Below, one piece after another: positions 1 to 64,000 of a DNA stretch of 64,000 bases. The notes under the pieces were generated by a model. The model was not told the origin of the DNA. It did no database searches and saw nothing but the letters and a program-made list of their open reading frames with translations. Positions within the stretch are counted from its first letter, which is position 1. Every line of letters begins with the position of its first letter. The stretch covers positions 96,001 through 160,000 of IMG/VR virus record IMGVR_UViG_3300037042_004723; one strand, written 5' to 3'. This DNA comes from a virus. A program made the position numbers and the translations under genes.

Positions 1-17
1 TTCTTTGGTAGCCATCG

Positions 18-90
18 TGGCAGCGGGGAGTTCCGACCTCCTGCACCGTACGCCTTATGAGAGCGTCGTCCTGACCCGCAGGTCGCTGCC
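18..90 (-). tRNA. Non-canonical tRNA-like gene, anticodon CAT (elongator Met-like)
   Basis: Minus strand: GGCAGCG/CGCTGCC perfect 7-bp acceptor stem, A73, D stem CCTG/CAGG, anticodon arm ACGCT-CTCATAA-GGCGT. T loop is aberrant (GTCGGAA); followed by CGA, not CCA. Confidence 0.55.
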
Positions 91-101
91 AAAGTCTGTC
101 G

Positions 102-175
102 TGGGCCTGCTTGGAATCGAACCAAGCTTATTCATCGATTATGAGTCAAGTGCCATACCACTAGGCGACAGGCCC
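102..175 (-). tRNA. tRNA, anticodon CAT (Ile2- or Met-like)
   Basis: GGGCCTG/CAGGCCC acceptor, A73, T arm CTTGG-TTCGATT-CCAAG, loop CTCATAA. Weak anticodon stem (C27-U43 mismatch) and 7-nt variable region. C4-G69 and C5-G68 as in Ile2 tRNAs. Confidence 0.75.
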
Positions 176-187
176 ATCGCCGGATCA

Positions 188-216
188 CGGGTACCTTGCA
201 GCCTGCCCATTGTCAA
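188..216 (-). promoter_or_regulatory. Sigma70-like promoter for the two distal CAT tRNAs
   Basis: TTGACA-N17-TACCCG on minus strand, ending 12 nt before the tRNA at 175; perfect -35, weak -10. Confidence 0.4.
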
Positions 217-263
217 GAACCGTCGGTTGTCAGGTTGGTCCGACTTGTAGTACTACATAGATC

Positions 264-581
264 ATGTTCAGGCTGCTGATCAGCGAGTGCCGCGCCTCCC
301 TCTCGGAGTCGATCGAGAAGTCAGGTGAGACCTTCGCCGGATTCAACAAGCCCAAGCGGACACCTGAACACCCCAAGAAGTCTCATGCCGTCCTCGCCAA
401 GGACGGCCATGGTACGAAGCTAATCCGATTCGGCCAGCAGGGCGTCTCAGGCTCTCCCAAGAAGCAGGGCGAGTCAGACGCCTACCGCAGTCGCCGAGAG
501 TCATTTAAGGCCCGACACGCGAAGAACATCAGCAAGGGCAAGACGTCAGCTGCTTACTGGGCCGACAAGGTGAAGTGGTAA
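264..581 (+). CDS. Small basic phage protein with putative capsid-targeting leader
   Basis: 105 aa. The FNKPKRTP...KSHAVLAK...IRFGQQG...SAAYWADKVKW block resembles a widespread phage family of unknown function. N-terminus MFRLLISECRASLSES is shared with the next gene. Confidence 0.8.
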   Translation: MFRLLISECRASLSESIEKSGETFAGFNKPKRTPEHPKKSHAVLAKDGHGTKLIRFGQQGVSGSPKKQGESDAYRSRRESFKARHAKNISKGKTSAAYWADKVKW

Positions 582-602
582 CCGCTATGATTCGAGGAAA
601 TC

Positions 603-1106
603 ATGTTTAAGTCTCTCATCTCCGAGTGCCTCGCCTACCTCTCCGAAGCAGGCGAGGAGAACCAGCCCGTCAAGGCGCCCAGGAAGCACAAGCATGATCG
701 AGCCGCCGAGCGGACTGGTCACCTCTTGAACACACCACTTTCGAGCATGTCTCGCAGGAAGATGCTCAAGACGATCCCCCACCTGCACCACCACTTCGAG
801 AAGGGGCACGGCAAGGGCGAGGGAGACTACCGAACGGTAGACCTGGATGACCTGAATACCCTTAGCAAGCATGCTGAGCAGATCTCCAACGACGCGAATG
901 CAATCATGCGGATGCCTGGACCGGCGCACCACCTGGCTGGTCACCTCTGCAAGCATGTTGCGAGCGCTCACGAGCGGATGAGCAAGTACTGGACTGACAA
1001 CAGTGACAACGAGTCCGCCGAGCTTCACGGAAGCGAGAGCGCCAAGTATGGCGACATGGCCAAGCACCATCACAAGGTTTCCAAGCGCCACGGGTACGGT
1101 TACTAG
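603..1106 (+). CDS. His-rich hypothetical protein with the same N-terminal leader
   Basis: 167 aa, 19 His; N-terminus MFKSLISECLAYLSEA; GAGGAAA upstream. Confidence 0.75.
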   Translation: MFKSLISECLAYLSEAGEENQPVKAPRKHKHDRAAERTGHLLNTPLSSMSRRKMLKTIPHLHHHFEKGHGKGEGDYRTVDLDDLNTLSKHAEQISNDANAIMRMPGPAHHLAGHLCKHVASAHERMSKYWTDNSDNESAELHGSESAKYGDMAKHHHKVSKRHGYGY

Positions 1107-1179
1107 TCCGCCGAGATGGACTTGAACCAGCAACCTATCGCTTATAGGGCAGCCGCTATATCCATTGAGCTATGGGATC
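1104..1179 (-). pseudogene. Chimeric tRNA-like gene, anticodon TAT
   Basis: GATCCCA-TA-GCTC-AATGGATA-TAGC-G-GCTGC-CCTATAA-GCGAT-AGGTT-GCTGG-TTCAAGT-CCATC-TCGGCGG-A-CTA. tRNA spacing and T loop are intact, but the acceptor stem does not pair and the anticodon stem pairs poorly. Confidence 0.7.
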
Positions 1180-1183
1180 AGAA

Positions 1184-1436
1184 AGGTGACTCTCCACGTC
1201 CGAAGTGTTTATCGGCCGCTGGCTTGCGCCAACCATGCCCGGTCGACCAAGCCTTGCGGCTCACCGACTCCGGGATCTACCCTCGCCTGGTAAAGAGTCT
1301 AAAAAGAGGGGCCGCCGCCCCGGATGTTTAATGTGCGCGGGACCCTAGGTTCGACCGACGCAAGCGCTTGCGCTGCTATTGCGTGAGAAGTGCTCGATGC
1401 TGTTTTGGATGATAACCATCGGACTCCGGCTCACCT
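1184..1436 (-). ncRNA. Candidate structured non-coding RNA (~250 nt), family not recognised
   Basis: ORF-free gap closed by nested end-to-end helices (AGGTGA/TCACCT, GTCCGA/TCGGAC, TTATC/GATAA). Internal hairpins GAGCC-GCAA-GGCTT, GTTGGC-GCAA-GCCAGC and GGGGC-GGCG-GCCCC. Same strand as the tRNAs. Confidence 0.55.
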
Positions 1437-1442
1437 AAAATG

Positions 1443-1715
1443 TCAGGCCTCTGCGGTTCCGATCGGAATCTGGAAGGAGAGTCCCTCCCCTTCCAGGAAT
1501 CTCGCGTGGAGGCGGTTGATCAGCTGGTCGAAGGTGAAGCTGTCATCTGACGAGCCAACGTGCGTGTGGTCCTCGCCGATGTAGAGGGTGATGGCATTCC
1601 CTCCCCAGTCTGGCCCGAACGAGACAACTGGAGCCGTTGGATCTTTGCCGGCTGCGGCATCGCAGAGCCGGACAATCTCTTTCAGTATCTCTTCGCATTT
1701 CTCAGCTGTCGTCAT
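1443..1715 (-). CDS. Hypothetical protein (90 aa)
   Basis: ATG at 1715 (MTTAEKCEE...). The track start at 1742 lies inside tRNA-Glu and was trimmed. Confidence 0.7.
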   Translation of the reverse strand: MTTAEKCEEILKEIVRLCDAAAGKDPTAPVVSFGPDWGGNAITLYIGEDHTHVGSSDDSFTFDQLINRLHARFLEGEGLSFQIPIGTAEA

Positions 1716-1717
1716 CG

Positions 1718-1790
1718 TGACCCCGGTGAGAATTGAACTCAACGTCTTCGCTGTGAAAGAGCGACGTACTAACCATTATACGACGGGGCC
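1718..1790 (-). tRNA. tRNA-Glu (TTC)
   Basis: GGCCCCG/CGGGGTC acceptor, D stem GTAT/GTAC, anticodon arm TCGCT-CTTTCAC-AGCGA, T loop TTCAATT; one T-stem mismatch; no encoded CCA. Confidence 0.88.
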
Positions 1791-1802
1791 GTGATTGTCA
1801 CG

Positions 1803-1873
1803 AGCGTACCGAGGGAGTTCAACCGAGGTCGATCGCTTACAAGGCGATCATTCCGCCACCGAACTACTCCACA
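1803..1873 (-). pseudogene. Chimeric tRNA-like gene, anticodon TGT (Thr)
   Basis: Good D arm (GTTC/GAAT) and perfect anticodon arm ATCGC-CTTGTAA-GCGAT. T stem CTCGG/CCCTC and acceptor TGTGGAG/GGTACGC do not pair. Confidence 0.7.
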
Positions 1874-1897
1874 GTAAGATCGTGTATATTCAAGTCT

Positions 1898-2071
1898 ATG
1901 AACGACAAGCGAAAGCAAAGCCTCTACTTCCCAGAAGACATGCTGGCGGAGGTCCAGGCCGAAGCCACTCGCCTGGACCGCTCGCTCTCTTGGGTGGTCC
2001 AGCGCGCCTGGACCCTCTCAAGGGAGAAGCTGAAGGAGATCCCTTCAATCAACCAGCCAACAGAGACAGAC

Positions 2072-2074
<3 letters not shown>
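1898..2074 (+). CDS. MXAN_4361/MXAN_4362-family (TIGR04563-like) small ribbon-helix-helix-type protein
   Basis: Not in the ORF track. 58 aa: MNDKRKQSLYFPEDMLAEVQAEATRLDRSLSWVVQRAWTLSREKLKEIPSINQPTETD. The KQSLYFPE...DRSLSWVVQ.AW signature was recognised from memory as a myxobacterial family. Confidence 0.8.
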
Positions 2075-2148
<74 letters not shown>

Positions 2149-2154
2149 GGTCAG

Positions 2155-2183
2155 ACTCTGCGCAAAAATCTGCGAATAGTCAA
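2155..2183 (-). promoter_or_regulatory. Sigma70-like promoter of the tRNA cluster
   Basis: TTGACT-N17-CAGAGT, ending 6 nt before the tRNA 5' end. Confidence 0.5.
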
Positions 2184-2298
2184 GGCCGAGGTGATGTCCA
2201 GCTGTAAGTATATGAATTCATAATATACACCGTAGCGTAGGGCGCGGTGTCTTACACGTGGTTGATAGGTGAACGGACCGTTACATTACTGACAACAC

Positions 2299-2326
2299 TT
2301 GCTTTACCCTGCATTGTTGGCATAAT
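2299..2326 (+). promoter_or_regulatory. Divergent sigma70-like promoter
   Basis: TTGCTT-N16-CATAAT with extended -10 TG; upstream of the GGGAGG RBS of the gene at 2354. Confidence 0.45.
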
Positions 2327-2353
2327 CAAGGTCATCCCAACAGGGAGGCCCCT

Positions 2354-2680
2354 ATGAAGTACACACGAGTTCTCATCGCGAAGGTTGCCCTTCGAGTCGC
2401 TTCGGAAGACGAGGTCTTCTGGGTGGAGAAGTGCATCAAGGAAGGCTGCGGCTGTGCGGAGGAGATCAAGAACATCCGTGCGCTCTCCAGCCTGCCCAGG
2501 ACGCACTCCTGCGTCGAGGATGCGGCCCTGATCGTTATCGCTGACAAGAACAAGATGTCCATGTCCGACGAGGACCACATCTTGTCCTGTGGGCGCTGCG
2601 CAAGGATTGGTCAGTACATCGCCAGCATGCCGTTCCCGGCCACCCCCGCCCAGACGAGGTCGCTAGCCCTGGCCGGGTAA
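2354..2680 (+). CDS. Cys-rich hypothetical protein
   Basis: 108 aa, GGAGG RBS, CxxxxCxC and HxxxCxxC motifs. Confidence 0.75.
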   Translation: MKYTRVLIAKVALRVASEDEVFWVEKCIKEGCGCAEEIKNIRALSSLPRTHSCVEDAALIVIADKNKMSMSDEDHILSCGRCARIGQYIASMPFPATPAQTRSLALAG

Positions 2681-2703
2681 CGCTTCCACGACCAGTGGCC
2701 GAC

Positions 2704-2746
2704 GGCCAGCAAGCCTAGAGATAGTCCTGCTGGCCTTTTTTGTTTT
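2704..2746 (+). terminator. Intrinsic terminator
   Basis: GGCCAGCA-N16-TGCTGGCC followed by TTTTTTGTTTT. Confidence 0.65.
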
Positions 2747-2785
2747 CTACAATGTCTCTAGACAATTGGATCTGTTATCGATAGC

Positions 2786-3067
2786 GTGGCTGCGATGAAG
2801 GCTCTGCTAGCGCTAGCAATGGCTGGGTTACTAGTCGTTGCGACGATCGGGCTATCCGGCGAGGGGGCCGTCTGGACCAGATACGTTGGCGCAGGGATGG
2901 TGTTCGCTCTGCTGATGCTGATCTTGACCGGGGTATCGAACATCCCAAGCACGACAGATCTCAAGAAAATGATGATGGGCGCTGATCCTACTATGGCTCC
3001 GAAGTCCATGCCGGTCGTTCCCGACGACGATGACGAGCTTCCTAGCCGGCGCAGCGCCCGCAACTGA
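2786..3067 (+). CDS. Small membrane protein (two TM segments)
   Basis: Two hydrophobic stretches then a charged tail; stop overlaps the next start; exact start uncertain. Confidence 0.65.
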   Translation: MAAMKALLALAMAGLLVVATIGLSGEGAVWTRYVGAGMVFALLMLILTGVSNIPSTTDLKKMMMGADPTMAPKSMPVVPDDDDELPSRRSARN

Positions 3068-3687
3068 TGTCGAGTCGCATTCTTATACTTGACGTCGATG
3101 CTGACAAATACGACGGCATCGTAGAGGCGCTTCGCAAGAAGCCTTCGGTCCGCGTCGTGTCCATGGACCGCGAGGCCCGCAGGCACCTTCGTGAGTGCCC
3201 GGCGTGCTGTCGGAAGCTGTCCAAGGAATCGGCATTTACGATCGACGAGAAGATCATCGACGCCCTGATCAAGGTCACGCAGCGGATGCGGGTCGCCAAG
3301 ACCGTCGTCTTGGTGAACGAGGACAATCCGCAATCCGCCTTGTCATCCATGGAGCACGAGCGATGCGTCGAGGTAGACGCTGTGGTTGCTCAGCGTGCGG
3401 TAACCCTGGGCCTCCTGAAGCCGTTTATGGACGGCGCCCGGCTGACTCACTACGTCAGTGCGTCCGGGCTGGAATTCCTGTCGGGTAACAAGCCAGCCTC
3501 GCCCTGCACGATGCATGTGCTCGATGGCGAGGTCGTGGAGACCAGCGGAGAGATGATGATCGAGAACGTAAAATTCAAGGATGTCCACCGAGCGACATCC
3601 GTAGCCAGAGATGGGGCCAGGGCTGTGAAGGCCATCCCCCAGCACGTGACGAACTTCGTAATTAACGGCCAGATGAGCCTTATTTAA
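3067..3687 (+). CDS. Hypothetical protein with CxxC and a C-terminal QMSLI motif
   Basis: 206 aa, TGATG coupling; ends NGQMSLI. Confidence 0.75.
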   Translation: MSSRILILDVDADKYDGIVEALRKKPSVRVVSMDREARRHLRECPACCRKLSKESAFTIDEKIIDALIKVTQRMRVAKTVVLVNEDNPQSALSSMEHERCVEVDAVVAQRAVTLGLLKPFMDGARLTHYVSASGLEFLSGNKPASPCTMHVLDGEVVETSGEMMIENVKFKDVHRATSVARDGARAVKAIPQHVTNFVINGQMSLI

Positions 3688-3691
3688 GAGG

Positions 3692-3973
3692 ATGGCGATG
3701 ACGAAATCAGATTTGATCCGATGGGTTTCCGTGAAGACCGAGATTTCTTACCCCGAGGCAGAGGTGGCGGTTAACGCCTTCTTTGATACAATGACAACCG
3801 CTCTTAAGGAGAACCGGCGCGTCGAGCTTCGTGGATTTGGATCGTTCTCCGTCAGGGACTACGACGGCTACATGGGCCGCAACCCACGCACCGGGGAGAC
3901 GGTCAACGTCGCCCCCAAGAAGATGCCGTTCTTCAAGGTCGGCAAGGAACTACGCGAAGCGGTCAACGGCTAA
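3692..3973 (+). CDS. ihfB: Integration host factor beta-like / HU-family protein
   Basis: TKSDLI...VELRGFGSFSV...GRNPRTGE...KKMPFFKVGKELRE matches the IHF-beta pattern. Confidence 0.85.
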   Translation: MAMTKSDLIRWVSVKTEISYPEAEVAVNAFFDTMTTALKENRRVELRGFGSFSVRDYDGYMGRNPRTGETVNVAPKKMPFFKVGKELREAVNG

Positions 3974-3984
3974 GGAGAATTCAG

Positions 3985-4308
3985 ATGGAAGAAGAAAAGA
4001 CTGACAGCGTTACCAAGGCCGTGCTTGCTGAGAAAATTGGCGAGGCCGTGCCATCTGCTAGCATCAAAAAAGCGAACGACATCGTCGAGAGCATCATCCT
4101 TGGCATCAAGGAGGCCCTCGTGAAGAAGGAGGGCGTCAAGATTTCCGGTTTCGGAAAGTTCTCGACCAGCGAGAAGGCCGCCCGCAAGGGCCGGAATCCT
4201 CAGACGGGCGCCGAAATTACCATCGCCGACCGATGCGTTATCAAGTTCAAGGTCAGCGACTGCCTCAAGGCTGAGCTGAACGGGAAGCCATTCTCCGGTT
4301 CGGACTGA
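3985..4308 (+). CDS. ihfA: Integration host factor alpha-like / HU-family protein
   Basis: VKISGFGKF...KAARKGRNPQTGAEITI...VIKFKVS..LK matches the IHF-alpha pattern. Confidence 0.8.
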   Translation: MEEEKTDSVTKAVLAEKIGEAVPSASIKKANDIVESIILGIKEALVKKEGVKISGFGKFSTSEKAARKGRNPQTGAEITIADRCVIKFKVSDCLKAELNGKPFSGSD

Positions 4309-4333
4309 TATTTTTGATCAAGGAAATTATACT

Positions 4334-4370
4334 TTGACAATGCAGCCATGACCTATTAGCTTTAGGTCAT
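4334..4370 (+). promoter_or_regulatory. Sigma70-like promoter overlapped by an operator-like palindrome
   Basis: TTGACA-N17-TAGCTT; inverted repeat ATGACCTA-N7-TAGGTCAT (4348-4370) spans the -10 box and the start codon. Confidence 0.65.
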
Positions 4371-4818
4371 GGCAAACGCAGTTCTCAAAATGACCGGACC
4401 CACCAAAATCATCGAGCTTGACGGAATTCCGTCCAAGAACTGGAAGTTGAACGATACCGCCGTTCATCTCTGGAAGGGCAAGCTGTGGCGCAAGGAGAAG
4501 GTTGGCTGCGTCCTTTGCGTCGATAAGGAGGGGCCCGAGCACGCGACCCTTTGTCATGCCGACGATGATGGCGTTGAGCACTTCCACTGCATGGAGCACA
4601 ACGAGCTTATCGCGGTGCCCTACTCGATGAAGAAGGTCTACACGATCACCATCGGTGACGTTCTGCGCGAGGGGCAGGAGCTTCTCGAAGACACGATGCT
4701 CTTCCCGTCGGAGATGACGCTGGCCTCGCGCAACGAGCTGATCAACCGCCTCCTCGATGACGCCGCCAACGAAGAGAAGGAGTCTGGCCCGGCTCCCACC
4801 TCGACGGATGATGAGTAG
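4369..4818 (+). CDS. Hypothetical protein, probably leaderless
   Basis: 149 aa; ATG 6 nt after the -10 box; no SD. Confidence 0.75.
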   Translation: MANAVLKMTGPTKIIELDGIPSKNWKLNDTAVHLWKGKLWRKEKVGCVLCVDKEGPEHATLCHADDDGVEHFHCMEHNELIAVPYSMKKVYTITIGDVLREGQELLEDTMLFPSEMTLASRNELINRLLDDAANEEKESGPAPTSTDDE

Positions 4819-4864
4819 TCCTAAAGGATTAGCTCTTTTTACGCAGTAGACAATCACGTGCAGG

Positions 4865-4902
4865 CCGGTGCATCTATAGCGCCATGTTAGATGCACCGGT
4901 TT
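4865..4902 (+). terminator. 12-bp perfect inverted repeat (terminator or translational lock)
   Basis: CCGGTGCATCTA-N11-TAGATGCACCGG-TTTG; the loop contains the ATG at 4884. Confidence 0.45.
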
Positions 4903-5072
4903 GCCATGAGCCGACGAGTCGACAGGTAGAGGCTGCTGCCAAAGCCTGGATGACGTGGCAGTTCCCGGGCAGATCCTGGGACGATGCAGTTCCAGAACTG
5001 CAGGACAAGTTCCGGGATGGGGCTCGCCGCGCCTTGGTCGCAGCTGCCAATGTTTCGAGCGAGTTCGATTAG
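4884..5072 (+). CDS. Hypothetical protein (62 aa)
   Basis: Fills the gap between genes; plausible helical composition. Confidence 0.55.
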   Translation: MLDAPVCHEPTSRQVEAAAKAWMTWQFPGRSWDDAVPELQDKFRDGARRALVAAANVSSEFD

Positions 5073-5125
5073 TCGAAAGAATCCAGATGGCGGTTCACGA
5101 ATTTAACCGAAAGGGCAAGCGATAA

Positions 5126-6466
5126 ATGGCCAAGATTGCACTAACTATCAGCGAAGATTACTGTCCGGAATGGGATCTGTTTTGCGGAATTCGCGAGTTC
5201 ATGCAGAACGCGCGTGACGCTACCAGGGTGGGCTGTACGTTCGATGCAGTCTACCTGGCCGATGCCAACGTCGTTCGAATCAAGACGACTGGCGCGGTTC
5301 TAGAGCATCGCACGCTGCTTCTGGGCGAGTCCTCGAAGCGGGGCCGCTCGGACATGCTGGGGCAGCAGGGGGAGGGCTACAAGATTGGCTCCCTGGTCCT
5401 CTGCCGGCTTGGCAAGGGCGTCAAGATTCGGACCGGTGACGAGGTCTGGATTCCGGTCATCGAGTACTCGAAGCAGTTCGGCGCCAAGGTGCTGCACTTC
5501 GATATCTCCAAGGGCCGCAAGAACGTCAACGAGGTCGTCGTCGACATCTCCGGCGTGACCGAGGAGGAGTGGCGCTCGATCAAGAACAAGTTCTTGTTCA
5601 TCGAGGACGAAGGCCAGACGGTGGTTGAGTCGCCCGCCGGCTCAGTGATCATCGATGGCGTGGGTCACATCTTTGTCGACGGCATCTGGGTGTGCCGCCT
5701 GGCGAAGCTCAAGCACGGCTATGATTTCCGTCCGGCCGATACCAAGCTGGACCGTGATCGTCGCTTGATGGAGTCGTGGGAGGCCCACACCCTTACGGCC
5801 AGGGCGTGGGAGGCGCTGTACATGCGGTCCACGCGCGAGTACTGCGAGCGGGTTGATGCCATGCTGGCTGACGCCACTCCCGATGTGGAGCACTTCCGCT
5901 ACGACTGGTGCGTGGGCATGAACACGCGCAAGCAGGTCGCCAGCCGGTTCAAGGAGAAGTTCGGCGAGAAGGCCATCCCGGTCAAGACCGAGAGCGAGGT
6001 CCGAGAGGCAGAGTTCTACGGTCGCCATGCGGCCGTTGTCGATGCGGCCCCGCTCAGAGATATCTTGGAGCGAGAAATCGGCACCATCGAGTCCGTGAAG
6101 CGAGACTTGGCCGATGAGGTTGTGGCCGAGCATACTGCCATCAGCCTGGAGCCGTTGGAGTCCAAGAATTTCATGATGGCGATGGAGTTCGTGTCCAAGG
6201 CCATCAAGAAGTCTGGGCTCACGTTGGCCAAGGACATTACGATCGTCGAGTTCCGTAGTCCTTCGGTGATGGGCATGCGGAAGGGCGACAAGATCTACCT
6301 GAGCCGCAACACGCTTGGCTCATTCGAGGAGGCCCTCAAGACTCTTGTTGAAGAGGTGGCTCACGAGTTCGGTGCAGATGGAACGCACAATCACGTCGAA
6401 AGAATGCATGAGATCTACGCCAACGGCGTGGCGATGCTTTTGACAGAAGGACCAGGTAGTGCCTAA
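5126..6466 (+). CDS. GHKL (Hsp90/MutL-like) ATP-binding protein
   Basis: IREFMQNARDA (N box), LGESSK...GQQGEGYKIG (G boxes); C-terminal zincin-like LVEEVAH. Confidence 0.75.
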   Translation: MAKIALTISEDYCPEWDLFCGIREFMQNARDATRVGCTFDAVYLADANVVRIKTTGAVLEHRTLLLGESSKRGRSDMLGQQGEGYKIGSLVLCRLGKGVKIRTGDEVWIPVIEYSKQFGAKVLHFDISKGRKNVNEVVVDISGVTEEEWRSIKNKFLFIEDEGQTVVESPAGSVIIDGVGHIFVDGIWVCRLAKLKHGYDFRPADTKLDRDRRLMESWEAHTLTARAWEALYMRSTREYCERVDAMLADATPDVEHFRYDWCVGMNTRKQVASRFKEKFGEKAIPVKTESEVREAEFYGRHAAVVDAAPLRDILEREIGTIESVKRDLADEVVAEHTAISLEPLESKNFMMAMEFVSKAIKKSGLTLAKDITIVEFRSPSVMGMRKGDKIYLSRNTLGSFEEALKTLVEEVAHEFGADGTHNHVERMHEIYANGVAMLLTEGPGSA

Positions 6467-6749
6467 AGCCGCTCCCGAAGACATTGTTTGTGCTGGATGT
6501 GGACGACCGATCGATAAGTATCGGTCGTCTCGCTATCCAGGTGACCGCGCTGTCGAGGTCAGGGTTGGCAAGTTCCTGCAGAGCCAGGTTGTTGATGGCA
6601 AGCGGAAACCAGGTCGGCCACGCACCAAGAACGAAAAATTCAAGGCGGAGTCCGTCTGGGGTGTGATGCACCTTGGATGCTTTGTGCGTTCGCTCGAATC
6701 GCCGGACGACGTTTTCGCTGAATTGAGCGTGCAGCATGTCGCTCGATGA
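6459..6749 (+). CDS. Zinc-binding hypothetical protein
   Basis: CAGC...HxxC; overlaps both neighbours. Confidence 0.7.
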   Translation: MPKAAPEDIVCAGCGRPIDKYRSSRYPGDRAVEVRVGKFLQSQVVDGKRKPGRPRTKNEKFKAESVWGVMHLGCFVRSLESPDDVFAELSVQHVAR

Positions 6750-6963
6750 CGACGACAACTCGGTCATCGGTGGCCTCAAGAAAATGGCCGTGCTTGAGGG
6801 ATATGAGCCGGGAACCGATCGGTTTGAGATGCGAGTTCGTCAGCTCCAGGTCACCAAATGCCGAGAGATGAAGGGCGTTAACTCTTGTCATGAGTGCAAT
6901 TTTTTTGACTACTGCGACCTGGTCAAGAAAGTGATGCGAGAGCGGCGTGGCCACGACGAATAG
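6736..6963 (+). CDS. Small Cys-rich protein
   Basis: C...SCHECNFFDYC motif; overlapping operon arrangement. Confidence 0.7.
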   Translation: MSLDDDDNSVIGGLKKMAVLEGYEPGTDRFEMRVRQLQVTKCREMKGVNSCHECNFFDYCDLVKKVMRERRGHDE

Positions 6964-6979
6964 ACTTTCTGGAGAAAAT

Positions 6980-7255
6980 ATGACCGCAGAGCGCAGTAAA
7001 CCAGAAAATATCAAGGAAGTTAAGGGGTCTGCCAGCAATCCTGAACGGGATGAGGTAGAAGGGTCCTCCGAAGACACCAATACAGGGATGCGCAGCACAT
7101 CAGGCAGGATCGTTCGCCCGTCTACGGCGGAAGTCAGGCACGAGGTTATGCGGCTCTCCAAAGAAACTGGACAGTCAGAATTTGAGCGTGGCATCAAGGT
7201 CGCATTGGAATGGATCTTGGGAGACAGGAAGACGCTCAGACGTCCCGACAAATAA
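6980..7255 (+). CDS. Hypothetical protein
   Basis: GGAG RBS then ATG at 6980. Confidence 0.65.
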   Translation: MTAERSKPENIKEVKGSASNPERDEVEGSSEDTNTGMRSTSGRIVRPSTAEVRHEVMRLSKETGQSEFERGIKVALEWILGDRKTLRRPDK

Positions 7256-7267
7256 TGCGGAGGACTT

Positions 7268-7921
7268 ATGTTTGAATGGCTCTATTATCCGGTGATTGCG
7301 AAGCTGTGGTACCTGGTCGCGCTGTTCGCATGGACATCTCCTCATGCGGAGGCGGACGCAACCGCACCTATTCCTGAACTAACGGCGAGCTACGCGAGCG
7401 TCGTGGCATCAAGCTCCCATATACCGCTCCCGCCCACGCCGGACGAGCACGGGATTGCTGCTCGCTATGGGGCCCCAGGCGACAAGTTCGCTCAGCAGGG
7501 AACGGCCTGCGCGCCGCACGCCAAGATCAACGACGTTGATCATGTCTGCGCGCATCGACGGTATCCGTGTGGCACGATTCTGATCGTCGAGAACCAGAAG
7601 ACCAAGGACCGCAACTGGTGCGTGGTTCTCGATCGCGGTCCGTTCGGCGCAAGTGTTTTCGCGGCCGACGGCACCAAGGTGATGGTCAAGCCCAAGAAGG
7701 CTGCCTGGTACATTAAGATTCGTGAGGGAGACCTTCCTCCCGATAGCCTGTGTCCCGACGGTGAATGCGTTGGAAAGTGGCGTGGCGTCCTGGATGTGAG
7801 TCCAGCGGTCAGCAGGGGCATGAACCACACTGGATGGGGTAACGTTAAAGTGTGGAAGCTTAGGCGCGTCGTGGATCTCCAGAGATATCTTGCGAAGAAG
7901 GCTTCCCGTCCGGTTATCTGA
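7268..7921 (+). CDS. RlpA-like double-psi beta-barrel protein (lytic transglycosylase/expansin fold) with N-terminal hydrophobic segment
   Basis: CAHRRYPCGTILIVEN...VVLDRGPF...LDVSPAVSR matches the RlpA AHR.LP.GT...V.DRGPF...IDLS pattern. Confidence 0.75.
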   Translation: MFEWLYYPVIAKLWYLVALFAWTSPHAEADATAPIPELTASYASVVASSSHIPLPPTPDEHGIAARYGAPGDKFAQQGTACAPHAKINDVDHVCAHRRYPCGTILIVENQKTKDRNWCVVLDRGPFGASVFAADGTKVMVKPKKAAWYIKIREGDLPPDSLCPDGECVGKWRGVLDVSPAVSRGMNHTGWGNVKVWKLRRVVDLQRYLAKKASRPVI

Positions 7922-7944
7922 AGCTTGAACGGTAGTCGGCTCCG

Positions 7945-8340
7945 ATGTACGTTCCGGTCCTCGTGCCGGATTCCAGTCATCGAAGCGAAAGCCTGGCTAT
8001 CATCACCGCCATGCTCAGCGAGTCCAGCGGGTTGTGGAAGATCTCCGATGCTCGCACCGGCTTGTTGCGAAAGCATATGGACGCTCTGTCGAGCAGATCT
8101 AAGTCATCGATTGGGGAGATGATTTCCATCGCCGAGAGGGGAGATCTGTTTTGGCCAACCAAGGCCGAGTACTACGCCGCTCTCCACGAGATTAAAATTG
8201 CACCGGCATCTGTAGGCCGGAAACAGGTCGACATCGTCATCTCTGACATGATCAAAGGTGCCAGGTTGGACAACGTGTCCGACAGGGCCTGGGTTAAACA
8301 GGCAATCGAAATTCTAAGAAAAATCTCCGCTGATGTTTAG
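7945..8340 (+). CDS. Hypothetical protein
   Basis: 131-aa ORF in the operon. Confidence 0.65.
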   Translation: MYVPVLVPDSSHRSESLAIITAMLSESSGLWKISDARTGLLRKHMDALSSRSKSSIGEMISIAERGDLFWPTKAEYYAALHEIKIAPASVGRKQVDIVISDMIKGARLDNVSDRAWVKQAIEILRKISADV

Positions 8341-8381
8341 CGGCGCGGGACACGTTGACAATGCATGTGCGTGGTAGTTCG

Positions 8382-8612
8382 ATGGTATCAAGGAAGCAGA
8401 TAAAGCAGGAGCATGTACGTCATCCGTACACCAAGAAGAAGCTTCGCGTTATCGACACGTTTGAGCCGATCGACGCTCCGTTGTGTCCTGGCTGCAATGG
8501 CGGCATAATCAAGCAGATAAAGGTAGTTGAGTCTGAGTACCCGGGCGGCGTCCGGTACAATATTATTACTTGTGAAACTTGCGATCAGCCTATCTGGGTG
8601 ATCCCGAGTTAG
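8382..8612 (+). CDS. Zinc-ribbon protein
   Basis: CPGC...CETC; ATG at 8382. Confidence 0.7.
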   Translation: MVSRKQIKQEHVRHPYTKKKLRVIDTFEPIDAPLCPGCNGGIIKQIKVVESEYPGGVRYNIITCETCDQPIWVIPS

Positions 8613-8635
8613 CCGATAAGAAAGGTCAGTGATCG

Positions 8636-9238
8636 ATGGGCGCCCTCCTCTCTTTCCATTCCGTTTTCCGTGACTACACCGACAACTTCACCGAGTGGAA
8701 GCAGCAGACCTTTAAGTCGCTGTCAGCTTTGATGAAGCAGGTGATTACGGTTCACGAGAAGGCATGGACGGCCAAGTTGGAGGAGAACCTTACCCTGCCG
8801 CTCTCCATCTTTGAGAAGGCAGACGAGGTCCATCCTGGCGTCTGGATTGGGAGCTACTCGTCGGTTGTTGACGACGAGCTGAGCAAGGAGATCGACGTCG
8901 TTCTGAACATGGCCATCGAATGCGATTACACGCTGAAGGCCAAGACGCAGCTCGTCAAGATAGGCATCGAGGATGGTCGCCTCACGAACGTAGGCGTCTT
9001 CAGGAAGGCCGCAGAGGTCATTCACCATGCCAGGGAGTCTGATAAGACGGTCCTGGTGCATTGCGCGGCAGGCGTCAGCAGGAGCAGCACGGCGGTTCTG
9101 GCGTACCTGATGCTGCATGAGGGCATGGGCTGGGTGGAGGCGCTAGGGTACGTGCAGAAGAGCAGATCTTGCGTAAACCCTCATCCACTGCTCGTCAGAT
9201 CCATGATCAGAGATCTCGGCTCGGACTTCCTTCCGTAG
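8636..9238 (+). CDS. Dual-specificity protein phosphatase
   Basis: Intact VLVHCAAGVSRS (HCx5R) loop, upstream IED acid loop, and C-terminal R.CVNP motif. Confidence 0.92.
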   Translation: MGALLSFHSVFRDYTDNFTEWKQQTFKSLSALMKQVITVHEKAWTAKLEENLTLPLSIFEKADEVHPGVWIGSYSSVVDDELSKEIDVVLNMAIECDYTLKAKTQLVKIGIEDGRLTNVGVFRKAAEVIHHARESDKTVLVHCAAGVSRSSTAVLAYLMLHEGMGWVEALGYVQKSRSCVNPHPLLVRSMIRDLGSDFLP

Positions 9239-9297
9239 CGTGATCTTTTTTCGGAGGCACTAGGGCGCCGATCCACTAGATGTAGTGGTCGGCTTGG

Positions 9298-9339
9298 TGG
9301 CGAGCACTACTGGTCAAGTGCTCGCCATTCTTCGTTTTG
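9298..9339 (+). terminator. Intrinsic terminator
   Basis: TGGCGAGCACT-N8-AGTGCTCGCCA then TTCTTCGTTTTG; a second hairpin lies at 9268-9292. Confidence 0.7.
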
Positions 9340-9368
9340 TTGACATTGAAAGATCTGGCCGATAGCTT
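9340..9368 (+). promoter_or_regulatory. Sigma70-like promoter of the replication operon
   Basis: TTGACA-N17-TAGCTT. Confidence 0.7.
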
Positions 9369-9405
9369 GCGCGACCTACTGCGACACCAGGACGAGGAGC
9401 GCGCG

Positions 9406-9822
9406 ATGACGATGATGGTTGCTGGGAACTCTTACTATTCGGTTCCTGATCTTCGCAAGCGCAGGTGGTCTTCTGCTGCGATTAGGAAATTTCTTCCTGA
9501 AATCCCGGACCATGTTCAGAAGAAGCCGCCCTGGTTTCCGCAGTCCCAGAAGTCATCCAACGAAATGAAGTTCTGGCGCACGGACAGGGTACACAACGCT
9601 GAGAAGTCCAGCGAGTTCATCGAGTGGATGTCCGGCGAGGCTATTCGTGCCGAAGCGTATCAGCGCACCAACGAAGCACGGCTAAGGAATATTGCCCAAC
9701 GTCAAATCCCTGACCCTCCGCAGGGACATGTCTCGCTGGAAGATCAGTACAAAAACATTCGCGAGGAGAGATCTTCCAAGTCAGCATCGTCGGCTGCCAG
9801 AAAAAACAGGATGCGGCCATGA
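9406..9822 (+). CDS. Hypothetical protein
   Basis: GAGGAG RBS then ATG at 9406; the track start at 9337 overlaps the promoter. Confidence 0.7.
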   Translation: MTMMVAGNSYYSVPDLRKRRWSSAAIRKFLPEIPDHVQKKPPWFPQSQKSSNEMKFWRTDRVHNAEKSSEFIEWMSGEAIRAEAYQRTNEARLRNIAQRQIPDPPQGHVSLEDQYKNIREERSSKSASSAARKNRMRP

Positions 9823-11090
9823 CTGATCCTCGAAGTGAATTATCTGAGGTCGTCAACGAGGATTGGACCTTTGACGTTGTTCGCACATACGTGCTGGGCG
9901 TTGAGGCCTTTGATCTGAACATCTCCGCGATGGAATTGCGGCTCCTGATTATGCTGAGAATCCGCGCTTCCGGCGGGCGGAATAATCACGTTTCAAACGA
10001 GACCTTAGCCAAAGACCTTGGCGTGCAGAAGAACGCCATCGCTGGCTACATGACGAACCTGGTCAAGCAGGGATACGTCGTGTGCAAGTCGCGAGGATAT
10101 GGGTCTCCGACGCTCAAGACCATCAAGTCTATGGTCACGAGATACGATGACGACATTCTGAAGATGACCAGGAGGGACCTGTTCGGGGCAGGTCGTTCTG
10201 ATGAACTTCTCGAACGCCTTCATCACCCAACGGCTGGCCGGAAACCGGTTGACAGTGCCTCCAAGTCCAGTAACACCCGAACGGGTGCTACTGGTGGAGG
10301 GGCGTCCAGTAGCACGCGATCGGATACCATGGAGGCACGCGATCGGGTGACTCTAGAAGCACGCGATCGAGTGACTGAAGTAGATAAAGAGATAAATCAA
10401 AATGAATTAGATTCCGCGACCTGTGGTCGCGACGCGACTGAAAATTCCGGAAGAAGATTCCGGAAGATTGGTCATACCAGATCAGGAGAGTCCTATGACA
10501 AAGACACTGGTGAGGTATTAGATTCTGTCGTTCTTCCTACTCAAGATCCGGAGAAACTTCGCGCCATGGGGTTGGACGAAGGCGACGTCCGGCAGGCGAG
10601 GGCCATGGCGGCTGCGGTCCAGGCTGTCACCAGGAACGCCAAGGTGGCCCATGAGCGCGATGAGATGCTCCTAGCGAGAAAGGCCCAGGACGAGCGTTCC
10701 GGGCTCGCCAAGACGCGCAGGCTGGCTCGTGAGGAGGAGCGCCTGGCCAACAAGACGGCCGGCGGCAGGTTCTACGAATGGGCACAGGTCGAGTACGACC
10801 GCTTCTTCCCGACGATTAGGATGACCAAGTGGATGAAGACCGAGTTCTCGCAGCTTAAGACGTTGCGCGAGGCTTGCCATAACGACGACGTGCTTGTTCG
10901 GAAGTCCTGGTCGTATCTGTGCGAGCACTGGGACGAACTGACAAAAAAGTTGAAATTAGCCGACTCTGCCCCGACTATCGGCCTGCTCCTGGCGATACGG
11001 GCTCGGATCGTTCCGCTCGTGCAGGAGAGGCAGACCGATCGGCAGTACGCCGAACGCTCTGCGACACCTGGGAAGCTTGGAGAATGGTGA
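9819..11090 (+). CDS. Replication initiator with N-terminal winged HTH (lambda O-like organisation)
   Basis: ELRLLIML...HVSNETLAKDLGVQKNAIAGYMTNLVKQGYV HTH; low-complexity linker carrying repeats; directly upstream of loader and helicase. Confidence 0.75.
   Translation: MTDPRSELSEVVNEDWTFDVVRTYVLGVEAFDLNISAMELRLLIMLRIRASGGRNNHVSNETLAKDLGVQKNAIAGYMTNLVKQGYVVCKSRGYGSPTLKTIKSMVTRYDDDILKMTRRDLFGAGRSDELLERLHHPTAGRKPVDSASKSSNTRTGATGGGASSSTRSDTMEARDRVTLEARDRVTEVDKEINQNELDSATCGRDATENSGRRFRKIGHTRSGESYDKDTGEVLDSVVLPTQDPEKLRAMGLDEGDVRQARAMAAAVQAVTRNAKVAHERDEMLLARKAQDERSGLAKTRRLAREEERLANKTAGGRFYEWAQVEYDRFFPTIRMTKWMKTEFSQLKTLREACHNDDVLVRKSWSYLCEHWDELTKKLKLADSAPTIGLLLAIRARIVPLVQERQTDRQYAERSATPGKLGEW
10255..10413. 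repeat. Putative replication origin: iterons plus AT-rich tract
   Basis: GCACGCGATCG at 10312, 10335 and 10359 (spacing 23 and 24); related inverted repeat CCAGTAACACCCG-AA-CGGGTGCTACTGG at 10267-10294; AT-rich 10377-10413. Confidence 0.65.
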
Positions 11091-11782
11091 GCGGCGCAAG
11101 TGCTTGCGCGGCAGAGATGGCCAAGATGACAGACGACAGCCCAGCGTCCAGCGATAACCGACGGAAGGTTACCCATGCCGATCTGTCCAGGGTGAACCTG
11201 GGCAAGGAGTTCTGGGGGGTCCGCACCGATCGGATCCAGATGTCACAGGTCCGCGAACTGGTGCTTCGGTTTAGGAAGAACATCAGGGAGATGATCTCTA
11301 CGGGTAGTGGTTTGGTATTCAGCGGTCCACCAGGGGTGGGCAAGACGGCTGCTGCGGCTTGCATCCTGAAGGAGACCATCAGCGCGGGGTACGGGGCTTA
11401 CTTCGTGACTCACAGTGAGCTTAAGGACCTCAGGTTCGAGAAACATCCGTCACTGTTCGGCAGCGGGGCGGACGGCGTTACGGTTCGTCGGAAGATAGAC
11501 ATCGTTTCGCTTCTGGTTCTCGATGGGTTCAATGATCCGTTCTTCACGGACAATGTGTTTGGACCCCTTCAGCTCGAAGAGCTTCTGGTTCGCAGAAACT
11601 CCCAGAAGCTATCTACGATCATGACGGTCAGATCGCGCCTGACTCTGAAGCAGGAGAAGTTCTCTGATCTGCTCGATGTCATCAGTCAGGTCATGTTCTC
11701 TGTTCCCATGTCTGGGAAGAACATGAGGGACGCTGACCGAGAGAAACTGGGCAAGCGCATGCTTGGGGGCGGTGATTCTTGA
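11084..11782 (+). CDS. DnaC/IstB-like AAA+ helicase loader
   Basis: Walker A SGPPGVGKT, Walker B-like LLVLDG; start moved to the overlap with the initiator stop. Confidence 0.85.
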   Translation: MVSGASACAAEMAKMTDDSPASSDNRRKVTHADLSRVNLGKEFWGVRTDRIQMSQVRELVLRFRKNIREMISTGSGLVFSGPPGVGKTAAAACILKETISAGYGAYFVTHSELKDLRFEKHPSLFGSGADGVTVRRKIDIVSLLVLDGFNDPFFTDNVFGPLQLEELLVRRNSQKLSTIMTVRSRLTLKQEKFSDLLDVISQVMFSVPMSGKNMRDADREKLGKRMLGGGDS

Positions 11783-12039
11783 TCAACTCGGATCTTGGCT
11801 TCACCTGCGAGGTCTGCGGCCAGGCTGTTTCTGCTGGTGATCGTGCCACTCGCGTCCTAGCGGAAACCTGCGTGATTGATCATGGCGGCGGTGCAATCAG
11901 GTCGAGAGGGGATCAGGAAGTGGTTTTTGCGGTGTTCCACGAGGAGTGCGTCTCCGGCACGTATGCCGCCCGCGAGTGCGACGTCGTTGCCTATATTTCC
12001 GAGGCCCGTGAAGTGGTCGAAACAAGTGGGGCCATGTAA
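11779..12039 (+). CDS. Small zinc-binding protein
   Basis: CEVC...FHEEC; coupled on both sides. Confidence 0.7.
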   Translation: MINSDLGFTCEVCGQAVSAGDRATRVLAETCVIDHGGGAIRSRGDQEVVFAVFHEECVSGTYAARECDVVAYISEAREVVETSGAM

Positions 12040-14645
12040 TGGATATCGATAGGGAGTTCATCAGGGCCGTTATTCGCGGTGGCAAGCCAGCCGTCCTTGC
12101 GGCGATCGATAGGGATATCGACAAGGAATTCGCGGTCGGCAAGGACGGCAAAGAGAAGGGGTCCTATCTGGCCGGCGATGGCAAGAAGGCGTGGGCCTTC
12201 CTGCGGACTCACTTCGGAAATTACGACGAGGTTCCATCGGTCGAGGCAATCGAGAGCAGCACCGGCATAGATCTGTCCGGCTCGATGAGCGAGTCCTACC
12301 AGTTCTTCCTGGATGAGATTTTCAAACGTCGATTGTGGCAGCTGCAGCGTCACGGGACGAAAGACGTCAGCGAAAAGCTGGAGGCCAAGGACCCCAACGG
12401 CGCCGCCGAGATCTGGATTGAGATCAATCGCAAGATTCAAGAGGAGGCGCTTACCGTCCGCAAGGTTGAGTCCCTGCTGTCGCTGGGCAGGGGCGTCATC
12501 GCAGATTACAAGGACGCGAAGGCTGGTAAGCGAGGCATCCCGACGCCATGGGCGTCGATGGACAACCAGACACTTGGATGGTGGCCGGAAGATCTTATCT
12601 TGTTCGTTGGCCGCCTCGGCGTTGGCAAATGTCTAGAAACTAACAGCATTCTTCAAGATCCGATTACCGGTGTTCAGCGGACTATTGGCGAGGTATTCGA
12701 CGACCCAGGCGCATCCATGGTCATGACATGGAGCAAGGAAGGCGGAGTTCATTCGGCCCCGATCACGGCCAAGATTGACACGGGCCGCAAGGAGTGCCTG
12801 AAGTTTACGCTGGGCACGGGTAGGACGATTGAAGTCACGCCAGAGCATCCGTTTCTCACGCCTGATGGATGGAAGCGCGCGGATGAGATTGCCAAGACGG
12901 ACTCGGTTGCGTTGCCCATGAGCATGCCATTCCCGCTCGCCCCAGCGGCGATGGAGGATGCCGAAGTTGACATCCTTGCGGTGATGCTGGCTGACGGATG
13001 CGTGGTCAATGAGAATTGCGAGTTCACGAAGGGCGATCCGGAGGTTGTTAGAATCGTCAGCGAGGCTGCCTTGACCATGGGCGTCGAGGTGGTCGCAAGG
13101 CCTGCCGAGTATCAGTATGGCTTCAGGAGCGCGTTCGGCGATGGCGTGAATCGCGTGCGCGACCTCATGCGCGAGCATGGCGTTTGGGGCAAGAAGTCGA
13201 CTGAAAAGACGATTCCGGACGCTGTGTTCAAGCTTGGACGGGAGCAGCTTGCTAGGTTCCTGTCGCTGTTTTGGATGTGCGACGGATACGTGAGCACTGG
13301 CGGCCCTGAGATTGTGCTGGCGTCTGAGAAGATGCTGATGCAGGTTCAGAGTCTACTGCTTCGCTTTGGCATCCAGAGCCGAATCAGCAAGAAGCCATCT
13401 CGCTGCAATGGGAAGACGTTTCCGGCCTGGAGGCTTCGGGTCTATTCTTTCTGTCAGGATTCTTTCTTGAAGTCGTTTCCGCTGTGGGGTCATCGTCTTG
13501 ATAACCTTAAGCATATGGCGTCATTGAAGAAGAACTCAAATGTTGGGTTCCCGAAACTATCCAAGAGTCTTCGGAGTGAGATTGAAGAACTATCCCGGGC
13601 TCGGGCTGGCAGATGGAGTGGTGGGCTTCTCAAGGAGGTTGGAAATCGCCTCGGATGGAAGTCTAGGTTCATGACGAGGTCATTGTTCGGCAAGCATGAT
13701 TCCCTGCTGATCGATCGCTTTAAGGTTTTCTGTGAAGTCTATGGCTGTACTGAAAAGTACAGTTGGCTTTGGGGTTCAGGCATTTTCTGGGATCTCGTCT
13801 CATCCATCGAGAATGTTGGCGAAAAGAAGATCTACGATTTGACCGTAGACCCAACGAGCTGCTTCATTGCGAACGATATCGTTGTTCATAATACCTGGAC
13901 GCTGGTCATTTGCGCTCACAAGGCATGGAAGGCCGGTCACAAGGTCTTGGTGGTCTCGACGGAGATGAACAAGATGCAGATGGCGCGGCGGTTCTTTGCC
14001 CTCCATTTGCGGTTGCCATACGACGAGATTCGGCGCGGCAAGTTAGGCGAGTTCGTCGAGAACAAGTTCTTCCAGGGCGTCGAGGAGATCCTGAGCGACC
14101 AGGGCATCGATATCGTTGCCGGTGATTTCGATTATTCGATCGACAATATCGCTACAGTTATCGCAGATATTAAGCCGCAGTTGATGTGTCTCGACGGTCC
14201 GTATCTGATCAAGAACGTCGGCAAGGACAGGCACGAGAAGGTGTCGAACACGTTCGACGACTTCAAGAAAATCGGCAAGCGGACCGGCGTTGCCACGATT
14301 ACCAATCTCCAGTTTAACCGCTCGGCCAAGACTGGGCAGTCCCAGACCATCGCCGCCGACAACATCGGAATCACCGACGTCGCCGGTTGGAATGCCGATG
14401 CCGCATATGGTCTCAATCAGAGCGATGAGATGAGGGCGAACTGGCAGATGGGCATCAAGGGTCTCAAGATTCGCGAAGGCATGCCTGACGAGTTCCTGAT
14501 CAACTGGAACCACGCAGCCATGGACTTCTCTGAGATCGGCGGCAGCCCCCAGCCTTCGCCGGCTGGCGCTGCACCCAAGAACATGGGCGGCGGCGATAGC
14601 TCGTTTGCCATCGAAGAGGAAGGCTTTGACGATGTTCCATTCTGA
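12039..14645 (+). CDS. dnaB: DnaB-like replicative helicase with intein
   Basis: GIPTPWASMD, Walker A GRLGVGK|T, STEM, CLDGPY; 447 aa after intein removal; ends EEEGFDDVPF. Confidence 0.92.
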   Translation: MDIDREFIRAVIRGGKPAVLAAIDRDIDKEFAVGKDGKEKGSYLAGDGKKAWAFLRTHFGNYDEVPSVEAIESSTGIDLSGSMSESYQFFLDEIFKRRLWQLQRHGTKDVSEKLEAKDPNGAAEIWIEINRKIQEEALTVRKVESLLSLGRGVIADYKDAKAGKRGIPTPWASMDNQTLGWWPEDLILFVGRLGVGKCLETNSILQDPITGVQRTIGEVFDDPGASMVMTWSKEGGVHSAPITAKIDTGRKECLKFTLGTGRTIEVTPEHPFLTPDGWKRADEIAKTDSVALPMSMPFPLAPAAMEDAEVDILAVMLADGCVVNENCEFTKGDPEVVRIVSEAALTMGVEVVARPAEYQYGFRSAFGDGVNRVRDLMREHGVWGKKSTEKTIPDAVFKLGREQLARFLSLFWMCDGYVSTGGPEIVLASEKMLMQVQSLLLRFGIQSRISKKPSRCNGKTFPAWRLRVYSFCQDSFLKSFPLWGHRLDNLKHMASLKKNSNVGFPKLSKSLRSEIEELSRARAGRWSGGLLKEVGNRLGWKSRFMTRSLFGKHDSLLIDRFKVFCEVYGCTEKYSWLWGSGIFWDLVSSIENVGEKKIYDLTVDPTSCFIANDIVVHNTWTLVICAHKAWKAGHKVLVVSTEMNKMQMARRFFALHLRLPYDEIRRGKLGEFVENKFFQGVEEILSDQGIDIVAGDFDYSIDNIATVIADIKPQLMCLDGPYLIKNVGKDRHEKVSNTFDDFKKIGKRTGVATITNLQFNRSAKTGQSQTIAADNIGITDVAGWNADAAYGLNQSDEMRANWQMGIKGLKIREGMPDEFLINWNHAAMDFSEIGGSPQPSPAGAAPKNMGGGDSSFAIEEEGFDDVPF
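12630..13892 (+). mobile_element. Intein in DnaB (LAGLIDADG, 421 aa)
   Basis: GK|CLETNS...TPEHPF...LAVMLADG...FLSLFWMCDG...IVVHN|T. Confidence 0.95.
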
Positions 14646-14901
14646 GCACGCCCAGCGCATGTGCCCTCGTTGCGATGGCGTGGTAACGGCCAAGTCCGCA
14701 TTTGCCGTCCACATATGGGCAGATGGTGGGCGACTTATTTACGATGTAGTTTCGACGAAAAACAACCACCATGGCGGGGTGCTGATGCATATGTCAGCGG
14801 ACCGAGAGTGCAAGGTCGTGGTTTCCGGTTATCTTAGCAAAATGCTTAGAAAGCTAGAGCTTACGATTGATTGCGATACCTCCGCCCTGGACGCCTTCTA
14901 G
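14632..14901 (+). CDS. Zinc-ribbon hypothetical protein
   Basis: CPRC; ATG at 14632 overlaps the helicase end. Confidence 0.6.
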   Translation: MFHSEHAQRMCPRCDGVVTAKSAFAVHIWADGGRLIYDVVSTKNNHHGGVLMHMSADRECKVVVSGYLSKMLRKLELTIDCDTSALDAF

Positions 14902-14905
14902 TTCC

Positions 14906-14934
14906 TTGACAATTCCGTTGTTACCTATTAGATT
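14906..14934 (+). promoter_or_regulatory. Sigma70-like promoter
   Basis: TTGACA-N17-TAGATT; shares ACCTAT-TAG.TT with the promoter at 4334. Confidence 0.7.
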
Positions 14935-14987
14935 TGATTTGTAAATGGCGCTATACTTGGCGCTGGTTCAAGGCGAAGAGGTACAAC

Positions 14988-15542
14988 ATGGTGTCCAAGC
15001 GAGTTCAGGAAGTGGTTGATCGGTTTGTTGTGGAGTTGATTGCCGTTGCCAAGGTGGACGCGGCTGAGGAGATCAGCAATCGGCTGCGCGGTGTCTTCGG
15101 TGGTGAGGCTCCGGCGCGCGAGGTGTCTCCGGCCAAGGACAGGAAGACGACGAAGGGCTATAAGGTTACCAGGCCGTGTCCGATCGAGGGGTGCGGCGAG
15201 ATTGCGGTGTCCCGTTTCGGGATGGTCTGCAAGGGGCATAGCGAGACGCTGTCCCGTGAGGAAGTCTTGGTTGCGCGTGACAACGCCAAGAAGCCTGGCG
15301 GTGTTTGGGCTGCGGCGGATGATCCTGTCCCGGTCAAGACCCGAAGGACCACGAAGGGTTACACAGTGCTCAGGCCATGCCCGATTGCTGGATGCCAGGA
15401 GAATGCGGCACCCCGCTTCGGAATGGTCTGCAAGGCGCATGGCGCTGCGCTCTCCAGGGAGGAGATCTTGGTCGCCAGGGACAATGCTGTGAAGCCTGGC
15501 GGCATCTGGTTCGGCCTGAAGGCAAGCAAGAAGGTCGCGTAG
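14988..15542 (+). CDS. Protein with two tandem C-C-C-H zinc-binding repeats (possible nucleoid-associated protein)
   Basis: TKGY.V.RPCPI.GC...RFGMVCK.H...LSREE.LVARDNA.KPGG.W occurs twice. Confidence 0.8.
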   Translation: MVSKRVQEVVDRFVVELIAVAKVDAAEEISNRLRGVFGGEAPAREVSPAKDRKTTKGYKVTRPCPIEGCGEIAVSRFGMVCKGHSETLSREEVLVARDNAKKPGGVWAAADDPVPVKTRRTTKGYTVLRPCPIAGCQENAAPRFGMVCKAHGAALSREEILVARDNAVKPGGIWFGLKASKKVA

Positions 15543-15576
15543 GAAGCTTCAGTGGTGGCTGTGCTATTCTGCCTGC

Positions 15577-16017
15577 ATGCCAAGCTGGCAAGACATTCCC
15601 GCACTGGTTCGTCATTCAACCTTGGCGATTTACGGTAAGTCGACTGGTGGCGGCGCCGATGGATTCATCAAGGCGCTTCGTATTTCCAGAGATACGCTTG
15701 CCAAGCAGGGGTATCTCTATAACGGCGAGGGGCTCGCCGTTCTTCAGGACATCCAGCTGACCGGCAAGGGATGGCTTCGCAATCGGAGGCACGATGCCGA
15801 AGGCAGGTCGGGAGATGCGAAAGATCGCCAATTTGCTCAGCTATGGAAGCTAATCGAGTCAAAGCTGGCCGACCTGGACGGCCCCAGCGGCAAGAAGTCG
15901 GAGGCGCCCAAGAACTCCGAGGAGGCAGCCGCTCGCGAAAAGATGGTCGGAACCAAGCCGTTAGAGAAGGGAAAATTTGACGATAGCGCCGGCCCCGTCT
16001 ACCCTCCGCCCAAGTAG
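15577..16017 (+). CDS. Hypothetical protein
   Basis: 146-aa ORF in operon position. Confidence 0.7.
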   Translation: MPSWQDIPALVRHSTLAIYGKSTGGGADGFIKALRISRDTLAKQGYLYNGEGLAVLQDIQLTGKGWLRNRRHDAEGRSGDAKDRQFAQLWKLIESKLADLDGPSGKKSEAPKNSEEAAAREKMVGTKPLEKGKFDDSAGPVYPPPK

Positions 16018-16033
16018 CTTCCGCTACTGAGCG

Positions 16034-17110
16034 ATGAAGATCGAACATATCGAGAAGCTCCTGAATATGCTCGGGTGCGATAAGGTTAGATTAGCTGGTC
16101 CCAAAATTCGCAGCACATGTCCACTCGCGCCCTGGAAGCATGGCGGCGGCGTTGACAAGAACCCATCGCTGGCCGTCTACGTCTCTGACGATGACACTGG
16201 TGGGGTTAATTGCATGAGCGGTGGGTGTAATTTTAAGGGTAGCCTCACTGAGTTGATCTACAAGTTGCAGTACCTCTCGAAGAGGGACCTGTCGGCTCAT
16301 CTCGCGTTCGTGTCTGAGCGCAGTGTGGTTAACCTGGATAAGCGCATGTCTCGTATCGATGCGAAGGCTGGGCATTACGCCATGCCGTCGGAGACGCGAG
16401 AGCCTGCGGTGGTTCTCGGCGGCAAGGATTATTCAGATCCATTGATCCGAGCATCCATGAGCGCCGCGCTGCCGGAATCTGCCGTTGAGATGATGGAGAA
16501 GATGCGGTCCTGGATCGACCAGGAGGCTGCAGCCTATCTTCATGGCCCTGATCGCAGGCTCACGGACGAAACCATCAATAAGTGGAAAATCGGGTGGCAC
16601 CCGCAGGCGAGGCGCGTGTCGCTGCCGCAGTTCGACAGGTTAGGCAGGCTCGTTAATCTCTCGGGGAGGCACGTTCCGTATTGGCCGAAGTGCTTGCCGC
16701 CATCAGACCGGGAGGCCAAGGCGCCCAAGTGGATGCACTCGAACGGGTTCGACCGAGAGATGTTCTTGTTTGGAGAGGACTGGTTCGAGGTTTCCGATAG
16801 CGGGCGCGGAACCGTGTTCCTCGTGGAGGGCGGTTTCGACGTTGTTTACCTGGATCAGTGCGGGCTGAAGAATGTTGCCGGCATCAACGGATCTCACATC
16901 AACAAGACCCAGGTGGACAAGATTCTGAAGTGGTTCGACTCGGTCGTTATCTTGATGGACGGGGATCAGGCTGGAATCGAGGCGGCTCATCGGATCGAGT
17001 CGATGCTGTCTCGAAGGATCCACACGATAACGCACATGATTCCTGACGGGAGAGATCCAAATCAGATGGAAGTAGAGGAGGTTGAGGATCTCAAGACGAG
17101 GTTCCGCTGA
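16034..17110 (+). CDS. dnaG: DNA primase (zinc finger + TOPRIM)
   Basis: CPL...H...C...C zinc-binding region; FLVEGGFD and LMDGDQAG TOPRIM motifs; GRDPN. Confidence 0.9.
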   Translation: MKIEHIEKLLNMLGCDKVRLAGPKIRSTCPLAPWKHGGGVDKNPSLAVYVSDDDTGGVNCMSGGCNFKGSLTELIYKLQYLSKRDLSAHLAFVSERSVVNLDKRMSRIDAKAGHYAMPSETREPAVVLGGKDYSDPLIRASMSAALPESAVEMMEKMRSWIDQEAAAYLHGPDRRLTDETINKWKIGWHPQARRVSLPQFDRLGRLVNLSGRHVPYWPKCLPPSDREAKAPKWMHSNGFDREMFLFGEDWFEVSDSGRGTVFLVEGGFDVVYLDQCGLKNVAGINGSHINKTQVDKILKWFDSVVILMDGDQAGIEAAHRIESMLSRRIHTITHMIPDGRDPNQMEVEEVEDLKTRFR

Positions 17111-17217
17111 TGGACGCTGCCGGGATCTTGGACGACATCCGTTGACTATGTCAGACCCCCCTGGTAGTGCTGACGGGTCGCCGAGAATGGCGTCGCAAGG
17201 TACCGACAAGGTCCAAC

Positions 17218-17770
17218 ATGAGCAAGTCACCGGAACAGCTTGGCGAGTACGCCGCAGGTCTCTTCGATGGAGAGGGATCCTTTGTGGCGTTCTGGCAGAA
17301 GAATAGCGCCGGTCGTCCAGGCAACGCGCTTGCGTGCTCGATCAGCTTGCACATGAGACTGGACGACGAGCCAGTGGCGAAGGCTGTGATGGATCGGAGC
17401 CGTAGGCTCAAGATCTGAAACGAGAGCGCGCTCGGCAAATCGCGCCCCGTGTGTGATCTTTACCGTGCGCAGGATCGCGGAGTTGCACGATGTCGTTATT
17501 CAATTTTTTAGACAATTCAAGCTTCTCGGTAAGAAGCAATACGACTTTGAGGTTTGGTCGGAGATCGTGGAGGCTGGGTTTCATAAAAGCAAACGATGGG
17601 ATCCAGAGGCCAAAGAGAGAACCTCCAATTTGATAGATTTGCTGCAGTCTTCGCGGAAATATGGATTCTTTTCTGAGGCGATAGCGCCTCGGATTATGCG
17701 CACCACACATCGTGGATGTGCAAATGGGCAGAATGGCCCAGCATTAGTCCTAGTAGGACGAGGAGAGTAG
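17218..17770 (+). pseudogene. Frameshifted LAGLIDADG homing endonuclease
   Basis: YAAGLFDGEGSF in frame 1 stops at 17418. The continuation (IGAVGS...VIFTVRR...FFRQFKLLGKKQYDFEVW) is in the +1 frame, which is open from 17390. Confidence 0.8.
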
Positions 17771-17772
17771 TC

Positions 17773-18564
17773 ATGGGAAATAATCGTTCGTGGTACGAGA
17801 CCGGATACGAGGGCGCGGAGAAAGAGGGCGAGAAGAAGGCGCTAGGATATCCGCCTGATCGCCTCTGGCAGCGCGCCGGATCAAGCAAGGAGATCATCTT
17901 CATCGGAGATGACCCCTTTTGCATCCGCGAGCACCAGTGGCGCGATACGAGCGACCACTGGCACTACGCCACCTGCACGTCGAAGATTCACGATGCTGGC
18001 TGCGGCGCCTGTGGCGCTCCCGGCGTCGGTCGCGCCGACTACGTCGGGCACTATACGATCGTCGATGTGACTGGGTACACGACGAAGGAAGGCGTCGAGA
18101 ACAAGAATCGGTTGATCTTGCTCCCGGCCAAGACGAAGGTTTTGAACAAGTTCAAGATGAAGAAGGAGAATCGCGGATCTCTCCTTGGTCAGCTTTGGAC
18201 TCTTGCCAGGGCAGATTCGAACGCTCCGAATACTGGCGATGATCTCGATCATGTTCGCGAGATCAAGTTGGAGGCCCTTCTGGGCGCTGTCACCTACAAG
18301 GGCAAGCCTTTGAAGGAGATGATCGAGCGAGCCAACGGTAGCGGTGGGGATGCTGAGAAGACCAGGAAGTATCTGGCGTATCACTTCCAGATCCCGGCGA
18401 CCGGTCCAATTCCGATGAAGGTTCCGCAGTTCCACTACCCGGAGCTGATGGCGCCGCTGGACTACGGCGTTCTCAAGTCGATGGTGGCTGATGCGCAGCC
18501 CTTCAACAAGGATGGCGCCAGCAGCAAGAGCAAGAGCACGGCCGACGACGACGTGCCCTTTTGA
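17773..18564 (+). CDS. Single-stranded DNA-binding protein (phage gp32-like)
   Basis: H...C...C..C zinc cluster, aromatic-rich core, acidic tail DDDVPF; sits in the replication operon. Confidence 0.7.
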   Translation: MGNNRSWYETGYEGAEKEGEKKALGYPPDRLWQRAGSSKEIIFIGDDPFCIREHQWRDTSDHWHYATCTSKIHDAGCGACGAPGVGRADYVGHYTIVDVTGYTTKEGVENKNRLILLPAKTKVLNKFKMKKENRGSLLGQLWTLARADSNAPNTGDDLDHVREIKLEALLGAVTYKGKPLKEMIERANGSGGDAEKTRKYLAYHFQIPATGPIPMKVPQFHYPELMAPLDYGVLKSMVADAQPFNKDGASSKSKSTADDDVPF

Positions 18565-18573
18565 GATAAGCAA

Positions 18574-19011
18574 TTGGAATTACTGCGGGATTATATCCGC
18601 GACAGATCGATTCCAATTCCATTTGTAGGCTGCTGGCTGTGGCTTCTTTCATTTGGAAGTCACGGCTACGGCAATGCTACGACAAAATGGAGACGGGTCG
18701 AGGTTGCGCATCGGGCGTCATTTATGGCGTTCAAGGGAGATATTCCTGCGGGGATGCTTGTGCAGCATAGCTGCGACAACAAATGGTGCGTTAATCCAGA
18801 CCATCTGAGCCTTGGCACCGATGCGACAAATGCATGGGACAAGCAGATCAAGGCCAGATCGGCACATCATAAATTAACCGACGCCGACGTTATCGCAATC
18901 AAGTGCGCAATCAAGTCCGGATCTCCACTGAGGGCTATCGCAAGAGCCAATGGCATCAGCCAAAAATTGGTTCAGAAAATCGCCAACGGGGAGATTTGGC
19001 AGCACGTTTAA
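18574..19011 (+). CDS. HNH homing endonuclease with C-terminal HTH
   Basis: AHRASF...VQHSCDNKWCVNPDHLSLGT..TN; KLT..DV..I. Confidence 0.88.
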   Translation: MELLRDYIRDRSIPIPFVGCWLWLLSFGSHGYGNATTKWRRVEVAHRASFMAFKGDIPAGMLVQHSCDNKWCVNPDHLSLGTDATNAWDKQIKARSAHHKLTDADVIAIKCAIKSGSPLRAIARANGISQKLVQKIANGEIWQHV

Positions 19012-19024
19012 GGCTGGGGAACTG

Positions 19025-20446
19025 ATGAAGATTGATGTCGATGGGTGGTCATGGATAAGTCTTGATGATCTAGGTGAGGTCAACGCGAGCATTCTTCGCA
19101 GGAAGTTGACGCTTGTTGATTCGATCAAGAAGTCACCCATCACCCATCGCGCATACCAGGAGAAGGACGGGCTGCTGGGGATCCCCCGGGCATTCCTGAG
19201 AACCTCAGTCACGAACAAGCACGATATGTCGTTCTCGGCGTCGAGCGGTTTTCCGTGGCCTGAGAGGATCAAGGCAGACCCGGCCGATCCATGGGCGGCA
19301 GCTCAAGACGGTGACGTCGACGAGCTTGTCTTGGTTGATGCGTTCACCGGTGCCAAGTCGGAGGATTTCTTCTCCAAGGATCAAAAGACTGGCATCGGCG
19401 AGATACTGAAGGCCCTTGGTGGAGATCGGGTCGGGGATGGCATGGCCATCTTTTCGTCGGAGCAGGCCGGGGCTAAGGTCTGCCTGTCCTTGATCAGGAC
19501 TCTCAGGGTGCGGACGTTGGTGTTGGTGCCGCCTGGAGCGTCGTTGGCCATGTGGCGCACGGTGATTGGAAGATACCTTCCAGACGCCAGGCTTGGCACC
19601 ATACGTCGTGGGGAGCGCGACGTGGTTGATGCTCACGTGACGCTGAGTACCCTTGAAGACATCAAGGATTTTCTGTCGCAGGGCAGGGTGGCGCCGAACG
19701 AATTTGGATTCGTGATCTGCCATCAAATAGACAAGATGGATCCCATGGCATGGGCCAGGGTTGTGCCTTTCCTTTCGGCAGCTAAGCGGCTGGGATTGGT
19801 CAGCCCAGGGGCGTCCTTCACTACCGGGCTCTCTAGGGTATATCGGTACCATCTGGGCGAGCCGGTGTTTTGCGCGGACCCTGATTACGATCTGCCCAAG
19901 ATCCGCAGGGTGTGGTCCAGCTGGAAAATCAGCAATTGGGTCAGGGTGAATCCTCAGTTCGTGTCTAAGGAAAACCTGCTTGATCACATGTGTTCGAGCA
20001 CGACGTACAACCAACACGTCGTCGAGCAGGTCGTCCTGGCTATGGCAGCCGACAGGAAGATTGTCGTGGTGAGCGATCGGGTGCCCCACCTCAGGACCCT
20101 GAAGCTTCAGATCGAGACAGAGTGGGCCGGCAACAGCAGGGTCGTCGACTTCGCTGTTGATGGCATGACTTCGGATGATTTGACGGTTGCCATAGGTGCA
20201 GACGTTATCTTGACAACGTTTTCGTTTGTCAAATCTTTGCCAGAGATCGAGACCGTTGACACGGTCGTGCTGGCTACCCCAGTGAGGGATCCGGGGGCCG
20301 CCGCAAGGGTCTGTTTATCCAAGTGTCCGTCCAAGAAGCCCCCTGTTATCGTAGACATGAGATGCGACGCAATCCCTGTTTGCAGGGACTACGGTAAGTC
20401 CAGGGACTCCTTATATCATTCATCATTTGGAGCAGATAGCGGTTAG
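19025..20446 (+). CDS. Superfamily 2 helicase-like protein with degenerate catalytic motifs
   Basis: Scaffold motifs recognisable (TLVLVP, FGFVI, RLGL, DTVVLATP); Walker A reads SSEQAGAK and Walker B reads CHQID. Confidence 0.75.
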   Translation: MKIDVDGWSWISLDDLGEVNASILRRKLTLVDSIKKSPITHRAYQEKDGLLGIPRAFLRTSVTNKHDMSFSASSGFPWPERIKADPADPWAAAQDGDVDELVLVDAFTGAKSEDFFSKDQKTGIGEILKALGGDRVGDGMAIFSSEQAGAKVCLSLIRTLRVRTLVLVPPGASLAMWRTVIGRYLPDARLGTIRRGERDVVDAHVTLSTLEDIKDFLSQGRVAPNEFGFVICHQIDKMDPMAWARVVPFLSAAKRLGLVSPGASFTTGLSRVYRYHLGEPVFCADPDYDLPKIRRVWSSWKISNWVRVNPQFVSKENLLDHMCSSTTYNQHVVEQVVLAMAADRKIVVVSDRVPHLRTLKLQIETEWAGNSRVVDFAVDGMTSDDLTVAIGADVILTTFSFVKSLPEIETVDTVVLATPVRDPGAAARVCLSKCPSKKPPVIVDMRCDAIPVCRDYGKSRDSLYHSSFGADSG

Positions 20447-20453
20447 CAACTGA

Positions 20454-20482
20454 TTGACAGTGGAGGATCTATTAGGTAGTTT
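20454..20482 (+). promoter_or_regulatory. Sigma70-like promoter
   Basis: TTGACA-N17-TAGTTT. Confidence 0.7.
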
Positions 20483-20506
20483 GATGACGATTTGATGGGG
20501 GAGCAG

Positions 20507-21112
20507 ATGAGCGAAAATGAAAAGGTGACTAGCGGCCGACGTAACGGGAAGGCCGCCAAGCCACCGTCAGTCGCTGCTCCTGCTGTTGATCCGGCCGTGG
20601 AGCCAGAGTGGACGTACCGTGGATGGTACGAGAAGAACAAGGCAGCGCTTTCCCAGCGAAGGAAAGATCGATACCACAAAGATCAAGAGTATCGAGGCAA
20701 GGTCCTTGAACAGAACAAGGACTATCGAGCGAAGAAGTCTCAGGAGAAGCCAGCTCAACCCAAGGTTAAGGTTAGGACTCCAAAGCATCGCAAGCCAGTC
20801 AGCCTGAAGGTGAAGATTGGCGGTCAGATGCAGGAGGTCAACATGGTTCATGTTGGAGCCTTTGCCAGGGCGATAGGTCGCAGCGTGCCTACGATCCACC
20901 AGTGGGAGCGCGTCGGTTTACTCCCACGGACGCCCTTCATGTTGGAGGGCAAGAACAAACAAGAGCGCCTCTACACAGCCGAGATGATTGGGGTGGTTCG
21001 CACCGTATTGAGCACCAGAGGTGCGACCATCTCAGCGTCCGATAGCAGGTTTCGTCAGGAGATTACCGAAGGATGGAATTCCGTCGGCGTATCTATCGGA
21101 GATGAAAGATGA
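20507..21112 (+). CDS. MerR-type HTH DNA-binding protein
   Basis: VGAFARAIGRSVPTIHQWERVGLLP...RLYT. Confidence 0.8.
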   Translation: MSENEKVTSGRRNGKAAKPPSVAAPAVDPAVEPEWTYRGWYEKNKAALSQRRKDRYHKDQEYRGKVLEQNKDYRAKKSQEKPAQPKVKVRTPKHRKPVSLKVKIGGQMQEVNMVHVGAFARAIGRSVPTIHQWERVGLLPRTPFMLEGKNKQERLYTAEMIGVVRTVLSTRGATISASDSRFRQEITEGWNSVGVSIGDER

Positions 21113-21426
21113 AAGCGAAGAATTCTGTCGTTTATGTCACCAGGACAGTCGGGCCAAATCGTGGCCCCACGACTGGGAGCGAAGCTGAAGACGTTATCGC
21201 AGTCCACAAGTTCGAGACTGAGCCTGCAAGGGTGACGGTGGACTATGCGCTGACGATCAATCTTGGGAATTTTGAGTCGGCCAAGATTGGCGTTTCCGTG
21301 AGCGTGCCTTGCTATGCGGAGGAGCTTGACCAGGCTTATGAATTTGCCCAGGCATGGGCAGAGGAACGGCTGACGCGCGAGCGGGACATGATCACGGCTG
21401 GCCGCGTTGGGCAGTCTTCACTCTAG
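21109..21426 (+). CDS. Conserved phage hypothetical protein
   Basis: TINLGNFESAKIGVSV motif; coupled start. Confidence 0.75.
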   Translation: MKAKNSVVYVTRTVGPNRGPTTGSEAEDVIAVHKFETEPARVTVDYALTINLGNFESAKIGVSVSVPCYAEELDQAYEFAQAWAEERLTRERDMITAGRVGQSSL

Positions 21427-21434
21427 GAATATTC

Positions 21435-23471
21435 ATGGCGAAGAAAACCAAAGAAGACGACAAGCCCAAGGTCGCGGATGACCGCGATGAGCAGCTCAGC
21501 GCCTATTTCAAGCAGGCTGAGAAGAACTACGGCAAAGGGGCCGTCCAGTTCGCTATGGATCATGGCCACGAGAACATGCCCAGGATTACTACGGGGATCT
21601 TGCCGCTCGATGTGAGCCTTGGCGGTGGGCTGCCAGTTGGTCGGGTTTCGATGTTCTACGGGCCGAAGTCTTGCCTCGATGCTGGTACATTTATTCAGTA
21701 CGAGGTTCGCGCTAAGGATGGTCGCAGGCAGAATCATAAAGGAGGGACAATTGAGCGACTATTTGCTCGATTCAATGGAGCCCAGGTTGGTGGGAAGGGA
21801 AGCTATCAGCGCAAGGCCTCTGCTGATTCTGAATTCTATGCCAAGTCAGTTGATGAAGACGGACGCATCCTCACGAATAAAATCGAAGGGGTCGTTGATT
21901 CTGGTGACAAAGAATGCTTTGAGCTGGCGTTGACGACTGGCGAAAGCATCATTGCTACAGCAGATCATCGGTTCTTTACAGGATCTGGGTACGTCAGACT
22001 CGGTGACATATCAGTAGGTGACACTGTAACAGTCCAGAAAAGAACCAAGCCGTCATCGGATGCGGAACAGGCTGCATCTCGTCGTTATATGACTGTGAAG
22101 CACCATCCGTTTGCGGCCTCGTATGAGGTTACCCCGGTTAACGAACGGACCAAGACGGTTAGAACTTACAGCTACAAGAAGCTGGCCAAGTCCAGGGCCG
22201 TCGTTGAGGCTGAGATAAATCGTCTTCCGTTTGATCAGTACATTGACGCGCTGAACAATGGAAAGTTCGATGGGTTTGTTTTTCTTGCTCAATCTCAGCA
22301 CGTTCACCACATTGATGAGAACTTTCTTAACGATAGTCTATCCAATCTGATGGTCATCGATAGTTCTTCTCATGGCTTGCTTCATGCCAGGGAAAGTAAG
22401 CTAGGCCTTGGGTATGCTCACGAAGTCAAGGTGGCTTCCATTCGTAGCGTCGGGATCAGGCATACGTATGACATCCAGATGCGAGCGCCGTACAATAACT
22501 TTGTGGCAGATGGGTTTATTGTCCACAATTCGTCCAAGACGACGTGTTTCTTGCGGGCCGTGGGCAGGGCGCAGCGCATGTGTTCGTCGTGCTGGACTCC
22601 GGCATTCCCAATCTGGAAGGTCGATGTATCCGGGTTGAAGCCGAACTGCGAGTGCGGGGACTACCGCAAGGTCAACGTTGCCTGGCTTGATGTTGAGGGC
22701 GTCTGGGATAGCACGTGGTCCCGGAAATTTCTGGACGTGAATCGACTGGTATTTTCGTCTCCTGAGACTGGTGAGCAGGCGTGCGATGTGGCCGATTCCC
22801 TGCTTCGGTCAGGGGCCGTCGATATCATCGTGATCGACTCCGTTGCGTTTATGACGCCCGTCGCCGAGATCGAGCGCTCTTCCTCGGAACCGACCATGGG
22901 CACCCAGGCGAGGCTTCTCGGCAACATGTTCCGTAAGCTGGTCTCCGGCACCAACGCCGTGTCTCAGCGCGACGGCAGGCGTCCGACGGTCTGGTTCACG
23001 AACCAGATCCGCATGAAGATCGGCGTGATGTTTGGCAACCCGGAAACCGTTCCAGGAGGAATGGCCCAGGGCTTTGCGACCTCTACTGAGACTCGGATGT
23101 CGCCGAGCAAGTATCAGGAAGACAAAGAGACCAAAATCATCACGAGCGTGGACATGAAGTTCCGCAACGAGAAGAACAAGACTGGCGTTGCGAAGATGGA
23201 AGGCGAGTACAGGCTTGTCCTCCACGACACCGAGGTAAAGAAAGTCGGCGACGTAATCGACGAGGACTACGCCATGAAAATGGGCCAGCAAACTGGCCTG
23301 ATTCAGCTTGGGCGCGGTCGGGCGTCAACCATCTGGGAAGGTCAGGAGTTCGACGGTCGATCTCTTCTGGAGCGCCACTGGATGATCAACCGAGACGAGT
23401 ATGAGGCGTTTAAGCTCAAGCTGATGAATCACATCAGGACCATCAGCATCGAGCATGAGGCGACCCTTTGA
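21435..23471 (+). CDS. recA: RecA/UvsX recombinase with intein
   Basis: TTGILPLDVSLGGGLPVGRV, DIIVIDSVA, QARL, NQIRMKIGVMFGNPETVPGG, KNK; 392 aa after splicing. Confidence 0.95.
   Translation: MAKKTKEDDKPKVADDRDEQLSAYFKQAEKNYGKGAVQFAMDHGHENMPRITTGILPLDVSLGGGLPVGRVSMFYGPKSCLDAGTFIQYEVRAKDGRRQNHKGGTIERLFARFNGAQVGGKGSYQRKASADSEFYAKSVDEDGRILTNKIEGVVDSGDKECFELALTTGESIIATADHRFFTGSGYVRLGDISVGDTVTVQKRTKPSSDAEQAASRRYMTVKHHPFAASYEVTPVNERTKTVRTYSYKKLAKSRAVVEAEINRLPFDQYIDALNNGKFDGFVFLAQSQHVHHIDENFLNDSLSNLMVIDSSSHGLLHARESKLGLGYAHEVKVASIRSVGIRHTYDIQMRAPYNNFVADGFIVHNSSKTTCFLRAVGRAQRMCSSCWTPAFPIWKVDVSGLKPNCECGDYRKVNVAWLDVEGVWDSTWSRKFLDVNRLVFSSPETGEQACDVADSLLRSGAVDIIVIDSVAFMTPVAEIERSSSEPTMGTQARLLGNMFRKLVSGTNAVSQRDGRRPTVWFTNQIRMKIGVMFGNPETVPGGMAQGFATSTETRMSPSKYQEDKETKIITSVDMKFRNEKNKTGVAKMEGEYRLVLHDTEVKKVGDVIDEDYAMKMGQQTGLIQLGRGRASTIWEGQEFDGRSLLERHWMINRDEYEAFKLKLMNHIRTISIEHEATL
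21672..22529 (+). mobile_element. Intein in RecA (HNH type, 286 aa)
   Basis: GPKS|CLDAGT...TADHRF...HVHHIDENFLNDSLSNL...FIVHN|S. Confidence 0.93.
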
Positions 23472-23851
23472 GCGAAGACAGGCCCAAGATGCCGTCGTAT
23501 TTCACTGGCCGCGAGCAGAAGAAGCAGCGGGCGAAATCGATGGCTCAAGAGAATCGGGTCGCCAAGAGCGTTGGCGGCAAGCGTCAAAAGGCGTCCGGTG
23601 CTCTGCCTGGTGTGCGCGGTGACGTGAAGTCGGTTGAGCTTCTCGGCGAGTGCAAGAGGACGGACAAGAAGTCGATATCGATTACGCTGGATTACTTGGA
23701 GAAAATCACCAAGGAGGCCAGCTTCTATAACAAGATTCCATGCGTGGCGATTGAAATCCAGTCGCCCCCGAAGTTCGTCAACAGGGACTGGGTTCTCCTG
23801 CCTGCCGGGTTCGTGCAGGAACTCTTGGAGGTTTATCGTGGAAGGAACTAG
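23468..23851 (+). CDS. PD-(D/E)XK nuclease, Holliday junction resolvase-like
   Basis: E..VAK...SGA...GDVK...GECKRT. Confidence 0.75.
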   Translation: MSEDRPKMPSYFTGREQKKQRAKSMAQENRVAKSVGGKRQKASGALPGVRGDVKSVELLGECKRTDKKSISITLDYLEKITKEASFYNKIPCVAIEIQSPPKFVNRDWVLLPAGFVQELLEVYRGRN

Positions 23852-24293
23852 CGCAGATCAGCAGGAGTTCGCTCCGCATCCTCCACTCCCGGTGTCGGAT
23901 GCCGAGATTCGCTTTATCGATTCTGCCATTTCTCAGATGGCCAAGCTTGGCAAGCGCAGGGGCGTGACCTGTATCAGTCTAAGCGAGGTCGGAGTCGACG
24001 ACGCCCTGTGCAAGAGGACGGATGAGTTGATCTCAGAGACCCTCACTTCCATGAGGAAGGACGTTTCGGATGATGCGGCTGAGAAGCTTTTTGAGCGGCT
24101 CGCTAGGGTCGTCGATGGGTGGGTCGGTCTGGACGAGCAGATGACGCTGGGCGTCGTATTCATCAGGTTCATGGATACGATGAGGTATTTTATCGCTTAC
24201 AAGCAGAAGTTCAGGGGAGTGGCCAGAGATTCTTCCATTTCCAAGAGCGATGCACTAATCGAGTTGAAGATTCGTGGACTCACCAAGAGGTAA
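23838..24293 (+). CDS. Hypothetical protein
   Basis: GTG at 23838 with GGAGG upstream. Confidence 0.65.
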   Translation: MEGTSADQQEFAPHPPLPVSDAEIRFIDSAISQMAKLGKRRGVTCISLSEVGVDDALCKRTDELISETLTSMRKDVSDDAAEKLFERLARVVDGWVGLDEQMTLGVVFIRFMDTMRYFIAYKQKFRGVARDSSISKSDALIELKIRGLTKR

Positions 24294-24295
24294 TT

Positions 24296-24556
24296 ATGAA
24301 GAGCAGAATTCAGATGGCGGGCGTGGCCCACGGATCGCAGGAGAAGGTTCTCTGGAAGGGCGATCTTCCGGTCGTCTCTGGAATTCCCGGAATGCGAGTC
24401 GTTCTCCACGATCCTGGCAAGGATAGCGCGGAGGCGTTTTCGTTCAAGCAGATGTGCCTTGAGATCAACGTCAACACCAACGAGTCCGAGCAGGTCATCT
24501 ACGTGTCTAACGTCGATCGATCTGCCTATTCCAAGCCAGCTGAGCTTGTTGAATAG
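24296..24556 (+). CDS. Hypothetical protein
   Basis: GAGG RBS, ATG at 24296. Confidence 0.7.
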   Translation: MKSRIQMAGVAHGSQEKVLWKGDLPVVSGIPGMRVVLHDPGKDSAEAFSFKQMCLEINVNTNESEQVIYVSNVDRSAYSKPAELVE

Positions 24557-24588
24557 TCCATGTGTTTGGATGGCTTCGCGAAAGAAAG

Positions 24589-24855
24589 ATGAGCAGGCGC
24601 AGAACCTCCATTGAGGAGGCTCTGCTTGAGCAGGCTTGCGTGTCGCTGCGTGGCGGTAGTAGGTTTCAATTTCGCGTAGATGAGATCGGCGGAGAAGATC
24701 AGATCCGCCGGTTCATCGTAAAGTTGTCCATGATGTTCGGTAGTAATGTTCGGGCGAATTGTGGACATGGCCTGATCACCATCTATGATGACGGGAGCCC
24801 TGACGGCACTACAGTCGTTGTGGCAATGATTAAGCATGGACCCACTTCTCAATAG
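24589..24855 (+). CDS. Hypothetical protein
   Basis: Fills the gap; start uncertain (24562 possible). Confidence 0.6.
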   Translation: MSRRRTSIEEALLEQACVSLRGGSRFQFRVDEIGGEDQIRRFIVKLSMMFGSNVRANCGHGLITIYDDGSPDGTTVVVAMIKHGPTSQ

Positions 24856-25627
24856 GTCGGCAGGTAGGGAGATGATCGCTCCTGCCATTGCAAAAACGAT
24901 CTCCGTGGCCAGCGGCAGGTTTATTGGGCTGTTCTGTGGAGCAGCTGATGTTTTCTTCATGGCCGAGCCTGATAGCGGAGTCCTGGTTGACTCCAGGAAG
25001 CCCATCATTGCTTTCTATGAGGCAATCCAGAGAGAACCAGATGCGGTTCACGACGAGTTGCAGCGCTTGTTGAAGCTTTCGTTTAGCGAGAGGACGTTTA
25101 ATCAGATTCGCTCCAAGTGGAATGGCAAGGACTTCGGTGTGCTGTTTGCCGCCAAGCTGCTGTATCTAAATAGGATCTGCGTCCCAGGCACGTTTTCCGT
25201 GGACCAGGGCCAGCGCTTCTCTGCCCTCTGGGGAGGCATGTCATCGCCACCTGGTGTCCCAAGCCTTGACGACATTCGCTTGGCGTCTGCTGCTTTGAAG
25301 CGGATGCGGCTGTACACGAAAGATTACGCATACGTCCTGCGTGCCGCCAGGAAGGGCGATGTTATCTATGTCGACGCCCCCGACTGGGGTGTCGACATCT
25401 CCTATGGTGGCGCCATGTTCACCGAGACCGATCATGTCAGGCTGTCGCGCCTCCTTCGTAAGGCGTCAGAACGCGGTGTTAGTGTTTTGGTATCAAACGT
25501 CGACTGCGATGCGGTGCAGCTTCTCTACGGCGGATGGGCGGACACGGAAGTATTCGACGGTGGCAGGCTTTTGATTTCTGCGATTGGGTCCGCGATTGAC
25601 CGTAGGCAGATGAGCCTATTCGGATAA
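24836..25627 (+). CDS. Dam-family DNA adenine methyltransferase homolog, catalytically degenerate
   Basis: Collinear with Dam (LYLNR, VIYVD, VLVSN); DPPY reads DAPD and EPFxGxG reads GLFCGAA; ends RQMSLFG. Confidence 0.82.
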   Translation: MDPLLNRSAGREMIAPAIAKTISVASGRFIGLFCGAADVFFMAEPDSGVLVDSRKPIIAFYEAIQREPDAVHDELQRLLKLSFSERTFNQIRSKWNGKDFGVLFAAKLLYLNRICVPGTFSVDQGQRFSALWGGMSSPPGVPSLDDIRLASAALKRMRLYTKDYAYVLRAARKGDVIYVDAPDWGVDISYGGAMFTETDHVRLSRLLRKASERGVSVLVSNVDCDAVQLLYGGWADTEVFDGGRLLISAIGSAIDRRQMSLFG

Positions 25628-25630
25628 AAA

Positions 25631-25975
25631 ATGTCCTACTTAGCCTCCAACAGAAACAAGCTCACGGTGCCTGCTGATGGCGTCGTTGATATCCGCATAG
25701 AGCTGGTCGCAGACGCCATGCCTCGTGTCAGGGTTTGGTTGCAGTGCATCCCCTGTGGCGATGAACTCCAGGAAAATCCTGAGAGGCATCTGTTCGAGTG
25801 CCCGGAGTGCGGGTACGAAATGACGTTCCATGAGGCCGAGATGCTGGCAGGGCGTCATGTAGAGGCGATTCGTGGGCGATTCGCTATCCCGGCCCAAACG
25901 CCCAAGAGAGGTTTGATATGGCGCTTTCTAGGCTTATTCGTAAGCAAAAAAAGACTGTCAGCGCCAAGGAGCTGA
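25631..25975 (+). CDS. Zinc-ribbon protein
   Basis: CIPC...FECPECG. Confidence 0.7.
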   Translation: MSYLASNRNKLTVPADGVVDIRIELVADAMPRVRVWLQCIPCGDELQENPERHLFECPECGYEMTFHEAEMLAGRHVEAIRGRFAIPAQTPKRGLIWRFLGLFVSKKRLSAPRS

Positions 25976-26820
25976 TCGAGCAGGCGATGCGTCAGGATAT
26001 CGGGGAGACGGCCCCGATGCGTCCTGATGACTGGATTCGCATTTCTTCGATCGGTGGACTGTGCCCACGCGAAGAGGTCCTTAGGTTTCGCTTGGACGTG
26101 CCTAGAACCAAAGGGATCGATCCGAATCTTGGCTTGGTGTTTGAGTTCGGGCACTCGATCCACTGGATCATGCAGAACAAGGTGATGGCAGCCACTGGCA
26201 AGATCGTTGGATCTTGGCGGTGTACTTGGTGCGGCGAGGTGTACGGTTCATTCAAGGAGGGTCTGCAGCCTCGCCCTGATAGCTGCGTTCGCTGTGGTGG
26301 TCTGGCCGGAGAATCTCAACGGGTTAACAATAAGCCAATCCTCTCTGCCAGGTCTGAGTCGTTCGTGTTTGCCGAGGAGTGGCTTGGCAACGCCGAGTAC
26401 ATGGTTGGCGGTAGTCCGGATGGGTATCTGGTTGACGGAGACCCGCTGAATTTTACGATCAATGACTTGGTGGTGCTTGAATTCAAGAGTGCGTCTGACT
26501 CGAACTTTGTAAAATACGAGAAGGCGCCCGACTTCATGCATGTCATCCAGTGTCAATGTTACATGTGGCTTACCGGGTTCAAGAGAGCCAAGATTCTGTA
26601 CGTCAATAAGGGTAAGTTCGGAATGGACGGCATTGCCGAGCATGACATCTTGTATGATCAGGAGACCGTGTCGATGGTCCAGAAGGCTATCAAGGAGATC
26701 AGGGCTGGACTGGTTGGCGGGCCTGTCCCGCAGAGAGTCGCCTGTGATTCGTCGGGCTGCCCCAGGGCGAACGCCTGCGACGTGTCCAAGCAGTGTTTTT
26801 CTGGAGGATTCGACAAATGA
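25918..26820 (+). CDS. Cas4-like PD-(D/E)XK exonuclease
   Basis: SSIGGLCPR, GHSIH, GSPDG, LEFKS, Q.Q.YM, C-terminal Cys cluster; internal CxxC...CxxC insert. Confidence 0.8.
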   Translation: MALSRLIRKQKKTVSAKELIEQAMRQDIGETAPMRPDDWIRISSIGGLCPREEVLRFRLDVPRTKGIDPNLGLVFEFGHSIHWIMQNKVMAATGKIVGSWRCTWCGEVYGSFKEGLQPRPDSCVRCGGLAGESQRVNNKPILSARSESFVFAEEWLGNAEYMVGGSPDGYLVDGDPLNFTINDLVVLEFKSASDSNFVKYEKAPDFMHVIQCQCYMWLTGFKRAKILYVNKGKFGMDGIAEHDILYDQETVSMVQKAIKEIRAGLVGGPVPQRVACDSSGCPRANACDVSKQCFSGGFDK

Positions 26821-27179
26821 ATAGGCCTCTTATTATCGATACGGAATGGATTCGTCCATTCGACGCGGGTGCGTCGCCCATGCCGTGCATGACGTGCTCC
26901 ACGGATTCTAGGTGGATCGTTGGCAAGCCTCCCAACGGCTATTTTTCGTGTGCGCGGTGCTTCCTTTACTCAAGCCCTTGGGGCAAGGAGAACAAGGCGA
27001 GGATCGGCGAGCTGGTCGTGGAGGTGGAGGGCGTTCTAAATAAGAAGATTTCAGACGATGGGATCGTCTGGTCAACAGAGGCTGACAGGATTCTATCGTC
27101 GATAGTTTCGATCTCTGGAATAGCCAGGGCTCGTGCGCAGAGAAGGCTCAGAGATGAAGGTTCTGGGTCTAGATCTTAG
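26817..27179 (+). CDS. Zinc-binding hypothetical protein
   Basis: CMTC...CARC. Confidence 0.7.
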   Translation: MNRPLIIDTEWIRPFDAGASPMPCMTCSTDSRWIVGKPPNGYFSCARCFLYSSPWGKENKARIGELVVEVEGVLNKKISDDGIVWSTEADRILSSIVSISGIARARAQRRLRDEGSGSRS

Positions 27180-27780
27180 CCTCAAGGGGACTGGCATCTG
27201 TGTGCTGGATGGCGATCCGGGTGATCAGACGCCGGCCATTCGCACGGAACTCGTTCCCCAGCCAGAGGCGAAGACAGTGGAGGCCAGGGTTCTCAGGCTT
27301 GTGGCAATCACTGAGCGCATTGTTCAGTTGATCAACGGCGAGCGTCCAGATCACATCATTATCGAGGCGGCTGCCAAGAACCAAGTATGGCAGGCGGCTG
27401 CCATTGGTGAGATTCATGGCGTTGTCAAGGTTCAGATCTACCTAGCGAGCGGCATGTTCCCGATGGTCAAGGAGGCCACGGAGATGCGTAAGGTCGTGGT
27501 TGGGAAGATCGAGAGGGTGATGGTCGCCACGACCGACGCCAAGGGCAAGGTGACCAAGCGAGCGTCATACGGTGACATCCCAAGCGCCAGGAAGGGGAAG
27601 GTGAAGAGGGCGACGGTGAAGGATGTGATCGAGGGTCGCCTGGCGGCGCAGGGATTGACGTTCCCGACACAGGATGAAATGGACGCCTATGTCGCGGCTA
27701 AGTACTGTTGGGGTAAGGTGACGGCTCCCCCAACAGGCACTCCCGATGACTCCAAAAAGGCGAAGACCAGGCGGACATAA
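27154..27780 (+). CDS. ruvC: RuvC-like Holliday junction resolvase
   Basis: VLGLDLSLKGTG, IIIEA, QDEMDA. Confidence 0.8.
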   Translation: MKVLGLDLSLKGTGICVLDGDPGDQTPAIRTELVPQPEAKTVEARVLRLVAITERIVQLINGERPDHIIIEAAAKNQVWQAAAIGEIHGVVKVQIYLASGMFPMVKEATEMRKVVVGKIERVMVATTDAKGKVTKRASYGDIPSARKGKVKRATVKDVIEGRLAAQGLTFPTQDEMDAYVAAKYCWGKVTAPPTGTPDDSKKAKTRRT

Positions 27781-28102
27781 CCAGGTGTTGATCAGCGGCC
27801 ATATGGAAGGCCGCGTTCTTGCTGGAACTACTGGAGATGGCGGGGAAGCATGCTCCTTCCTTGTTGCATCCAGCGATGGCGGGCAGAAGATCACGATGGT
27901 CAGGGTGAACGCATACGGATCCGTTGCAGCTCAGTGCATGCAGGAGAGTGGCGTTGGAACATACTGCGTAATCACAGGGGAATTGATGAATCGCCCTGGA
28001 AAGTATGGGAAGCTCACGGAGATTAGGGTGAAGAAAGTGGAATTTTTTCACGATATTGACAATGACGAACAAGGAGCATTAGATGCCGGACAAGAAGACT
28101 GA
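27746..28102 (+). CDS. Short bacterial SSB/PriB-like OB-fold protein
   Basis: NQVLISG...VRVNAYG..A..C......G....ITGEL. Confidence 0.7.
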   Translation: MTPKRRRPGGHNQVLISGHMEGRVLAGTTGDGGEACSFLVASSDGGQKITMVRVNAYGSVAAQCMQESGVGTYCVITGELMNRPGKYGKLTEIRVKKVEFFHDIDNDEQGALDAGQED

Positions 28103-28229
28103 AAAGAAGACCGAGAGATCGGGGTGCGGGTCTTGTGGTGATAGCCGCGTGCTCCTTTCTGAGGAGCGAGACTCTCCCCCAAAGTGCGCCGGCTGTGGTA
28201 AGGCTGTCAACCGGCCTAAGACGAACTAA
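28083..28229 (+). CDS. 48-aa zinc-ribbon protein
   Basis: Not in track: MPDKKTEKKTERSGCGSCGDSRVLLSEERDSPPKCAGCGKAVNRPKTN; AAGGAG upstream. Confidence 0.65.
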   Translation: MPDKKTEKKTERSGCGSCGDSRVLLSEERDSPPKCAGCGKAVNRPKTN

Positions 28230-28247
28230 TTCGCAGGGAGAATTCAA

Positions 28248-29213
28248 ATGGGAACGACGCTTCGCATAGTTGGCAATGGCGAGAAGAAGATTGTTGGGTC
28301 GAGCACCCAGAAGGTGTCCGAGGAAGATCTTCTGAAAGCAGAGAATCAACTGCGGAGCGAGGCCAAGACGCTTGTTCGGGAGATCTCTCATAAGTACTGG
28401 GATCTTGGCAGGGTTCTCTATGATGTGTACGACGGCGTTCCTGGTGGGTATCGCGGCCTCATGGTTGGTGATGGTTCGATTAGGGATCGGACGGCGTTGT
28501 TCACGAAGTGGGGATATAAGAATTTTGGTGAGTACTGCGAGCAGGAGGTTGGTCTTCAGAAGAGGACCGGTGAAAACCTCCGGTTTGCCTACTACTGGTT
28601 CACGATCCAGCAGCCGATGCCTGAGTCGGTCATTGACGAGTTGATGGCAATTGGTCGGTCGAAGGTCTATTTGCTGTCAGGTATCGCCACCCGAGACAGC
28701 ATTGGGATCTGGATGGAGAAGGCCAAGGAGCTGACCTTCGAGGAGCTAAAGAAGGCGATCAAGACGTCCAAGGCTGTTTCCGCTGGGAGGAACGTTGATA
28801 ACGAAGAGAGGGAGATGCCGGACGAGGCTCCTTCTGCCTTCATTCCTACTGCCGATGCCGGTGGCGGCAGTGGCGGATCCAAGCAGCTGCAGAAGCCAGA
28901 GGCTCTTCATACGAGGCAGGTTGGCCTATATGACGCCCAGCTTGAGACCTGGGACACGGCCCTCAGCAGGGCTCAGGGTTTGACTGGGTCTGAAAAGATT
29001 GGCCACAACATGGAGCTGATCTGCCAGGACTTCTTGGCCAACAATGATTTCTCGAAGGCCAAGGACAAGGATAAGAGCGGCTACATCTCTAAGATGGAGC
29101 GTCGTCTTGGGGTTCTGATCATTGCAATCGATCCCAACAGCGGCAAGCCGGTCCATGGGCGCGACCTCCTTTGGCGGATGATCAGCGAGTCTAAGGAGCA
29201 GACGGAGTCGTAG
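28248..29213 (+). CDS. Helical DNA-binding-like protein (DUF3102-like)
   Basis: YWDLGRVL...GYKNFGEYCEQEVGL.KRT...L pattern; GGGAG RBS. Confidence 0.65.
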   Translation: MGTTLRIVGNGEKKIVGSSTQKVSEEDLLKAENQLRSEAKTLVREISHKYWDLGRVLYDVYDGVPGGYRGLMVGDGSIRDRTALFTKWGYKNFGEYCEQEVGLQKRTGENLRFAYYWFTIQQPMPESVIDELMAIGRSKVYLLSGIATRDSIGIWMEKAKELTFEELKKAIKTSKAVSAGRNVDNEEREMPDEAPSAFIPTADAGGGSGGSKQLQKPEALHTRQVGLYDAQLETWDTALSRAQGLTGSEKIGHNMELICQDFLANNDFSKAKDKDKSGYISKMERRLGVLIIAIDPNSGKPVHGRDLLWRMISESKEQTES

Positions 29214-29687
29214 ATGGGTTTCGGCAAGAAGAAGCGACAGATCCGAGAGGCGCTTGCGAAGTGGGATTGCTTTGGTCACCTTGGCTATGGTCAGGGACGA
29301 GCGGTGGCTCAGTTCGGCGAGCGTGATCTGCATGGCAGGTCTGCGTGCTTGGACGTCTGTACCCGCGCAAGCGCTTGCAGGGCTTTGCATCGTGACAGGA
29401 TGAATGAGCGGTATCCCCAGCTTGGGCAGCTCGTTGAATCGACATCCAGGCTGGCTCAGGCACGTGGCCTTGATGTCGTTACTGAAGTGGTGTCGGCGAT
29501 GGGGCACGCCGCCGAGCTTGGTCTTGATGAGGCTGTCGATGTCAGGAGAATCCTTGGCCTATTCAAGGTCGACGAGATGACAGACCATTACCGCTGCGGT
29601 CAATTTGAAAACATCCAGGATGGCCTCAGTAAGGCGCTGCCAGGTTCGCGTGTCGCTCTCGATGAGGCCAAGAAGAAGGCTTCCTAG
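29214..29687 (+). CDS. Cys-rich hypothetical protein
   Basis: 157 aa, abuts the previous stop. Confidence 0.7.
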   Translation: MGFGKKKRQIREALAKWDCFGHLGYGQGRAVAQFGERDLHGRSACLDVCTRASACRALHRDRMNERYPQLGQLVESTSRLAQARGLDVVTEVVSAMGHAAELGLDEAVDVRRILGLFKVDEMTDHYRCGQFENIQDGLSKALPGSRVALDEAKKKAS

Positions 29688-29703
29688 TTCGTAGTCAACA
29701 CTG

Positions 29704-30303
29704 ATGGAGATGATGATGTCGTCGTTGCTAGGCCCAGATGGATTTCCGGTAGGTCAGGTTGGCAGGAGCCAACGCCCAGATCGCCCTGATGGCGAGAAGA
29801 AGGGAATTGACCCAATTGCGATGGAACGTCTCTATGAGATGGTCCAGCAGAGCATGAAGTCCCAAGATGGCCATGCAGTCATCGAGAAGCGCGTGTCGGT
29901 ACATGCTCGAAAGATTGAGCAGGCGCTGCTGTTTTGGAAGCCAATCTATTTCGGTCACTCCAGAGAGGGCCGGCTGCTCAACGGTATTGAGGCGTTTGAG
30001 CTGGGCGACGAGAATCGGACTCCTGACTCTTGCTGGGACAAGGCACCCTACATCGCCATGTGCAACCTTATGGCGCTGGAGGCTATCAAGATGATGGGCA
30101 ACCAGATGCCCACGTCGGAGAAGGGGATCCTCCTCGCTTACGCCTCGGACCGGGAGAAGGGAATCGCCGACTTCTGGAAGAGGATGTTCGCTCCCACAGA
30201 GTTCCAGGCGGAGTGGGCCTGGAAGGCGGTCCTGGCGGTCCTCGCCGGCAACCCTGCTGCATCAGCCGAACTTCTGGATAACTACAGACAGCAGCTGCCG
30301 TAA
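29704..30303 (+). CDS. Hypothetical protein
   Basis: 199 aa followed by a terminator. Confidence 0.7.
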   Translation: MEMMMSSLLGPDGFPVGQVGRSQRPDRPDGEKKGIDPIAMERLYEMVQQSMKSQDGHAVIEKRVSVHARKIEQALLFWKPIYFGHSREGRLLNGIEAFELGDENRTPDSCWDKAPYIAMCNLMALEAIKMMGNQMPTSEKGILLAYASDREKGIADFWKRMFAPTEFQAEWAWKAVLAVLAGNPAASAELLDNYRQQLP

Positions 30304-30331
30304 TCTGAATTAACCAGCAATATCAGTTAAC

Positions 30332-30360
30332 AAGCCCGCGCTCATGCGGGCTTTGTTTTG
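30332..30360 (+). terminator. Intrinsic terminator
   Basis: AAGCCCGC-N6-GCGGGCTT-TGTTTTG. Confidence 0.75.
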
Positions 30361-30381
30361 TCCAGATCTTTGCGTAAAAAT

Positions 30382-30410
30382 TTGCGCGTTTGATCTGTTG
30401 GCAATAGTAT
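30382..30410 (+). promoter_or_regulatory. Sigma70-like promoter of the 30.4-38.8 kb operon
   Basis: TTGCGC-N17-TAGTAT, 8 nt before ATG 30419. Confidence 0.5.
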
Positions 30411-30418
30411 CCGACGGT

Positions 30419-32293
30419 ATGGCAGACGCTATCCCTGGAAAGAAGTCTCGGTGGACCTCTGAACAGGAGGATCTATTGCGTAAGCTATGGGGAACGCAGC
30501 GAGATATCGAACTTGCTAATGTCCTGGGCAAGACGATCAAATCGGTGCGGTCCAAGGCGACCGAGATGAACATTCGCGCCGAGAAGGGCCTCAGGACAGC
30601 ATGCAGGTCTGGTCGCGTATCTTATCCGTGGAGGGCAGACGAAGACCTTGTTCTTGTTAAGAATGTCGGGCACCTCAGCATATTCGAGTTGATGAACCTG
30701 TTGCCTCGCAGGAATCGCTTGGCCATCGAACGCCGTTGCTATGAGCTTGGCTTCTCTCCGACGCAGGGTACTCACACGCGCCTCCAGATAGAACGAGAGA
30801 CCGGATACGACTGGAGACAGATCCAGCGGGCCCGGGACGCTCTGGGTCAGGCTTGGAAGCGATACGGCACCCGCAAGTACATGATAACCTTTGATCAAGT
30901 TCAGGATATCATTGAGTATTTGCGGACCGAGACGAGAAAGTGGTCTCTCCACTACGACTTAGATCGGTGCATTCTTTGTGGAGTCTCTGGAGCTGAAGAG
31001 CGAACCAGGCATTCCGGCGATGGGCTTTGCAAACGATGCGTGAGTGGAGACACCAGGATTATGGTCCGGGGGCGCGGCCTTTTGCGCATTGATGAGATGA
31101 CTGACAGTGGAGAGTTCGAGGTGTGGTCAGGTAAGGCATGGAGGACTACTACGGCGGTGGAGTCTGGCGTTCAACCAGTCGTTGAGGTTCTATTGAATAA
31201 TGGTTCGAGGATCAAACTTACTGGCGATCATCCGATTTTGACTGATTCTGGAATGATTCACGCCCACGTAATCGATAACGAAAGACTTCCATTAGAATTG
31301 CCATCCGATGTCTGCTTTCCGGAAGTTGCCATGATTTCAAGCGTTAATTGGCATAGTGGTGGTCCGCATGAACAATTCCCACGTGAGTGGACTCGTGACG
31401 TAGGAATGTTCCTTGGTGTCGTCCTTGGTGATGGAGCAATGTCAGGTGGAGAATATCCAACGATTATAATTGGCCTCGGCCGGCAGGACAGAGACGACTT
31501 GATTCATCTCCGAGATGTCGTGGGTGGATGGTGCGGATCAAAGTCTCAAGTTGTTGATTTTGAAAGCAGTCCTAACAAATTTTGCGATGAGCATAGGCCG
31601 ATGTCACGCATTCAGTGGAGGGTCAAGTCTCTGATTGAATTCGTTGGGCAGCTTGGATTAGACAAAAGTCTGCCCATCGAGGAACGTCGGGTTCCTTCTT
31701 CTATTTGGACCGCCAGCGCATCAGGCGTTTCCGGTTTCTTGGCAGGACTGTTTGGTACCGACGGTGCTGTCAGTGTTAACGGTGCTGGCAAGATCGAGAT
31801 ATCAATGTCCTCCGTGAGCGCAGGATTGTTGGAAGACGTTCAAAATCTCTTATGTGCTTTTGGGATCAAATCATCGATGTGGTCGTACCCGAAGAAAGAG
31901 CAATATAAGCAACTATTTGCACTTAGTGTCTTTGGTAAGAAGAACGTTGATTTATTTACACGGCGTATAGGCTTTTCTTGTCGGAGGAAGCGGGATGCCT
32001 TGGCGAAGGCGATCTCGGAATCGACCATCGTTGGTCGAGGTAACCGCCATCTCTCCGTTGAGAGTGTTAGGGATGTTGGAGTCGAAAAGGTCTACGATCT
32101 TGTTAACGTGGGGGATGAGCGACAGTTCGTTGCTAACGGTATAAGTGTTTCAAATTGCTGGGATTTCCGTAGGCATGGTCGGGTCCAAGTGCTCGATGCC
32201 CTGCGGAAGGGAAGGGTGATGATTCTGACTGAGGAGATTTGGCACGCTTACATACGCGACGAACCAGAAGTGCGAATCGTTTCTGCAGTTTAG
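30419..32293 (+). CDS. Myb/SANT-like repeat and zinc-finger regulator, interrupted by an intein
   Basis: RWTSEQEDLLRKLW and PWRADEDLVL repeats; CILC...H...GLCKR|C zinc finger; 251 aa after splicing. Confidence 0.8.
   Translation: MADAIPGKKSRWTSEQEDLLRKLWGTQRDIELANVLGKTIKSVRSKATEMNIRAEKGLRTACRSGRVSYPWRADEDLVLVKNVGHLSIFELMNLLPRRNRLAIERRCYELGFSPTQGTHTRLQIERETGYDWRQIQRARDALGQAWKRYGTRKYMITFDQVQDIIEYLRTETRKWSLHYDLDRCILCGVSGAEERTRHSGDGLCKRCVSGDTRIMVRGRGLLRIDEMTDSGEFEVWSGKAWRTTTAVESGVQPVVEVLLNNGSRIKLTGDHPILTDSGMIHAHVIDNERLPLELPSDVCFPEVAMISSVNWHSGGPHEQFPREWTRDVGMFLGVVLGDGAMSGGEYPTIIIGLGRQDRDDLIHLRDVVGGWCGSKSQVVDFESSPNKFCDEHRPMSRIQWRVKSLIEFVGQLGLDKSLPIEERRVPSSIWTASASGVSGFLAGLFGTDGAVSVNGAGKIEISMSSVSAGLLEDVQNLLCAFGIKSSMWSYPKKEQYKQLFALSVFGKKNVDLFTRRIGFSCRRKRDALAKAISESTIVGRGNRHLSVESVRDVGVEKVYDLVNVGDERQFVANGISVSNCWDFRRHGRVQVLDALRKGRVMILTEEIWHAYIRDEPEVRIVSAV
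31037..32155 (+). mobile_element. Intein (LAGLIDADG, 373 aa) ending Ser-Asn
   Basis: KR|CVSGDT...LTGDHPI...LGVVLGDG...FLAGLFGTDG...ANGISVSN|C. Confidence 0.93.
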
Positions 32294-32331
32294 ATCTGGC
32301 ATCGTCCAGTCGTGGTAGATAGGATGCCAGC

Positions 32332-32547
32332 ATGTCGATGCGAATCAGGCCAGATACACTTCGTTCGGAGATCGAGCAGGTAGTCTCGATTCTGTCCAGC
32401 TGGCAGGATAGGCTTGCCCAGGGCGTCCCCGGAGACGAAGCTCCGGCCAACGATCTGAACGCTGAGATTTTTCAATTCCAGCTTAGAGGCGAGGTGCAGC
32501 TCGCAGCCGAGAGGCTGATGGCCCTCGTTGAGGTGCTTGAGGTATGA
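32332..32547 (+). CDS. Small helical hypothetical protein
   Basis: 71 aa; 4-nt overlap with the next gene. Confidence 0.65.
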   Translation: MSMRIRPDTLRSEIEQVVSILSSWQDRLAQGVPGDEAPANDLNAEIFQFQLRGEVQLAAERLMALVEVLEV

Positions 32548-33314
32548 GGTCTGCGGATAAGCTAACTGACATTTCTCGGGTCGAGCTTGATCCGAATGTT
32601 CTCATTGGCGCCGAGTGGAACCCCAATGAGATGGCCATCGAGGATTTCAATTTGCTCAAGGAGCAAATCAGCGAGATTGGCTTCATCGATCCTCCAACCG
32701 TAGTTGAGGTAGAGGATTCGAGCGGCAAGCCATTCTATCGCATCATCGGCGGGCATCATCGAGTAGCTGCGGCCAAGGAGCTTAAGCTTCGCAAGATCCC
32801 GGTTGACGTTCTTCAGGGCGACAGATGGAAAGACGAGGACCTATGCAAGATGCAGACTGTTCGCCTAAACGTCTTGCACGGAAAAATGAACCCGGAAAAA
32901 ATGGTCTCTCTCTATAATGAGATGGCCGGCAAGTACGGAGACTCGGTGACCAAGATGCTTGGTTACGCAAGCGACGCTGGGCTGAAGAAGATGATCAAGC
33001 AGGTCCAGGGAGACCTTGCTAAGACGCTGGAGCCAGAGCTTGCCAAGCAGTTTCAGGAGCAGGCCAAGGAGGCCAAGACTGTTGGAGATCTGGAGAAGAT
33101 CATCCAGAGACTAATGTCCGACAGTGGAGGCACGGCCAAGCACGGCTTTGTGGTGTTTTCGTGGGGCGGCAAGGAGCACATCTACGTGGCGATGTCTGAC
33201 AAAACCCGAGAAGCCATGAAGAGGATCGTCCGCGCGTCCAGGGACAACAAGGTCGACGTTAATGAGATCATCGAGGAGGCGGTCGTCGACGCCGCAAGAG
33301 GGCTGGAGTCTTAG
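32544..33314 (+). CDS. ParB/Srx-like N-terminal domain protein
   Basis: WNPNEM...LKEQISEIGFIDPPTV...YRIIGGHHRVAAAKEL...IPV. Confidence 0.85.
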   Translation: MRSADKLTDISRVELDPNVLIGAEWNPNEMAIEDFNLLKEQISEIGFIDPPTVVEVEDSSGKPFYRIIGGHHRVAAAKELKLRKIPVDVLQGDRWKDEDLCKMQTVRLNVLHGKMNPEKMVSLYNEMAGKYGDSVTKMLGYASDAGLKKMIKQVQGDLAKTLEPELAKQFQEQAKEAKTVGDLEKIIQRLMSDSGGTAKHGFVVFSWGGKEHIYVAMSDKTREAMKRIVRASRDNKVDVNEIIEEAVVDAARGLES

Positions 33315-33316
33315 AT

Positions 33317-33619
33317 ATGGCGCCCAAGGTCGACAAGCCGTCGCTACTCCCTGATGACATCGTTGGGGATGCCCGCAGGATTAGGATGATTAGCATCGAC
33401 CCGGCTACCGGCGACGACAAGTCGATCGTTGGAGAGGCGTGGCAGGATGCGACCGGCAAGCTGCATGGCACCGGCATCGCTGGCGTGATGTTGTTTGAGC
33501 CAGTATCGATGGCCAAGTATCGCATGGCGTCTATTGCTAAGGATTTGTCTCCTCTTTCTATCTTCTATTCCAGGATAGCTAGAAGTTCATTTATCAGAGT
33601 TGAGCTGGTGAAAAAGTGA
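33317..33619 (+). CDS. Small kinase-coupled protein 1
   Basis: 100 aa; paralogous to 35255 (RI.MI...GD...AWQ.A.G.L...GI). Confidence 0.7.
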   Translation: MAPKVDKPSLLPDDIVGDARRIRMISIDPATGDDKSIVGEAWQDATGKLHGTGIAGVMLFEPVSMAKYRMASIAKDLSPLSIFYSRIARSSFIRVELVKK

Positions 33620-35265
33620 CCAGAGAACTTGATGAAAAGTTTGGCTCCCAATTGACCAGGGTGCTGAAGAAGGTTAATCGCAAGGACGGGGACGGCGGAA
33701 CCAAGACGGTTGACCAGGCGTTCCATGTCCGCAAGGCTGCTCCAGGCGATCGGTATGCAGCATTCAAGACTCTTGAGTCAAGGACGGCCGAAGGACCAGG
33801 CGCAGCAGGTGCTGAAATGTCAAATCCGGAAGAACAGCCCGCAGATCAGGCAGACGGCTCGCAAGATCCCACGCAGCAGCCAGACGAGTCGCAGGAACCT
33901 GTGCAGCCGGCGCCCGTTGTCAGAATAATGGTTAGGCGTCTCGATATTCCATGGCTCAAGAAGGGTGACAAAGCCAGGGAGAAGGCTAAGGCCCTGGCCA
34001 GGGATCCAATTTCGCCAGAATTGAGGCAGCGTTTCAAGAAGGGCAGCGGTTCGATTGCTATGTCGAACCCGGCCGTCACCGGCCTTCCGATCACCACGGT
34101 TGTGCCGACAGACAGGATCTTCTGGGGGGCTGACGAGCCTGGCTTGCTTGTGTCGCTGCGTTCCGGGACCATCAGGAAGATGCGCTTGGTCGGTGGCAGT
34201 AATGGCTTGATGATAATCAAGATCGAGGCCATCGGAGGCGGGTCCTTCTACGGGTATATGTGGATGGAGTCCTTGCGATGCTCTCTCCTGAAGCAAATCT
34301 GGGGAGATATCATAGATTTTTCTGATCCAGATGGCCCGCTTTCCAAGAGGGCTGCATGTTCGTATGAAACCGCTAAGGCTTGCGGATTGGACGATCTAAC
34401 TCCGCCGACCGTTCATCGCGTGGACGACGATGGCGACATCAGATCTATGCTTCCGGATTCTCTTATCGAGCAAGCCAACGAATGGGTGTCCACGACGTCC
34501 GGCATTGATCCTGATGCGGTCAAGAGCGGCATCAGCGGTCATGCGACCGTCCAGCTCGTTCGTGGTGAGCCATGGCCAATTGAATCAGAGGAGTGGTTCA
34601 GGGACCTATTTGGAAGCGGCGATCCGTCGGCCCTGAATGACATATGGTCGTCTATGCCTCCGGATCGCAGGATCGGCTTGTTGCGGTTGGCTGCACTCGA
34701 TTTCGTTACCGGGTCACTGGATAGGTCTTTCGGCGATCTGGTGTTTTCGGATGATCCAAGACATCCAGTTGTTGCGTATGGCGGCGAGATGTCAATCCCC
34801 TGTCCAAGGACGATTGGGATGGCGTATGCCAGCGGAGGTTACGCTGGATATCTGGATAACGAGTCTGCCAATCTACCGCTTTTCTGGAGCGAAGCGTCGA
34901 CCATGCTGGCGGTTCGTGGCGGAGATCGGGAGATTGACGACTACGAGTTGATCGGGATAGCAATCGCGTCGCGGATGAAAGAAAACCGAGCCGTAGAATT
35001 GGCGAGGTCACTTCATGACCACAAGCTAACTGCGCTCCAAATCTCTGGGATTTTGAGTCGCATCTGGATGATGAATACTCATTCAAGGGACATCGCCAAG
35101 GATCCGTACCTGGCGGCCAGGTATTACGCATCGATTGTTTCCGGGCAGGCCGATCCATTGATGGACGGAGTGAAGGACTTTGTAAACAATACAATGCGGC
35201 AGGTCCTGGTCGGAAAATTTGACTTCTATAAGGTCATGAAGTCGGGGGCAGAGGATGCTGCTTGA
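33616..35265 (+). CDS. PI3/4-kinase/HipA-like fold protein, predicted pseudokinase
   Basis: KRAACSYETAKACGLDDLTPPTV and LDFVTGSLDRSFGD; the IDHG position reads AYGG. Confidence 0.7.
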   Translation: MTRELDEKFGSQLTRVLKKVNRKDGDGGTKTVDQAFHVRKAAPGDRYAAFKTLESRTAEGPGAAGAEMSNPEEQPADQADGSQDPTQQPDESQEPVQPAPVVRIMVRRLDIPWLKKGDKAREKAKALARDPISPELRQRFKKGSGSIAMSNPAVTGLPITTVVPTDRIFWGADEPGLLVSLRSGTIRKMRLVGGSNGLMIIKIEAIGGGSFYGYMWMESLRCSLLKQIWGDIIDFSDPDGPLSKRAACSYETAKACGLDDLTPPTVHRVDDDGDIRSMLPDSLIEQANEWVSTTSGIDPDAVKSGISGHATVQLVRGEPWPIESEEWFRDLFGSGDPSALNDIWSSMPPDRRIGLLRLAALDFVTGSLDRSFGDLVFSDDPRHPVVAYGGEMSIPCPRTIGMAYASGGYAGYLDNESANLPLFWSEASTMLAVRGGDREIDDYELIGIAIASRMKENRAVELARSLHDHKLTALQISGILSRIWMMNTHSRDIAKDPYLAARYYASIVSGQADPLMDGVKDFVNNTMRQVLVGKFDFYKVMKSGAEDAA

Positions 35266-35509
35266 TAATCGCAGGCTTCGGATCAGCATGATCAACATGG
35301 TGAACGGCGACATGGTCTCGACTCATGCTGCCGATGCATGGCAGGAGGCGGACGGAACGCTTTCTGTGAGTGGTATTTGGAGTGATTTGATTCCTGCCTC
35401 CAAGGAAGACCACGTTCTCATGGCCGAAGCCGCCGGTGTGTCATCGCTGGAATGGCTCCGTCGTCGTTTGCTTACATGTCCAATGATAGCTATGGAGATC
35501 TTTGATTAA
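35255..35509 (+). CDS. Small kinase-coupled protein 2
   Basis: 84 aa; paralog of 33317. Confidence 0.7.
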   Translation: MLLDNRRLRISMINMVNGDMVSTHAADAWQEADGTLSVSGIWSDLIPASKEDHVLMAEAAGVSSLEWLRRRLLTCPMIAMEIFD

Positions 35510-37158
35510 TGTTGAAAAGAAATTCATGGATTGACACGGTCCAGCTGCTGCGTGCCGGTCAATTGAAGGAGATCATGCTGGAGACGACCGAACTGGCGAG
35601 GCCTGGCAATATTGGCCAAGCTGCTCTTGCCCAGCAGGCCGCTCAGGCCGCTCCAGCCCCGCAGGCCGCTCCAGACCCGCGCCTGGCTATGCCGTCACCA
35701 GGCGCCCCAGATCCACTGGCCGCCCAGGCGCCGCCAGCGCAGCAGCAACCGGCTTGGGCCAAGTGGGGGGCTGTTCCGGGGAAGACCGAGCTGCATAGTA
35801 CCGAACCAAGCTTGGCGTCGAGAACCAGGCCGGACTTGGCCCAACCAGCCGAGCGTCACTCGTCTTTTCATAAGGCATATCACGACAAGGCAGCGACTAA
35901 TAAGTCACTGGCCAGACTCATGTCCGCCGGCAACGTCAATCTCGTTTATCATGGACAATTAGACAGCGGGCACAATTATATAGCTAAGCCAGTATCCGGC
36001 ATGTGGCACCGTCACCAAAAGACTGGCCAGATGGATCCGTATACTCTGAATCAGTACACGCAAGATCAGCCGAACATGGCCAATCGCCATGACGCGACAT
36101 ACGAATTGATGTCGGCCATGGGGGCTCATCATATGGTTACGCCAGGCATGCAGACGAATATGCATCAGCGTCATCAGTTTGGAGGCCCGGATCCGGACCC
36201 GAATGCGGATAAATTTCAGCGCAGGGAAATGGCCAGCGGCGTTGCTGGCGAATCTGCTCACGTAAATGAGTTCGTGCCCGGACTGGTGATGGCGGGAAAA
36301 TCTTCTAGTGGAGAGCTAGGCAAAGTTGACGCAGAGCATCGTCTTCATGGAATGGTTGCCCATTTGCTTTTTGGTAATCAGGATGGACACCATGAAAATG
36401 TGATGATTCATCAGAAGACCGGCCACCCGGTACTGATCGACCACGACATGGCGCTGGATTCCGTCAATTCCCGTGGAAACATGATGAGGTACGGCGCTCA
36501 CTCGGTTAAGTCAGTATTCTCGCCGGGGGGCATCCTTGACTATCAGGCTAAATTGCCCAGGGATAGTAACGGTCAAATAATTCCAGTTGGGAAAAATTAT
36601 CCGCCCAGGATGAGAGAGGTGCTCGATAGAGTTGCCGACGGCTATTATACCGAGGGGCCTGGTAAGTTAAACCTGTCACCGGGAGATCACGCAGACCTCC
36701 AGCATCACGCCCGCGACTTGCTGACCCATGGCCTTGAGGACACCCTTGATAGAAGAGTTGACATTTACAACCCGCATAAGGCGAAGAAGGCCGCTCCGGC
36801 GAAGAAGGCCGCTCCGGCGGCAGTAGCTCCGGCGAAGAAGGCCGCTCCGGCGGCAGTAGCTCCGGCGAAGAAGGCCGCTCCGGCGGCAGTAGCTCCGGCG
36901 AAGAAGGCCGCTCCGGCGGCAGTAGCTCCGGCGGCAGTAGCTCCGGCGGCAGCCGCTAAGGCTCTTAAGCAGCGTAAGAAGCCGGAGCCGCGAAAGCGTC
37001 CCCCGGTGACAGAGAAACCGGCAGCACAAGCCAAGGCGCCGTTGCACCACGGGTCGGTTCAGCGAGCACTTGACGATATCAGGGTTAAGCCGGACAATTC
37101 TGTTCAGAGGGCGCTCAAGGGCATCAGGTTCAGCGCGCCTGGCAAGGGGAAAAAGTAG
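35509..37158 (+). CDS. PI3/4-kinase/HipA-like kinase with intact motifs and a Lys/Ala/Pro-rich tail
   Basis: YIAKP lysine, FGNQDGHHENVM catalytic loop, VLIDHD metal-binding motif. Confidence 0.78.
   Translation: MLKRNSWIDTVQLLRAGQLKEIMLETTELARPGNIGQAALAQQAAQAAPAPQAAPDPRLAMPSPGAPDPLAAQAPPAQQQPAWAKWGAVPGKTELHSTEPSLASRTRPDLAQPAERHSSFHKAYHDKAATNKSLARLMSAGNVNLVYHGQLDSGHNYIAKPVSGMWHRHQKTGQMDPYTLNQYTQDQPNMANRHDATYELMSAMGAHHMVTPGMQTNMHQRHQFGGPDPDPNADKFQRREMASGVAGESAHVNEFVPGLVMAGKSSSGELGKVDAEHRLHGMVAHLLFGNQDGHHENVMIHQKTGHPVLIDHDMALDSVNSRGNMMRYGAHSVKSVFSPGGILDYQAKLPRDSNGQIIPVGKNYPPRMREVLDRVADGYYTEGPGKLNLSPGDHADLQHHARDLLTHGLEDTLDRRVDIYNPHKAKKAAPAKKAAPAAVAPAKKAAPAAVAPAKKAAPAAVAPAKKAAPAAVAPAAVAPAAAAKALKQRKKPEPRKRPPVTEKPAAQAKAPLHHGSVQRALDDIRVKPDNSVQRALKGIRFSAPGKGKK
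36781..36945 (+). repeat. Perfect coding tandem repeats (AKKAAP x5, AAVAP x5)
   Basis: 18-nt GCGAAGAAGGCCGCTCCG and 15-nt GCGGCAGTAGCTCCG modules in the order K K A K A K A K A A, all identical. Confidence 0.95.
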
Positions 37159-37464
37159 ATGAAATTTTTGATTACGTCATCGGTTGAGACGGGCAGGGTT
37201 GATCAGATTCTGTGGAAGGAAGGGGATATCGTCGTGTCCAAGACGCTGTACAGAGACGGCACCCAAGAAAAGAGGACAACCTATCACGCTACGTTGTTTG
37301 ATGCCGCCGGAGAAATGGGCAACGGGTACAGCAGCTCTCGCCTTGTGGATGTTGCTGATGTTAGGTCTGCGGAGAAGTATCTAGGCAAGTCGTCCGACTT
37401 GGTCAATGCATTGCCGGAGCAGGACATTTATGCCCCCGACGAGCCAAGCATCAACGCTTCGTAG
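37159..37464 (+). CDS. Small protein 3, upstream of the third kinase-like gene
   Basis: 101 aa; abuts the previous stop. Confidence 0.65.
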   Translation: MKFLITSSVETGRVDQILWKEGDIVVSKTLYRDGTQEKRTTYHATLFDAAGEMGNGYSSSRLVDVADVRSAEKYLGKSSDLVNALPEQDIYAPDEPSINAS

Positions 37465-38767
37465 TGTATTCGGGGCCCTTTCCCAAAATCCGCCAGGCCT
37501 GTCAGCGCGACTAAACGACAAGCCTTCCATAGACGATACAACACCAGCTCTCGACGAGCTTCCGGCAACCCCTGTTCTTCATGAGAAGACCGGGGTTGTC
37601 TTGTTGCCGGCCGCCAGGATCGATGGCTCGGTTACCGATTCGTCATGGAGCATCGGTGAGCCAGCCCTCTGGACTTGGCTACGCACGGCTCCAATTGAGC
37701 ATCTTGAGGAGCGAGTACAGGATGGACTAGGTGGGTCGTTTTGGGTTCGATGTCGGAACCAAGAAGGAGAGCTGCGAAGTGCTGTTCTTCGTTTTGATAC
37801 CGTTGGATTTGATACGATTTATGAGGCATGGGGCCAGGAATATGGCCTTTCCGTCGAGAACCATGACGTCCTAAGACGCGAGCAGGCTGCTTACGAGATT
37901 GCCAAGGGGATCGGATGCGAAGATCTGCTGCCTCCGATAGCCATCAGAGAGGCGAATCTTGTTCCTTTGATTTCCGATGCAGTCAGGGACAAGGTTGCCG
38001 CCGAGCTTGGTATCGATCAGATACTCGTGGACGAGACGTTTGGCGTCATTGCCGCACTGCAGGCGACTCCGTTAAACGCCCGCAATTTTGTCGAGTACTG
38101 GGCGACCCTGGGGCCAGATGCCACCAACAGGTGGGCGAGGTCGTCAAGCGCACTCAGGCACGGCCTTTATCGAATGATTGCTTTGGACTTTGTGCTCGGA
38201 ACTGGAAATCGATCGCTGGCCGACTTTCTCTTCAATGAGGCTTCCGGGTCGGTGGTTGCCTATGGATTTGGTGTAACCCTGCCAAGTCCGACTGCTACAG
38301 CGGATGGATATCTTGCCCATAGAGCGCGCGGATGGGGCAGGCGACTCGCTGGTCCACTCGAAGAGCCAGCCCCTGGTTCCCCACCGTTTGGATCTGACAC
38401 GTCATTCCTGATTCATGGATTTGGCGATCGTGAGCGGGCCGAATGCTTGATGACGTTCAAGCAGATGTCCAAGGCTGCCGACGAGACGATCGTAGGACTT
38501 TTGTGTCGAATCATGATCGAGGTCGGCGTTCCGGTTGAACACGTTGCGGGCTTTGTCGCTAGGCTTTCCTTCCTTCAGGAAGATCCAGAGTCGGTTATCA
38601 GTAACCAATTCGACTTCGTCAGAAGCATCCTGGTTCCGATGCGGCGTGGTTACGGATTTGAGGCTGGGCGCAACGCCAAGATGGTCGAAACCGTCAATCA
38701 GATCATGACGACGGCATCCGGCCAGGAGTACGACTTCGCTTCTGCGATGCAGGCCCAGCAGGGATAG
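37430..38767 (+). CDS. PI3/4-kinase/HipA-like fold protein, predicted pseudokinase
   Basis: RREQAAYEIAKGIGCEDLLPP and LDFVLGTGNRSLAD (catalytic D to N); AYGFG; paralog of 33616. Confidence 0.72.
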   Translation: MPPTSQASTLRSVFGALSQNPPGLSARLNDKPSIDDTTPALDELPATPVLHEKTGVVLLPAARIDGSVTDSSWSIGEPALWTWLRTAPIEHLEERVQDGLGGSFWVRCRNQEGELRSAVLRFDTVGFDTIYEAWGQEYGLSVENHDVLRREQAAYEIAKGIGCEDLLPPIAIREANLVPLISDAVRDKVAAELGIDQILVDETFGVIAALQATPLNARNFVEYWATLGPDATNRWARSSSALRHGLYRMIALDFVLGTGNRSLADFLFNEASGSVVAYGFGVTLPSPTATADGYLAHRARGWGRRLAGPLEEPAPGSPPFGSDTSFLIHGFGDRERAECLMTFKQMSKAADETIVGLLCRIMIEVGVPVEHVAGFVARLSFLQEDPESVISNQFDFVRSILVPMRRGYGFEAGRNAKMVETVNQIMTTASGQEYDFASAMQAQQG

Positions 38768-38822
38768 CTGCGCAAACACTTGCGCTGGTGTCTATTGCAA
38801 CATCATCTGCAATTGAGCTGGA

Positions 38823-38852
38823 TTGCGTTTTTAGCTAAGATCTTGGTAGGTT
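38823..38852 (+). promoter_or_regulatory. Possible promoter of the packaging genes
   Basis: TTGCGT-N18-TAGGTT. Confidence 0.35.
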
Positions 38853-38895
38853 CTGTGACCATCAATGATGTGGTCAGGTAAACTTTTACCAAGGT

Positions 38896-39666
38896 ATGGT
38901 GATGTCCAACAACGGCACTCGTAGACCGTCTATTCGACCAGTAAGCCGTGAGCCGAAGAAGGCTGCGTCCGCGCTTCAGGATTGCCGGTGCTTTGAGGAA
39001 GTTGAGCGCAGGACCAGGATGGGATGGCCATCCTCGGATCTGGCCAAATTTATCCAAGAAGATAGCCAGGAGCTAGTTCACCTGAGCCAGTCATACGTCA
39101 GGAAGATGGTGGACGACTTCAGGAAGACCATCCCACCAGCCGAGCTGTTGCTGACGACGCAGAACACGACCGTAGCGATGCATTCGGCCCAGAAGGTTGC
39201 GAACGGCATGGAGGAGCTGGCTAAGCTTAGCGAGCTGTATGACCTCCAGATGGATCGCATCAAGATCGACGTTGAGAACGAGAAGAAGATCAATAAGCTC
39301 TTCCAGACGACGGGCCGAGAGATCTTCTATGCGATGAAGATTCTCAAGCAGACGTCAGACCTGAAGATGGATCTGGGTCTGGCCAAGCGGCAACTTGGAG
39401 AGGTGTCCGTGTCCGGGCAGGCGGCTGTTCAGATTGGTGATCGATACACTGATGGGGTCGGCAGGGTGATGGCTGATCCGGACAGTCGGCGGAAGGTGCT
39501 TGGCATGGTGGAGACGCTCATGTCTCTAGGTGCCAAGGCCAACCTAGACGCCACCGAGATTGTCAGAAGCGCAACCACGTTTGTGGCCGATGACGTCATT
39601 GACATCGAACCTTCAGCATCCGCTGAGTTGCCAAATGATGAGCAGCCAGAGGGCGCAGAAGAGTAG
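38896..39666 (+). CDS. Probable terminase small subunit
   Basis: N-terminal HTH-like segment plus coiled coil; ends 2 nt upstream of TerL. Positional inference. Confidence 0.55.
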   Translation: MVMSNNGTRRPSIRPVSREPKKAASALQDCRCFEEVERRTRMGWPSSDLAKFIQEDSQELVHLSQSYVRKMVDDFRKTIPPAELLLTTQNTTVAMHSAQKVANGMEELAKLSELYDLQMDRIKIDVENEKKINKLFQTTGREIFYAMKILKQTSDLKMDLGLAKRQLGEVSVSGQAAVQIGDRYTDGVGRVMADPDSRRKVLGMVETLMSLGAKANLDATEIVRSATTFVADDVIDIEPSASAELPNDEQPEGAEE

Positions 39667-39668
39667 TC

Positions 39669-42600
39669 ATGGCCATCAGGGATCTTGGTGGGAGAGTTCG
39701 CAGCGAGCAGACGAAGGACGAGGTGCTTCGTCTGCTGAGGACTGAATTTGCGAACCTGAGCGACGAAGAAAAGCAGGCGGTGATGCTCTGCCTGAAGGAG
39801 CTTGATGACCCGGCGTTCAACGACATGGAGGCCAATGGGGAGGTCGCCCCTACGAGGATCTACGATGTCTTGACCGAGGCTGAATATATTCGCAAGCCAG
39901 TCGACATCGAGACGTTCGTCAGAGATCCATATTATCTCGGGAAGACCTGCGATGTTCTCTATCCGAAGCTTCTCGACGATATGAAGGAGCTGTTTGGCGG
40001 TCACTACCGAGAGACCATCCTGAGCGGTAGCATCGGTTGGGGGAAGTGCCTGGATTCATTGACAGAACTATATAACACGAAGACCGGGAGGCGAGAGCTT
40101 ATTTCCGACGTATCGGACCTTGGCGTCGCCTCGATGGTCGACGGGGGCGGAATAGAGCCCAGGGATGCGTCCTGCTTCAAGTCGGGCAGGAAGCGGTGCG
40201 TCAGGGTTGCGCTGGCCGACGGGAAGTCGATCGTTGCCAGCAACGACCACAGAATCTTCACTGCGCGAGGGTGGGTGGGGGCGTCTAAGCTTGGCTGTGA
40301 CGACTTGGTCGCCACTCCAAGGAAGCTGCCAGATCCGGACTCAACAACCGACGTTGCCGATTCCGTTGTGAAGCTGGTGGCGTACCTGTTGGCCGACGGA
40401 GGGTGTACCGGGCCGACGACGTTCACCAACGCCTGCGAGGATGTACTTGTTGAGTTCTGTGAGCTTGTCAACGAGCTTGGCGACAGCTCTCAGTATGACA
40501 AGTGGCACCGGCACATAGAGACTGGTGTTGCCATCGTCGATGATGGCAACAGCGGGATGGCCCTGACACTGAGGGCTAGTGGGGTCAGGCACCTGGTTAC
40601 AAGGTACGGGTGTGACAAGAAGTCGATCGACAAGCGTATTCCTGCCGAGTTCTATGGGTTGCCAAGGAACCAGGTTGCTCTCTTTTTGAACCGATTCTGG
40701 GCGTGCGACGGGTCGTTTTCCGTGGCATCGCCCAGGAAGGTTGAGATTGGGCTGGGATCCGAGGGGCTCGTAGATGACTTGATGTTCTTGTTGCTTCGCC
40801 TTGGGATTCAGTCGCGCAAGTACTACAAGAAAAAATCTTGCACTTACAAGGGAGAGAAGAAGTGGTTCGACTCGTGGTGCCTTACGGTAACGGACAGGGA
40901 TGGCATCATTAGCTTTCTGGACGCCGTTGGACCAGTGGTTGGCAAGGTCGATAAGTGCATGGCGCTGCGTGCGGCGTGCGAGGCCGTCAAGTCGAATCCG
41001 AACTGCGATGTTGTTCCGGTTGGCAATGCGGAGCTGCTTGAGATAAGGTCTGAGCTTGGCTCTCGTGGCGGAGGGCTTTCCGCTAGGTTTGGATGTCCAG
41101 AGGGGCAGCTGTTCTCTCGCCAGCGATTTGAGAAGCTTTGTTCTGAGTATGAGTACGTCGGCAAGTATTCGTGGCTGGCCGGGTCGGATATCTACTGGTC
41201 GAAGATCAAGGAGGTCGTCGATGTTGGAGACCGCGATGTCTACGACCTGACGGTCCCAGGTACCGAGAATTTTGTTGCGAACAACATAGTGGTTCACAAC
41301 AGTTTCTTTGCGTCCATCGCAGCCTGTCGGATCATCTACGAGCTGTCGTGCATGCGAGATCCGCACAAGAGCTTCGGCATCGGTAAGGGCACCGACATCA
41401 CGATGGTCGTTCTTTCTGTCAAGGAAGACCTAGCGATCAAGGTCGCCTTCGAAAACATCGCAAATAAGATCAAGGAAAGCGATTATTTCAAGGAGAACTT
41501 CCCCTTCAAGCCGATGAAGAAGGAGATCATCTTCCCCAGTAAGATCCAGATCGCAGCTCGTGCCTCAACGGATAGCGCAGCACTCGGTCTCAACGTCTTC
41601 GCGGCTTGGATTGACGAGTCCAACTTCATGCAGCCCATGAAGAAGAAGGGCGGGATCGAAAGTCGCGTCGGGAACATGGATCGAGCCCAGTTCCTCTACG
41701 ACCAGCTTATTCGTCGTATGAAGTCTCGCTTCCAGCGCCACGGCAAGTTGCCAGGCATGATGATCGTGGTGTCGTCGAAGCAGACGCGCGATGACTTCAC
41801 GGCCAAGCGGATCAAGGACTCCAAGGACGACCCAACCGTCTTCGTTCGCGACTATGCAACCTGGCACGTGAAGCCGGATGGGATTTACTCCAAGGAGACG
41901 TTTTATGTCCTCGTGGGAAACGACTTGGTCCCGTCTAAGGTCCTCACACCTGAGGAGATCGACGTCACCAGGGATAAGCTACAGGACGGGATGCTCATCA
42001 TTGATGTCCCTATCGACTTCAAGAACGATTTCACGAGCAATATCGAAGACTCCATTCGAGACATTGCCGGCGTCGAGACGGTTTCGGTGTCGCCGTTTAT
42101 CCAGCAGCGAGATCTGATCATCCCGTGCATCGACGTTAATCGTCAGCATCCGTTTACCGTTGAGGAGTGGGTCCCCACCGAGCACGGAAAGTTCGTGTGG
42201 TCGAGGCTGGCCAGACAGGTGGAAGTCCGCGACGGCGCTTCGATTAGTCGAGAATGGCAGCCGTTGTTTCACCAGGGCGCCGCCAGGCATATTCACATCG
42301 ATCCATCGCTCAACTCCGATGCGACCGGGTTCGCTGTTGGCTGTGTCACTGGGTACAAGACGGTCGTTCGCCGTGACGAGGAGACGCGCGAGCAGTACAC
42401 AGAGCGAGCCCCTGAGATCTGGGTAGACTTCATGCTTCGCATCAAGCCTCCCATTGGGGGCGAGATTGATCACGGTCTTGTTCGGTCGCTCGTCTATCAG
42501 ATGCAGGCTAAGGGGTTTTCGATCAGCCTAATCACGATGGACCAGTTCAATTGCCTAGTTGCCGGTACGATGGTGCCTACGGCACGCGGGATACTGCCGA

Positions 42601-44060
42601 TCGAGCAGGTCGTTGTCGGGGACATCGTTCAGTCGCGCATCGGTCCTCGTCCGGTCGAGAACACCTGGAACTACGGGGAGAGGGAGACGATCAAGATCGT
42701 CACTCAGGATGGCGATGTTCTTGAGGGGACGCCGAATCACAGGATTGAGATCCAGGTTGGGTGGACCAAGGAGCACCAGAACGAGTACGGGTGGACGAGG
42801 GACCCTGTCTGGGAGTGGAAAACGCTGTCCGAGCTGTCGGTGGGCGATGTGGTCCACATGGCCGATCAGCCGGTCTCCCTTGACCCGCCGGACGTAGAGC
42901 TGAGCGGGTGCAAGGAAGACTTCGGGTGGACGAGTCCGCGTGGCCTGATCGGCAACTGGACGCTGCCGTCAAAGATGACGCCTGAATTGGCCGAGTTCCT
43001 TGGCCTGCTGTGGGGCGACGGCGACGTCTCTGACAAGCTGATCAGGCTGACGTTCCACGTGGACGACACGGAGGACGTCCAAGCGAAGTTCATTGGCCTT
43101 TTCGGTGAATGCCCAGCTGTCGAGGTTAGTCGTCTGACGGACAAATGCGCGTCCGTTCGTTTTGGATCCACGTGGGTGTGCCGATGGATGGCGCACAACG
43201 GCCTGGTCAAGCCGACGATCCCTGATGCCGTCATGCGTTCAAGCAAGGCAGTCAAGTCGGCGTTCCTAAGGGGACTTTTCTCTGCCGACGGCGCGGTCAG
43301 CAAGATTGACGGAGAGATCTCTCTGGGAACGTCGGTGAGATGCCTCGCTGAGCAGGTGCGGCTAATTCTCCGCGCCGACTTTGGGATTGAGAGCTGCCTG
43401 GTGACCACGGAGAAGAAGTACAAGAGCCAGCAGGCGATGCCAGGGTGGCACGGTGGGCTTCACTACGTAGTGTCCGTTCGTGGCCCCAGGAGGCGGTTCC
43501 AGGAGAGAGTCGGGTTCTGCTATCGGGGCAAGTCAGAGATGCTGGCGAGACATGTCGAGGTGAATGGGCGCCGCAAGTTCTCGAAGATTGTCGACATCGA
43601 GCATGGGTTCGGAGAGGTGTTCGACATTCAGGTTGCAGACGACCCGTCGTACATCGCGAATGGGTTCGTTTCGCACAATTCGGCAAGCTCTCTGCAGACA
43701 TTTGCCACTAAGGGAATTACGGCCGAGCGCCTGTCCGTAGATAAGCCGATGGATGCGTACGATATCCTTAAGACAGCTATCTACGAGAACAGGCTCAGCT
43801 TCTACGGATACAATCCGTTGCTTGAAGAGTTGCGGTGGATCCAGAAAGACAACATCCGCAACAAGGTGGACCACCCACAGGGCAAATCCAAGGATCTCGC
43901 GGACGCCCTGGCTGGTATCGTCTTCTCGTTGACGACGATGTATCACGGCCCCCCGATGGGGGTGTACAAGGGGATATCGCAGTTCAATGACCCGGTAGCC
44001 GAGGAACAGCGAGAGATCGTAGAAGAGGACTTCCCCCTGCTACCTTTTCTGCAAGGATGA
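39669..44060 (+). CDS. terL: Terminase large subunit with two inteins
   Basis: Walker A GSIGWGK|S, Walker B AWIDES, nuclease HIHID, MDQ, DHP..KSKDLADA; 669 aa after splicing. Confidence 0.93.
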   Translation: MAIRDLGGRVRSEQTKDEVLRLLRTEFANLSDEEKQAVMLCLKELDDPAFNDMEANGEVAPTRIYDVLTEAEYIRKPVDIETFVRDPYYLGKTCDVLYPKLLDDMKELFGGHYRETILSGSIGWGKCLDSLTELYNTKTGRRELISDVSDLGVASMVDGGGIEPRDASCFKSGRKRCVRVALADGKSIVASNDHRIFTARGWVGASKLGCDDLVATPRKLPDPDSTTDVADSVVKLVAYLLADGGCTGPTTFTNACEDVLVEFCELVNELGDSSQYDKWHRHIETGVAIVDDGNSGMALTLRASGVRHLVTRYGCDKKSIDKRIPAEFYGLPRNQVALFLNRFWACDGSFSVASPRKVEIGLGSEGLVDDLMFLLLRLGIQSRKYYKKKSCTYKGEKKWFDSWCLTVTDRDGIISFLDAVGPVVGKVDKCMALRAACEAVKSNPNCDVVPVGNAELLEIRSELGSRGGGLSARFGCPEGQLFSRQRFEKLCSEYEYVGKYSWLAGSDIYWSKIKEVVDVGDRDVYDLTVPGTENFVANNIVVHNSFFASIAACRIIYELSCMRDPHKSFGIGKGTDITMVVLSVKEDLAIKVAFENIANKIKESDYFKENFPFKPMKKEIIFPSKIQIAARASTDSAALGLNVFAAWIDESNFMQPMKKKGGIESRVGNMDRAQFLYDQLIRRMKSRFQRHGKLPGMMIVVSSKQTRDDFTAKRIKDSKDDPTVFVRDYATWHVKPDGIYSKETFYVLVGNDLVPSKVLTPEEIDVTRDKLQDGMLIIDVPIDFKNDFTSNIEDSIRDIAGVETVSVSPFIQQRDLIIPCIDVNRQHPFTVEEWVPTEHGKFVWSRLARQVEVRDGASISREWQPLFHQGAARHIHIDPSLNSDATGFAVGCVTGYKTVVRRDEETREQYTERAPEIWVDFMLRIKPPIGGEIDHGLVRSLVYQMQAKGFSISLITMDQFNCLVAGTMVPTARGILPIEQVVVGDIVQSRIGPRPVENTWNYGERETIKIVTQDGDVLEGTPNHRIEIQVGWTKEHQNEYGWTRDPVWEWKTLSELSVGDVVHMADQPVSLDPPDVELSGCKEDFGWTSPRGLIGNWTLPSKMTPELAEFLGLLWGDGDVSDKLIRLTFHVDDTEDVQAKFIGLFGECPAVEVSRLTDKCASVRFGSTWVCRWMAHNGLVKPTIPDAVMRSSKAVKSAFLRGLFSADGAVSKIDGEISLGTSVRCLAEQVRLILRADFGIESCLVTTEKKYKSQQAMPGWHGGLHYVVSVRGPRRRFQERVGFCYRGKSEMLARHVEVNGRRKFSKIVDIEHGFGEVFDIQVADDPSYIANGFVSHNSASSLQTFATKGITAERLSVDKPMDAYDILKTAIYENRLSFYGYNPLLEELRWIQKDNIRNKVDHPQGKSKDLADALAGIVFSLTTMYHGPPMGVYKGISQFNDPVAEEQREIVEEDFPLLPFLQG
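40047..41300 (+). mobile_element. TerL intein 1 (LAGLIDADG, 418 aa)
   Basis: GK|CLDSLT...SNDHRI...VAYLLADG...FWACDG...IVVHN|S. Confidence 0.95.
42552..43679 (+). mobile_element. TerL intein 2 (LAGLIDADG, 376 aa)
   Basis: FN|CLVAGT...TPNHRI...LGLLWGDG...LRGLFSADG...FVSHN|S. Confidence 0.95.
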
Positions 44061-44704
44061 TCATGACGGAACGAAAAAAGCACAGGAAACGCAAGAAGCG
44101 AGAGCGTGCTTTGTCAGTATTTCCAGTGCTTTACCCGTCGAGTATGGGTACTCCGTTCGGCTACCGCCCTGGATCTGCGAACGATTCAGGTGGAACGCCT
44201 CCGGCGCCTCCTCCAGGCGACGGCGGGGCGGGCGGCGGTGGAGGTGAGTCTGTATTTATTCGGCCGACCAGAGCCAGGGTTCTGCATGAGATGAGACGTG
44301 CCTTTGGGCTTATTGAGTATTTCAATGATGCGCCCAACGTCGCTATGGGCGGGTTCTCCATGCCCAGCTTCGCGGCGGCTTCAATGCGTGCCGGCGGTCC
44401 AGTAATCGGTGGTCCTGGTTTCGAGTACAACGGCGATGGCGAGGGCGGGAAGTACGACTTCAAGAAGTCTCCCGGGCTTGGGTTTCGTACCGAGATAGCT
44501 TGGAGGATTTGGGAAAAGGCGATGGAAGTCGTTAGTCAAGACAAGACGCTTCCCAAGCACTCGGTTTTGCTTAGGGCGATGGCCAAGGCTGGCGTACATC
44601 GAGGCCAGATGGATCCGGCTGAGTTCCGCCTGCTTGAGATGGGTATCGAGTGGTACCTGAGCGCCGCTGGTGCTCTGGCGGCTGGCAGGAATGTATTTTA
44701 CTAG
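44057..44704 (+). CDS. Gly/Pro-rich hypothetical protein
   Basis: 215 aa; coupled to TerL. Confidence 0.7.
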   Translation: MIMTERKKHRKRKKRERALSVFPVLYPSSMGTPFGYRPGSANDSGGTPPAPPPGDGGAGGGGGESVFIRPTRARVLHEMRRAFGLIEYFNDAPNVAMGGFSMPSFAAASMRAGGPVIGGPGFEYNGDGEGGKYDFKKSPGLGFRTEIAWRIWEKAMEVVSQDKTLPKHSVLLRAMAKAGVHRGQMDPAEFRLLEMGIEWYLSAAGALAAGRNVFY

Positions 44705-44708
44705 ATAG

Positions 44709-44990
44709 ATGAGTAAAATGAACAGGATACGGCCAGAGCCCAAGAATGATATCTCCCACGCCTTGGGAGACGCCCCGGAGGAGGAGTACACGTTCCTTCT
44801 GGTTCCCGTAGCTGTGTATTCGTTGGTATCTCAACTGGCCAGAAAAGAAGGATGTTCTGTCGGGGAGGTGTTCCAGAGATCTCTTTTGCAGTATCTTCAG
44901 GCCGCTGAGTCGTCCGGCGGTAGGCCGGCAGAGCAGAGACAAGACAGGCCTGAGCCTGATATCGCCGTTCGAAGGAAAAGGAGTCCATGA
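44709..44990 (+). CDS. Hypothetical protein (possible RHH)
   Basis: VPVAVYSLVSQLARKEGCSVGEVF pattern. Confidence 0.6.
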   Translation: MSKMNRIRPEPKNDISHALGDAPEEEYTFLLVPVAVYSLVSQLARKEGCSVGEVFQRSLLQYLQAAESSGGRPAEQRQDRPEPDIAVRRKRSP

Positions 44991-45430
44991 TGTGGCAGAC
45001 GGTTTTAGAGAATCTTATCCCGACGATCTTTGTGATCATCACCCCGGTGATCACCCTGTTCGTCAGCATGTTGCTGCGTCGTCTGGCCAAGAAGTGGCAC
45101 CTGGAGGGCGCGCTTAAGTATGATGAGAAGGTCGACGAGCTGATCCTCAAGGGCATCAAGGCCGTCGAGCAGAAGAGCTTGTCTGCCGTCAGGAAGGGCG
45201 GGGAAATGACTCCCGGCCAGAAGAAGCTCGACGAGGCGATGAAGTTCGTTAACGCGCAGCTGATGGCGATGAAGCTTCCCGAGAAGGCGGCCTCCGAACT
45301 GTCGATGCTCATTGAGTCGAAGCTGTTCGATGGAGCCAAGGGCAAGGAGATTGCCGGAGCCGTGGCAGCGAAGCCAGATGAAGCGGTTAAGGCGGAGATC
45401 GCTGCCGCAACCACCACCCCAGCGGCCTAA
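44987..45430 (+). CDS. Holin-like membrane protein (LL-H type)
   Basis: One N-terminal TM segment, then V.AVEQ...GQKKLDEA..FV...L...IES pattern. Confidence 0.65.
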   Translation: MMWQTVLENLIPTIFVIITPVITLFVSMLLRRLAKKWHLEGALKYDEKVDELILKGIKAVEQKSLSAVRKGGEMTPGQKKLDEAMKFVNAQLMAMKLPEKAASELSMLIESKLFDGAKGKEIAGAVAAKPDEAVKAEIAAATTTPAA

Positions 45431-45444
45431 GGTAGGATTACAAC

Positions 45445-45774
45445 ATGGGCGTTCTAGCTCCAGCATTTCCGGCGCCGAATCCGTCGAATATCAAGTCGAT
45501 CCGGTTCTACGAGACCGGAGTGGCGACCGCGAACTTCACGGATAGCAAGTGGCCGTTCGAGCGGGTAGATCCTGCTGATCCTGCGGTACCGGAGCAGGGG
45601 TGGTCATATTCGATTGAGGTAAGGGCGGTCGGCGGCGACCTTCAGATCTCGTTTGACGGCACCAATGTTCACGGGTTCGTTCTTGCTGGGACGACCAAGC
45701 AGTACGAAAAGCGTCACGAAGGCGGGATTTCAGTTCGTGGAATTGGCGTGACGTATCATGTCGAGGCTTGGTAG
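45445..45774 (+). CDS. Hypothetical beta-rich protein (possible virion component)
   Basis: 109 aa within the structural region. Confidence 0.7.
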   Translation: MGVLAPAFPAPNPSNIKSIRFYETGVATANFTDSKWPFERVDPADPAVPEQGWSYSIEVRAVGGDLQISFDGTNVHGFVLAGTTKQYEKRHEGGISVRGIGVTYHVEAW

Positions 45775-45808
45775 TTAGGTTTCAGCCCCTTGTGATAGGC
45801 TGCCCGTC

Positions 45809-46114
45809 ATGATCGACGAGAGCAGCCCATCGATGGCCGCAGACCGTGTTTCGCCCAGTGTTGGCGATGACATGGAATGCGGCCTTGCTGTTTCTGCTGC
45901 CGGGGATGAAGCGGAAACGCAGAAACCCCATAGATCTCGCATGGAAGAAGATCTAGTGCGGAACGCTTTGTCTTTCATGAAAAGCACTGAGACCAAGTGG
46001 TGTGATGCTCGTGGCCAGAGCGGCCCGAGCCCAGCCGACTTTGGCGAGCACGATCCAATTCCGGTCGATGCGATTTGCGCATCGGTCGTGGTTTCTACCA
46101 ACAAGGAGAGCTAG
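45809..46114 (+). CDS. Acidic hypothetical protein
   Basis: 101-aa ORF. Confidence 0.55.
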   Translation: MIDESSPSMAADRVSPSVGDDMECGLAVSAAGDEAETQKPHRSRMEEDLVRNALSFMKSTETKWCDARGQSGPSPADFGEHDPIPVDAICASVVVSTNKES

Positions 46115-46224
46115 ATATGGCATTGCAAATAGTCCCCCGCAGGAGGATGCTCCGCCCCGTTCGTCACTGTAAAGCCGGCTGCTTACTTTAGCCGGGCCTT
46201 GCGCGGGACCCGGCATCAGTTGAT

Positions 46225-46521
46225 ATGACTATACTAATTTGCTTTATCCTTTCTTGCTATGGAGTTACGAACATCGTAACTAGCGGAAAGATCTTCCAAT
46301 GGCTCAGGGACCTGCTTCGGCCGGTCCCTGGCCTTGGGTATTGGATCTCCTGTCCAATGTGCATGGGGGTTCCGGTTGGAGTTGGATGGTTCCTCCTCGG
46401 GCTCCAGCCGGAAATGCAGGCATCGTTCTGGGTGACAGCGGCTGCCTGCGGAATGATCTCAAGCGGATCTTGCTGGATTATCCGAGTGGTCCTTAATCAT
46501 TTTGGAGAGGACGCACTCTGA
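46225..46521 (+). CDS. DUF1360-like membrane protein
   Basis: TM segments with IF..LR...LG.WISCPMCMG. Confidence 0.65.
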   Translation: MTILICFILSCYGVTNIVTSGKIFQWLRDLLRPVPGLGYWISCPMCMGVPVGVGWFLLGLQPEMQASFWVTAAACGMISSGSCWIIRVVLNHFGEDAL

Positions 46522-46550
46522 TGTTGATCACGCGGAAGGTATCGTAAGTC

Positions 46551-49500
46551 ATGGGATTTTGGGGACAAGTCGGAGACCGCGTTCGCGGTTTATTGCGTTT
46601 CGATAAAGAGCAGGTAGTCCTTAATCTTGCCAAGGGCGGGTCTGCCTCTGGCTATCCGCAGACTGGGTTTGATCTCCTCCAGTCGTACGGCCAGGACGTC
46701 CTCAGCGACTACCTCAAGCTCGAACATGACCTGATGGCCAGGTTCGTTGACTACGAGGAGATGGACGACTATCCGGAGCTGGCGTGCCTAGACGGGGACA
46801 CTCTCGTTTTCACACTGGAATACGGGTGGGAGGCGATCCGTAGCCTCGCCGCGAGAGGTGGAGACTTTCACGTTCTCGCCTATGACCGTGAGAGCAAGTC
46901 CCTGGTTCCGGCGATGGCGCGGAACGCTCGTGCCACGGGTGCGGCTGGGCACAGCAAGCAGATGGTCAGAGTTGTCATGGACAACGGGCAGGCAATCGTT
47001 TGCACGGCTGATCATATGTTCTTCTCCAAGGAGGAGAACTGGATTCAGGCTTCTGGCTTGCGGGCCGGGCAGAGGCTAATGCCGGGGGTTCTTCGGTCAA
47101 GGAGCCTGAACGGTGACTCGGATGGCTCCTACTGGGAGGTTCACCAGCCGAATAGCGACTCGGTTATCAGAACTTCCGATGGGAAGCGCTGGACGTGGGT
47201 TCATCGCCTGGTGGGAGAGATGATGCTGGGAGCCGGGCGCGGAGATATCGTCCATCACAAGGATGAGAATTCCCTTAACAACGCCCCAGACAATCTGAGC
47301 GTGGAAACATACAGCAGCCATGCTGGCGTCCATATCGCCAGGATCAACAATTCATCATATCTGCCTGAATGGAATGACGAGCGCAAGAGAGCTAAGTCAT
47401 TGGCGATGCTTGGCAATTCGCATAGAATTGGCAAGCGCGACAGCGCGGAGACTCGCGCTAAAAAGTCGGCGGCTCGTGCAGGTCGGCCGCTCACGGATGA
47501 TCATCGCCGAAAAATTGGCGACGCTCACCGGGTTAGCTTTACTCGTGAGCAAGTGGAGTCGGCCTACAGGAGTGGCGGGTCTGTCGCCGAGGCGGCGAGG
47601 ATTCTGGGCGTGTCGTGGGGTACGGCTCGCCGGAACCTTGATCGCTATGACCTAATTGTTGACGATGGGAATCACCGCGTAGTTCGCGTTGAGTTCCTCG
47701 ATGATCGTCCCGAGATTTTCGATCTTGAGGTTCCTGGCTATCACAACTTTGTCTGCAATGGCGTTGTTGTTCATAATTCAGCCATCGATATTTATGCCGA
47801 CGACGCGACGCAAACGGAGTCGCTTCAGAACAAGGTCGTTTGGATCGATAGTCCAGACAAGACCGTTCAGATGATTCTGGAAGATCTTCTCTGGAAGAGA
47901 CTTCGCATCGACGAGGAGGTCTGGGAGATCACCCGGACCCTGGTCAAGTACGGCAACGACTACGAGGAGCTTCTCGTAACCGGTGACGGTCTGGTTGGCC
48001 TCAATTTCCTGCCTCCTCCCACGATGCGTCGAATCGAAGGCCGGCGTGGGGAGTTGTTTGGATTCGTCCAGGACTACAAGGGGCGCTTCGGATACAGCCC
48101 TGAGGAGTTCAAGCAGCTATTGACCCAGCGTGCGGCTGGTGGGAATAGCCCGCAGAACAAGTATGCCGCCCTTGAGGATTGGGAGGTCTCCCACTTCAGG
48201 CTGAGGTCGAAGCATCGTCGGTCGATCTATGGGTACTCGGTCCTTGAGCCAGCTCGTTGGATCTGGAAGCGCCTTATGCTTCTTGAGGATGCAGCGATGG
48301 TCTATCGACTGCAGCGCGCTCCGCAGCGGTACGCCTTCTATATTGACGTTGGCGATATGCCGCCGAAGGAAGCGATGGGCTTCCTTCATAAGATGCGTCA
48401 GCAGTACAAGAAGACTAAGTTTTACAATCCGCAGTGCCTGACCGGCGAAACCTGCGTGACGTTGCTGGATGGCACCGACAAGAGCATGTCGGAGCTTGTT
48501 CGCGACTACGCTGACAAGACGTTCGACGTGTTCTCCTACGATTTGGAGACCGGTCGCGTGGTGCCGGGCAAGGCCAGAAACCCTCGCCTGACCCATGAGC
48601 AGGCGCCGATCTGGCGGGTGGTGTTGGATAACGGTTCCGTCGTGCGCTGCACGGGGAATCACCCGTTCCTGATGAGGGACGGTGAGTACAAGGCTGCCAA
48701 TACGCTCGCGTCCGGCGATTCCCTGATGCCGCTGTACATGTCACGCGGGTCGAAGGGCACGCATGGCTACTGGATGTATCAGGAGCCTGGAACCGGCCAG
48801 CGCAAGCATGTCCATCGGATGGTCGCGGAGGCTGTATGGCCAGATATGGCTGCGGCGAATATGCAGGTTCATCACGTTGATCACAACAAGGCCAATAACG
48901 CCCCCGGGAACCTGCAGTGGCTGACCGCGTCCGAGCATGCGCTGCATCATCCTGAGCGCCATCAGGCCGCGCGAGCTGCCTACGTCAAGCGCGTCAAGAA
49001 TGATGAGGCGTTCAGGCGCGAAATCGCAGGGCGAATCTCCAACTGGCGCAAGACAAAGCCTGACGAGGCGTTCGCGGCGACGTCGAGCCACAGCAAGCAG
49101 ATCATGGCCGACCGGGTGGCTTCGGCCAAGCCGGCTCACGATGCCATGATGGTCATCATCGAGGGCGAGGTCGTTAGAGATCCGCTCGTGGTTATCGAGG
49201 AACTCGCCGACCGGCTCAACGCGAACGATGAGTTCGCTAAGCTCTACGCTGACCTTCCAACCACAAAGAATTCGACAATCACAGGCGGATGCCTGCACGC
49301 ATTCTTGCGTCGTCATGGTTTTGACGGCTTCAAGGACTTCAAGAACAAGAAGACCAATCAGGCTCGGTGGAGAAATCGCACATACGGCAAGGAGGTCACC
49401 GAAGGCACGGAGGCGCACAACCATAAGGTCGTTAGCGTTTCATTCGAAGGATACGAGGACGTCTATAATATGGACGTCGAAAAGTATCATAATTTTGCCC

Positions 49501-51689
49501 TTACAAATGGCGTATTCGTCCATAATACCGGCAAGTTAGATCTCAAGTACAACCCGCTCTCGCAGGACGAGGATTTCTTCGTTCCCGTGCGCAAGGGTGT
49601 CCAGGCGACCAAGATTGACGTCGTGGGCTCGCCATCATGGCAGCACATGGAGGACATCGAATACTTCAAGCTGAAGCTCTACGCGGCGATCAAAGTTCCC
49701 AAGGTCTACCTCGGGTCTGAGGCACCGCGAGCCAAGGGCGTGCTGTGCTTGACTGGCGACACGCAGGTACCGCTGCTTGATGGTCGGCAGATTGCGCTCA
49801 AAGATCTTGCCGCAGAGCACGGCGCCGACGGCACCTTCTACGTTTACTCCTGTGACAAGGATGGCAACGTTGTGCCCGGTGAGGCCGTTGGCTGCCAGAT
49901 GACCAGGCCCGACGCTGAAGTCTGGGAGGTCGAACTGGACGATGGCTCTAAGGTTCGCGGGACGGCAGACCATCCGTTCTTGATGCGTGATGGGACTTAT
50001 TGTGAACTTGGGTCCCTCAAGCCAGGCGATTCCCTGATGCCGCTCTACCGCAAGGAGGCAAGTGGCACGGGGCGCGGCGAGAAGCTGGCCGGATACGAGA
50101 TGGTCCAGCATCCGTCTACTGGCAACTGGGAGTACACACATCAGGCGGTCAGCCGGGATGCGTGGGGTGATGCCTGGTACATGCTCGATGGCAAGCAGGC
50201 CGTCTGTCACCATGCCTCATTCGACAAGAGGAATAACGATCCTCGCTCCTTGGTGCGCCTGACCAAGGAAGATCACATCCTCCTGCACGCAGATCACGCA
50301 GAAAAGACCCTGCAGCGTCCAGATGTTGTTGAGGCCAGACGCAAAGGGGTCAAGGCATGGACCGACACCGAGAGGTGTAAGGACATCGCCAGGGGTAACC
50401 TGGCTGCCGTGAAGGCAGATCCGGACTCCGCCTGGTGGGCCTGGCAGCAGTCTGACGAGCATCGCGCCGCCAAGTCATCACAGATGACAGTCCAGTGGAG
50501 CGACGACTCGTCTCTGATGCGAAGCTCTCATCAGACGGATGAGTTCAGAGAGACGATGAGCGCGGCTGCGTCCAACAACTGGGACGATCCAGACTATCGG
50601 TCGCAGCGCGAAGGAGCCAATAACTCCAGATGGAGAGGCGACGTCAACCTTCAGCACCTGATTAACATCGCTGATAGTTATCGGTGCCGTAATCGGGACG
50701 AGCTGATCAAGTGGTCGAAGTGCTCGTGGTCGCTGATTGCCAGGATCTTTCGCGATAACGAGACCTCGTACGCCGAATTCGCTGCCAAATATATGGTCGG
50801 CGGATACAGGCTGTGCGCGAAGGGCGTTGGGCCGGTCATGACTCCGGACATCTTGACCAACAACTTGCCTGCACCCGTTAATCACTCGGTTGTCGCAGTT
50901 CGATTTGTTGGCCGCGAGGATTGCTACGACATCACGGTCAAGCAGCATCACAACTTCGCCGTGGCGGCCGGTGGCGTAAGCGGTGTTTTTGTTCATAATT
51001 CGCAGGAAGACGTACGTTTTGCCAGAACCGTCCTGCGTATCCAGCGTGAAGTGAGGAACGGCATCAAGAAGATGTGCCGCGTCCACTTGGCTGCTCTCGG
51101 CATCAATCCGAGCCAGGTCGACTTCGAGGTCTACATGACGACCCCGAGTTCGATCTTCGAATTGGCTCAGCTAGAGGTCAGAAATGCGAAGGCGGACTTT
51201 GCTGGCCGCATGAGCCAGTTTGTTTCCTTGCACTGGATTCTCCAGAAGGTATTTGGACTTAGCGAGGAAGAGATCGAGTACATCATCAAGGAGCGCCATC
51301 AGGAGCAACTTGCTGATGCCGAGGTTCAGTCGAAGGCCATGGGCCTCACCGTGGACGTGCAGAATACGGCCGCCCTGAAGCAGCAGGCTGCGACGACCAG
51401 TCTCCAGCAGCAGATGGCAACGGCTCAGCCGAACACGCAGGCATCCGAGGACCTGCGCAAGCACATGCGCGCCTCAGGCAGCCTGTCTCATATGTGGCCA
51501 CAAATGAGACAAAACCTTGGCTATCGCCCGATATCCGAACAAGAGCTATTCCACGGCAATCGTGAGCACGAGAAACTTGTTGGGGACAATCTGGAGAAGA
51601 TCCTGGAGTCCAATACGTCTTTAGCCAGGAGACTCGCTGAGTTGGGTCAATTGGTTAACGAATTGAAGATGAGCATGCCTGGTCGCTAG
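46551..51689 (+). CDS. Portal protein (T4 gp20-like) with three inteins
   Basis: YPEL|SAID, LEPARWIWKRLMLLEDAAMVYRLQRAPQRYAFYIDVG.MP, EDFF.PVR.G...TKID, YF...LYAA.KVP, EDVRFA; 599 aa after splicing. Confidence 0.93.
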   Translation: MGFWGQVGDRVRGLLRFDKEQVVLNLAKGGSASGYPQTGFDLLQSYGQDVLSDYLKLEHDLMARFVDYEEMDDYPELACLDGDTLVFTLEYGWEAIRSLAARGGDFHVLAYDRESKSLVPAMARNARATGAAGHSKQMVRVVMDNGQAIVCTADHMFFSKEENWIQASGLRAGQRLMPGVLRSRSLNGDSDGSYWEVHQPNSDSVIRTSDGKRWTWVHRLVGEMMLGAGRGDIVHHKDENSLNNAPDNLSVETYSSHAGVHIARINNSSYLPEWNDERKRAKSLAMLGNSHRIGKRDSAETRAKKSAARAGRPLTDDHRRKIGDAHRVSFTREQVESAYRSGGSVAEAARILGVSWGTARRNLDRYDLIVDDGNHRVVRVEFLDDRPEIFDLEVPGYHNFVCNGVVVHNSAIDIYADDATQTESLQNKVVWIDSPDKTVQMILEDLLWKRLRIDEEVWEITRTLVKYGNDYEELLVTGDGLVGLNFLPPPTMRRIEGRRGELFGFVQDYKGRFGYSPEEFKQLLTQRAAGGNSPQNKYAALEDWEVSHFRLRSKHRRSIYGYSVLEPARWIWKRLMLLEDAAMVYRLQRAPQRYAFYIDVGDMPPKEAMGFLHKMRQQYKKTKFYNPQCLTGETCVTLLDGTDKSMSELVRDYADKTFDVFSYDLETGRVVPGKARNPRLTHEQAPIWRVVLDNGSVVRCTGNHPFLMRDGEYKAANTLASGDSLMPLYMSRGSKGTHGYWMYQEPGTGQRKHVHRMVAEAVWPDMAAANMQVHHVDHNKANNAPGNLQWLTASEHALHHPERHQAARAAYVKRVKNDEAFRREIAGRISNWRKTKPDEAFAATSSHSKQIMADRVASAKPAHDAMMVIIEGEVVRDPLVVIEELADRLNANDEFAKLYADLPTTKNSTITGGCLHAFLRRHGFDGFKDFKNKKTNQARWRNRTYGKEVTEGTEAHNHKVVSVSFEGYEDVYNMDVEKYHNFALTNGVFVHNTGKLDLKYNPLSQDEDFFVPVRKGVQATKIDVVGSPSWQHMEDIEYFKLKLYAAIKVPKVYLGSEAPRAKGVLCLTGDTQVPLLDGRQIALKDLAAEHGADGTFYVYSCDKDGNVVPGEAVGCQMTRPDAEVWEVELDDGSKVRGTADHPFLMRDGTYCELGSLKPGDSLMPLYRKEASGTGRGEKLAGYEMVQHPSTGNWEYTHQAVSRDAWGDAWYMLDGKQAVCHHASFDKRNNDPRSLVRLTKEDHILLHADHAEKTLQRPDVVEARRKGVKAWTDTERCKDIARGNLAAVKADPDSAWWAWQQSDEHRAAKSSQMTVQWSDDSSLMRSSHQTDEFRETMSAAASNNWDDPDYRSQREGANNSRWRGDVNLQHLINIADSYRCRNRDELIKWSKCSWSLIARIFRDNETSYAEFAAKYMVGGYRLCAKGVGPVMTPDILTNNLPAPVNHSVVAVRFVGREDCYDITVKQHHNFAVAAGGVSGVFVHNSQEDVRFARTVLRIQREVRNGIKKMCRVHLAALGINPSQVDFEVYMTTPSSIFELAQLEVRNAKADFAGRMSQFVSLHWILQKVFGLSEEEIEYIIKERHQEQLADAEVQSKAMGLTVDVQNTAALKQQAATTSLQQQMATAQPNTQASEDLRKHMRASGSLSHMWPQMRQNLGYRPISEQELFHGNREHEKLVGDNLEKILESNTSLARRLAELGQLVNELKMSMPGR
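46785..47777 (+). mobile_element. Portal intein 1 (HNH + NUMOD3-like + HTH, 331 aa)
   Basis: LA|CLDGDT...TADHMF...VHRLV...VHHKDENSLNNAPDNL...VVVHN|S. Confidence 0.95.
48435..49526 (+). mobile_element. Portal intein 2 (HNH, 364 aa)
   Basis: PQ|CLTGET...TGNHPF...VHRMV...VHHVDHNKANNAPGNL...VFVHN|T. Confidence 0.95.
49746..50999 (+). mobile_element. Portal intein 3 (HNH, 418 aa)
   Basis: VL|CLTGDT...TADHPF...THQAV...CHHASFDKRNNDPRSL...VFVHN|S. Confidence 0.95.
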
Positions 51690-51718
51690 ATTCATTTTCT
51701 AAATGGATCTAGCCATGC

Positions 51719-51747
51719 TTGACACACGCAATCATTTGCAGCAGGAT
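51719..51747 (+). promoter_or_regulatory. Possible promoter of the head genes
   Basis: TTGACA-N17-CAGGAT. Confidence 0.45.
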
Positions 51748-51770
51748 CCCTCACACAAAGGTCTGAACTG

Positions 51771-52730
51771 GTGGCAAATAATCAAACATCGACTGCGAGG
51801 ATTGTTTCTCTCGATGCGATTAAGACCCTCGTTGAGGGCTCTCATGAGCATCTTGGCTTCGTTTTAGACGAGGCCCTGCTTGATGGCAGAGATATCTTTA
51901 CCGCTGGCCGGTCTGTCGACGTGACCAGGATGGCCACGTTCAGCGATTATATGGTTGTCGGGACGTCTGATGGCCAGTACTTCAATGTGAAGTTCGAGCA
52001 CTCCGATGGAGGAGTTGTACTCCTCGCTCCGACGAAGGTTGCTGTGCCAGTCGTTACCTCGTCGAACGCGACCAAGTCCGTAAAGGATTTTACTCTTAGC
52101 GCCGTTGACGCGCTGATGTCTGAGGGATCCCCGGGTGTGGTTGGTCGGATTTTGGCCCTGGCAGATCTCCAGGAGCAGCGTCAGGTGTGGGGGGCCAGGG
52201 ACTATCCTGCGGAGGCGGTTGCGGCCGTTTCCGATGGAAGGCCATGGCGTCAGGCGCTCGCTGCTCAGTGGGGCGAGATCAGCAGACAGGTAGTCGATAA
52301 GCTTGAATCGATCAGGGGCGTTGCCCTTGAGGCGAAGTACAAGCCGATGTATGAGTCTGACGATATCCCAGAGGAGAAGTTCGAGACTTATCGGCCTCTC
52401 GCTGAGGCAGATCTCAACGTCCTCGCTGGACGACTCCAGTCCATCCACGAGGCTGTCGAGTCAGTCTATCTTCCGTTCAGGGACTCCCTAAGTAAGAGCG
52501 ACCTGGATGAGTCGGAAGAGGACGTCCTGTCCCACTTCTGTTTCTTCTCCGAGGACCTGATTGCGGATCTCAGCGAGATCAGGTCGTTGGTGGCGGACAC
52601 TCTCGAAAACGAGCAGTGTGTTATGTGCCTTGGACAGGTCTACGACACGATCGCTGAGTCGCTTACGGATTGCGAGATCGCCGGTAGCTTTGTCCAGCGT
52701 ATGGCTGGCGCACTAGACGATGCGGCGTAG
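51771..52730 (+). CDS. Acidic helical head-region protein
   Basis: 319 aa between portal and protease. Confidence 0.75.
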   Translation: MANNQTSTARIVSLDAIKTLVEGSHEHLGFVLDEALLDGRDIFTAGRSVDVTRMATFSDYMVVGTSDGQYFNVKFEHSDGGVVLLAPTKVAVPVVTSSNATKSVKDFTLSAVDALMSEGSPGVVGRILALADLQEQRQVWGARDYPAEAVAAVSDGRPWRQALAAQWGEISRQVVDKLESIRGVALEAKYKPMYESDDIPEEKFETYRPLAEADLNVLAGRLQSIHEAVESVYLPFRDSLSKSDLDESEEDVLSHFCFFSEDLIADLSEIRSLVADTLENEQCVMCLGQVYDTIAESLTDCEIAGSFVQRMAGALDDAA

Positions 52731-52763
52731 GCCAGGAACCTCGACGACCACAGGAGAAGCAAG

Positions 52764-53786
52764 ATGATTCACAACAGGTATCCAGTCCAGCTTACGACCC
52801 TCGAAGAGGATTTCCGCGCTATCGGCCTGCTCCCCCAGCGTGAGCTGTCGGAGTCCGACGATTCGGCGGTGCCGCGCGATATTCCCTCCCCGGCCCCGGA
52901 GACGAATACCGGCAGCGACATGCAGGCGATGCCCGCCCGGCACAAGTACGCCAAGCAGCCGAAGCCAAAGATGGCCCCGGACGATACCAACGATCATGAC
53001 GATCCGTTGGAGGCTGGCGCAACTCAGCGCAGGAAGGGCTCCGGCTCGTACAGGACAGTCTCCGGTGGCAAGGAAGCCAGCCTTGGTCGCATGGAGTCCG
53101 CTGAGCCCAAGGGCTATCAGCTACTCAAGAATAAGATCATGAAGGGCGCCAAGGACAACGGCAGGGAGCCGTCTATCGCCAGAGGCCTTGCCCCCGTCAA
53201 CAAGCACGCCGGAATGATCAAGAAGGAGTCGGCCAACATCAGCCGCGCTTCTGAGCTTGTGAATGAGGTCGAGGCGCTCATCAACGGCTCGCAGGTCAGC
53301 GAGGACTATAACAACCTCGCCCACGGGTTCTCGCTCATTGGCGAGAACTGTGCGCTGCTTGCCGATCGCCTGGTCGATCTCGCCGAGCACTACAACGTGG
53401 ATCGTGCAATTTCGGCCATGGAGTCTCTCTACAACAACGCCATCGAGGCGGCTCAGATTGTCGAGATGAAGGCCAAGAAGAAGGACAAGGACGACGATTC
53501 GGACGACGATGACGATGATGATTCGGACGCCGACGAGGCGCTTGAGTCCATCAAGGAAGCCTTCCGTCTCATGACCCTTCAGCTGATGGATGCGGTTGAG
53601 GCGTACGACGCCACCATCACCAAGGACGACGATTCGGACGACGACGACGACGACGACGATGACGACGATGATGACGATGATGACGACGATGATGACGACG
53701 ATGACGATGACGATGACGAGGGTGGCATTGCTGCTCGGATGGCTAAGCTGAGGGCAGGTAAGGGCAAGGGCCCTTTCGGCAAGTAG
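52764..53786 (+). CDS. Poly-Asp protein, putative prohead core/scaffold
   Basis: 340 aa; GGAG RBS; two Asp tracts; directly upstream of the protease. Confidence 0.75.
   Translation: MIHNRYPVQLTTLEEDFRAIGLLPQRELSESDDSAVPRDIPSPAPETNTGSDMQAMPARHKYAKQPKPKMAPDDTNDHDDPLEAGATQRRKGSGSYRTVSGGKEASLGRMESAEPKGYQLLKNKIMKGAKDNGREPSIARGLAPVNKHAGMIKKESANISRASELVNEVEALINGSQVSEDYNNLAHGFSLIGENCALLADRLVDLAEHYNVDRAISAMESLYNNAIEAAQIVEMKAKKKDKDDDSDDDDDDDSDADEALESIKEAFRLMTLQLMDAVEAYDATITKDDDSDDDDDDDDDDDDDDDDDDDDDDDDDDDEGGIAARMAKLRAGKGKGPFGK
53621..53720 (+). repeat. GAY codon run: DDDS plus 27 consecutive Asp
   Basis: 53637-53717 is 27 mixed GAC/GAT codons; a 24-nt direct repeat is shared with the shorter tract at 53486. 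Confidence 0.95.
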
Positions 53787-54009
53787 GGCTCCAGACCGAG
53801 GAGCCCAGGGCTAGGCGAACGGCCTACGCATCGGGACGCAAGGAATTGGCATTCGGTCTAGAGCCACGTGACGGCCCAATGGGCAAATCAACAAGGAGTC
53901 CAAAGCGGAGAAAAAGCAGTTCAGATCTATCGCTTTGTTACGATGTGAGTTTCAAGTCGCCCGTAATTAAAAGATCTGAATTCAGTTTCCCATTTTGGTC
54001 AAAAGGCTA

Positions 54010-55608
54010 ATGTCCAACGAAAAACAACTACTTGTTGACACGTTTTCCTTCAGGGCTACCGTCCTGGAGGAAAGCAAGTCAGGTCCCGGCGAGTACATCG
54101 CCAAGGGCGAGTTTGCTCGTTCGGATAGACCAACCGAGAACAAGCGACTATATCCAGCGACCCTCTGGGAGCGCGAGATCGGACGCCTGTCTAAGCAGAT
54201 GAAGGAAATGAAGGTCTACGGCGAGCTGGATCATCCGATGGATGGTCGGACGCAGCTCAAGCGCGTATCCCACATTATTTCCGACCTCCACATGGAGGGC
54301 AACATTGTCGTCGGTACGGCTCGCATCCTCAACACGACTGAGGGCAGAAACCTCAAGGCAATCATTGAGGCAGGCGGAGCAGTTGGTGTTTCGTCTCGTG
54401 GATTTGGTACTACCAAGCCAAACCTTCAGGGAGAAGAGGTTGTTCAGCCGGATTATCGGTTGATGACTTTCGATTTTGTCGCTGAGCCAGCGCAGCAGAG
54501 CGCCTATCCGAAAATTAGCATCGAGAGCACTAATGCTCATCGAAAGATGGAGGCAGCAATGGATGAGAGTATGACATTTAATGAGTTCAAGAGGACTCAT
54601 CCTGAGCTGGCCGAGCACTTTGCTGACGACGCTCAGCGTGAGTACGAGAAGCGTGGCGCTGAGATTTGGGCCAAGAAGATTCTTGGCACCAAAACTGAGG
54701 TCGCCACGAATCTCCGTGCCGAGTTCGCCGAGAAGCTTGAGGCGGCCGTCGCTGAGGCCAAGAAGGAGATGGAGAAGTCCGTCACCGAGCGCCTCATGAA
54801 TGACCCCTCGGTTGCCCTTGCCAAGAAGGCGATGAGCGAGCTGAAGGACGTCCTTCGTCCGTTCGTTATTCCTTCCGACGTGGAGTCGGTCGTCAGGTCA
54901 AAGGAAGAGGTCATCGGCCAGCTTGAGAACAAGCTGGCGGAGAAGGATCTCGAAATTGCTAACCTGATCAGCGAGAATGACAAGCTTGCGAAGATCGCCA
55001 AGGAAGCTGGCTACAGGTATCACCTGGAGCAGCGCCTGAACGATATCGGTAACGCGGACGAGATCCGCTCTCTGGTTGGTGATGTGAAGCGGTACAGGAC
55101 CCTAAGGGATATGGACAAGCAGATCGTTCAGATCGCTGAGTCCATCGCCCTCAGAGATACTGAGGAGTCGAGGCGCGATGAGCGCGTCGCTCAACTTGAG
55201 GAAGAGGTTGCCACGCAGAAGCTGATCGCCGAGAAGGCGCTTGAGGCTAGCAAGCACCTCGCTGCCCAGGTCTACCTGGAGCAGCGCCTCGCAAATCACC
55301 CCAATCAGGAGTACGCGCGTACTCTCACTGAGTCTCGTCAGCCCGCGACCAAGGAACAGGTCGATGCGCTGATGGCGAAGTCACTGCCCCGGGTATCCGT
55401 TACTGAGGATATCGAAGCAGCTCGGGCCCGCGTTCGTCAGTTGACGAACAGCGGTACTCGTGAGTATCTGCAGGAGCAGGAAGAGGGCAAGGGATCTATG
55501 GGTGGTAACCATGATGGTGCCACTCGCGATTACAACGGGCTCGGAGCGAATCTCAACGAGATCCGTGCCCTATCGGGGCTGCCAGGCAAGGGCACTCAGA
55601 GCAACTAA
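54010..55608 (+). CDS. Prohead protease (T4 gp21-like) with C-terminal coiled-coil scaffold
   Basis: N.R.YP, GELDHP, VSHII, GVSSRG.G, TFDFVAEPA. Confidence 0.92.
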   Translation: MSNEKQLLVDTFSFRATVLEESKSGPGEYIAKGEFARSDRPTENKRLYPATLWEREIGRLSKQMKEMKVYGELDHPMDGRTQLKRVSHIISDLHMEGNIVVGTARILNTTEGRNLKAIIEAGGAVGVSSRGFGTTKPNLQGEEVVQPDYRLMTFDFVAEPAQQSAYPKISIESTNAHRKMEAAMDESMTFNEFKRTHPELAEHFADDAQREYEKRGAEIWAKKILGTKTEVATNLRAEFAEKLEAAVAEAKKEMEKSVTERLMNDPSVALAKKAMSELKDVLRPFVIPSDVESVVRSKEEVIGQLENKLAEKDLEIANLISENDKLAKIAKEAGYRYHLEQRLNDIGNADEIRSLVGDVKRYRTLRDMDKQIVQIAESIALRDTEESRRDERVAQLEEEVATQKLIAEKALEASKHLAAQVYLEQRLANHPNQEYARTLTESRQPATKEQVDALMAKSLPRVSVTEDIEAARARVRQLTNSGTREYLQEQEEGKGSMGGNHDGATRDYNGLGANLNEIRALSGLPGKGTQSN

Positions 55609-55626
55609 AGGCACGGAGGAGATTTT

Positions 55627-57108
55627 ATGGAAGCGAGACAGCTAATGTTGACTGAGTCCAAGCGGTCCATCGCCGACAAGGGGTTTATCCAATCCCTTAT
55701 CGGTAAGTGGGGCGAGCTGCTTGAGGGGATCGAAAATCCCTACACTCGTGGTGTCACTGCGATGCTCATGGAAAATGAGTCGCAGTGGCTTCAGAACCTG
55801 GAAGAGGAGACCAAGACGATCAACGTCGGTTCCTTTACCAAGTTCATCTTTCCGGTTCTCCGGAGGGTGTTCCCGAACCTGATTGCCAACGAGATTGTGT
55901 CGGTTCAGCCGATGACAGCCCCGATTGGCGCAGTTTTCTTCTTCGACTACAAGTACGGGTCCAACAAGGGCTCGACTCAGGCTGGCGCGGTGTTCCCGCG
56001 CGACTTCGACAGGGACTACTCTTCGGAGTTCGTCCGTGACGAGCAGCTTGCGGTTGGTGACGGCGCCTCCTTTGGCGGTGTTGGTGCGGCGCTTGCGGCG
56101 GTCATGTCGTGGACCCCGGTTCGCCCGTTGAACGCAGCCCTGGGCTTCTCGGTCCAGATCATCGAAGTCAATGCGGCCACTGGCACGGTCATTCAGACCG
56201 GTACGGACAACGGCACTGGTGGCTTCACCGGCGCGGTTACCGCTGGCGCCATCAACTACGGCTCGGGCGCGGTTACCGCGTTTAAGTTCACGGTTGCTCC
56301 GCTGATCACCAGCAAGATCGTCGCTCGTTACTTCTATGACGGCGAGCTGAACACCAAGATTCCCCAGGTCAACCTGGACATCACCAAGCAGCCCATCGAA
56401 GCGATTCCGCGTCGCCTCAAGGCTCTTTGGTCGTCTGAGGCGGCCGAGGATCTCCGTGCATTCCACGGCCTCGATGCGGAGACCGAGCTGGTTTCCGGTA
56501 TCGCTCAGGAGATCGCTCTTGAGATCGACCGTGAGATCATCAACGACCTGTTCGTGACCTCGGCGTCGGGTCGTACTGACACCTTCTCGCTTACGCCGCC
56601 CGCCGGCATCAGCGAGATCGACCACCTTCGGTCGATGATCACGAAGATCAGCTCGATCTCGAACTTCATCCACAAGGACACTCTCCGGGCTCCGGCGAAC
56701 TTCCTTGTGACGTCGCCCGAGATCTCGGCTCGTCTGTCGCAGCTGACCACGCACGGCGACTTCCGGCCCCTTTGGGTGTCGGGTGGCGCGAGCCCGTACG
56801 GCCCGGCTGATATGCCGCGCCCGCTGACTCAGCATGGCCAGTTCGGTATCTACAAGGTCGGCACCCTGATGAACAAGTGGGTCGTCTATGAGGATCCCTT
56901 CTTCGACAGCGACAAGATGCTCATCGGCCTCAAGGGCGCGAGCTTCCTGGATGCCGGCTACGTGTGGGCGCCGTACATCCCGCTGCAGGTCACCCCGACG
57001 TTCCTCGATCCGGCTGACTTCTCGTTCCGTAAGGGCCTGAGGACCCGCTACGGAAAGAAGGTCCTTAGATCCGAATATTACGGTAGGATCACCTTCACTG
57101 GCCTGTAA
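55627..57108 (+). CDS. Major capsid protein (T4 gp23-like)
   Basis: LIANEIVSVQPMTAPIG..F, R.LKALWS.EAAEDLRA.HGLDAE.EL, EIDREII, YAPYIPL-like VWAPYIPL, GL.TRY. Confidence 0.95.
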   Translation: MEARQLMLTESKRSIADKGFIQSLIGKWGELLEGIENPYTRGVTAMLMENESQWLQNLEEETKTINVGSFTKFIFPVLRRVFPNLIANEIVSVQPMTAPIGAVFFFDYKYGSNKGSTQAGAVFPRDFDRDYSSEFVRDEQLAVGDGASFGGVGAALAAVMSWTPVRPLNAALGFSVQIIEVNAATGTVIQTGTDNGTGGFTGAVTAGAINYGSGAVTAFKFTVAPLITSKIVARYFYDGELNTKIPQVNLDITKQPIEAIPRRLKALWSSEAAEDLRAFHGLDAETELVSGIAQEIALEIDREIINDLFVTSASGRTDTFSLTPPAGISEIDHLRSMITKISSISNFIHKDTLRAPANFLVTSPEISARLSQLTTHGDFRPLWVSGGASPYGPADMPRPLTQHGQFGIYKVGTLMNKWVVYEDPFFDSDKMLIGLKGASFLDAGYVWAPYIPLQVTPTFLDPADFSFRKGLRTRYGKKVLRSEYYGRITFTGL

Positions 57109-57133
57109 TAGGTCAATAAAGTGAAGTAGATAC

Positions 57134-57168
57134 GAGGCTCCGAGCGAAAGCTCGGAGCCTCTTTTTTA
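57134..57168 (+). terminator. Intrinsic terminator after the capsid gene
   Basis: GAGGCTCCGAGC-GAAA-GCTCGGAGCCTC-TTTTTT. Confidence 0.92.
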
Positions 57169-57206
57169 TCTTGATTGTCTAGATCTATAGTAAGATACTA
57201 TGGCTC

Positions 57207-58067
57207 ATGACCAAGGATGTTAAGTTTGATCTTCTGGATGGATGGTCACAGGAGAAGGCTTGGTGGTTGGGAGCTACTTACGGTGACGGCAATATCTATG
57301 GACGAAGCGACAAAGGGGCATACCGGGTTTCCATTGTTTGCAATCTCAGCACAGTTCAGCAATGGACGGCCCTGATCTGCCCAGACGCCGGTATTGAGCA
57401 GAGGACGCCAAATGCCTGGGAGGGTTATATCTACTCAAAGCGCCTGGTTGAGTGGTTTGCTGCCCGTGATCTGGTAGGCAAGAAATCGCATCGACTGGTG
57501 TGGCCAGAAGATCTTCCGGCTCAGTTCTATCCAGACTTCTTGCGTGGCCTTTGGGACACAGACGGAAGCGTCAAGATCGAGAAGCGGCGCCTTAAGCAAG
57601 GCAACGACACTCTGCGAGCCATGTTTTGCGCTCAGAACGAGAGCTTCGCGCAGCGAGTTCAGGATGAGGTTGTTGCTGGGTCGAAGGTCCAGCCTGGGAA
57701 GTTGATTCGTCAGGAGAAGATCTTGTCCGGCAAGTCCCATAGCTGGAGCACCTTCAAGCATACCGGCGCCCCAGCCGTCCTGGTCTGCGACTACCTCTAC
57801 GGCGATGCGCCGGCTCACATCCGTGGCGAGAGCCGGTATCAGGTCTATCGGGACTACGTTGATTCGCGTCCAGAAGGCTCATGCCGATGTGGTGGCGAGG
57901 CCTGGACTGAGGCAATGTGTCGCACCTGTTGGTGGACCAAGCGTCGGGTCGACACTCCTAAGAAGATTTGCCAATGCGGGCGCGATGTTGTCGCTAAGGG
58001 CATGTGCCTGAACTGCTATAAGCGAGCGGCGCGCAAGCATGATAGTGTCATCACGTCTGGTTCTTGA
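57207..58067 (+). CDS. Free-standing LAGLIDADG homing endonuclease with C-terminal Cys-rich fingers
   Basis: WLGATYGDGN and FLRGLWDTDGS; two C.C...G.C..C repeats. Confidence 0.88.
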   Translation: MTKDVKFDLLDGWSQEKAWWLGATYGDGNIYGRSDKGAYRVSIVCNLSTVQQWTALICPDAGIEQRTPNAWEGYIYSKRLVEWFAARDLVGKKSHRLVWPEDLPAQFYPDFLRGLWDTDGSVKIEKRRLKQGNDTLRAMFCAQNESFAQRVQDEVVAGSKVQPGKLIRQEKILSGKSHSWSTFKHTGAPAVLVCDYLYGDAPAHIRGESRYQVYRDYVDSRPEGSCRCGGEAWTEAMCRTCWWTKRRVDTPKKICQCGRDVVAKGMCLNCYKRAARKHDSVITSGS

Positions 58068-58137
58068 TACCAAGGATATGCTGAACGCTTTCCTTTGGAT
58101 AATTTGCAATGTCAAACAGTTACCCAAGGAGATGATG

Positions 58138-58407
58138 ATGTCCGCTTCCCCTGATGCGCTTGCTGAGATTCAGATGTTTGGCCTGGACGACAGCGAGCAC
58201 GTGGGTCCGAGTGCCCCAGCTAAGCGAAACGGCATCAATAGTGAGCAGGATGACATCGAAAACGACCGTCGGGCGATTCTTGAGATCTCCAGGATGGCTG
58301 ATCGAATGAGTTCTCTGCTACAAGAGACTCGCAACATAAATGTGGAGACAGACGAACGTCTTCGCAGACTTGAAGCGGATCTCAGTCTAATCGCCTCGGA
58401 GAAATGA
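58138..58407 (+). CDS. Small coiled-coil hypothetical protein
   Basis: AAGGAG RBS before the ATG run. Confidence 0.65.
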   Translation: MSASPDALAEIQMFGLDDSEHVGPSAPAKRNGINSEQDDIENDRRAILEISRMADRMSSLLQETRNINVETDERLRRLEADLSLIASEK

Positions 58408-58739
58408 TCATGGCTAAGTATCAGAAGGTAGAGAACTGCGGTCCCGTCCCGTATCCAGATCAGTCTGGCAAGCTTCTCGTTGCAGGGGAGACTGCCGAGG
58501 GCGACGAGTGGGAGCCTCTGGTTGCTCTTGGATTCGTAGTCAAGGTTGCCGAGGTCGCTGCGGCGCCGGTCAAGGTTGCTCCACCCAAGGAGGAACCGAA
58601 GGCTGCTATCCTCAAAGAAGAGCCTGAGGGGGTAATCGATGTCGTGCCGACTAATGACGGAACCACAGCTGAAGGCGTGGCAGAGAAGGCTGAGCCGGCA
58701 TTCAATAGGGAACGCGGATCAGGCAGAAAAAACAAGTAA
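58404..58739 (+). CDS. Hypothetical protein
   Basis: 111 aa; coupled start. Confidence 0.7.
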   Translation: MIMAKYQKVENCGPVPYPDQSGKLLVAGETAEGDEWEPLVALGFVVKVAEVAAAPVKVAPPKEEPKAAILKEEPEGVIDVVPTNDGTTAEGVAEKAEPAFNRERGSGRKNK

Positions 58740-58790
58740 GATCATCGGGTCAGGCCGACGATCTTACGTTGATGCCTGCAATGATCATCG

Positions 58791-59753
58791 TTGACACCGA
58801 CGGATTGTCCGAGGTCGAGCGGCATCGTGGCGCAGCCTAAAGCAAGAGAACAATGGGCCCCTGACTGCGGGCGCTCTCCTGACATCGCTCTTCGCGATTG
58901 CAGCGAGTGTCTCAAGGCTCGCCCATCGTCTGAATTCAAGCGCAAAAGTGCCAAGTGTCGAGATTGTCGTAATGCGTATAAGCGAAAGCATTACAAAAAA
59001 CACGCTGCCAAGCACAGCGATCAGGTTAAGCAGTACAGAAAAGACAACCCAGACAAGGTTCAGTCTGTTCGCATTGCATACAAGGAAGCCAAAAACAGGC
59101 TAGCTCGCGAGAAATACAGAAAGACCACCGAGCTTCTCAATGGCATAAAGAGTTCTCCATGCGCAGACTGCGGAGGTGAGTTCCCTCCGGAATGCATGGA
59201 CTTTGATCACGTTAATGGGATCAAGATCGACTGCGTGGGCAGCCTAAAGCTCAATCCCGGCAAGATGTTAGAGGAGATATCTAAAACCGAGCTTGTATGT
59301 GCATGCTGCCATAGGATTCGAACCAAAAGCAGGCGGCCGGAGAAGCCTTTGCTGGCTGTTGCTCAATCTGATTCGAAGCCGCAAGATCCTGATGACGATG
59401 ACAAAAGTAAGGCCTGGTTTCGGGATTACTACATACGGAACAAGGATCGGCTGCTCAAGCTCGGCAGAGATCGCCGGATGGCGAACAAAGCTTTTATAGA
59501 TGAAAAAAAGGCGTCGCCTTGTGCCGATTGCGGCAAGACGTTCCCTCCCGTGTGCATGGATTTTGATCACGTTAGAGGAGAAAAGATTAATGATATAAGT
59601 CAGATGACGTCCAATAGAATCGATCTAATCAGAGAAGAGATCGATAAAACGGAAGTTGTCTGCGCCTGCTGTCACAGGACAAGGACATCCAAAAGAGGCT
59701 ACAACGCCGTAGGCTTACAGGAAGTGGTGGCCAGTGCCGAAGTTAATGAATGA
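58791..59753 (+). CDS. Protein with two tandem zinc-finger HNH-like domains
   Basis: CADCG..FPP.CMDFDHV.G.K...EEI.KTE.VCACCHR.RT twice; start uncertain. Confidence 0.8.
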   Translation: MTPTDCPRSSGIVAQPKAREQWAPDCGRSPDIALRDCSECLKARPSSEFKRKSAKCRDCRNAYKRKHYKKHAAKHSDQVKQYRKDNPDKVQSVRIAYKEAKNRLAREKYRKTTELLNGIKSSPCADCGGEFPPECMDFDHVNGIKIDCVGSLKLNPGKMLEEISKTELVCACCHRIRTKSRRPEKPLLAVAQSDSKPQDPDDDDKSKAWFRDYYIRNKDRLLKLGRDRRMANKAFIDEKKASPCADCGKTFPPVCMDFDHVRGEKINDISQMTSNRIDLIREEIDKTEVVCACCHRTRTSKRGYNAVGLQEVVASAEVNE

Positions 59754-60465
59754 AAGCGAGCTTCGTCATTGGATCCTCCGAAGATTGGGGAGTCCAGTGA
59801 CGAAGGTCTGTCTGGACGCACTGCAACTAGACGACGCCGTTGAAGAGGCGATTCGCTGGTTCGCAGCGAAGAAGGGCGTAGACAAGGACGTCACCATTGA
59901 CTTGTTTGCCGGGCAGGTGGAGTACCGCATGCCCGACGATTGCGACATGGTCTTGGATGTCGCGTTCCAGGTGAGTCCGCTTGATATCTCTCTGATTTTT
60001 GCGCCTTACAACGTCGCGCAAGACTCAAAGGTACCGTACAGCGCCTTTACGGCTGGAGCTTCAGGTGGGCTCTATAGTTCGCTTTTGCAGTCTCTGCAGT
60101 ACGTGGAGATGGCCAAGAGGATGATCAATGCCGAGAGGAACTGGATCTATTTTCAACACAAGAACATTCTCCTGCTGTTGCCTGATCCAAAGGGCGGCGG
60201 CAAGGTGTTCATCGAGTACAAGAGCTGCGAGAGCACGCTGGAGCAGCTCCCTGAGAGAGATCACCAGCTGGTTCGTCGCTATGCCTTGGCGTGGGCCAAG
60301 CAGGACCTTGGGATGATCTACTCGAAGTACAGCACCTGGCCGACTGCACAGGGCAACGTGTCGCTCAACGGCGATCAGCTCATGTCTCAGGCGAAGGCCG
60401 AGATGGACAAGCTGGAGGATGAGATCTACGAGAGCGCCAAGCCGATGGCGTTCTTTACCCAGTGA
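59746..60465 (+). CDS. Neck / head-tail adaptor protein (T4 gp13-like)
   Basis: ILRRLG.PV....LD..QLDDA.EEA...F; YALA..K..LG....KY...P...G.V.LNG. Confidence 0.8.
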   Translation: MNESELRHWILRRLGSPVTKVCLDALQLDDAVEEAIRWFAAKKGVDKDVTIDLFAGQVEYRMPDDCDMVLDVAFQVSPLDISLIFAPYNVAQDSKVPYSAFTAGASGGLYSSLLQSLQYVEMAKRMINAERNWIYFQHKNILLLLPDPKGGGKVFIEYKSCESTLEQLPERDHQLVRRYALAWAKQDLGMIYSKYSTWPTAQGNVSLNGDQLMSQAKAEMDKLEDEIYESAKPMAFFTQ

Positions 60466-60513
60466 TTCCCATGCTTGTAGCATTTCGCATAGTTGTGATA
60501 TCAAGGCTTTCCC

Positions 60514-61032
60514 ATGGGTAAGGTCCTTGACGGCAGCGAGCTTGCGCTGTTTGACTGTATCAATCAGGACATGATTGAGCTGACGGGCGAGGAGATCAAC
60601 TATTACTCCTACGATCAGTCAAGCATCCAGAACCGGTCGAGGGTAGATCCTCTCTACGGAGAGACGACCAGCCGAGTCTTTGGTAACGGCGCCGGCACCG
60701 GTGCCGCCAGGATTATGGCCCTGGTCAAATACCCAGAGTACGACCCAATGTCCGAGGAGTCGGGATTCTCTCGTGAATGGGACGCTACCGTCACGATCAG
60801 TCGATCAATCCTCGACGAGAAACATCTCCCATATCCCAGCGAGGCAGACGTCATTGAGATGTGGCGAACGCCGTATCATGACGCTTGGTCGATGGGTAAG
60901 GGGCTTTACTTTGATGTTCTCAAATCGAAGCCGGATGGCTACCTGAATGATTCGCCATCATTTACGCAGTTTATACTTACGGTCAAGAGAAGGTCTCAGT
61001 TCGGCGCCGAGCGGAGAATCACCCAGCCGTAG
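60514..61032 (+). CDS. Neck / head-completion protein (T4 gp14-like)
   Basis: Follows the gp13-like gene; E.IE..G..I.YY...DPLYGE...F pattern. Confidence 0.65.
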   Translation: MGKVLDGSELALFDCINQDMIELTGEEINYYSYDQSSIQNRSRVDPLYGETTSRVFGNGAGTGAARIMALVKYPEYDPMSEESGFSREWDATVTISRSILDEKHLPYPSEADVIEMWRTPYHDAWSMGKGLYFDVLKSKPDGYLNDSPSFTQFILTVKRRSQFGAERRITQP

Positions 61033-61048
61033 TCTTCAGGAGATTATT

Positions 61049-63493
61049 ATGCCCGGACATCACACGAAAAAAGAGAAGCGCCAAGCCCGACATATCGTTG
61101 CTGGCTATGAGAGGCGTGGCGCTCCCAAGAAGAAGGCCACGAGCATTGCCTGGGCAACGGTAACCAAGCAACAGAACGAGTCTTGGATGTTCAATGGAGC
61201 CGGGCAGCCGGTGTTCATGGGCAACCAGGGCAACGTGAGCCAGTTCAACCCAGGCGGGTCGGTGTCTCCTGGTCAGAGCTACATTCCTGACGAGGTTGCC
61301 AAGATGCTCGTCAAGGAAAGCGGCCTCCGCAAGATGGATACGGTCTCCAAGAGGGTCATCGAGGGGTACCTGGAGTCCATGCGGCTATCCAAGGGGCTGG
61401 CGGTCGATGTGGCCAAGGTGCTGCGTGACGTCTACGGGATCACGCCGACGTTCGACGAGTCGACGCTCTATGCTCGGTCCGGGGCGCTCATCGAGGAGCT
61501 GACCGGCGTGGTCAGCGAGAGCTTCCCGATGCCGTTCGCTGTCGACGACGAGCCCAAGCAGCTAACGGAGGCGGATGTCTTCGCGCTCGCTATCCAGAGC
61601 GAGTTCATGAAGTCGACCGACGAGAACTACGATCTGGTTCTCGGTCATCTGGCTGCGATGTCCCCACGGGACCTCCGCGACGTAGCGAATTTCTATGAAT
61701 GGGTCGGGCCCGAGGTTTTCGATTACATCGAGTCGATTGCCGTCAGTGGTCCAGATGGGGCTGCCGAGTACATTGTTGAGGGATTGTGCTGGCCTCATCG
61801 CGTTCAGTTCATGCCTGAGCACATCCAGGCATTGTTCGATGCGGAGATGGTTGAGGACAATGCTGAGGCCATTCGCAATAAGGCGATAGCCACGATGCAT
61901 GGCATTACGCCTGAGAAGCATGATGCCTTTAAGGTGAAGGCTGCTCCAAGTCCGGAGCATAAGGCGTTTGGGGCGAAGGTTAAGGCTGATTGGGCCAAGG
62001 GCGATCAGCAGGCCAAGCAGAAGGCCGGTAGGGCCGATAAGGAGCTTGGCAAGGACCTTCGCGGCGCCCAGAAAAGGGCGAAGGCGGCGGCAGATGCACC
62101 GACAGCAAATGTGCGGAGGCGGATGGCAGACCGCTGGCAAGATAAGACAGCGCCGGACAAGCTGACGCCACATCAGAAGATCGCGGCGCTTAGGAAATCA
62201 CGCGGAGACAGCGAAAAGGCCGCCGAGAGTCCTAGCCGCACGGCCGCCGAGAGTCCTAGCCGCATGAAGCGGGCCGGCGGCAAGGCCGTTGAGCTGATGA
62301 AGAAGGTTGGTGGCGGTCTCGTTACGACTGCCGCGCACGTCGCTCATCATGCCATGGACATCGCTGGCGCAGGAGCTTTTGGCTTCAAGAAGGGATACAA
62401 CCGTTTCAACAAGGATGTTGATGCGAAGGTTGCCAATATCCACGCCCATGGATCAACCAAAGATCCGGAGCCTGGGTCCGAGGGCTATGCCGAGAAGCAA
62501 AGGCAGGCTAAGGCCAGGGAAGCCTCCGCCGGAGAGCGCAAGCCTGGACTGATCAGTCGAGCCCTTAGTCACGTCGGGAAATTTATCTCGAACAGATACA
62601 AGGAAGCTCAGCAAAGGATCAAAGATTCCACGCCAGGCCATCAGGCGTCCAAGGCTAACGCAGGTGAGCCTGCCCCCATCAAGGGACCCGATGATCCGCC
62701 TGCGAAGCAGCGGGTCGCCAATTCTGGGGTTGGCGCCAGCGAGTCGGTGCTCAGGAGCGGTTCACTTCTGAATGAGGTGGAGGCCGCTTTCATGGGGGTT
62801 CAGCCGGAAGAAGATCCGGAAGACCCTGAGCTAACTCCAGCCGACGTCGTCAATGAACTCGATGCCACGACCATCGTCGATATGGCTGCACTTGAGGCCA
62901 TTGGCGAGATGGACTGGAACGGCGTCGCCGGGATCGCCGGATTCATGATGCTCGAACCGGAGAGGTTCCTGGGGCTTATCCAGTCCTTCAAGGAGAGCAC
63001 CAGCGCATTCAGGGCCGAGTGGAGCGGCCTCGTGGAGAGTGGCAGCAAGCCGAGATGGATGAACGTCGGTTCCTTTGTTGCGCTGGCCAACCTATCCGTG
63101 GATGAGGGCGTCATTCCGCGACTGGTGTATTGGGCTGCCAGGACGCTTCAGGGCGCCGACGAGAGAGTCTCGTCTTACGTGTCCGAGGCATACCCGGAGC
63201 TTGGGAAGACGGTCTACGGACCGGCAGGAGACCCCAAAGAGGGTCCTCGGATGGCCAAGTCGTTCATGACGCCTCATCCGGCCGGGACGATGAAGCCAAC
63301 GGATGGCGATTGCACGACCAGAATGTTCTCTGACCCGGATGATCGGGAAAAGGAGCGCAAGTCTAAGCTGGCTGACGTCATGACCGCCCTGGATGGCATG
63401 CGTAAGCAGGCTGCTGCTGCCGGAGTCCCGCCCGAGGGCATGTTTCTGAATCTGTATACATCCCTTCATACACAGAAGATCAGATACAGCTGA
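61049..63493 (+). CDS. Large multi-domain protein, likely head-associated
   Basis: 814 aa; CAGGAG RBS; alternating acidic and basic low-complexity blocks; N-terminal RQARHI..GYE.RG....A..IAWATV.K motif. Confidence 0.75.
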   Translation: MPGHHTKKEKRQARHIVAGYERRGAPKKKATSIAWATVTKQQNESWMFNGAGQPVFMGNQGNVSQFNPGGSVSPGQSYIPDEVAKMLVKESGLRKMDTVSKRVIEGYLESMRLSKGLAVDVAKVLRDVYGITPTFDESTLYARSGALIEELTGVVSESFPMPFAVDDEPKQLTEADVFALAIQSEFMKSTDENYDLVLGHLAAMSPRDLRDVANFYEWVGPEVFDYIESIAVSGPDGAAEYIVEGLCWPHRVQFMPEHIQALFDAEMVEDNAEAIRNKAIATMHGITPEKHDAFKVKAAPSPEHKAFGAKVKADWAKGDQQAKQKAGRADKELGKDLRGAQKRAKAAADAPTANVRRRMADRWQDKTAPDKLTPHQKIAALRKSRGDSEKAAESPSRTAAESPSRMKRAGGKAVELMKKVGGGLVTTAAHVAHHAMDIAGAGAFGFKKGYNRFNKDVDAKVANIHAHGSTKDPEPGSEGYAEKQRQAKAREASAGERKPGLISRALSHVGKFISNRYKEAQQRIKDSTPGHQASKANAGEPAPIKGPDDPPAKQRVANSGVGASESVLRSGSLLNEVEAAFMGVQPEEDPEDPELTPADVVNELDATTIVDMAALEAIGEMDWNGVAGIAGFMMLEPERFLGLIQSFKESTSAFRAEWSGLVESGSKPRWMNVGSFVALANLSVDEGVIPRLVYWAARTLQGADERVSSYVSEAYPELGKTVYGPAGDPKEGPRMAKSFMTPHPAGTMKPTDGDCTTRMFSDPDDREKERKSKLADVMTALDGMRKQAAAAGVPPEGMFLNLYTSLHTQKIRYS

Positions 63494-63690
63494 TGCCCTA
63501 CGCAGATCCTGAAAAACAAAAAGCGCACAACAAGGCGTATCAGGAAATAAATCGTAAGAAAATCAGCGATCACAAAGTCGGCTTAATTCGTGGACTTCTG
63601 TGTGACAAGTGCAATCTAGGGCTTGGCATGTTCATGGATGATTCAAATTCTATTCATCGGGCTTTGTTGTATATAAGAGAGCACAGCTAA
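63493..63690 (+). pseudogene. Endonuclease VII remnant (internally deleted)
   Basis: DH...IRGLLCDKCNLGLGMF.DD...RAL.YI present; the N-terminal CxxC is missing. Confidence 0.7.
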
Positions 63691-64000
63691 TGCCGATGGA
63701 TGCAGTCAAGATAGCTGCCGCTGTGTCTGGCGGGCTCTCGATCGTTTGCGCCACTTGTGAAAAGTACTGGGAGGCCAGGGACAGGAATGTTCCTGACGAT
63801 CTGTGCTTGGCCGTTGACGGCTGTGGATCGCCGATAGCTGGCGATGTGTTTCACGAATATCGTGGGCCCATGACGCAGTTCGATAGCTTTTGCTTCGTCT
63901 GCGGAAACAGGGCGACGCACGCGGTCAGGGTAGATGGCAATGTTCGTGTGATTGGCGTTTGCGCTGGGCACATGGAGTTGGTCAAGACGTTGAAGCCGGA
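63690..64000 (+). CDS. Cys-rich hypothetical protein (runs off the window end)
   Basis: Not in track: MPMDAVKIAAAVSGGLSIVCATCEKYW...FCFVCG...GVCAGH; TAATG coupling. Confidence 0.7.
   Translation, partial: MPMDAVKIAAAVSGGLSIVCATCEKYWEARDRNVPDDLCLAVDGCGSPIAGDVFHEYRGPMTQFDSFCFVCGNRATHAVRVDGNVRVIGVCAGHMELVKTLKP

Follow-up and report, generated by a model that had tools for sequence, protein, structure and literature searches.

A probably selfish LAGLIDADG intein at the fourth cysteine of a predicted zinc finger in a phage DNA-binding protein

Introduction

Why does an intein interrupt a C-x-x-C motif of a phage DNA-binding protein, and could its removal respond to zinc or to the redox state? The question arises from a gene in a 64-kb stretch of viral DNA, here called the window. 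An earlier note on this DNA placed an intein between R and C of HSGDGLCKR/CWDFRR (the slash marks the junction), within a zinc-finger motif of a Myb-like regulator, and suggested a metal or redox switch. We examined the insertion, the host protein and the relatives of both, and weighed a regulatory role against the habits of a selfish element.

Results

The insertion and its alleles

The features of the locus are collected in Table 1. The ORF listing gives an intact reading frame of 624 codons, and the ATG at 30419 is the start conserved in homologues; the start chosen by the ORF lister (30344) was rejected because that ATG lies inside the terminator hairpin (30332-30353). The intein site falls between R and C of the junction given above. 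P0001, an intein-free homologue whose extein is 91% identical, is gapless there (...HSGDGLCKRCWDFRRHGRVQVL), and all 59 intein-free homologue clusters, P0001 included, run through the junction as ...CK-x-CWD.... The absence of a gap in these homologues shows the insertion to be exact and to keep the reading frame. The position proposed in the earlier note is thereby confirmed, the intein motifs being present as well, and the intein-free alleles that it had suggested looking for were found in those 59 clusters.

Table 1. Features of the intein-bearing gene and its upstream region (positions in the window, unless residues of the host protein are given)
Feature	Position	Strand	Remark
Terminator-like hairpin and T-run	30332-30361	+	9-bp stem, 6 GC pairs, TGTTTTG tail; ends upstream gene 29704-30303
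Promoter-like region	30372-30410	+	putative function, from reading of the sequence
Imperfect palindrome GCGTAAAAATTTGCGC	30372-30387	+	includes TTGCGC (30382-30387)
TAGTAT	30405-30410	+	17-nt spacer after TTGCGC; 8 nt before ATG
Whole gene	30419-32293	+	ATG 30419, TAG 32291-32293; encodes 251-aa extein split by intein
N-extein	30419-31036	+	206 aa
Myb/GcrA-like repeat 1	~residues 6-52		N-extein; VIA-align
Myb-like repeat 2	~residues 66-113		N-extein; VIA-align
MerR/RacA-type winged HTH	~residues 117-174		N-extein; model/VIA-align
CILC	30968-30979	+	N-extein, first Cys pair
RHSGDGLCKR	31007-31036	+	N-extein end
Intein	31037-32155	+	373 aa; start CVSGDTRI, end ISVSN
Intein Cys1	31037-31039	+	splicing nucleophile position
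Block B LTGDHPILT	31217-31243	+	T and H of T-x-x-H invariant in five alleles
LAGLIDADG motifs	31409-31441 and 31736-31771	+	..LGDGA.. and ..FGTDGA..
Blocks F/G KVYDL...ANGISVSN	32087-32155	+	ends Ser-Asn
C-extein	32156-32293	+	45 aa (coding to 32290) and stop; first residues CWDFRR
+1 Cys	32156-32158	+	fourth Cys of C4 motif, start of predicted C-terminal helix

The intein is sporadic. It occurs in five of the 64 homologue clusters, namely the window and four others, always at the same spot; one of the five alleles is a 146-aa mini-intein and the other four are full-length, and these diverged alleles share 44-62% intein identity. The extein of the window sits in a 13-row clade whose other members, the nearest allele among them, are all intein-free, and the intein is missing from all 26 related loci, metagenomic or viral, that have the motif. 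Within a block of genes that is syntenic among related T4-like large phages, the host gene is conserved best (70-88% identity; neighbours 31-95%, with a higher value than the host gene in very few single comparisons), and the insertion point lies within the most conserved peptide of the host, RHSGDGLCKxCWD.

Intein motifs and composition

The sequence features confirm the insert as a genuine class-1 LAGLIDADG intein, predicted to splice. LAGLIDADG_3 (PF14528) matches it with 55.4 bits against a cut-off of 22.5, while Intein_splicing (PF14890; E 4.6e-6, 27 bits) stays under its 35.8-bit cut-off, which near relatives of the intein exceed. In the PDB sequence search the intein ends matched the Spl DnaX mini-intein (E 0.0018), and the intein also matched the endonuclease domain of PI-PfuI. 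Cys1, the block-B T-x-x-H, the block-F Asp, the terminal Asn and the +1 Cys are present in all five intein-bearing alleles, across which blocks A, B, F and G are invariant in the alignment. Both LAGLIDADG motifs with their Asp are retained in the four full-length alleles, and the homing endonuclease is apparently intact.

Two residues depart from the common pattern. The frequent block-F His is missing (ERQF in place of HNF), and Ser replaces the penultimate His, giving a Ser-Asn terminus in all five alleles. The penultimate His, which normally assists the final splicing step, is common in inteins and not obligatory (PMC4031507). Seven more inteins lie elsewhere in the window, in DnaB-like, RecA-like, terminase-like (two) and portal (three) genes, and each of the seven ends in His-Asn. 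The GC content of the intein is 48.7% (GC3 47%), compared with 54.2% (GC3 62%) for the N-extein and 57.3% for the genome, and falls in the lowest 0.5% of genome windows of equal size. Both the Ser-Asn end and the AT-richness relative to the flanks, as read in the earlier note, are therefore borne out. The reading of the low GC as evidence that the intein was acquired recently was rejected, since the three Myb-site inteins examined, from phages of differing GC, all lie 5-6 points under their own exteins; the bias is thus a trait of the lineage and provides no date.

Genomic surroundings

The palindrome (consensus GCAAATATTTGC) and a TAGnAT box are conserved 5' of the gene in seven related loci, and the palindrome motif is single-copy in the 197-kb genome; a generic sigma-70 scan did not list the promoter-like region 30372-30410. 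Downstream there is no terminator for 1.4 kb. The next genes encode a 71-aa ORF and then a ParB-like nuclease, and three genes further on a PI3_PI4_kinase match (E 0.001, 19 bits) stays below the Pfam cut-off of 27. The proposal that the gene heads a kinase operon thus holds in part: the upstream terminator and the uninterrupted 1.4 kb downstream agree with it, whereas the kinase is a sub-threshold match three genes away.

The host protein

As modelled by AF2 (pLDDT 80.7), the host protein has two Myb/GcrA-like repeats and a MerR/RacA-type winged helix, then a C-x2-C-x16-C-x2-C motif and a C-terminal helix (205-223 in P0001 numbering). VIA-align matched the GcrA DNA-binding domain (5yiu_A) to residues 6-52 (Z 6.8, rmsd 1.4 Å, 47 aa, 32% identity), c-Myb R2 (1mbg_A) to residues 66-113 (Z 6.2, rmsd 2.0 Å) and c-Myb R2R3 to the host protein with Z 6.5 over 99 aa, all of them middling scores, as Z below 8 is by the tool's own note. 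Foldseek with the whole model returned nothing at E <= 0.001, and the domain-wise picture comes from VIA-align alone. At the sequence level, PF00249 gave P0001 an E of 1.1 and 9.8 bits, under the cut-off of 24.4, and under lenient Pfam thresholds the Myb matches were all sub-threshold. The host protein matched phrog_323 at E 2e-8, and its Atlas neighbours include Myb families at 0.88-0.89. In phage records, tblastn of the N-extein found a sole match, at 32%, to Myb-like proteins of SPbeta-like Staphylococcus phages, and megablast with the surrounding 9 kb had no match. The description as Myb-like is thus supported by structure-level matches and weak sequence matches, but not by the Myb profile.

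The host is outside the replication, recombination or packaging proteins in which inteins usually reside. In the literature searched we found no intein described in a Myb-type or zinc-finger phage transcription factor, an absence that is no proof of novelty; the earlier view of an unusual host is upheld to this extent.

The fourth cysteine

The +1 Cys is the fourth position of the conserved C-x2-C-x16-C-x2-C motif. In the 59 homologues, and in homologues at 25-30% identity, C184, C187, H198 and C204 are invariant. The fourth position is Cys in 50 of the 59 intein-free clusters, D in six, and E, H and N in one each, with the replacements restricted to one clade of homologues; all three distant homologues keep the fourth Cys, and the full C4 motif is retained at 25-30% identity. 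In the model the second Cys pair begins a helix, and pLDDT across the finger region is 57-81. The isolated C-terminal domain had no significant structural match (Foldseek E > 2, VIA Z <= 2.9). Its weak neighbours are mostly C4 treble-clef zinc modules (GATA1, LIM, ClpX ZBD, ZAD and FYVE); GATA1 superposes with rmsd 1.6 Å over 31 residues at a non-significant Z of 2.4. We read these weak model-based matches as a consistent trend towards zinc modules. Under lenient Pfam thresholds there were sub-threshold matches to the zinc motifs DZR_2, RecO_C and Ribosomal_L36, and no zinc-finger family reached threshold. By range arithmetic, the four finger cysteines fall on what we take to be the ligand positions of the GATA1 N-finger.

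We regard the +1 Cys as the probable fourth ligand of a finger predicted to bind zinc. That it is the last ligand, as the earlier note had it, agrees with its place in the conserved motif, while the position is not invariant and the fold matches are weak. It seems unlikely, on balance, that the +1 Cys is no ligand and that the intein is merely adjacent to a C2-H-C site (C184, C187, H198 and C204) or to a metal-free one. Such an arrangement would suit the invariance of H198 alongside the three cysteines, the replaceable fourth Cys, the limited pLDDT and the failure of any Pfam zinc-finger family to reach threshold. Yet the replacements are mostly residues capable of binding zinc (D, E and H) and belong to one clade, the three distant homologues all have Cys, and the spacing, with the second pair at a helix start, suits C4 treble-clef fingers.

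Relatives of the intein in other phage proteins

The nearest relatives of the intein (38-51% identity over the full length) reside in GP88 (PF17338, phrog_1392) and PAPS-reductase-like (PF01507, phrog_424) phage proteins of the metagenomic set P0065-P0097, where the 'GP88' labels were mostly assigned by junction motif and eight proteins alone were checked by Pfam or PHROG. Among 35 junctions of this clade, Cys is at -3 in 31 and at +1 in every one, and 20 end in Ser-Asn; among 24 more distant inteins, Cys at -3 occurs in three and a His-Asn end in 23. Cys at -3 is common to three unrelated host proteins of the clade. The Ser-Asn end and the C-x-x/C junction are thus traits of the whole clade, other phage proteins included.

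In a quick tree rooted on the distant inteins, the four Myb-site inteins of full length group as a single clade (SH-aLRT 100). This clade falls within the GP88-site inteins, at nodes with SH-aLRT of 84-88. The C-x-x/C sites in the GP88 and PAPS-reductase-like families were reached by at least two separate moves. Because a Cys at -3 arising twice by chance would be rare, the splicing chemistry or the endonuclease of the clade appears to favour C-x-x/C sites. Target-site DNA compared between the Myb, GP88 and PAPS sites is alike in 8-11 of the central 20 nt, and shared target DNA was rejected on this ground as a sufficient cause of an endonuclease-driven jump. A PF17338 search of this genome gave no match and carries little weight, as the controls were also unmatched. 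In the literature searched for PF17338 we found no publication on inteins of GP88 or PAPS-reductase-like proteins.

Discussion

Most likely the locus holds a selfish homing intein that has settled at a new site. We consider it highly probable that a mobile class-1 LAGLIDADG intein parasitises a probably essential phage DNA-binding protein, and that it arrived by a jump from the GP88-site lineage. The +1 splicing nucleophile, directly behind the intein, would also be the fourth Cys of the finger. In the precursor, 373 residues would stand between the third Cys and the fourth Cys with its helix, and because of this separation the finger would be completed only after splicing, when CKR is joined to CWD. 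The site would have been reached once, by an ectopic jump from a lineage living in C-x-x/C-Y motifs of GP88-family proteins; homing would then account for spread or persistence among alleles of the gene, and one lineage would have lost its endonuclease to become the mini-intein. The sporadic occurrence (five of 64), the apparently intact endonuclease, the mini-intein relative and the seven more inteins in 64 kb together make the pattern of a selfish element.

It is chemically plausible that this intein acts as a zinc or redox switch. C204 lies at -3, and with Cys1 it reads C-K-R-C1 in the precursor, so that Cys1 restores the CKRC spacing. Extein cysteines are thus placed to bond or co-chelate with Cys1, C204 at -3 and C184 and C187 nearby; C184, C187, C204 and Cys1 could together chelate Zn2+ until zinc or redox conditions change. 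Precedents exist: the P. abyssi MoaA intein stops splicing when an N-extein Cys forms a disulfide with Cys1 (Callahan et al. 2011, as cited in PMC10663303), the M. smegmatis DnaBi1 intein is reversibly blocked by Zn2+ on its initiating Cys (PMC7360933), splicing is inhibited in general by divalent cations and by disulfides in the active site (PMC4031507), and references cited in PMC4031507 add the Mtu RecA and Ssp DnaE inteins to those inhibited by zinc.

That the phage exploits this chemistry, with Zn2+ chelation or a C204-Cys1 disulfide blocking step 1 and holding back the DNA-binding protein, is in our view improbable. The bacterial cytoplasm is reducing and its free zinc very low, which counts against a switch. 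In its favour, the Cys at -3 accompanies three cysteines just upstream of Cys1 that may be zinc ligands, it is kept in three unrelated clade hosts and may therefore matter to the intein, and Ser stands where a His would normally aid the final step. Nevertheless, because 59 of 64 clusters, the closest allele included, lack the intein, this phage group has no need of a switch; intact endonuclease motifs alongside a mini-intein are what the homing of selfish elements usually leaves behind as it runs its cycle, and the other seven inteins of the phage occupy ordinary sites.

A broader version extends such control to the clade. Its inteins, marked by Ser-Asn, Cys at -3, Cys1 and Cys +1, would be specialised for C-x-x-C metal motifs, their precursors would be zinc- or redox-gated proenzymes, and Cys-to-Asp variants would be escapees from the endonuclease. 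Here the intein would delay activation of the Myb/zinc-finger protein until the extein cysteines free Cys1 to react. The Cys-to-Asp variants of the fourth ligand are confined to the intein-rich host clade; we hold this proposal, too, to be doubtful.

A dead intein in a pseudogene, to which the absent penultimate and block-F His and the sub-cut-off Intein_splicing score might point, is scarcely credible, given the intact 624-codon frame, the nucleophiles and block-B T-x-x-H identical in five diverged alleles (which indicates purifying selection on the intein), Ser-Asn at 20 of 35 clade junctions, the conservation of the host gene above the rest of its block, and the ability of inteins lacking the penultimate His to splice (Chen, Benner and Perler 2000; Sun et al. 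2005, both as cited in PMC4031507).

With the selfish intein favoured here, the catalogued hosts and sites of inteins gain a multi-HTH protein that is predicted to bind DNA, has a probable zinc finger and is conserved in a group of uncultured T4-like large phages. The clade of this intein offers a natural system, already at hand, in which to test the debated view that inteins can sense metals or redox state, and protein engineering could draw on it for compact inteins flanked by Cys. Should splicing prove constitutive, the locus becomes one more example of inteins targeting indispensable residues.

Comparison with known systems

With canonical class-1 LAGLIDADG inteins (PI-PfuI, PDB 1dq3; mycobacteriophage terminase inteins, PMC5050341) the present one shares Cys1, T-x-x-H, Asn and the +1 Cys, the two LAGLIDADG motifs, a site where the product of an important gene is best conserved, and a sporadic pattern with intein-free and mini-intein alleles. 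It differs in its host, a DNA-binding protein of the Myb/HTH zinc-finger kind and not an ATPase, polymerase or reductase, in having Ser for the penultimate His, and in a junction that splits C-x-x-C. The GP88 and PAPS-reductase-like inteins, at 38-48% identity over the full length, are alike in the C-x-x/C-[YW] junction, the frequent Ser-Asn end and the endonuclease type. In contrast, their host proteins are different, and their GC equals that of their exteins, whereas each of the three examined Myb-site inteins has a GC 5-6 points below that of its exteins.

The C-x2-C-x16-C-x2-C spacing resembles that of GATA-type and other C4 treble-clef fingers (x17 in GATA), as does the second Cys pair at a helix start. 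Unlike them, the present finger has non-significant scores, no sequence-family membership, an invariant His before the third Cys and a fourth ligand that varies in one clade. As in the inteins that zinc inhibits (M. smegmatis DnaBi1, Mtu RecA and Ssp DnaE), the catalytic Cys is open to metal, so that splicing could be paused by zinc; zinc is adventitious on intein residues there, whereas here the extein offers a partial site of three cysteines beside Cys1. In the MoaA intein of Pyrococcus abyssi the blocking N-extein Cys is reportedly also at -3. That 'redox trap' and the present intein both have an N-extein Cys near Cys1, able to bond with it and to block step 1, but the present one lies in a DNA-binding protein of a phage, next to cysteines that probably bind zinc.

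An intein within a putative zinc finger of a Myb-like protein

The listed reading frame begins within a terminator hairpin. Since homologues start at the equivalent of a downstream ATG (30419), we placed the gene start there. The first 206 and last 45 residues of its product align without gaps to metagenome proteins of about 250 aa. The best homologue, P0001, has an extein 91% identical and reads ...HSGDGLCKRCWDFRRHGRVQVL across the junction. Within the intervening sequence lie a block B (LTGDHPILT) and a pair of LAGLIDADG motifs. Its Pfam matches are LAGLIDADG_3, well over the cut-off, and Intein_splicing, under it; its ends resemble the Spl DnaX mini-intein and its middle the PI-PfuI endonuclease. 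Its GC content is 48.7%, versus 54.2% in the exteins and 57.3% in the genome, placing it in the lowest 0.5% of genome windows of the same size. The junction, the Ser-Asn end and the AT-richness relative to the flanks were all correctly described in an earlier note. The insert is a real, well-delimited intein, and in the literature searched neither its insertion site nor its host protein had been described. P0064, a 410-aa entry in a public protein set, is a miscalled product of the same gene, its start placed at a Met inside the intein (residue 9); the gene with its intein was thus not recognised whole by automatic annotation.

Features of the host gene, its surroundings and other inteins (window positions)
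Feature	Coordinates	Remarks
Terminator hairpin	30332-30353	Contains the listed frame start, 30344
Promoter-like region with conserved palindrome	30372-30410	Palindrome consensus GCAAATATTTGC
Host gene	30419-32293	624 aa
Intein	31037-32155	373 residues; CVSGDTRI to ...FVANGISVSN, then Cys
549-aa protein	33616-35265	
549-aa protein	35509-37158	
453-aa protein	37406-38767	
Seven further inteins	12039-14645, 21354-23471, 39669-44060, 46551-51689	All end His-Asn

Host protein and its neighbourhood

Our homologue set comprised loci fetched from viral and metagenome contigs together with 59 clusters representing the intein-free alleles that the earlier note had proposed to look for. The sources are large phage contigs, the longest about 298 kb; the window belongs to a 197-kb virus record. 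All relatives with enough flank keep the same gene order (321-aa protein, 157 aa, 199 aa, host gene, 71 aa, ParB-like nuclease, 100 aa, 549 aa, and so on). No other gene of this block is as conserved: its identity is 70-88% and that of its neighbours 31-95%, and single comparisons in which it does not exceed a neighbour are very few.

In the AF2 model of P0001 (pLDDT 80.7), four segments can be told apart. The first (residues 6-52) is similar to the GcrA DNA-binding domain (Z 6.8, rmsd 1.4 A, 32% identity), the second (66-113) to c-Myb repeat 2 (Z 6.2) and the third (117-174) to the winged helix of pSK1 Par/RacA/MerR (Z 8.4, rmsd 1.1 A); the C-terminal segment holds C-x2-C-x16-C-x2-C, after which comes a long helix. 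Though no curated family matched the protein at threshold, these fold matches, together with a phrog_323 ('transcriptional regulator') match covering the first repeat, make 'Myb-like DNA-binding protein' a reasonable label. In the earlier designation 'Myb-like regulator', the regulatory role is an inference.

The palindrome upstream of the gene is conserved in loci L001-L008; the 197-kb genome has a single copy of the motif. A -35-like box overlaps it, and 8-10 nt separate a TAGnAT box from the start codon. The region may serve as promoter or operator of the gene itself, in which case the transcript would be nearly leaderless. Downstream, the products of 33616 and 37406 are distantly related paralogues (about 24% identity); that of 35509 matches PI3_PI4_kinase below threshold (DGHHEN...IDHD) and carries a repeat tail rich in Ala and Pro.

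The +1 Cys as a probable zinc ligand

C184, C187, H198 and C204 are invariant among 55 aligned homologues, and three homologues at only 25-30% identity retain all four cysteines and the histidine. The fourth position, occupied by the +1 Cys, is Cys in 50 of the 59 intein-free clusters and otherwise Asp (6), Glu, His or Asn (1 each). In both models the helix begins at the second Cys pair. Fold comparisons of the isolated C-terminal domain gave weak neighbours throughout (Foldseek E above 2, VIA Z no higher than 2.9), mostly C4 treble-clef zinc modules (GATA, LIM, ClpX ZBD, ZAD, FYVE, RING). We consider a four-Cys zinc site that includes the +1 Cys quite probable; with H198 invariant and the fourth position variable, a C2HC site, or a finger without any metal, is possible.

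Distribution of the intein among alleles

In four other clusters an intein occupies precisely this junction, always ending VSN/CWD (slash, splice junction): three full-length (P0061-63) and one 146-aa mini-intein without endonuclease (P0060). Pairwise identity among the inteins at this site (44-62%) is lower than among their N-exteins (62-76%). In a quick extein tree, the window allele groups with intein-free alleles, and the other three full-length alleles fall in one 15-row clade (SH-aLRT 91). This clade also holds all nine non-Cys variants (P0041, P0043, P0046-48, P0050, P0053-55); in one, at L031:1443-2159, TGC is replaced by GAC precisely at the insertion point. Such variants may be endonuclease-resistant alleles, or may reflect a tolerant ligand position. 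This pattern fits a homing cycle of invasion and decay, with resistant targets as a speculative addition.

A wider clade of C-x-x/C inteins

A full HMMER search with the intein as query returned 43 representatives with E of 1e-30 or lower. Outside the Myb site, the best matches are inteins in 690-870-aa phage proteins that carry Pfam GP88 and in longer forms of these, up to 1281 aa, that hold two inteins; Pfam confirmed seven of the proteins, and phrog_1392 (a family of unknown function) an eighth. Two further matches are PAPS-reductase-like proteins. The junctions read ..IC-x-x/intein/CYA.. and ..DC-x-x/intein/CY.., members being inserted as C-x-x/C-Y with a Ser-Asn end in more than half. Across 35 junctions (E below 1e-45), Cys stands at -3 in 31 and at +1 in all, with Ser-Asn ends in 20; 24 more distant inteins have Cys at -3 in three and end His-Asn in 23. 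A tree of the inteins places the four full-length ones from the Myb site in a single clade (SH-aLRT 100) within the GP88-site inteins; the two PAPS-site inteins make up another nested clade (SH-aLRT 90). Both the Ser-Asn end and the splitting of C-x-x-C are therefore traits inherited within the clade, and the Myb site seems to have been colonised once, ectopically. Beyond TGY-n6-TGY-T, the target sequences in the three host genes have little in common. This C-x-x/C habit is the most interesting by-product of the analysis.

The GP88 (PF17338, phrog_1392)/PAPS-reductase-like clade (metagenomic proteins P0065-P0097; loci L032, L033, L035) is large and apparently new to the literature. The second intein in some GP88 proteins precedes another Cys (..KM[LK]/C..HN/CPT[WF]DL). 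All three Myb-site inteins examined (L030:3601-4731, L034 and the window's) lie 5-6 GC points under their own exteins, which differ among the three phages (45-54%); GP88/PAPS-site inteins match their exteins in GC. Two more distant LAGLIDADG inteins, in the primase-like phage proteins P0100 and P0118, directly precede the CFAC of a CHC2 zinc ribbon of DnaG type, so that there, too, the +1 Cys probably binds zinc; the Myb-like gene is thus not the only one with a probable metal ligand at +1.

Selfish element or adopted switch

What the data show is the architecture. The precursor would be unable to form the mature finger-helix unit, which splicing would restore, using a ligand Cys as nucleophile. 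We regard the intein as most likely selfish. The earlier note had raised splicing as a possible metal or redox switch, and such a switch is chemically plausible: Cys1 stands in the place of the fourth Cys (C-K-R-C1), so zinc chelation or a C204-Cys1 disulfide could block step 1. Three observations speak against its adoption as a switch: its distribution is sporadic, its endonuclease is apparently intact, and the window has seven other inteins at ordinary sites. Of these, two interrupt P-loops, in a DnaB-like helicase (GVGK/C...HN/T) and a RecA-like protein; a terminase-like protein of 1463 aa contains two, the first of them at Walker A (GWGK/C), and the T4-type portal protein three, two with HNH domains. 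The junction is chemically suggestive, and both modes of block have published parallels: a redox/disulfide block in the P. abyssi MoaA intein, as summarised in a review (PMC10663303), and a zinc block in M. smegmatis DnaBi1 (PMC7360933).

Follow-up and report, generated by a model that had tools for sequence, protein, structure and literature searches.

An open reading frame for a phage portal protein raises the question of how one structural gene comes to hold three inteins, and whether these arose from one another, serve the phage as a control on head assembly, or arrived separately as selfish elements. The gene lies in the 64,000-nt stretch analyzed here (the window), which comprises bases 96001-160000 of a 197,279-bp IMG/VR virus record; the genome is that of an uncultured T4-like phage and is rated complete by CheckV. 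An initial annotation, made from the letters of the window and their open reading frames, counted 1113 of the 1712 aa (65%) as intein, a figure that proves exact (331 + 364 + 418 aa by motif mapping), and offered two explanations: a radiation of one HNH-intein lineage within one gene, or a post-translational checkpoint on head assembly. The reading that we consider very probable is a different one, namely that the T4 gp20-type portal carries three independently acquired, site-specific, and still functional homing inteins.

The frame is open over 5139 nt and constitutes a single ORF of 1712 aa. Searched as a whole against Pfam, it matches Portal_T4 in three pieces (194.7 bits; cut-off 22.9), together with Intein_splicing three times (154.9 bits) and HNH_3. 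When the exteins are joined, the result is a T4 gp20-like portal of 599 aa. In the intein-free allele L005, the Portal_T4 match runs in one stretch (model positions 4-433), and a profile of 26 intein-free relatives matches the T4 gp20 structures (probability 99.3). Identity to T4 gp20 is about 25% and covers the C-terminal half only. An AF2 model of a 95%-identical intein-free allele is of moderate quality (pLDDT 65), and its best PDB matches are T4 gp20 chains (Foldseek E 7e-18 to 5e-13). The neighboring genes follow the T4-like head-gene order of TerL, portal, prohead protease, and gp23 (Table 1). By profile, fold, and placement in the head-gene cluster, the host protein is a T4 gp20-like portal (PF07230). 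Once excised, it has the same fold and gene order as T4 gp20 (PDB 3JA7, 6UZC; PMC4493910), which itself is without an intein. No second portal match was found in the 197,279-bp genome, and megablast of the portal gene against GenBank phages returned no match.

Table 1. Features of the portal locus and its neighbors, with positions given in the window and residues numbered in the precursor protein unless marked as intein residues
Feature	Position	Strand	Residues	Remarks
TerL	39669-44060			upstream of portal gene
Portal precursor gene, gp20-like portal with three inteins	46551-51689	+	1712 codons + stop	ORF, translation, Pfam
Extein 1, portal N-terminal part	46551-46784	+	1-78	joined to extein 2 in intein-free L004 and L005
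Intein 1, 331 aa, site a (extein 78/79)	46785-47777	+	79-409	Cys1 to His-Asn, +1 Ser; motif mapping
Intein 1 HNH nuclease motif	47187-47333	+	intein 135-183	HNH_3 match 47196-47321, local HNH profile, motif alignment
Intein 1 putative helix-turn-helix DNA-binding module	47556-47651	+	336-367	sub-cut-off Pfam matches
Extein 2, wing region	47778-48434	+	410-628	Portal_T4 model positions 18-241
Intein 2, 364 aa, site b (extein 297/298)	48435-49526	+	629-992	Cys1 to His-Asn, +1 Thr; motif mapping
Intein 2 HNH nuclease motif	48801-48950	+	intein 123-172	HNH_3 match 48804-48941, motif alignment
Extein 3, clip + stem + tunnel-loop part	49527-49745	+	993-1065	Portal_T4 237-308; T4 gp20 residues 318-396
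Intein 3, 418 aa, site c (extein 370/371)	49746-50999	+	1066-1483	Cys1 to His-Asn, +1 Ser; motif mapping
Intein 3 divergent HNH nuclease motif	50127-50291	+	intein 128-182	weak HNH_3 match 50193-50276; HH..NN..H
Extein 4, bent helix + rest of wing + crown	51000-51689	+	1484-1712 + stop	Portal_T4 322-433; T4 gp20 from residue 397
gp21-like prohead protease	53995-55608			downstream of portal gene
gp23 major capsid protein	55627-57108			downstream of portal gene
Free-standing endonuclease ORF	57207-58067			near head genes; missing in L004 and L005
Free-standing endonuclease ORF	58791-59753			near head genes

The boundaries of the three inserts can be read against related alleles. A scan with extein 2 yielded 80 IMG/VR loci (51-97% identical), and the joined 599-aa extein aligns uninterrupted in most of them. 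Five of these portals (L004, L005, L006, L007, and L009) are uninterrupted across all three junctions. Across the whole joined extein of 599 residues, the intein-free L004 and L005 share 93-95% identity with the window's portal; the residues flanking all three junctions are identical, and the sequence is contiguous across each. At the DNA level (blastn), relatives are 79-91% identical in the extein and show clean gaps at the same three points. We interpret the inserts as discrete elements with the ends listed in Table 1, and intein-free alleles are the strongest possible sequence evidence for such an assignment. The GC content of the inteins (0.57-0.58) is close to that of the exteins (0.557), and base composition thus gives no hint that the inteins arrived recently.

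All three inteins start with CL(D/T)G(D/E)T, and the TxxH of block B takes the form T(A/G)(D/N)H. Their ends, written with the +1 residue after the slash, are VVHN/S, FVHN/T, and FVHN/S for inteins 1, 2, and 3, respectively, with block F as D..V...HNF before. The Pfam profile Intein_splicing (PF14890) scores 59.7, 67.0, and 42.0 bits in the same order (cut-off 35.8), and the Hint parts match the solved DnaE, DnaB, and gp41-1 inteins. From the splicing residues, the profile matches, and the exact in-frame insertion, we assign all three to the class 1 inteins.

The initial annotation had described all three as HNH-type, a description that holds on differing grounds. Pfam HNH_3 recognizes intein 1 (30.4 bits) and intein 2 (43.1 bits; cut-off 24.8), whereas intein 3 reaches only 14 bits, which is not significant at the same cut-off. 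With the Pfam match insignificant, the HNH assignment of intein 3 comes instead from its homology to intein 2, to which it is 43% identical over residues 1-183, a span that covers the HNH_3 match of intein 2, and from the HH..NN..H pattern: the three-way alignment shows HH, NN, and the distal His kept in all three inteins. Pfam gave no LAGLIDADG match in any of them. The nuclease region of intein 2 also aligns, weakly (E 0.0056), with residues 36-121 of I-HmuI (PDB 1u3e).

Beyond the HNH motif, the three inteins diverge. The NUMOD-like basic repeats noted initially find weak support: a NUMOD3-like stretch occurs in intein 1 only, at 14.6 bits (cut-off 20.4), and no match in any of the three passes the cut-off. 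Intein 1 additionally matches HTH_29, HTH_28, and HTH_Tnp_ISL3 (E ~1e-4, all below their cut-offs), which places its modules in the order HNH, NUMOD3-like basic stretch, and then helix-turn-helix. The same order is found in I-HmuI of Bacillus phage SPO1, although I-HmuI comes from a group I intron and the portal's nucleases lie in inteins. Between the HNH motif and block F, there is no detectable similarity among the three inteins, and in inteins 2 and 3 this region matches no family; its variability would fit a role in target recognition. Each element is composed of a class 1 Hint domain, an inserted I-HmuI-like HNH nuclease, and a lineage-specific region presumed to bind DNA.

Orthologous inteins in two relatives allow selection to be gauged. 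Intein 1 has orthologues of 331 aa in L017 and L012, and intein 3 has one of 412 aa in L012. Relative to the orthologous inteins in L012 and L017, dN/dS is ~0.09-0.14 where calculable, a rough value given that dS is saturated, or undefined for several regions, and dN lies far below dS in every module, the nuclease and the unannotated middle region included. All intein modules are under purifying selection. This result bears on the possibility that the inserts no longer splice and that the portal gene is non-functional, which we list since the genome is a metagenomic assembly without proof of viability and for which there is no positive evidence. It is countered by the open frame, the presence of all catalytic splicing residues, the purifying selection, and the completeness of a genome with no second portal match, and we regard it as very improbable.

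To describe where the inteins sit in the portal, structural sites were named by the T4 gp20 domain limits published in PMC4493910. Site a lies near T4 gp20 residue 88-89, where the ordered wing begins; in the model it falls inside helix 75-88, the first one to be predicted well. This placement, made via Pfam model coordinates and the AF2 model, is only rough because in the profile searches only the portal's C-terminal half aligned with T4 gp20. Site b (Q297/T298) corresponds to S317/T318 of T4 gp20 and falls in the clip domain, at a turn between two strands in the model, while site c (L370/S371) corresponds to I396/T397, the last tunnel-loop residues just before the long bent helix. All three junctions adjoin columns that are invariant, or nearly so, in the family alignment, and inteins usually insert beside conserved positions.

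After translation, each intein would excise and join its flanks, and the resulting 599-aa portal would assemble into the dodecamer. Splicing would be expected to precede ring assembly because 330-420 extra residues would hardly fit in the wing helix, the clip-domain hairpin, or the end of the tunnel loop. An unspliced subunit probably could not join the portal ring, which likewise places splicing before assembly, and each subunit of the 12-mer would have to splice three times beforehand. Portals are dodecamers, so that, by arithmetic, 36 splicing events would be needed per portal.

These locations are also what gives the proposed checkpoint its appeal. Under that explanation, conditional splicing, responding to redox, temperature, or a partner protein, would time the supply of assembly-competent portal, and the inteins would be kept for regulation. 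Insertion in sensitive portal parts (the clip hairpin and the tunnel-loop end; PMC4493910) would leave the unspliced protein inert, and the inteins are under purifying selection; however, conserved-site insertion and purifying selection would also be seen in homing inteins that are purely selfish. We identified no sensor feature, and portals 93-95% identical to that of the window lack all three inteins. Among the 80 IMG/VR relatives, ~14 have any portal intein and ~66 have none, which indicates that the inteins are dispensable; their combinations vary freely, and mini-inteins without a nuclease are found at sites a, b, and c of other portals. We thus find nothing that speaks for a post-translational checkpoint in particular, and, as far as sequence can tell, consider this suggestion of the initial annotation improbable. 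Sporadic occupancy and nuclease-less mini-inteins are the pattern expected of selfish homing elements.

The relationship of the three inteins to one another was examined by phylogeny. In the Hint-N and HNH region, inteins 1 and 2 are 36% identical, inteins 2 and 3 are 43% identical, and inteins 1 and 3 are 24% identical. In both a FastTree inference of 117 HNH inteins and an IQ-TREE inference of 41 rows, inteins cluster by insertion site and not by genome, and in the IQ-TREE topology one change is enough for every site label. Intein 1 is placed in the site-79 clade, intein 2 in the site-298 clade (100% support), and intein 3 in the site-371 clade. The nearest relative of intein 1 is the site-a intein of P0002 (67%), that of intein 2 is the site-b intein of P0005 (72%), and that of intein 3 is the site-c intein of P0002 (77%). 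Constraining the three window inteins to a single clade costs a delta lnL of 713.6 (p-AU 2e-107). Each of the three falls in an old mobile lineage tied to its own site, one that many related phages from metagenomes also have.

This topology decides against a recent radiation, in which one HNH intein was duplicated and moved to two more sites of its own portal gene. The common architecture and the 24-43% identity among the three could be read in that way, but each is far closer (67-77%) to the same-site inteins of other portals, support for the site clades is good, and the constrained tree fails the AU test; the chance of such an event inside this gene copy is negligible. What survives of the one-lineage radiation envisaged in the initial annotation is that the three are members of a single broad family of HNH inteins. 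Since many other portal sites hold relatives, it is plausible that this family spread long ago among the sites of the portal gene. Inteins from proteins other than portals (e.g., DNA polymerase A proteins) fall among the portal inteins in the tree, and FastTree and IQ-TREE disagree on the deep order of the site lineages; the portal lineages may descend from one invasion or from several. A site can also be used by more than one lineage: the exteins of P0005 are 78-91% identical to those of the window's portal, but its intein at site a shares only 30% identity with intein 1, and two lineages therefore use site a in close relatives.

Independent acquisition of the three inteins would proceed by homing. 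By analogy with known homing elements, the nuclease would cleave or nick the unoccupied site of an intein-less relative during co-infection, and repair would copy the intein in. I-HmuI nicks one strand. We read the triple occupancy as accumulated independent invasions, the gene family being an intein hotspot. The same genome contains at least nine inteins in all, the portal's three included. TerL has two LAGLIDADG inteins, both missing in L006, and one intein each is found in a DnaB-like helicase, in a RecA-like protein (weakly HNH-like), and in a 649-aa ORF of the window; one further intein is located outside the window.

Homing nucleases are dense around the head genes of this genome, and the free-standing endonuclease ORF at 57207-58067 is missing in L004 and L005. 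This setting, along with the intact and conserved nuclease modules of the inteins, would also suit their use as weapons between phages. In such a scenario of marker exclusion, the nucleases would cut the portal genes of intein-less relatives that infect the same cell, the carrier's head-gene region would be over-represented in the progeny, and selection would act partly at the level of the phage. For free-standing nucleases of phages, such a principle has been described (PMC10448857). The scenario overlaps with ordinary homing, from which sequence cannot tell it apart, and we judge it unlikely.

To place the three homing inteins in the context of the portal family, 188 inteins with both ends were taken from 108 long metagenomic portal homologues. 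HNH-type inteins account for 122/188. We resolve 11 recurrent sites, each occupied in at least four protein clusters, at positions 79, 89, 134, 139, 185, 232, 257, 298, 309, 337, and 371, which are the +1 positions in the extein numbering of the window's portal. Positions 74 and 78 were merged with 79, 88 and 90 with 89, and 365 and 368 with 371, which is an assumption for distant portals. HNH inteins are found at sites 79, 89, 298, 309, 337, and 371, and weak LAGLIDADG signals at sites 134, 139, 185, 232, and 257. The nuclease type at the latter five sites was read from precomputed Pfam assignments and from five whole proteins that match Pfam LAGLIDADG_3 or Hom_end weakly; a local LAGLIDADG profile, seeded with the inteins of TerL and the 649-aa ORF of the window, was too weak and gave one match. 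Proline-first inteins were seen at site 309.

Of the 108 homologues, 51 contain one intein, 33 contain two, 16 contain three, and seven contain four. A single protein, P0027 (2794 aa), has five by C-terminal motifs and six Pfam intein stretches. The initial annotation had reasoned that the triple occupancy would be less novel if many gp20-like portals had it. This applies in part: multi-intein gp20-like portals are common in metagenomes, and two further proteins, P0004 and P0044, have sites a, b, and c occupied together. P0004 has an additional, fourth intein at site 89, whereas the inteins of P0044 at sites b and c are mini-inteins. Within the 108-homologue sample, full-length HNH inteins at all three sites are found in the window's protein only.

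Portal inteins as such are known from mycobacteriophages and actinobacteriophages (Kelley et al. 2016, PMC5050341; bioRxiv 10.1101/2025.01.02.630785). In actinobacteriophages, they are polyphyletic and fall into five groups, and the inteins of these phages are overwhelmingly LAGLIDADG, with 712/784 being canonical (10.1101/2025.01.02.630785). The genome studied here resembles those phages in combining portal inteins with inteins in TerL and replication genes. It differs in that actinobacteriophage portals belong to the IPR009279 family and, in the accessible text of the reports, have one intein each, whereas the portal of the window is a PF07230 gp20-like protein with three of HNH type. HNH-type inteins go back to Dalgaard et al. 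1997, cited in 10.1101/2025.01.02.630785 for noting them first, and are described as rare and non-canonical. The three portal inteins share with known HNH inteins the in-frame HNH inside the Hint domain in place of LAGLIDADG; rare among known inteins, this type forms the majority of those mapped in the gp20-like portal family.

Crowding within one gene is well documented in archaea, for instance in the haloarchaeal MCM, which has four insertion sites with inteins of LAGLIDADG type (Turgeman-Grott et al. 2023, PMC10643990). MCM inteins occur in variable combinations and are transferred horizontally without co-homing, and neighboring sites are occupied together less often than expected (PMC10643990). 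As in the archaeal MCM, several independent, site-specific inteins share one conserved gene of the portal family in varying combinations. MCM, however, serves replication in cells, whereas the portal gene encodes a structural protein of a virus and, across its homologues, offers at least 11 recurrent sites and holds up to six inteins per gene.

In light of these comparisons, the window's portal is a crowded example of known selfish elements (class 1 inteins, HNH homing nucleases, and multi-intein genes) and not a new form of assembly control, and the understanding of head assembly is unchanged. It adds a case with exact boundaries, in which three intact HNH-type inteins occupy a virion structural protein. 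The main value lies at the level of the family, which offers occupied and empty combinations of sites, full-length and mini-inteins, and two lineages at one site. This variety is useful for the study of intein homing, site switching, and interference between neighboring inteins, and new splicing domains as well as site-specific HNH nucleases can be drawn from the family.

Literature searches for inteins together with gp20 gave no paper on inteins in gp20-like portals, and this portal family is apparently an undescribed and unusually rich intein hotspot. We raise, tentatively, a broader possibility: that the gp20-like portal gene of this uncultured T4-like clade is among the most intein-dense loci known (at least 11 sites, up to six inteins) and is dominated by one HNH-intein family that has spread time and again to further sites within this gene, with its Hint and HNH core retained and the region presumed to bind DNA exchanged. 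If this is true and undescribed, the clade would provide a natural series for how inteins acquire new target sites, and the portal of the window would be a well-preserved member with all three nucleases intact.

Among 50,697 GenBank phage records, the intein family occurs in a gp20-like portal in one record only, LR756511.1, which is an unannotated, uncultured huge phage.

The portal piece between the second and third HNH-type inteins of the window's portal gene (extein 3; window 49527-49745, 219 bp) is 90-91% identical at the DNA level to its counterparts in intein-free relatives, whereas the remaining extein pieces and flanks show 79-85% DNA identity to the same relatives. This higher identity may reflect either stronger constraint on extein 3 or a gene-conversion tract.

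Among other portals of the same gp20-like family, the most crowded of our sample is P0027 (2794 aa), from a 154-kb metagenomic contig, in which six intein splicing domains occupy sites 79, 139, 232, 257, 309 and 371 (numbered by the +1 residue in the extein of the window's portal). At site 309, where the window's portal is without an intein, the inteins of homologous metagenomic portals (e.g., P0011, P0027 and P0029) end in Lys/Arg-Asn-Ser rather than His-Asn, and in about 20 of them Pro is apparently the first residue. The same intein family as that of the window's portal inteins also includes a mini-intein in LR756511.1, the unannotated GenBank record of an uncultured 595-kb huge phage.

Inteins and free-standing nuclease genes are also found elsewhere in this phage genome, as listed in the table below, whose last row belongs to LR756511.1. 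The helicase intein matches Intein_splicing (73 bits) and LAGLIDADG_3 (53 bits). The intein of the RecA/UvsX-like gene (286 aa) runs from Cys107 to a terminal His-Asn, followed by Ser392, and is distantly similar to the inteins of the portal gene (31% to intein 3 over 106 aa); with its weak HNH_3 signal, it is the genome's fourth HNH-like intein. In the large terminase, locus comparison shows a clean absence of both inteins from the related locus L006.

Features outside the window's portal gene
Feature	Coordinates	Strand	Remarks
DnaB-like helicase gene, 868 aa	window 12039-14645	+	LAGLIDADG intein; Intein_splicing, LAGLIDADG_3
Free-standing HNH nuclease gene, 148-aa ORF	G000 (whole phage record) 114706-114834 (window about 18706-18834)	+	HNH_3
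RecA/UvsX-like gene, 705 aa	window 21354-23471	+	intein about 21672-22529
649-aa ORF	window 30344-32293	+	LAGLIDADG intein; PHROG match D5-like, weak
Large terminase gene, 1463 aa	window 39669-44060	+	two inteins, LAGLIDADG-type
Terminase intein	roughly 40048-41303	+	LAGLIDADG-type
Terminase intein	roughly 42551-43709	+	LAGLIDADG-type
Free-standing endonuclease gene	window 57207-58067	+	PHROG 'endonuclease'; just 3' of major capsid gene
Free-standing endonuclease gene	window 58791-59753	+	PHROG 'HNH endonuclease'; just 3' of major capsid gene
Mini-intein, about 237 aa	L085 5001-5711 (L085 = LR756511.1 527994-538293, reverse complement)		in gp20-like portal near site a (79) and the neighbouring site 89

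Of the two endonuclease genes beside the major capsid gene, the first lies in a stretch for which the related loci L004 and L005 have about 15-125 bases instead, making it a homing-nuclease gene with a presence/absence polymorphism. The 148-aa ORF gives a strong match (44.8 bits) to HNH_3, the Pfam family to which the nucleases of the inteins also belong.
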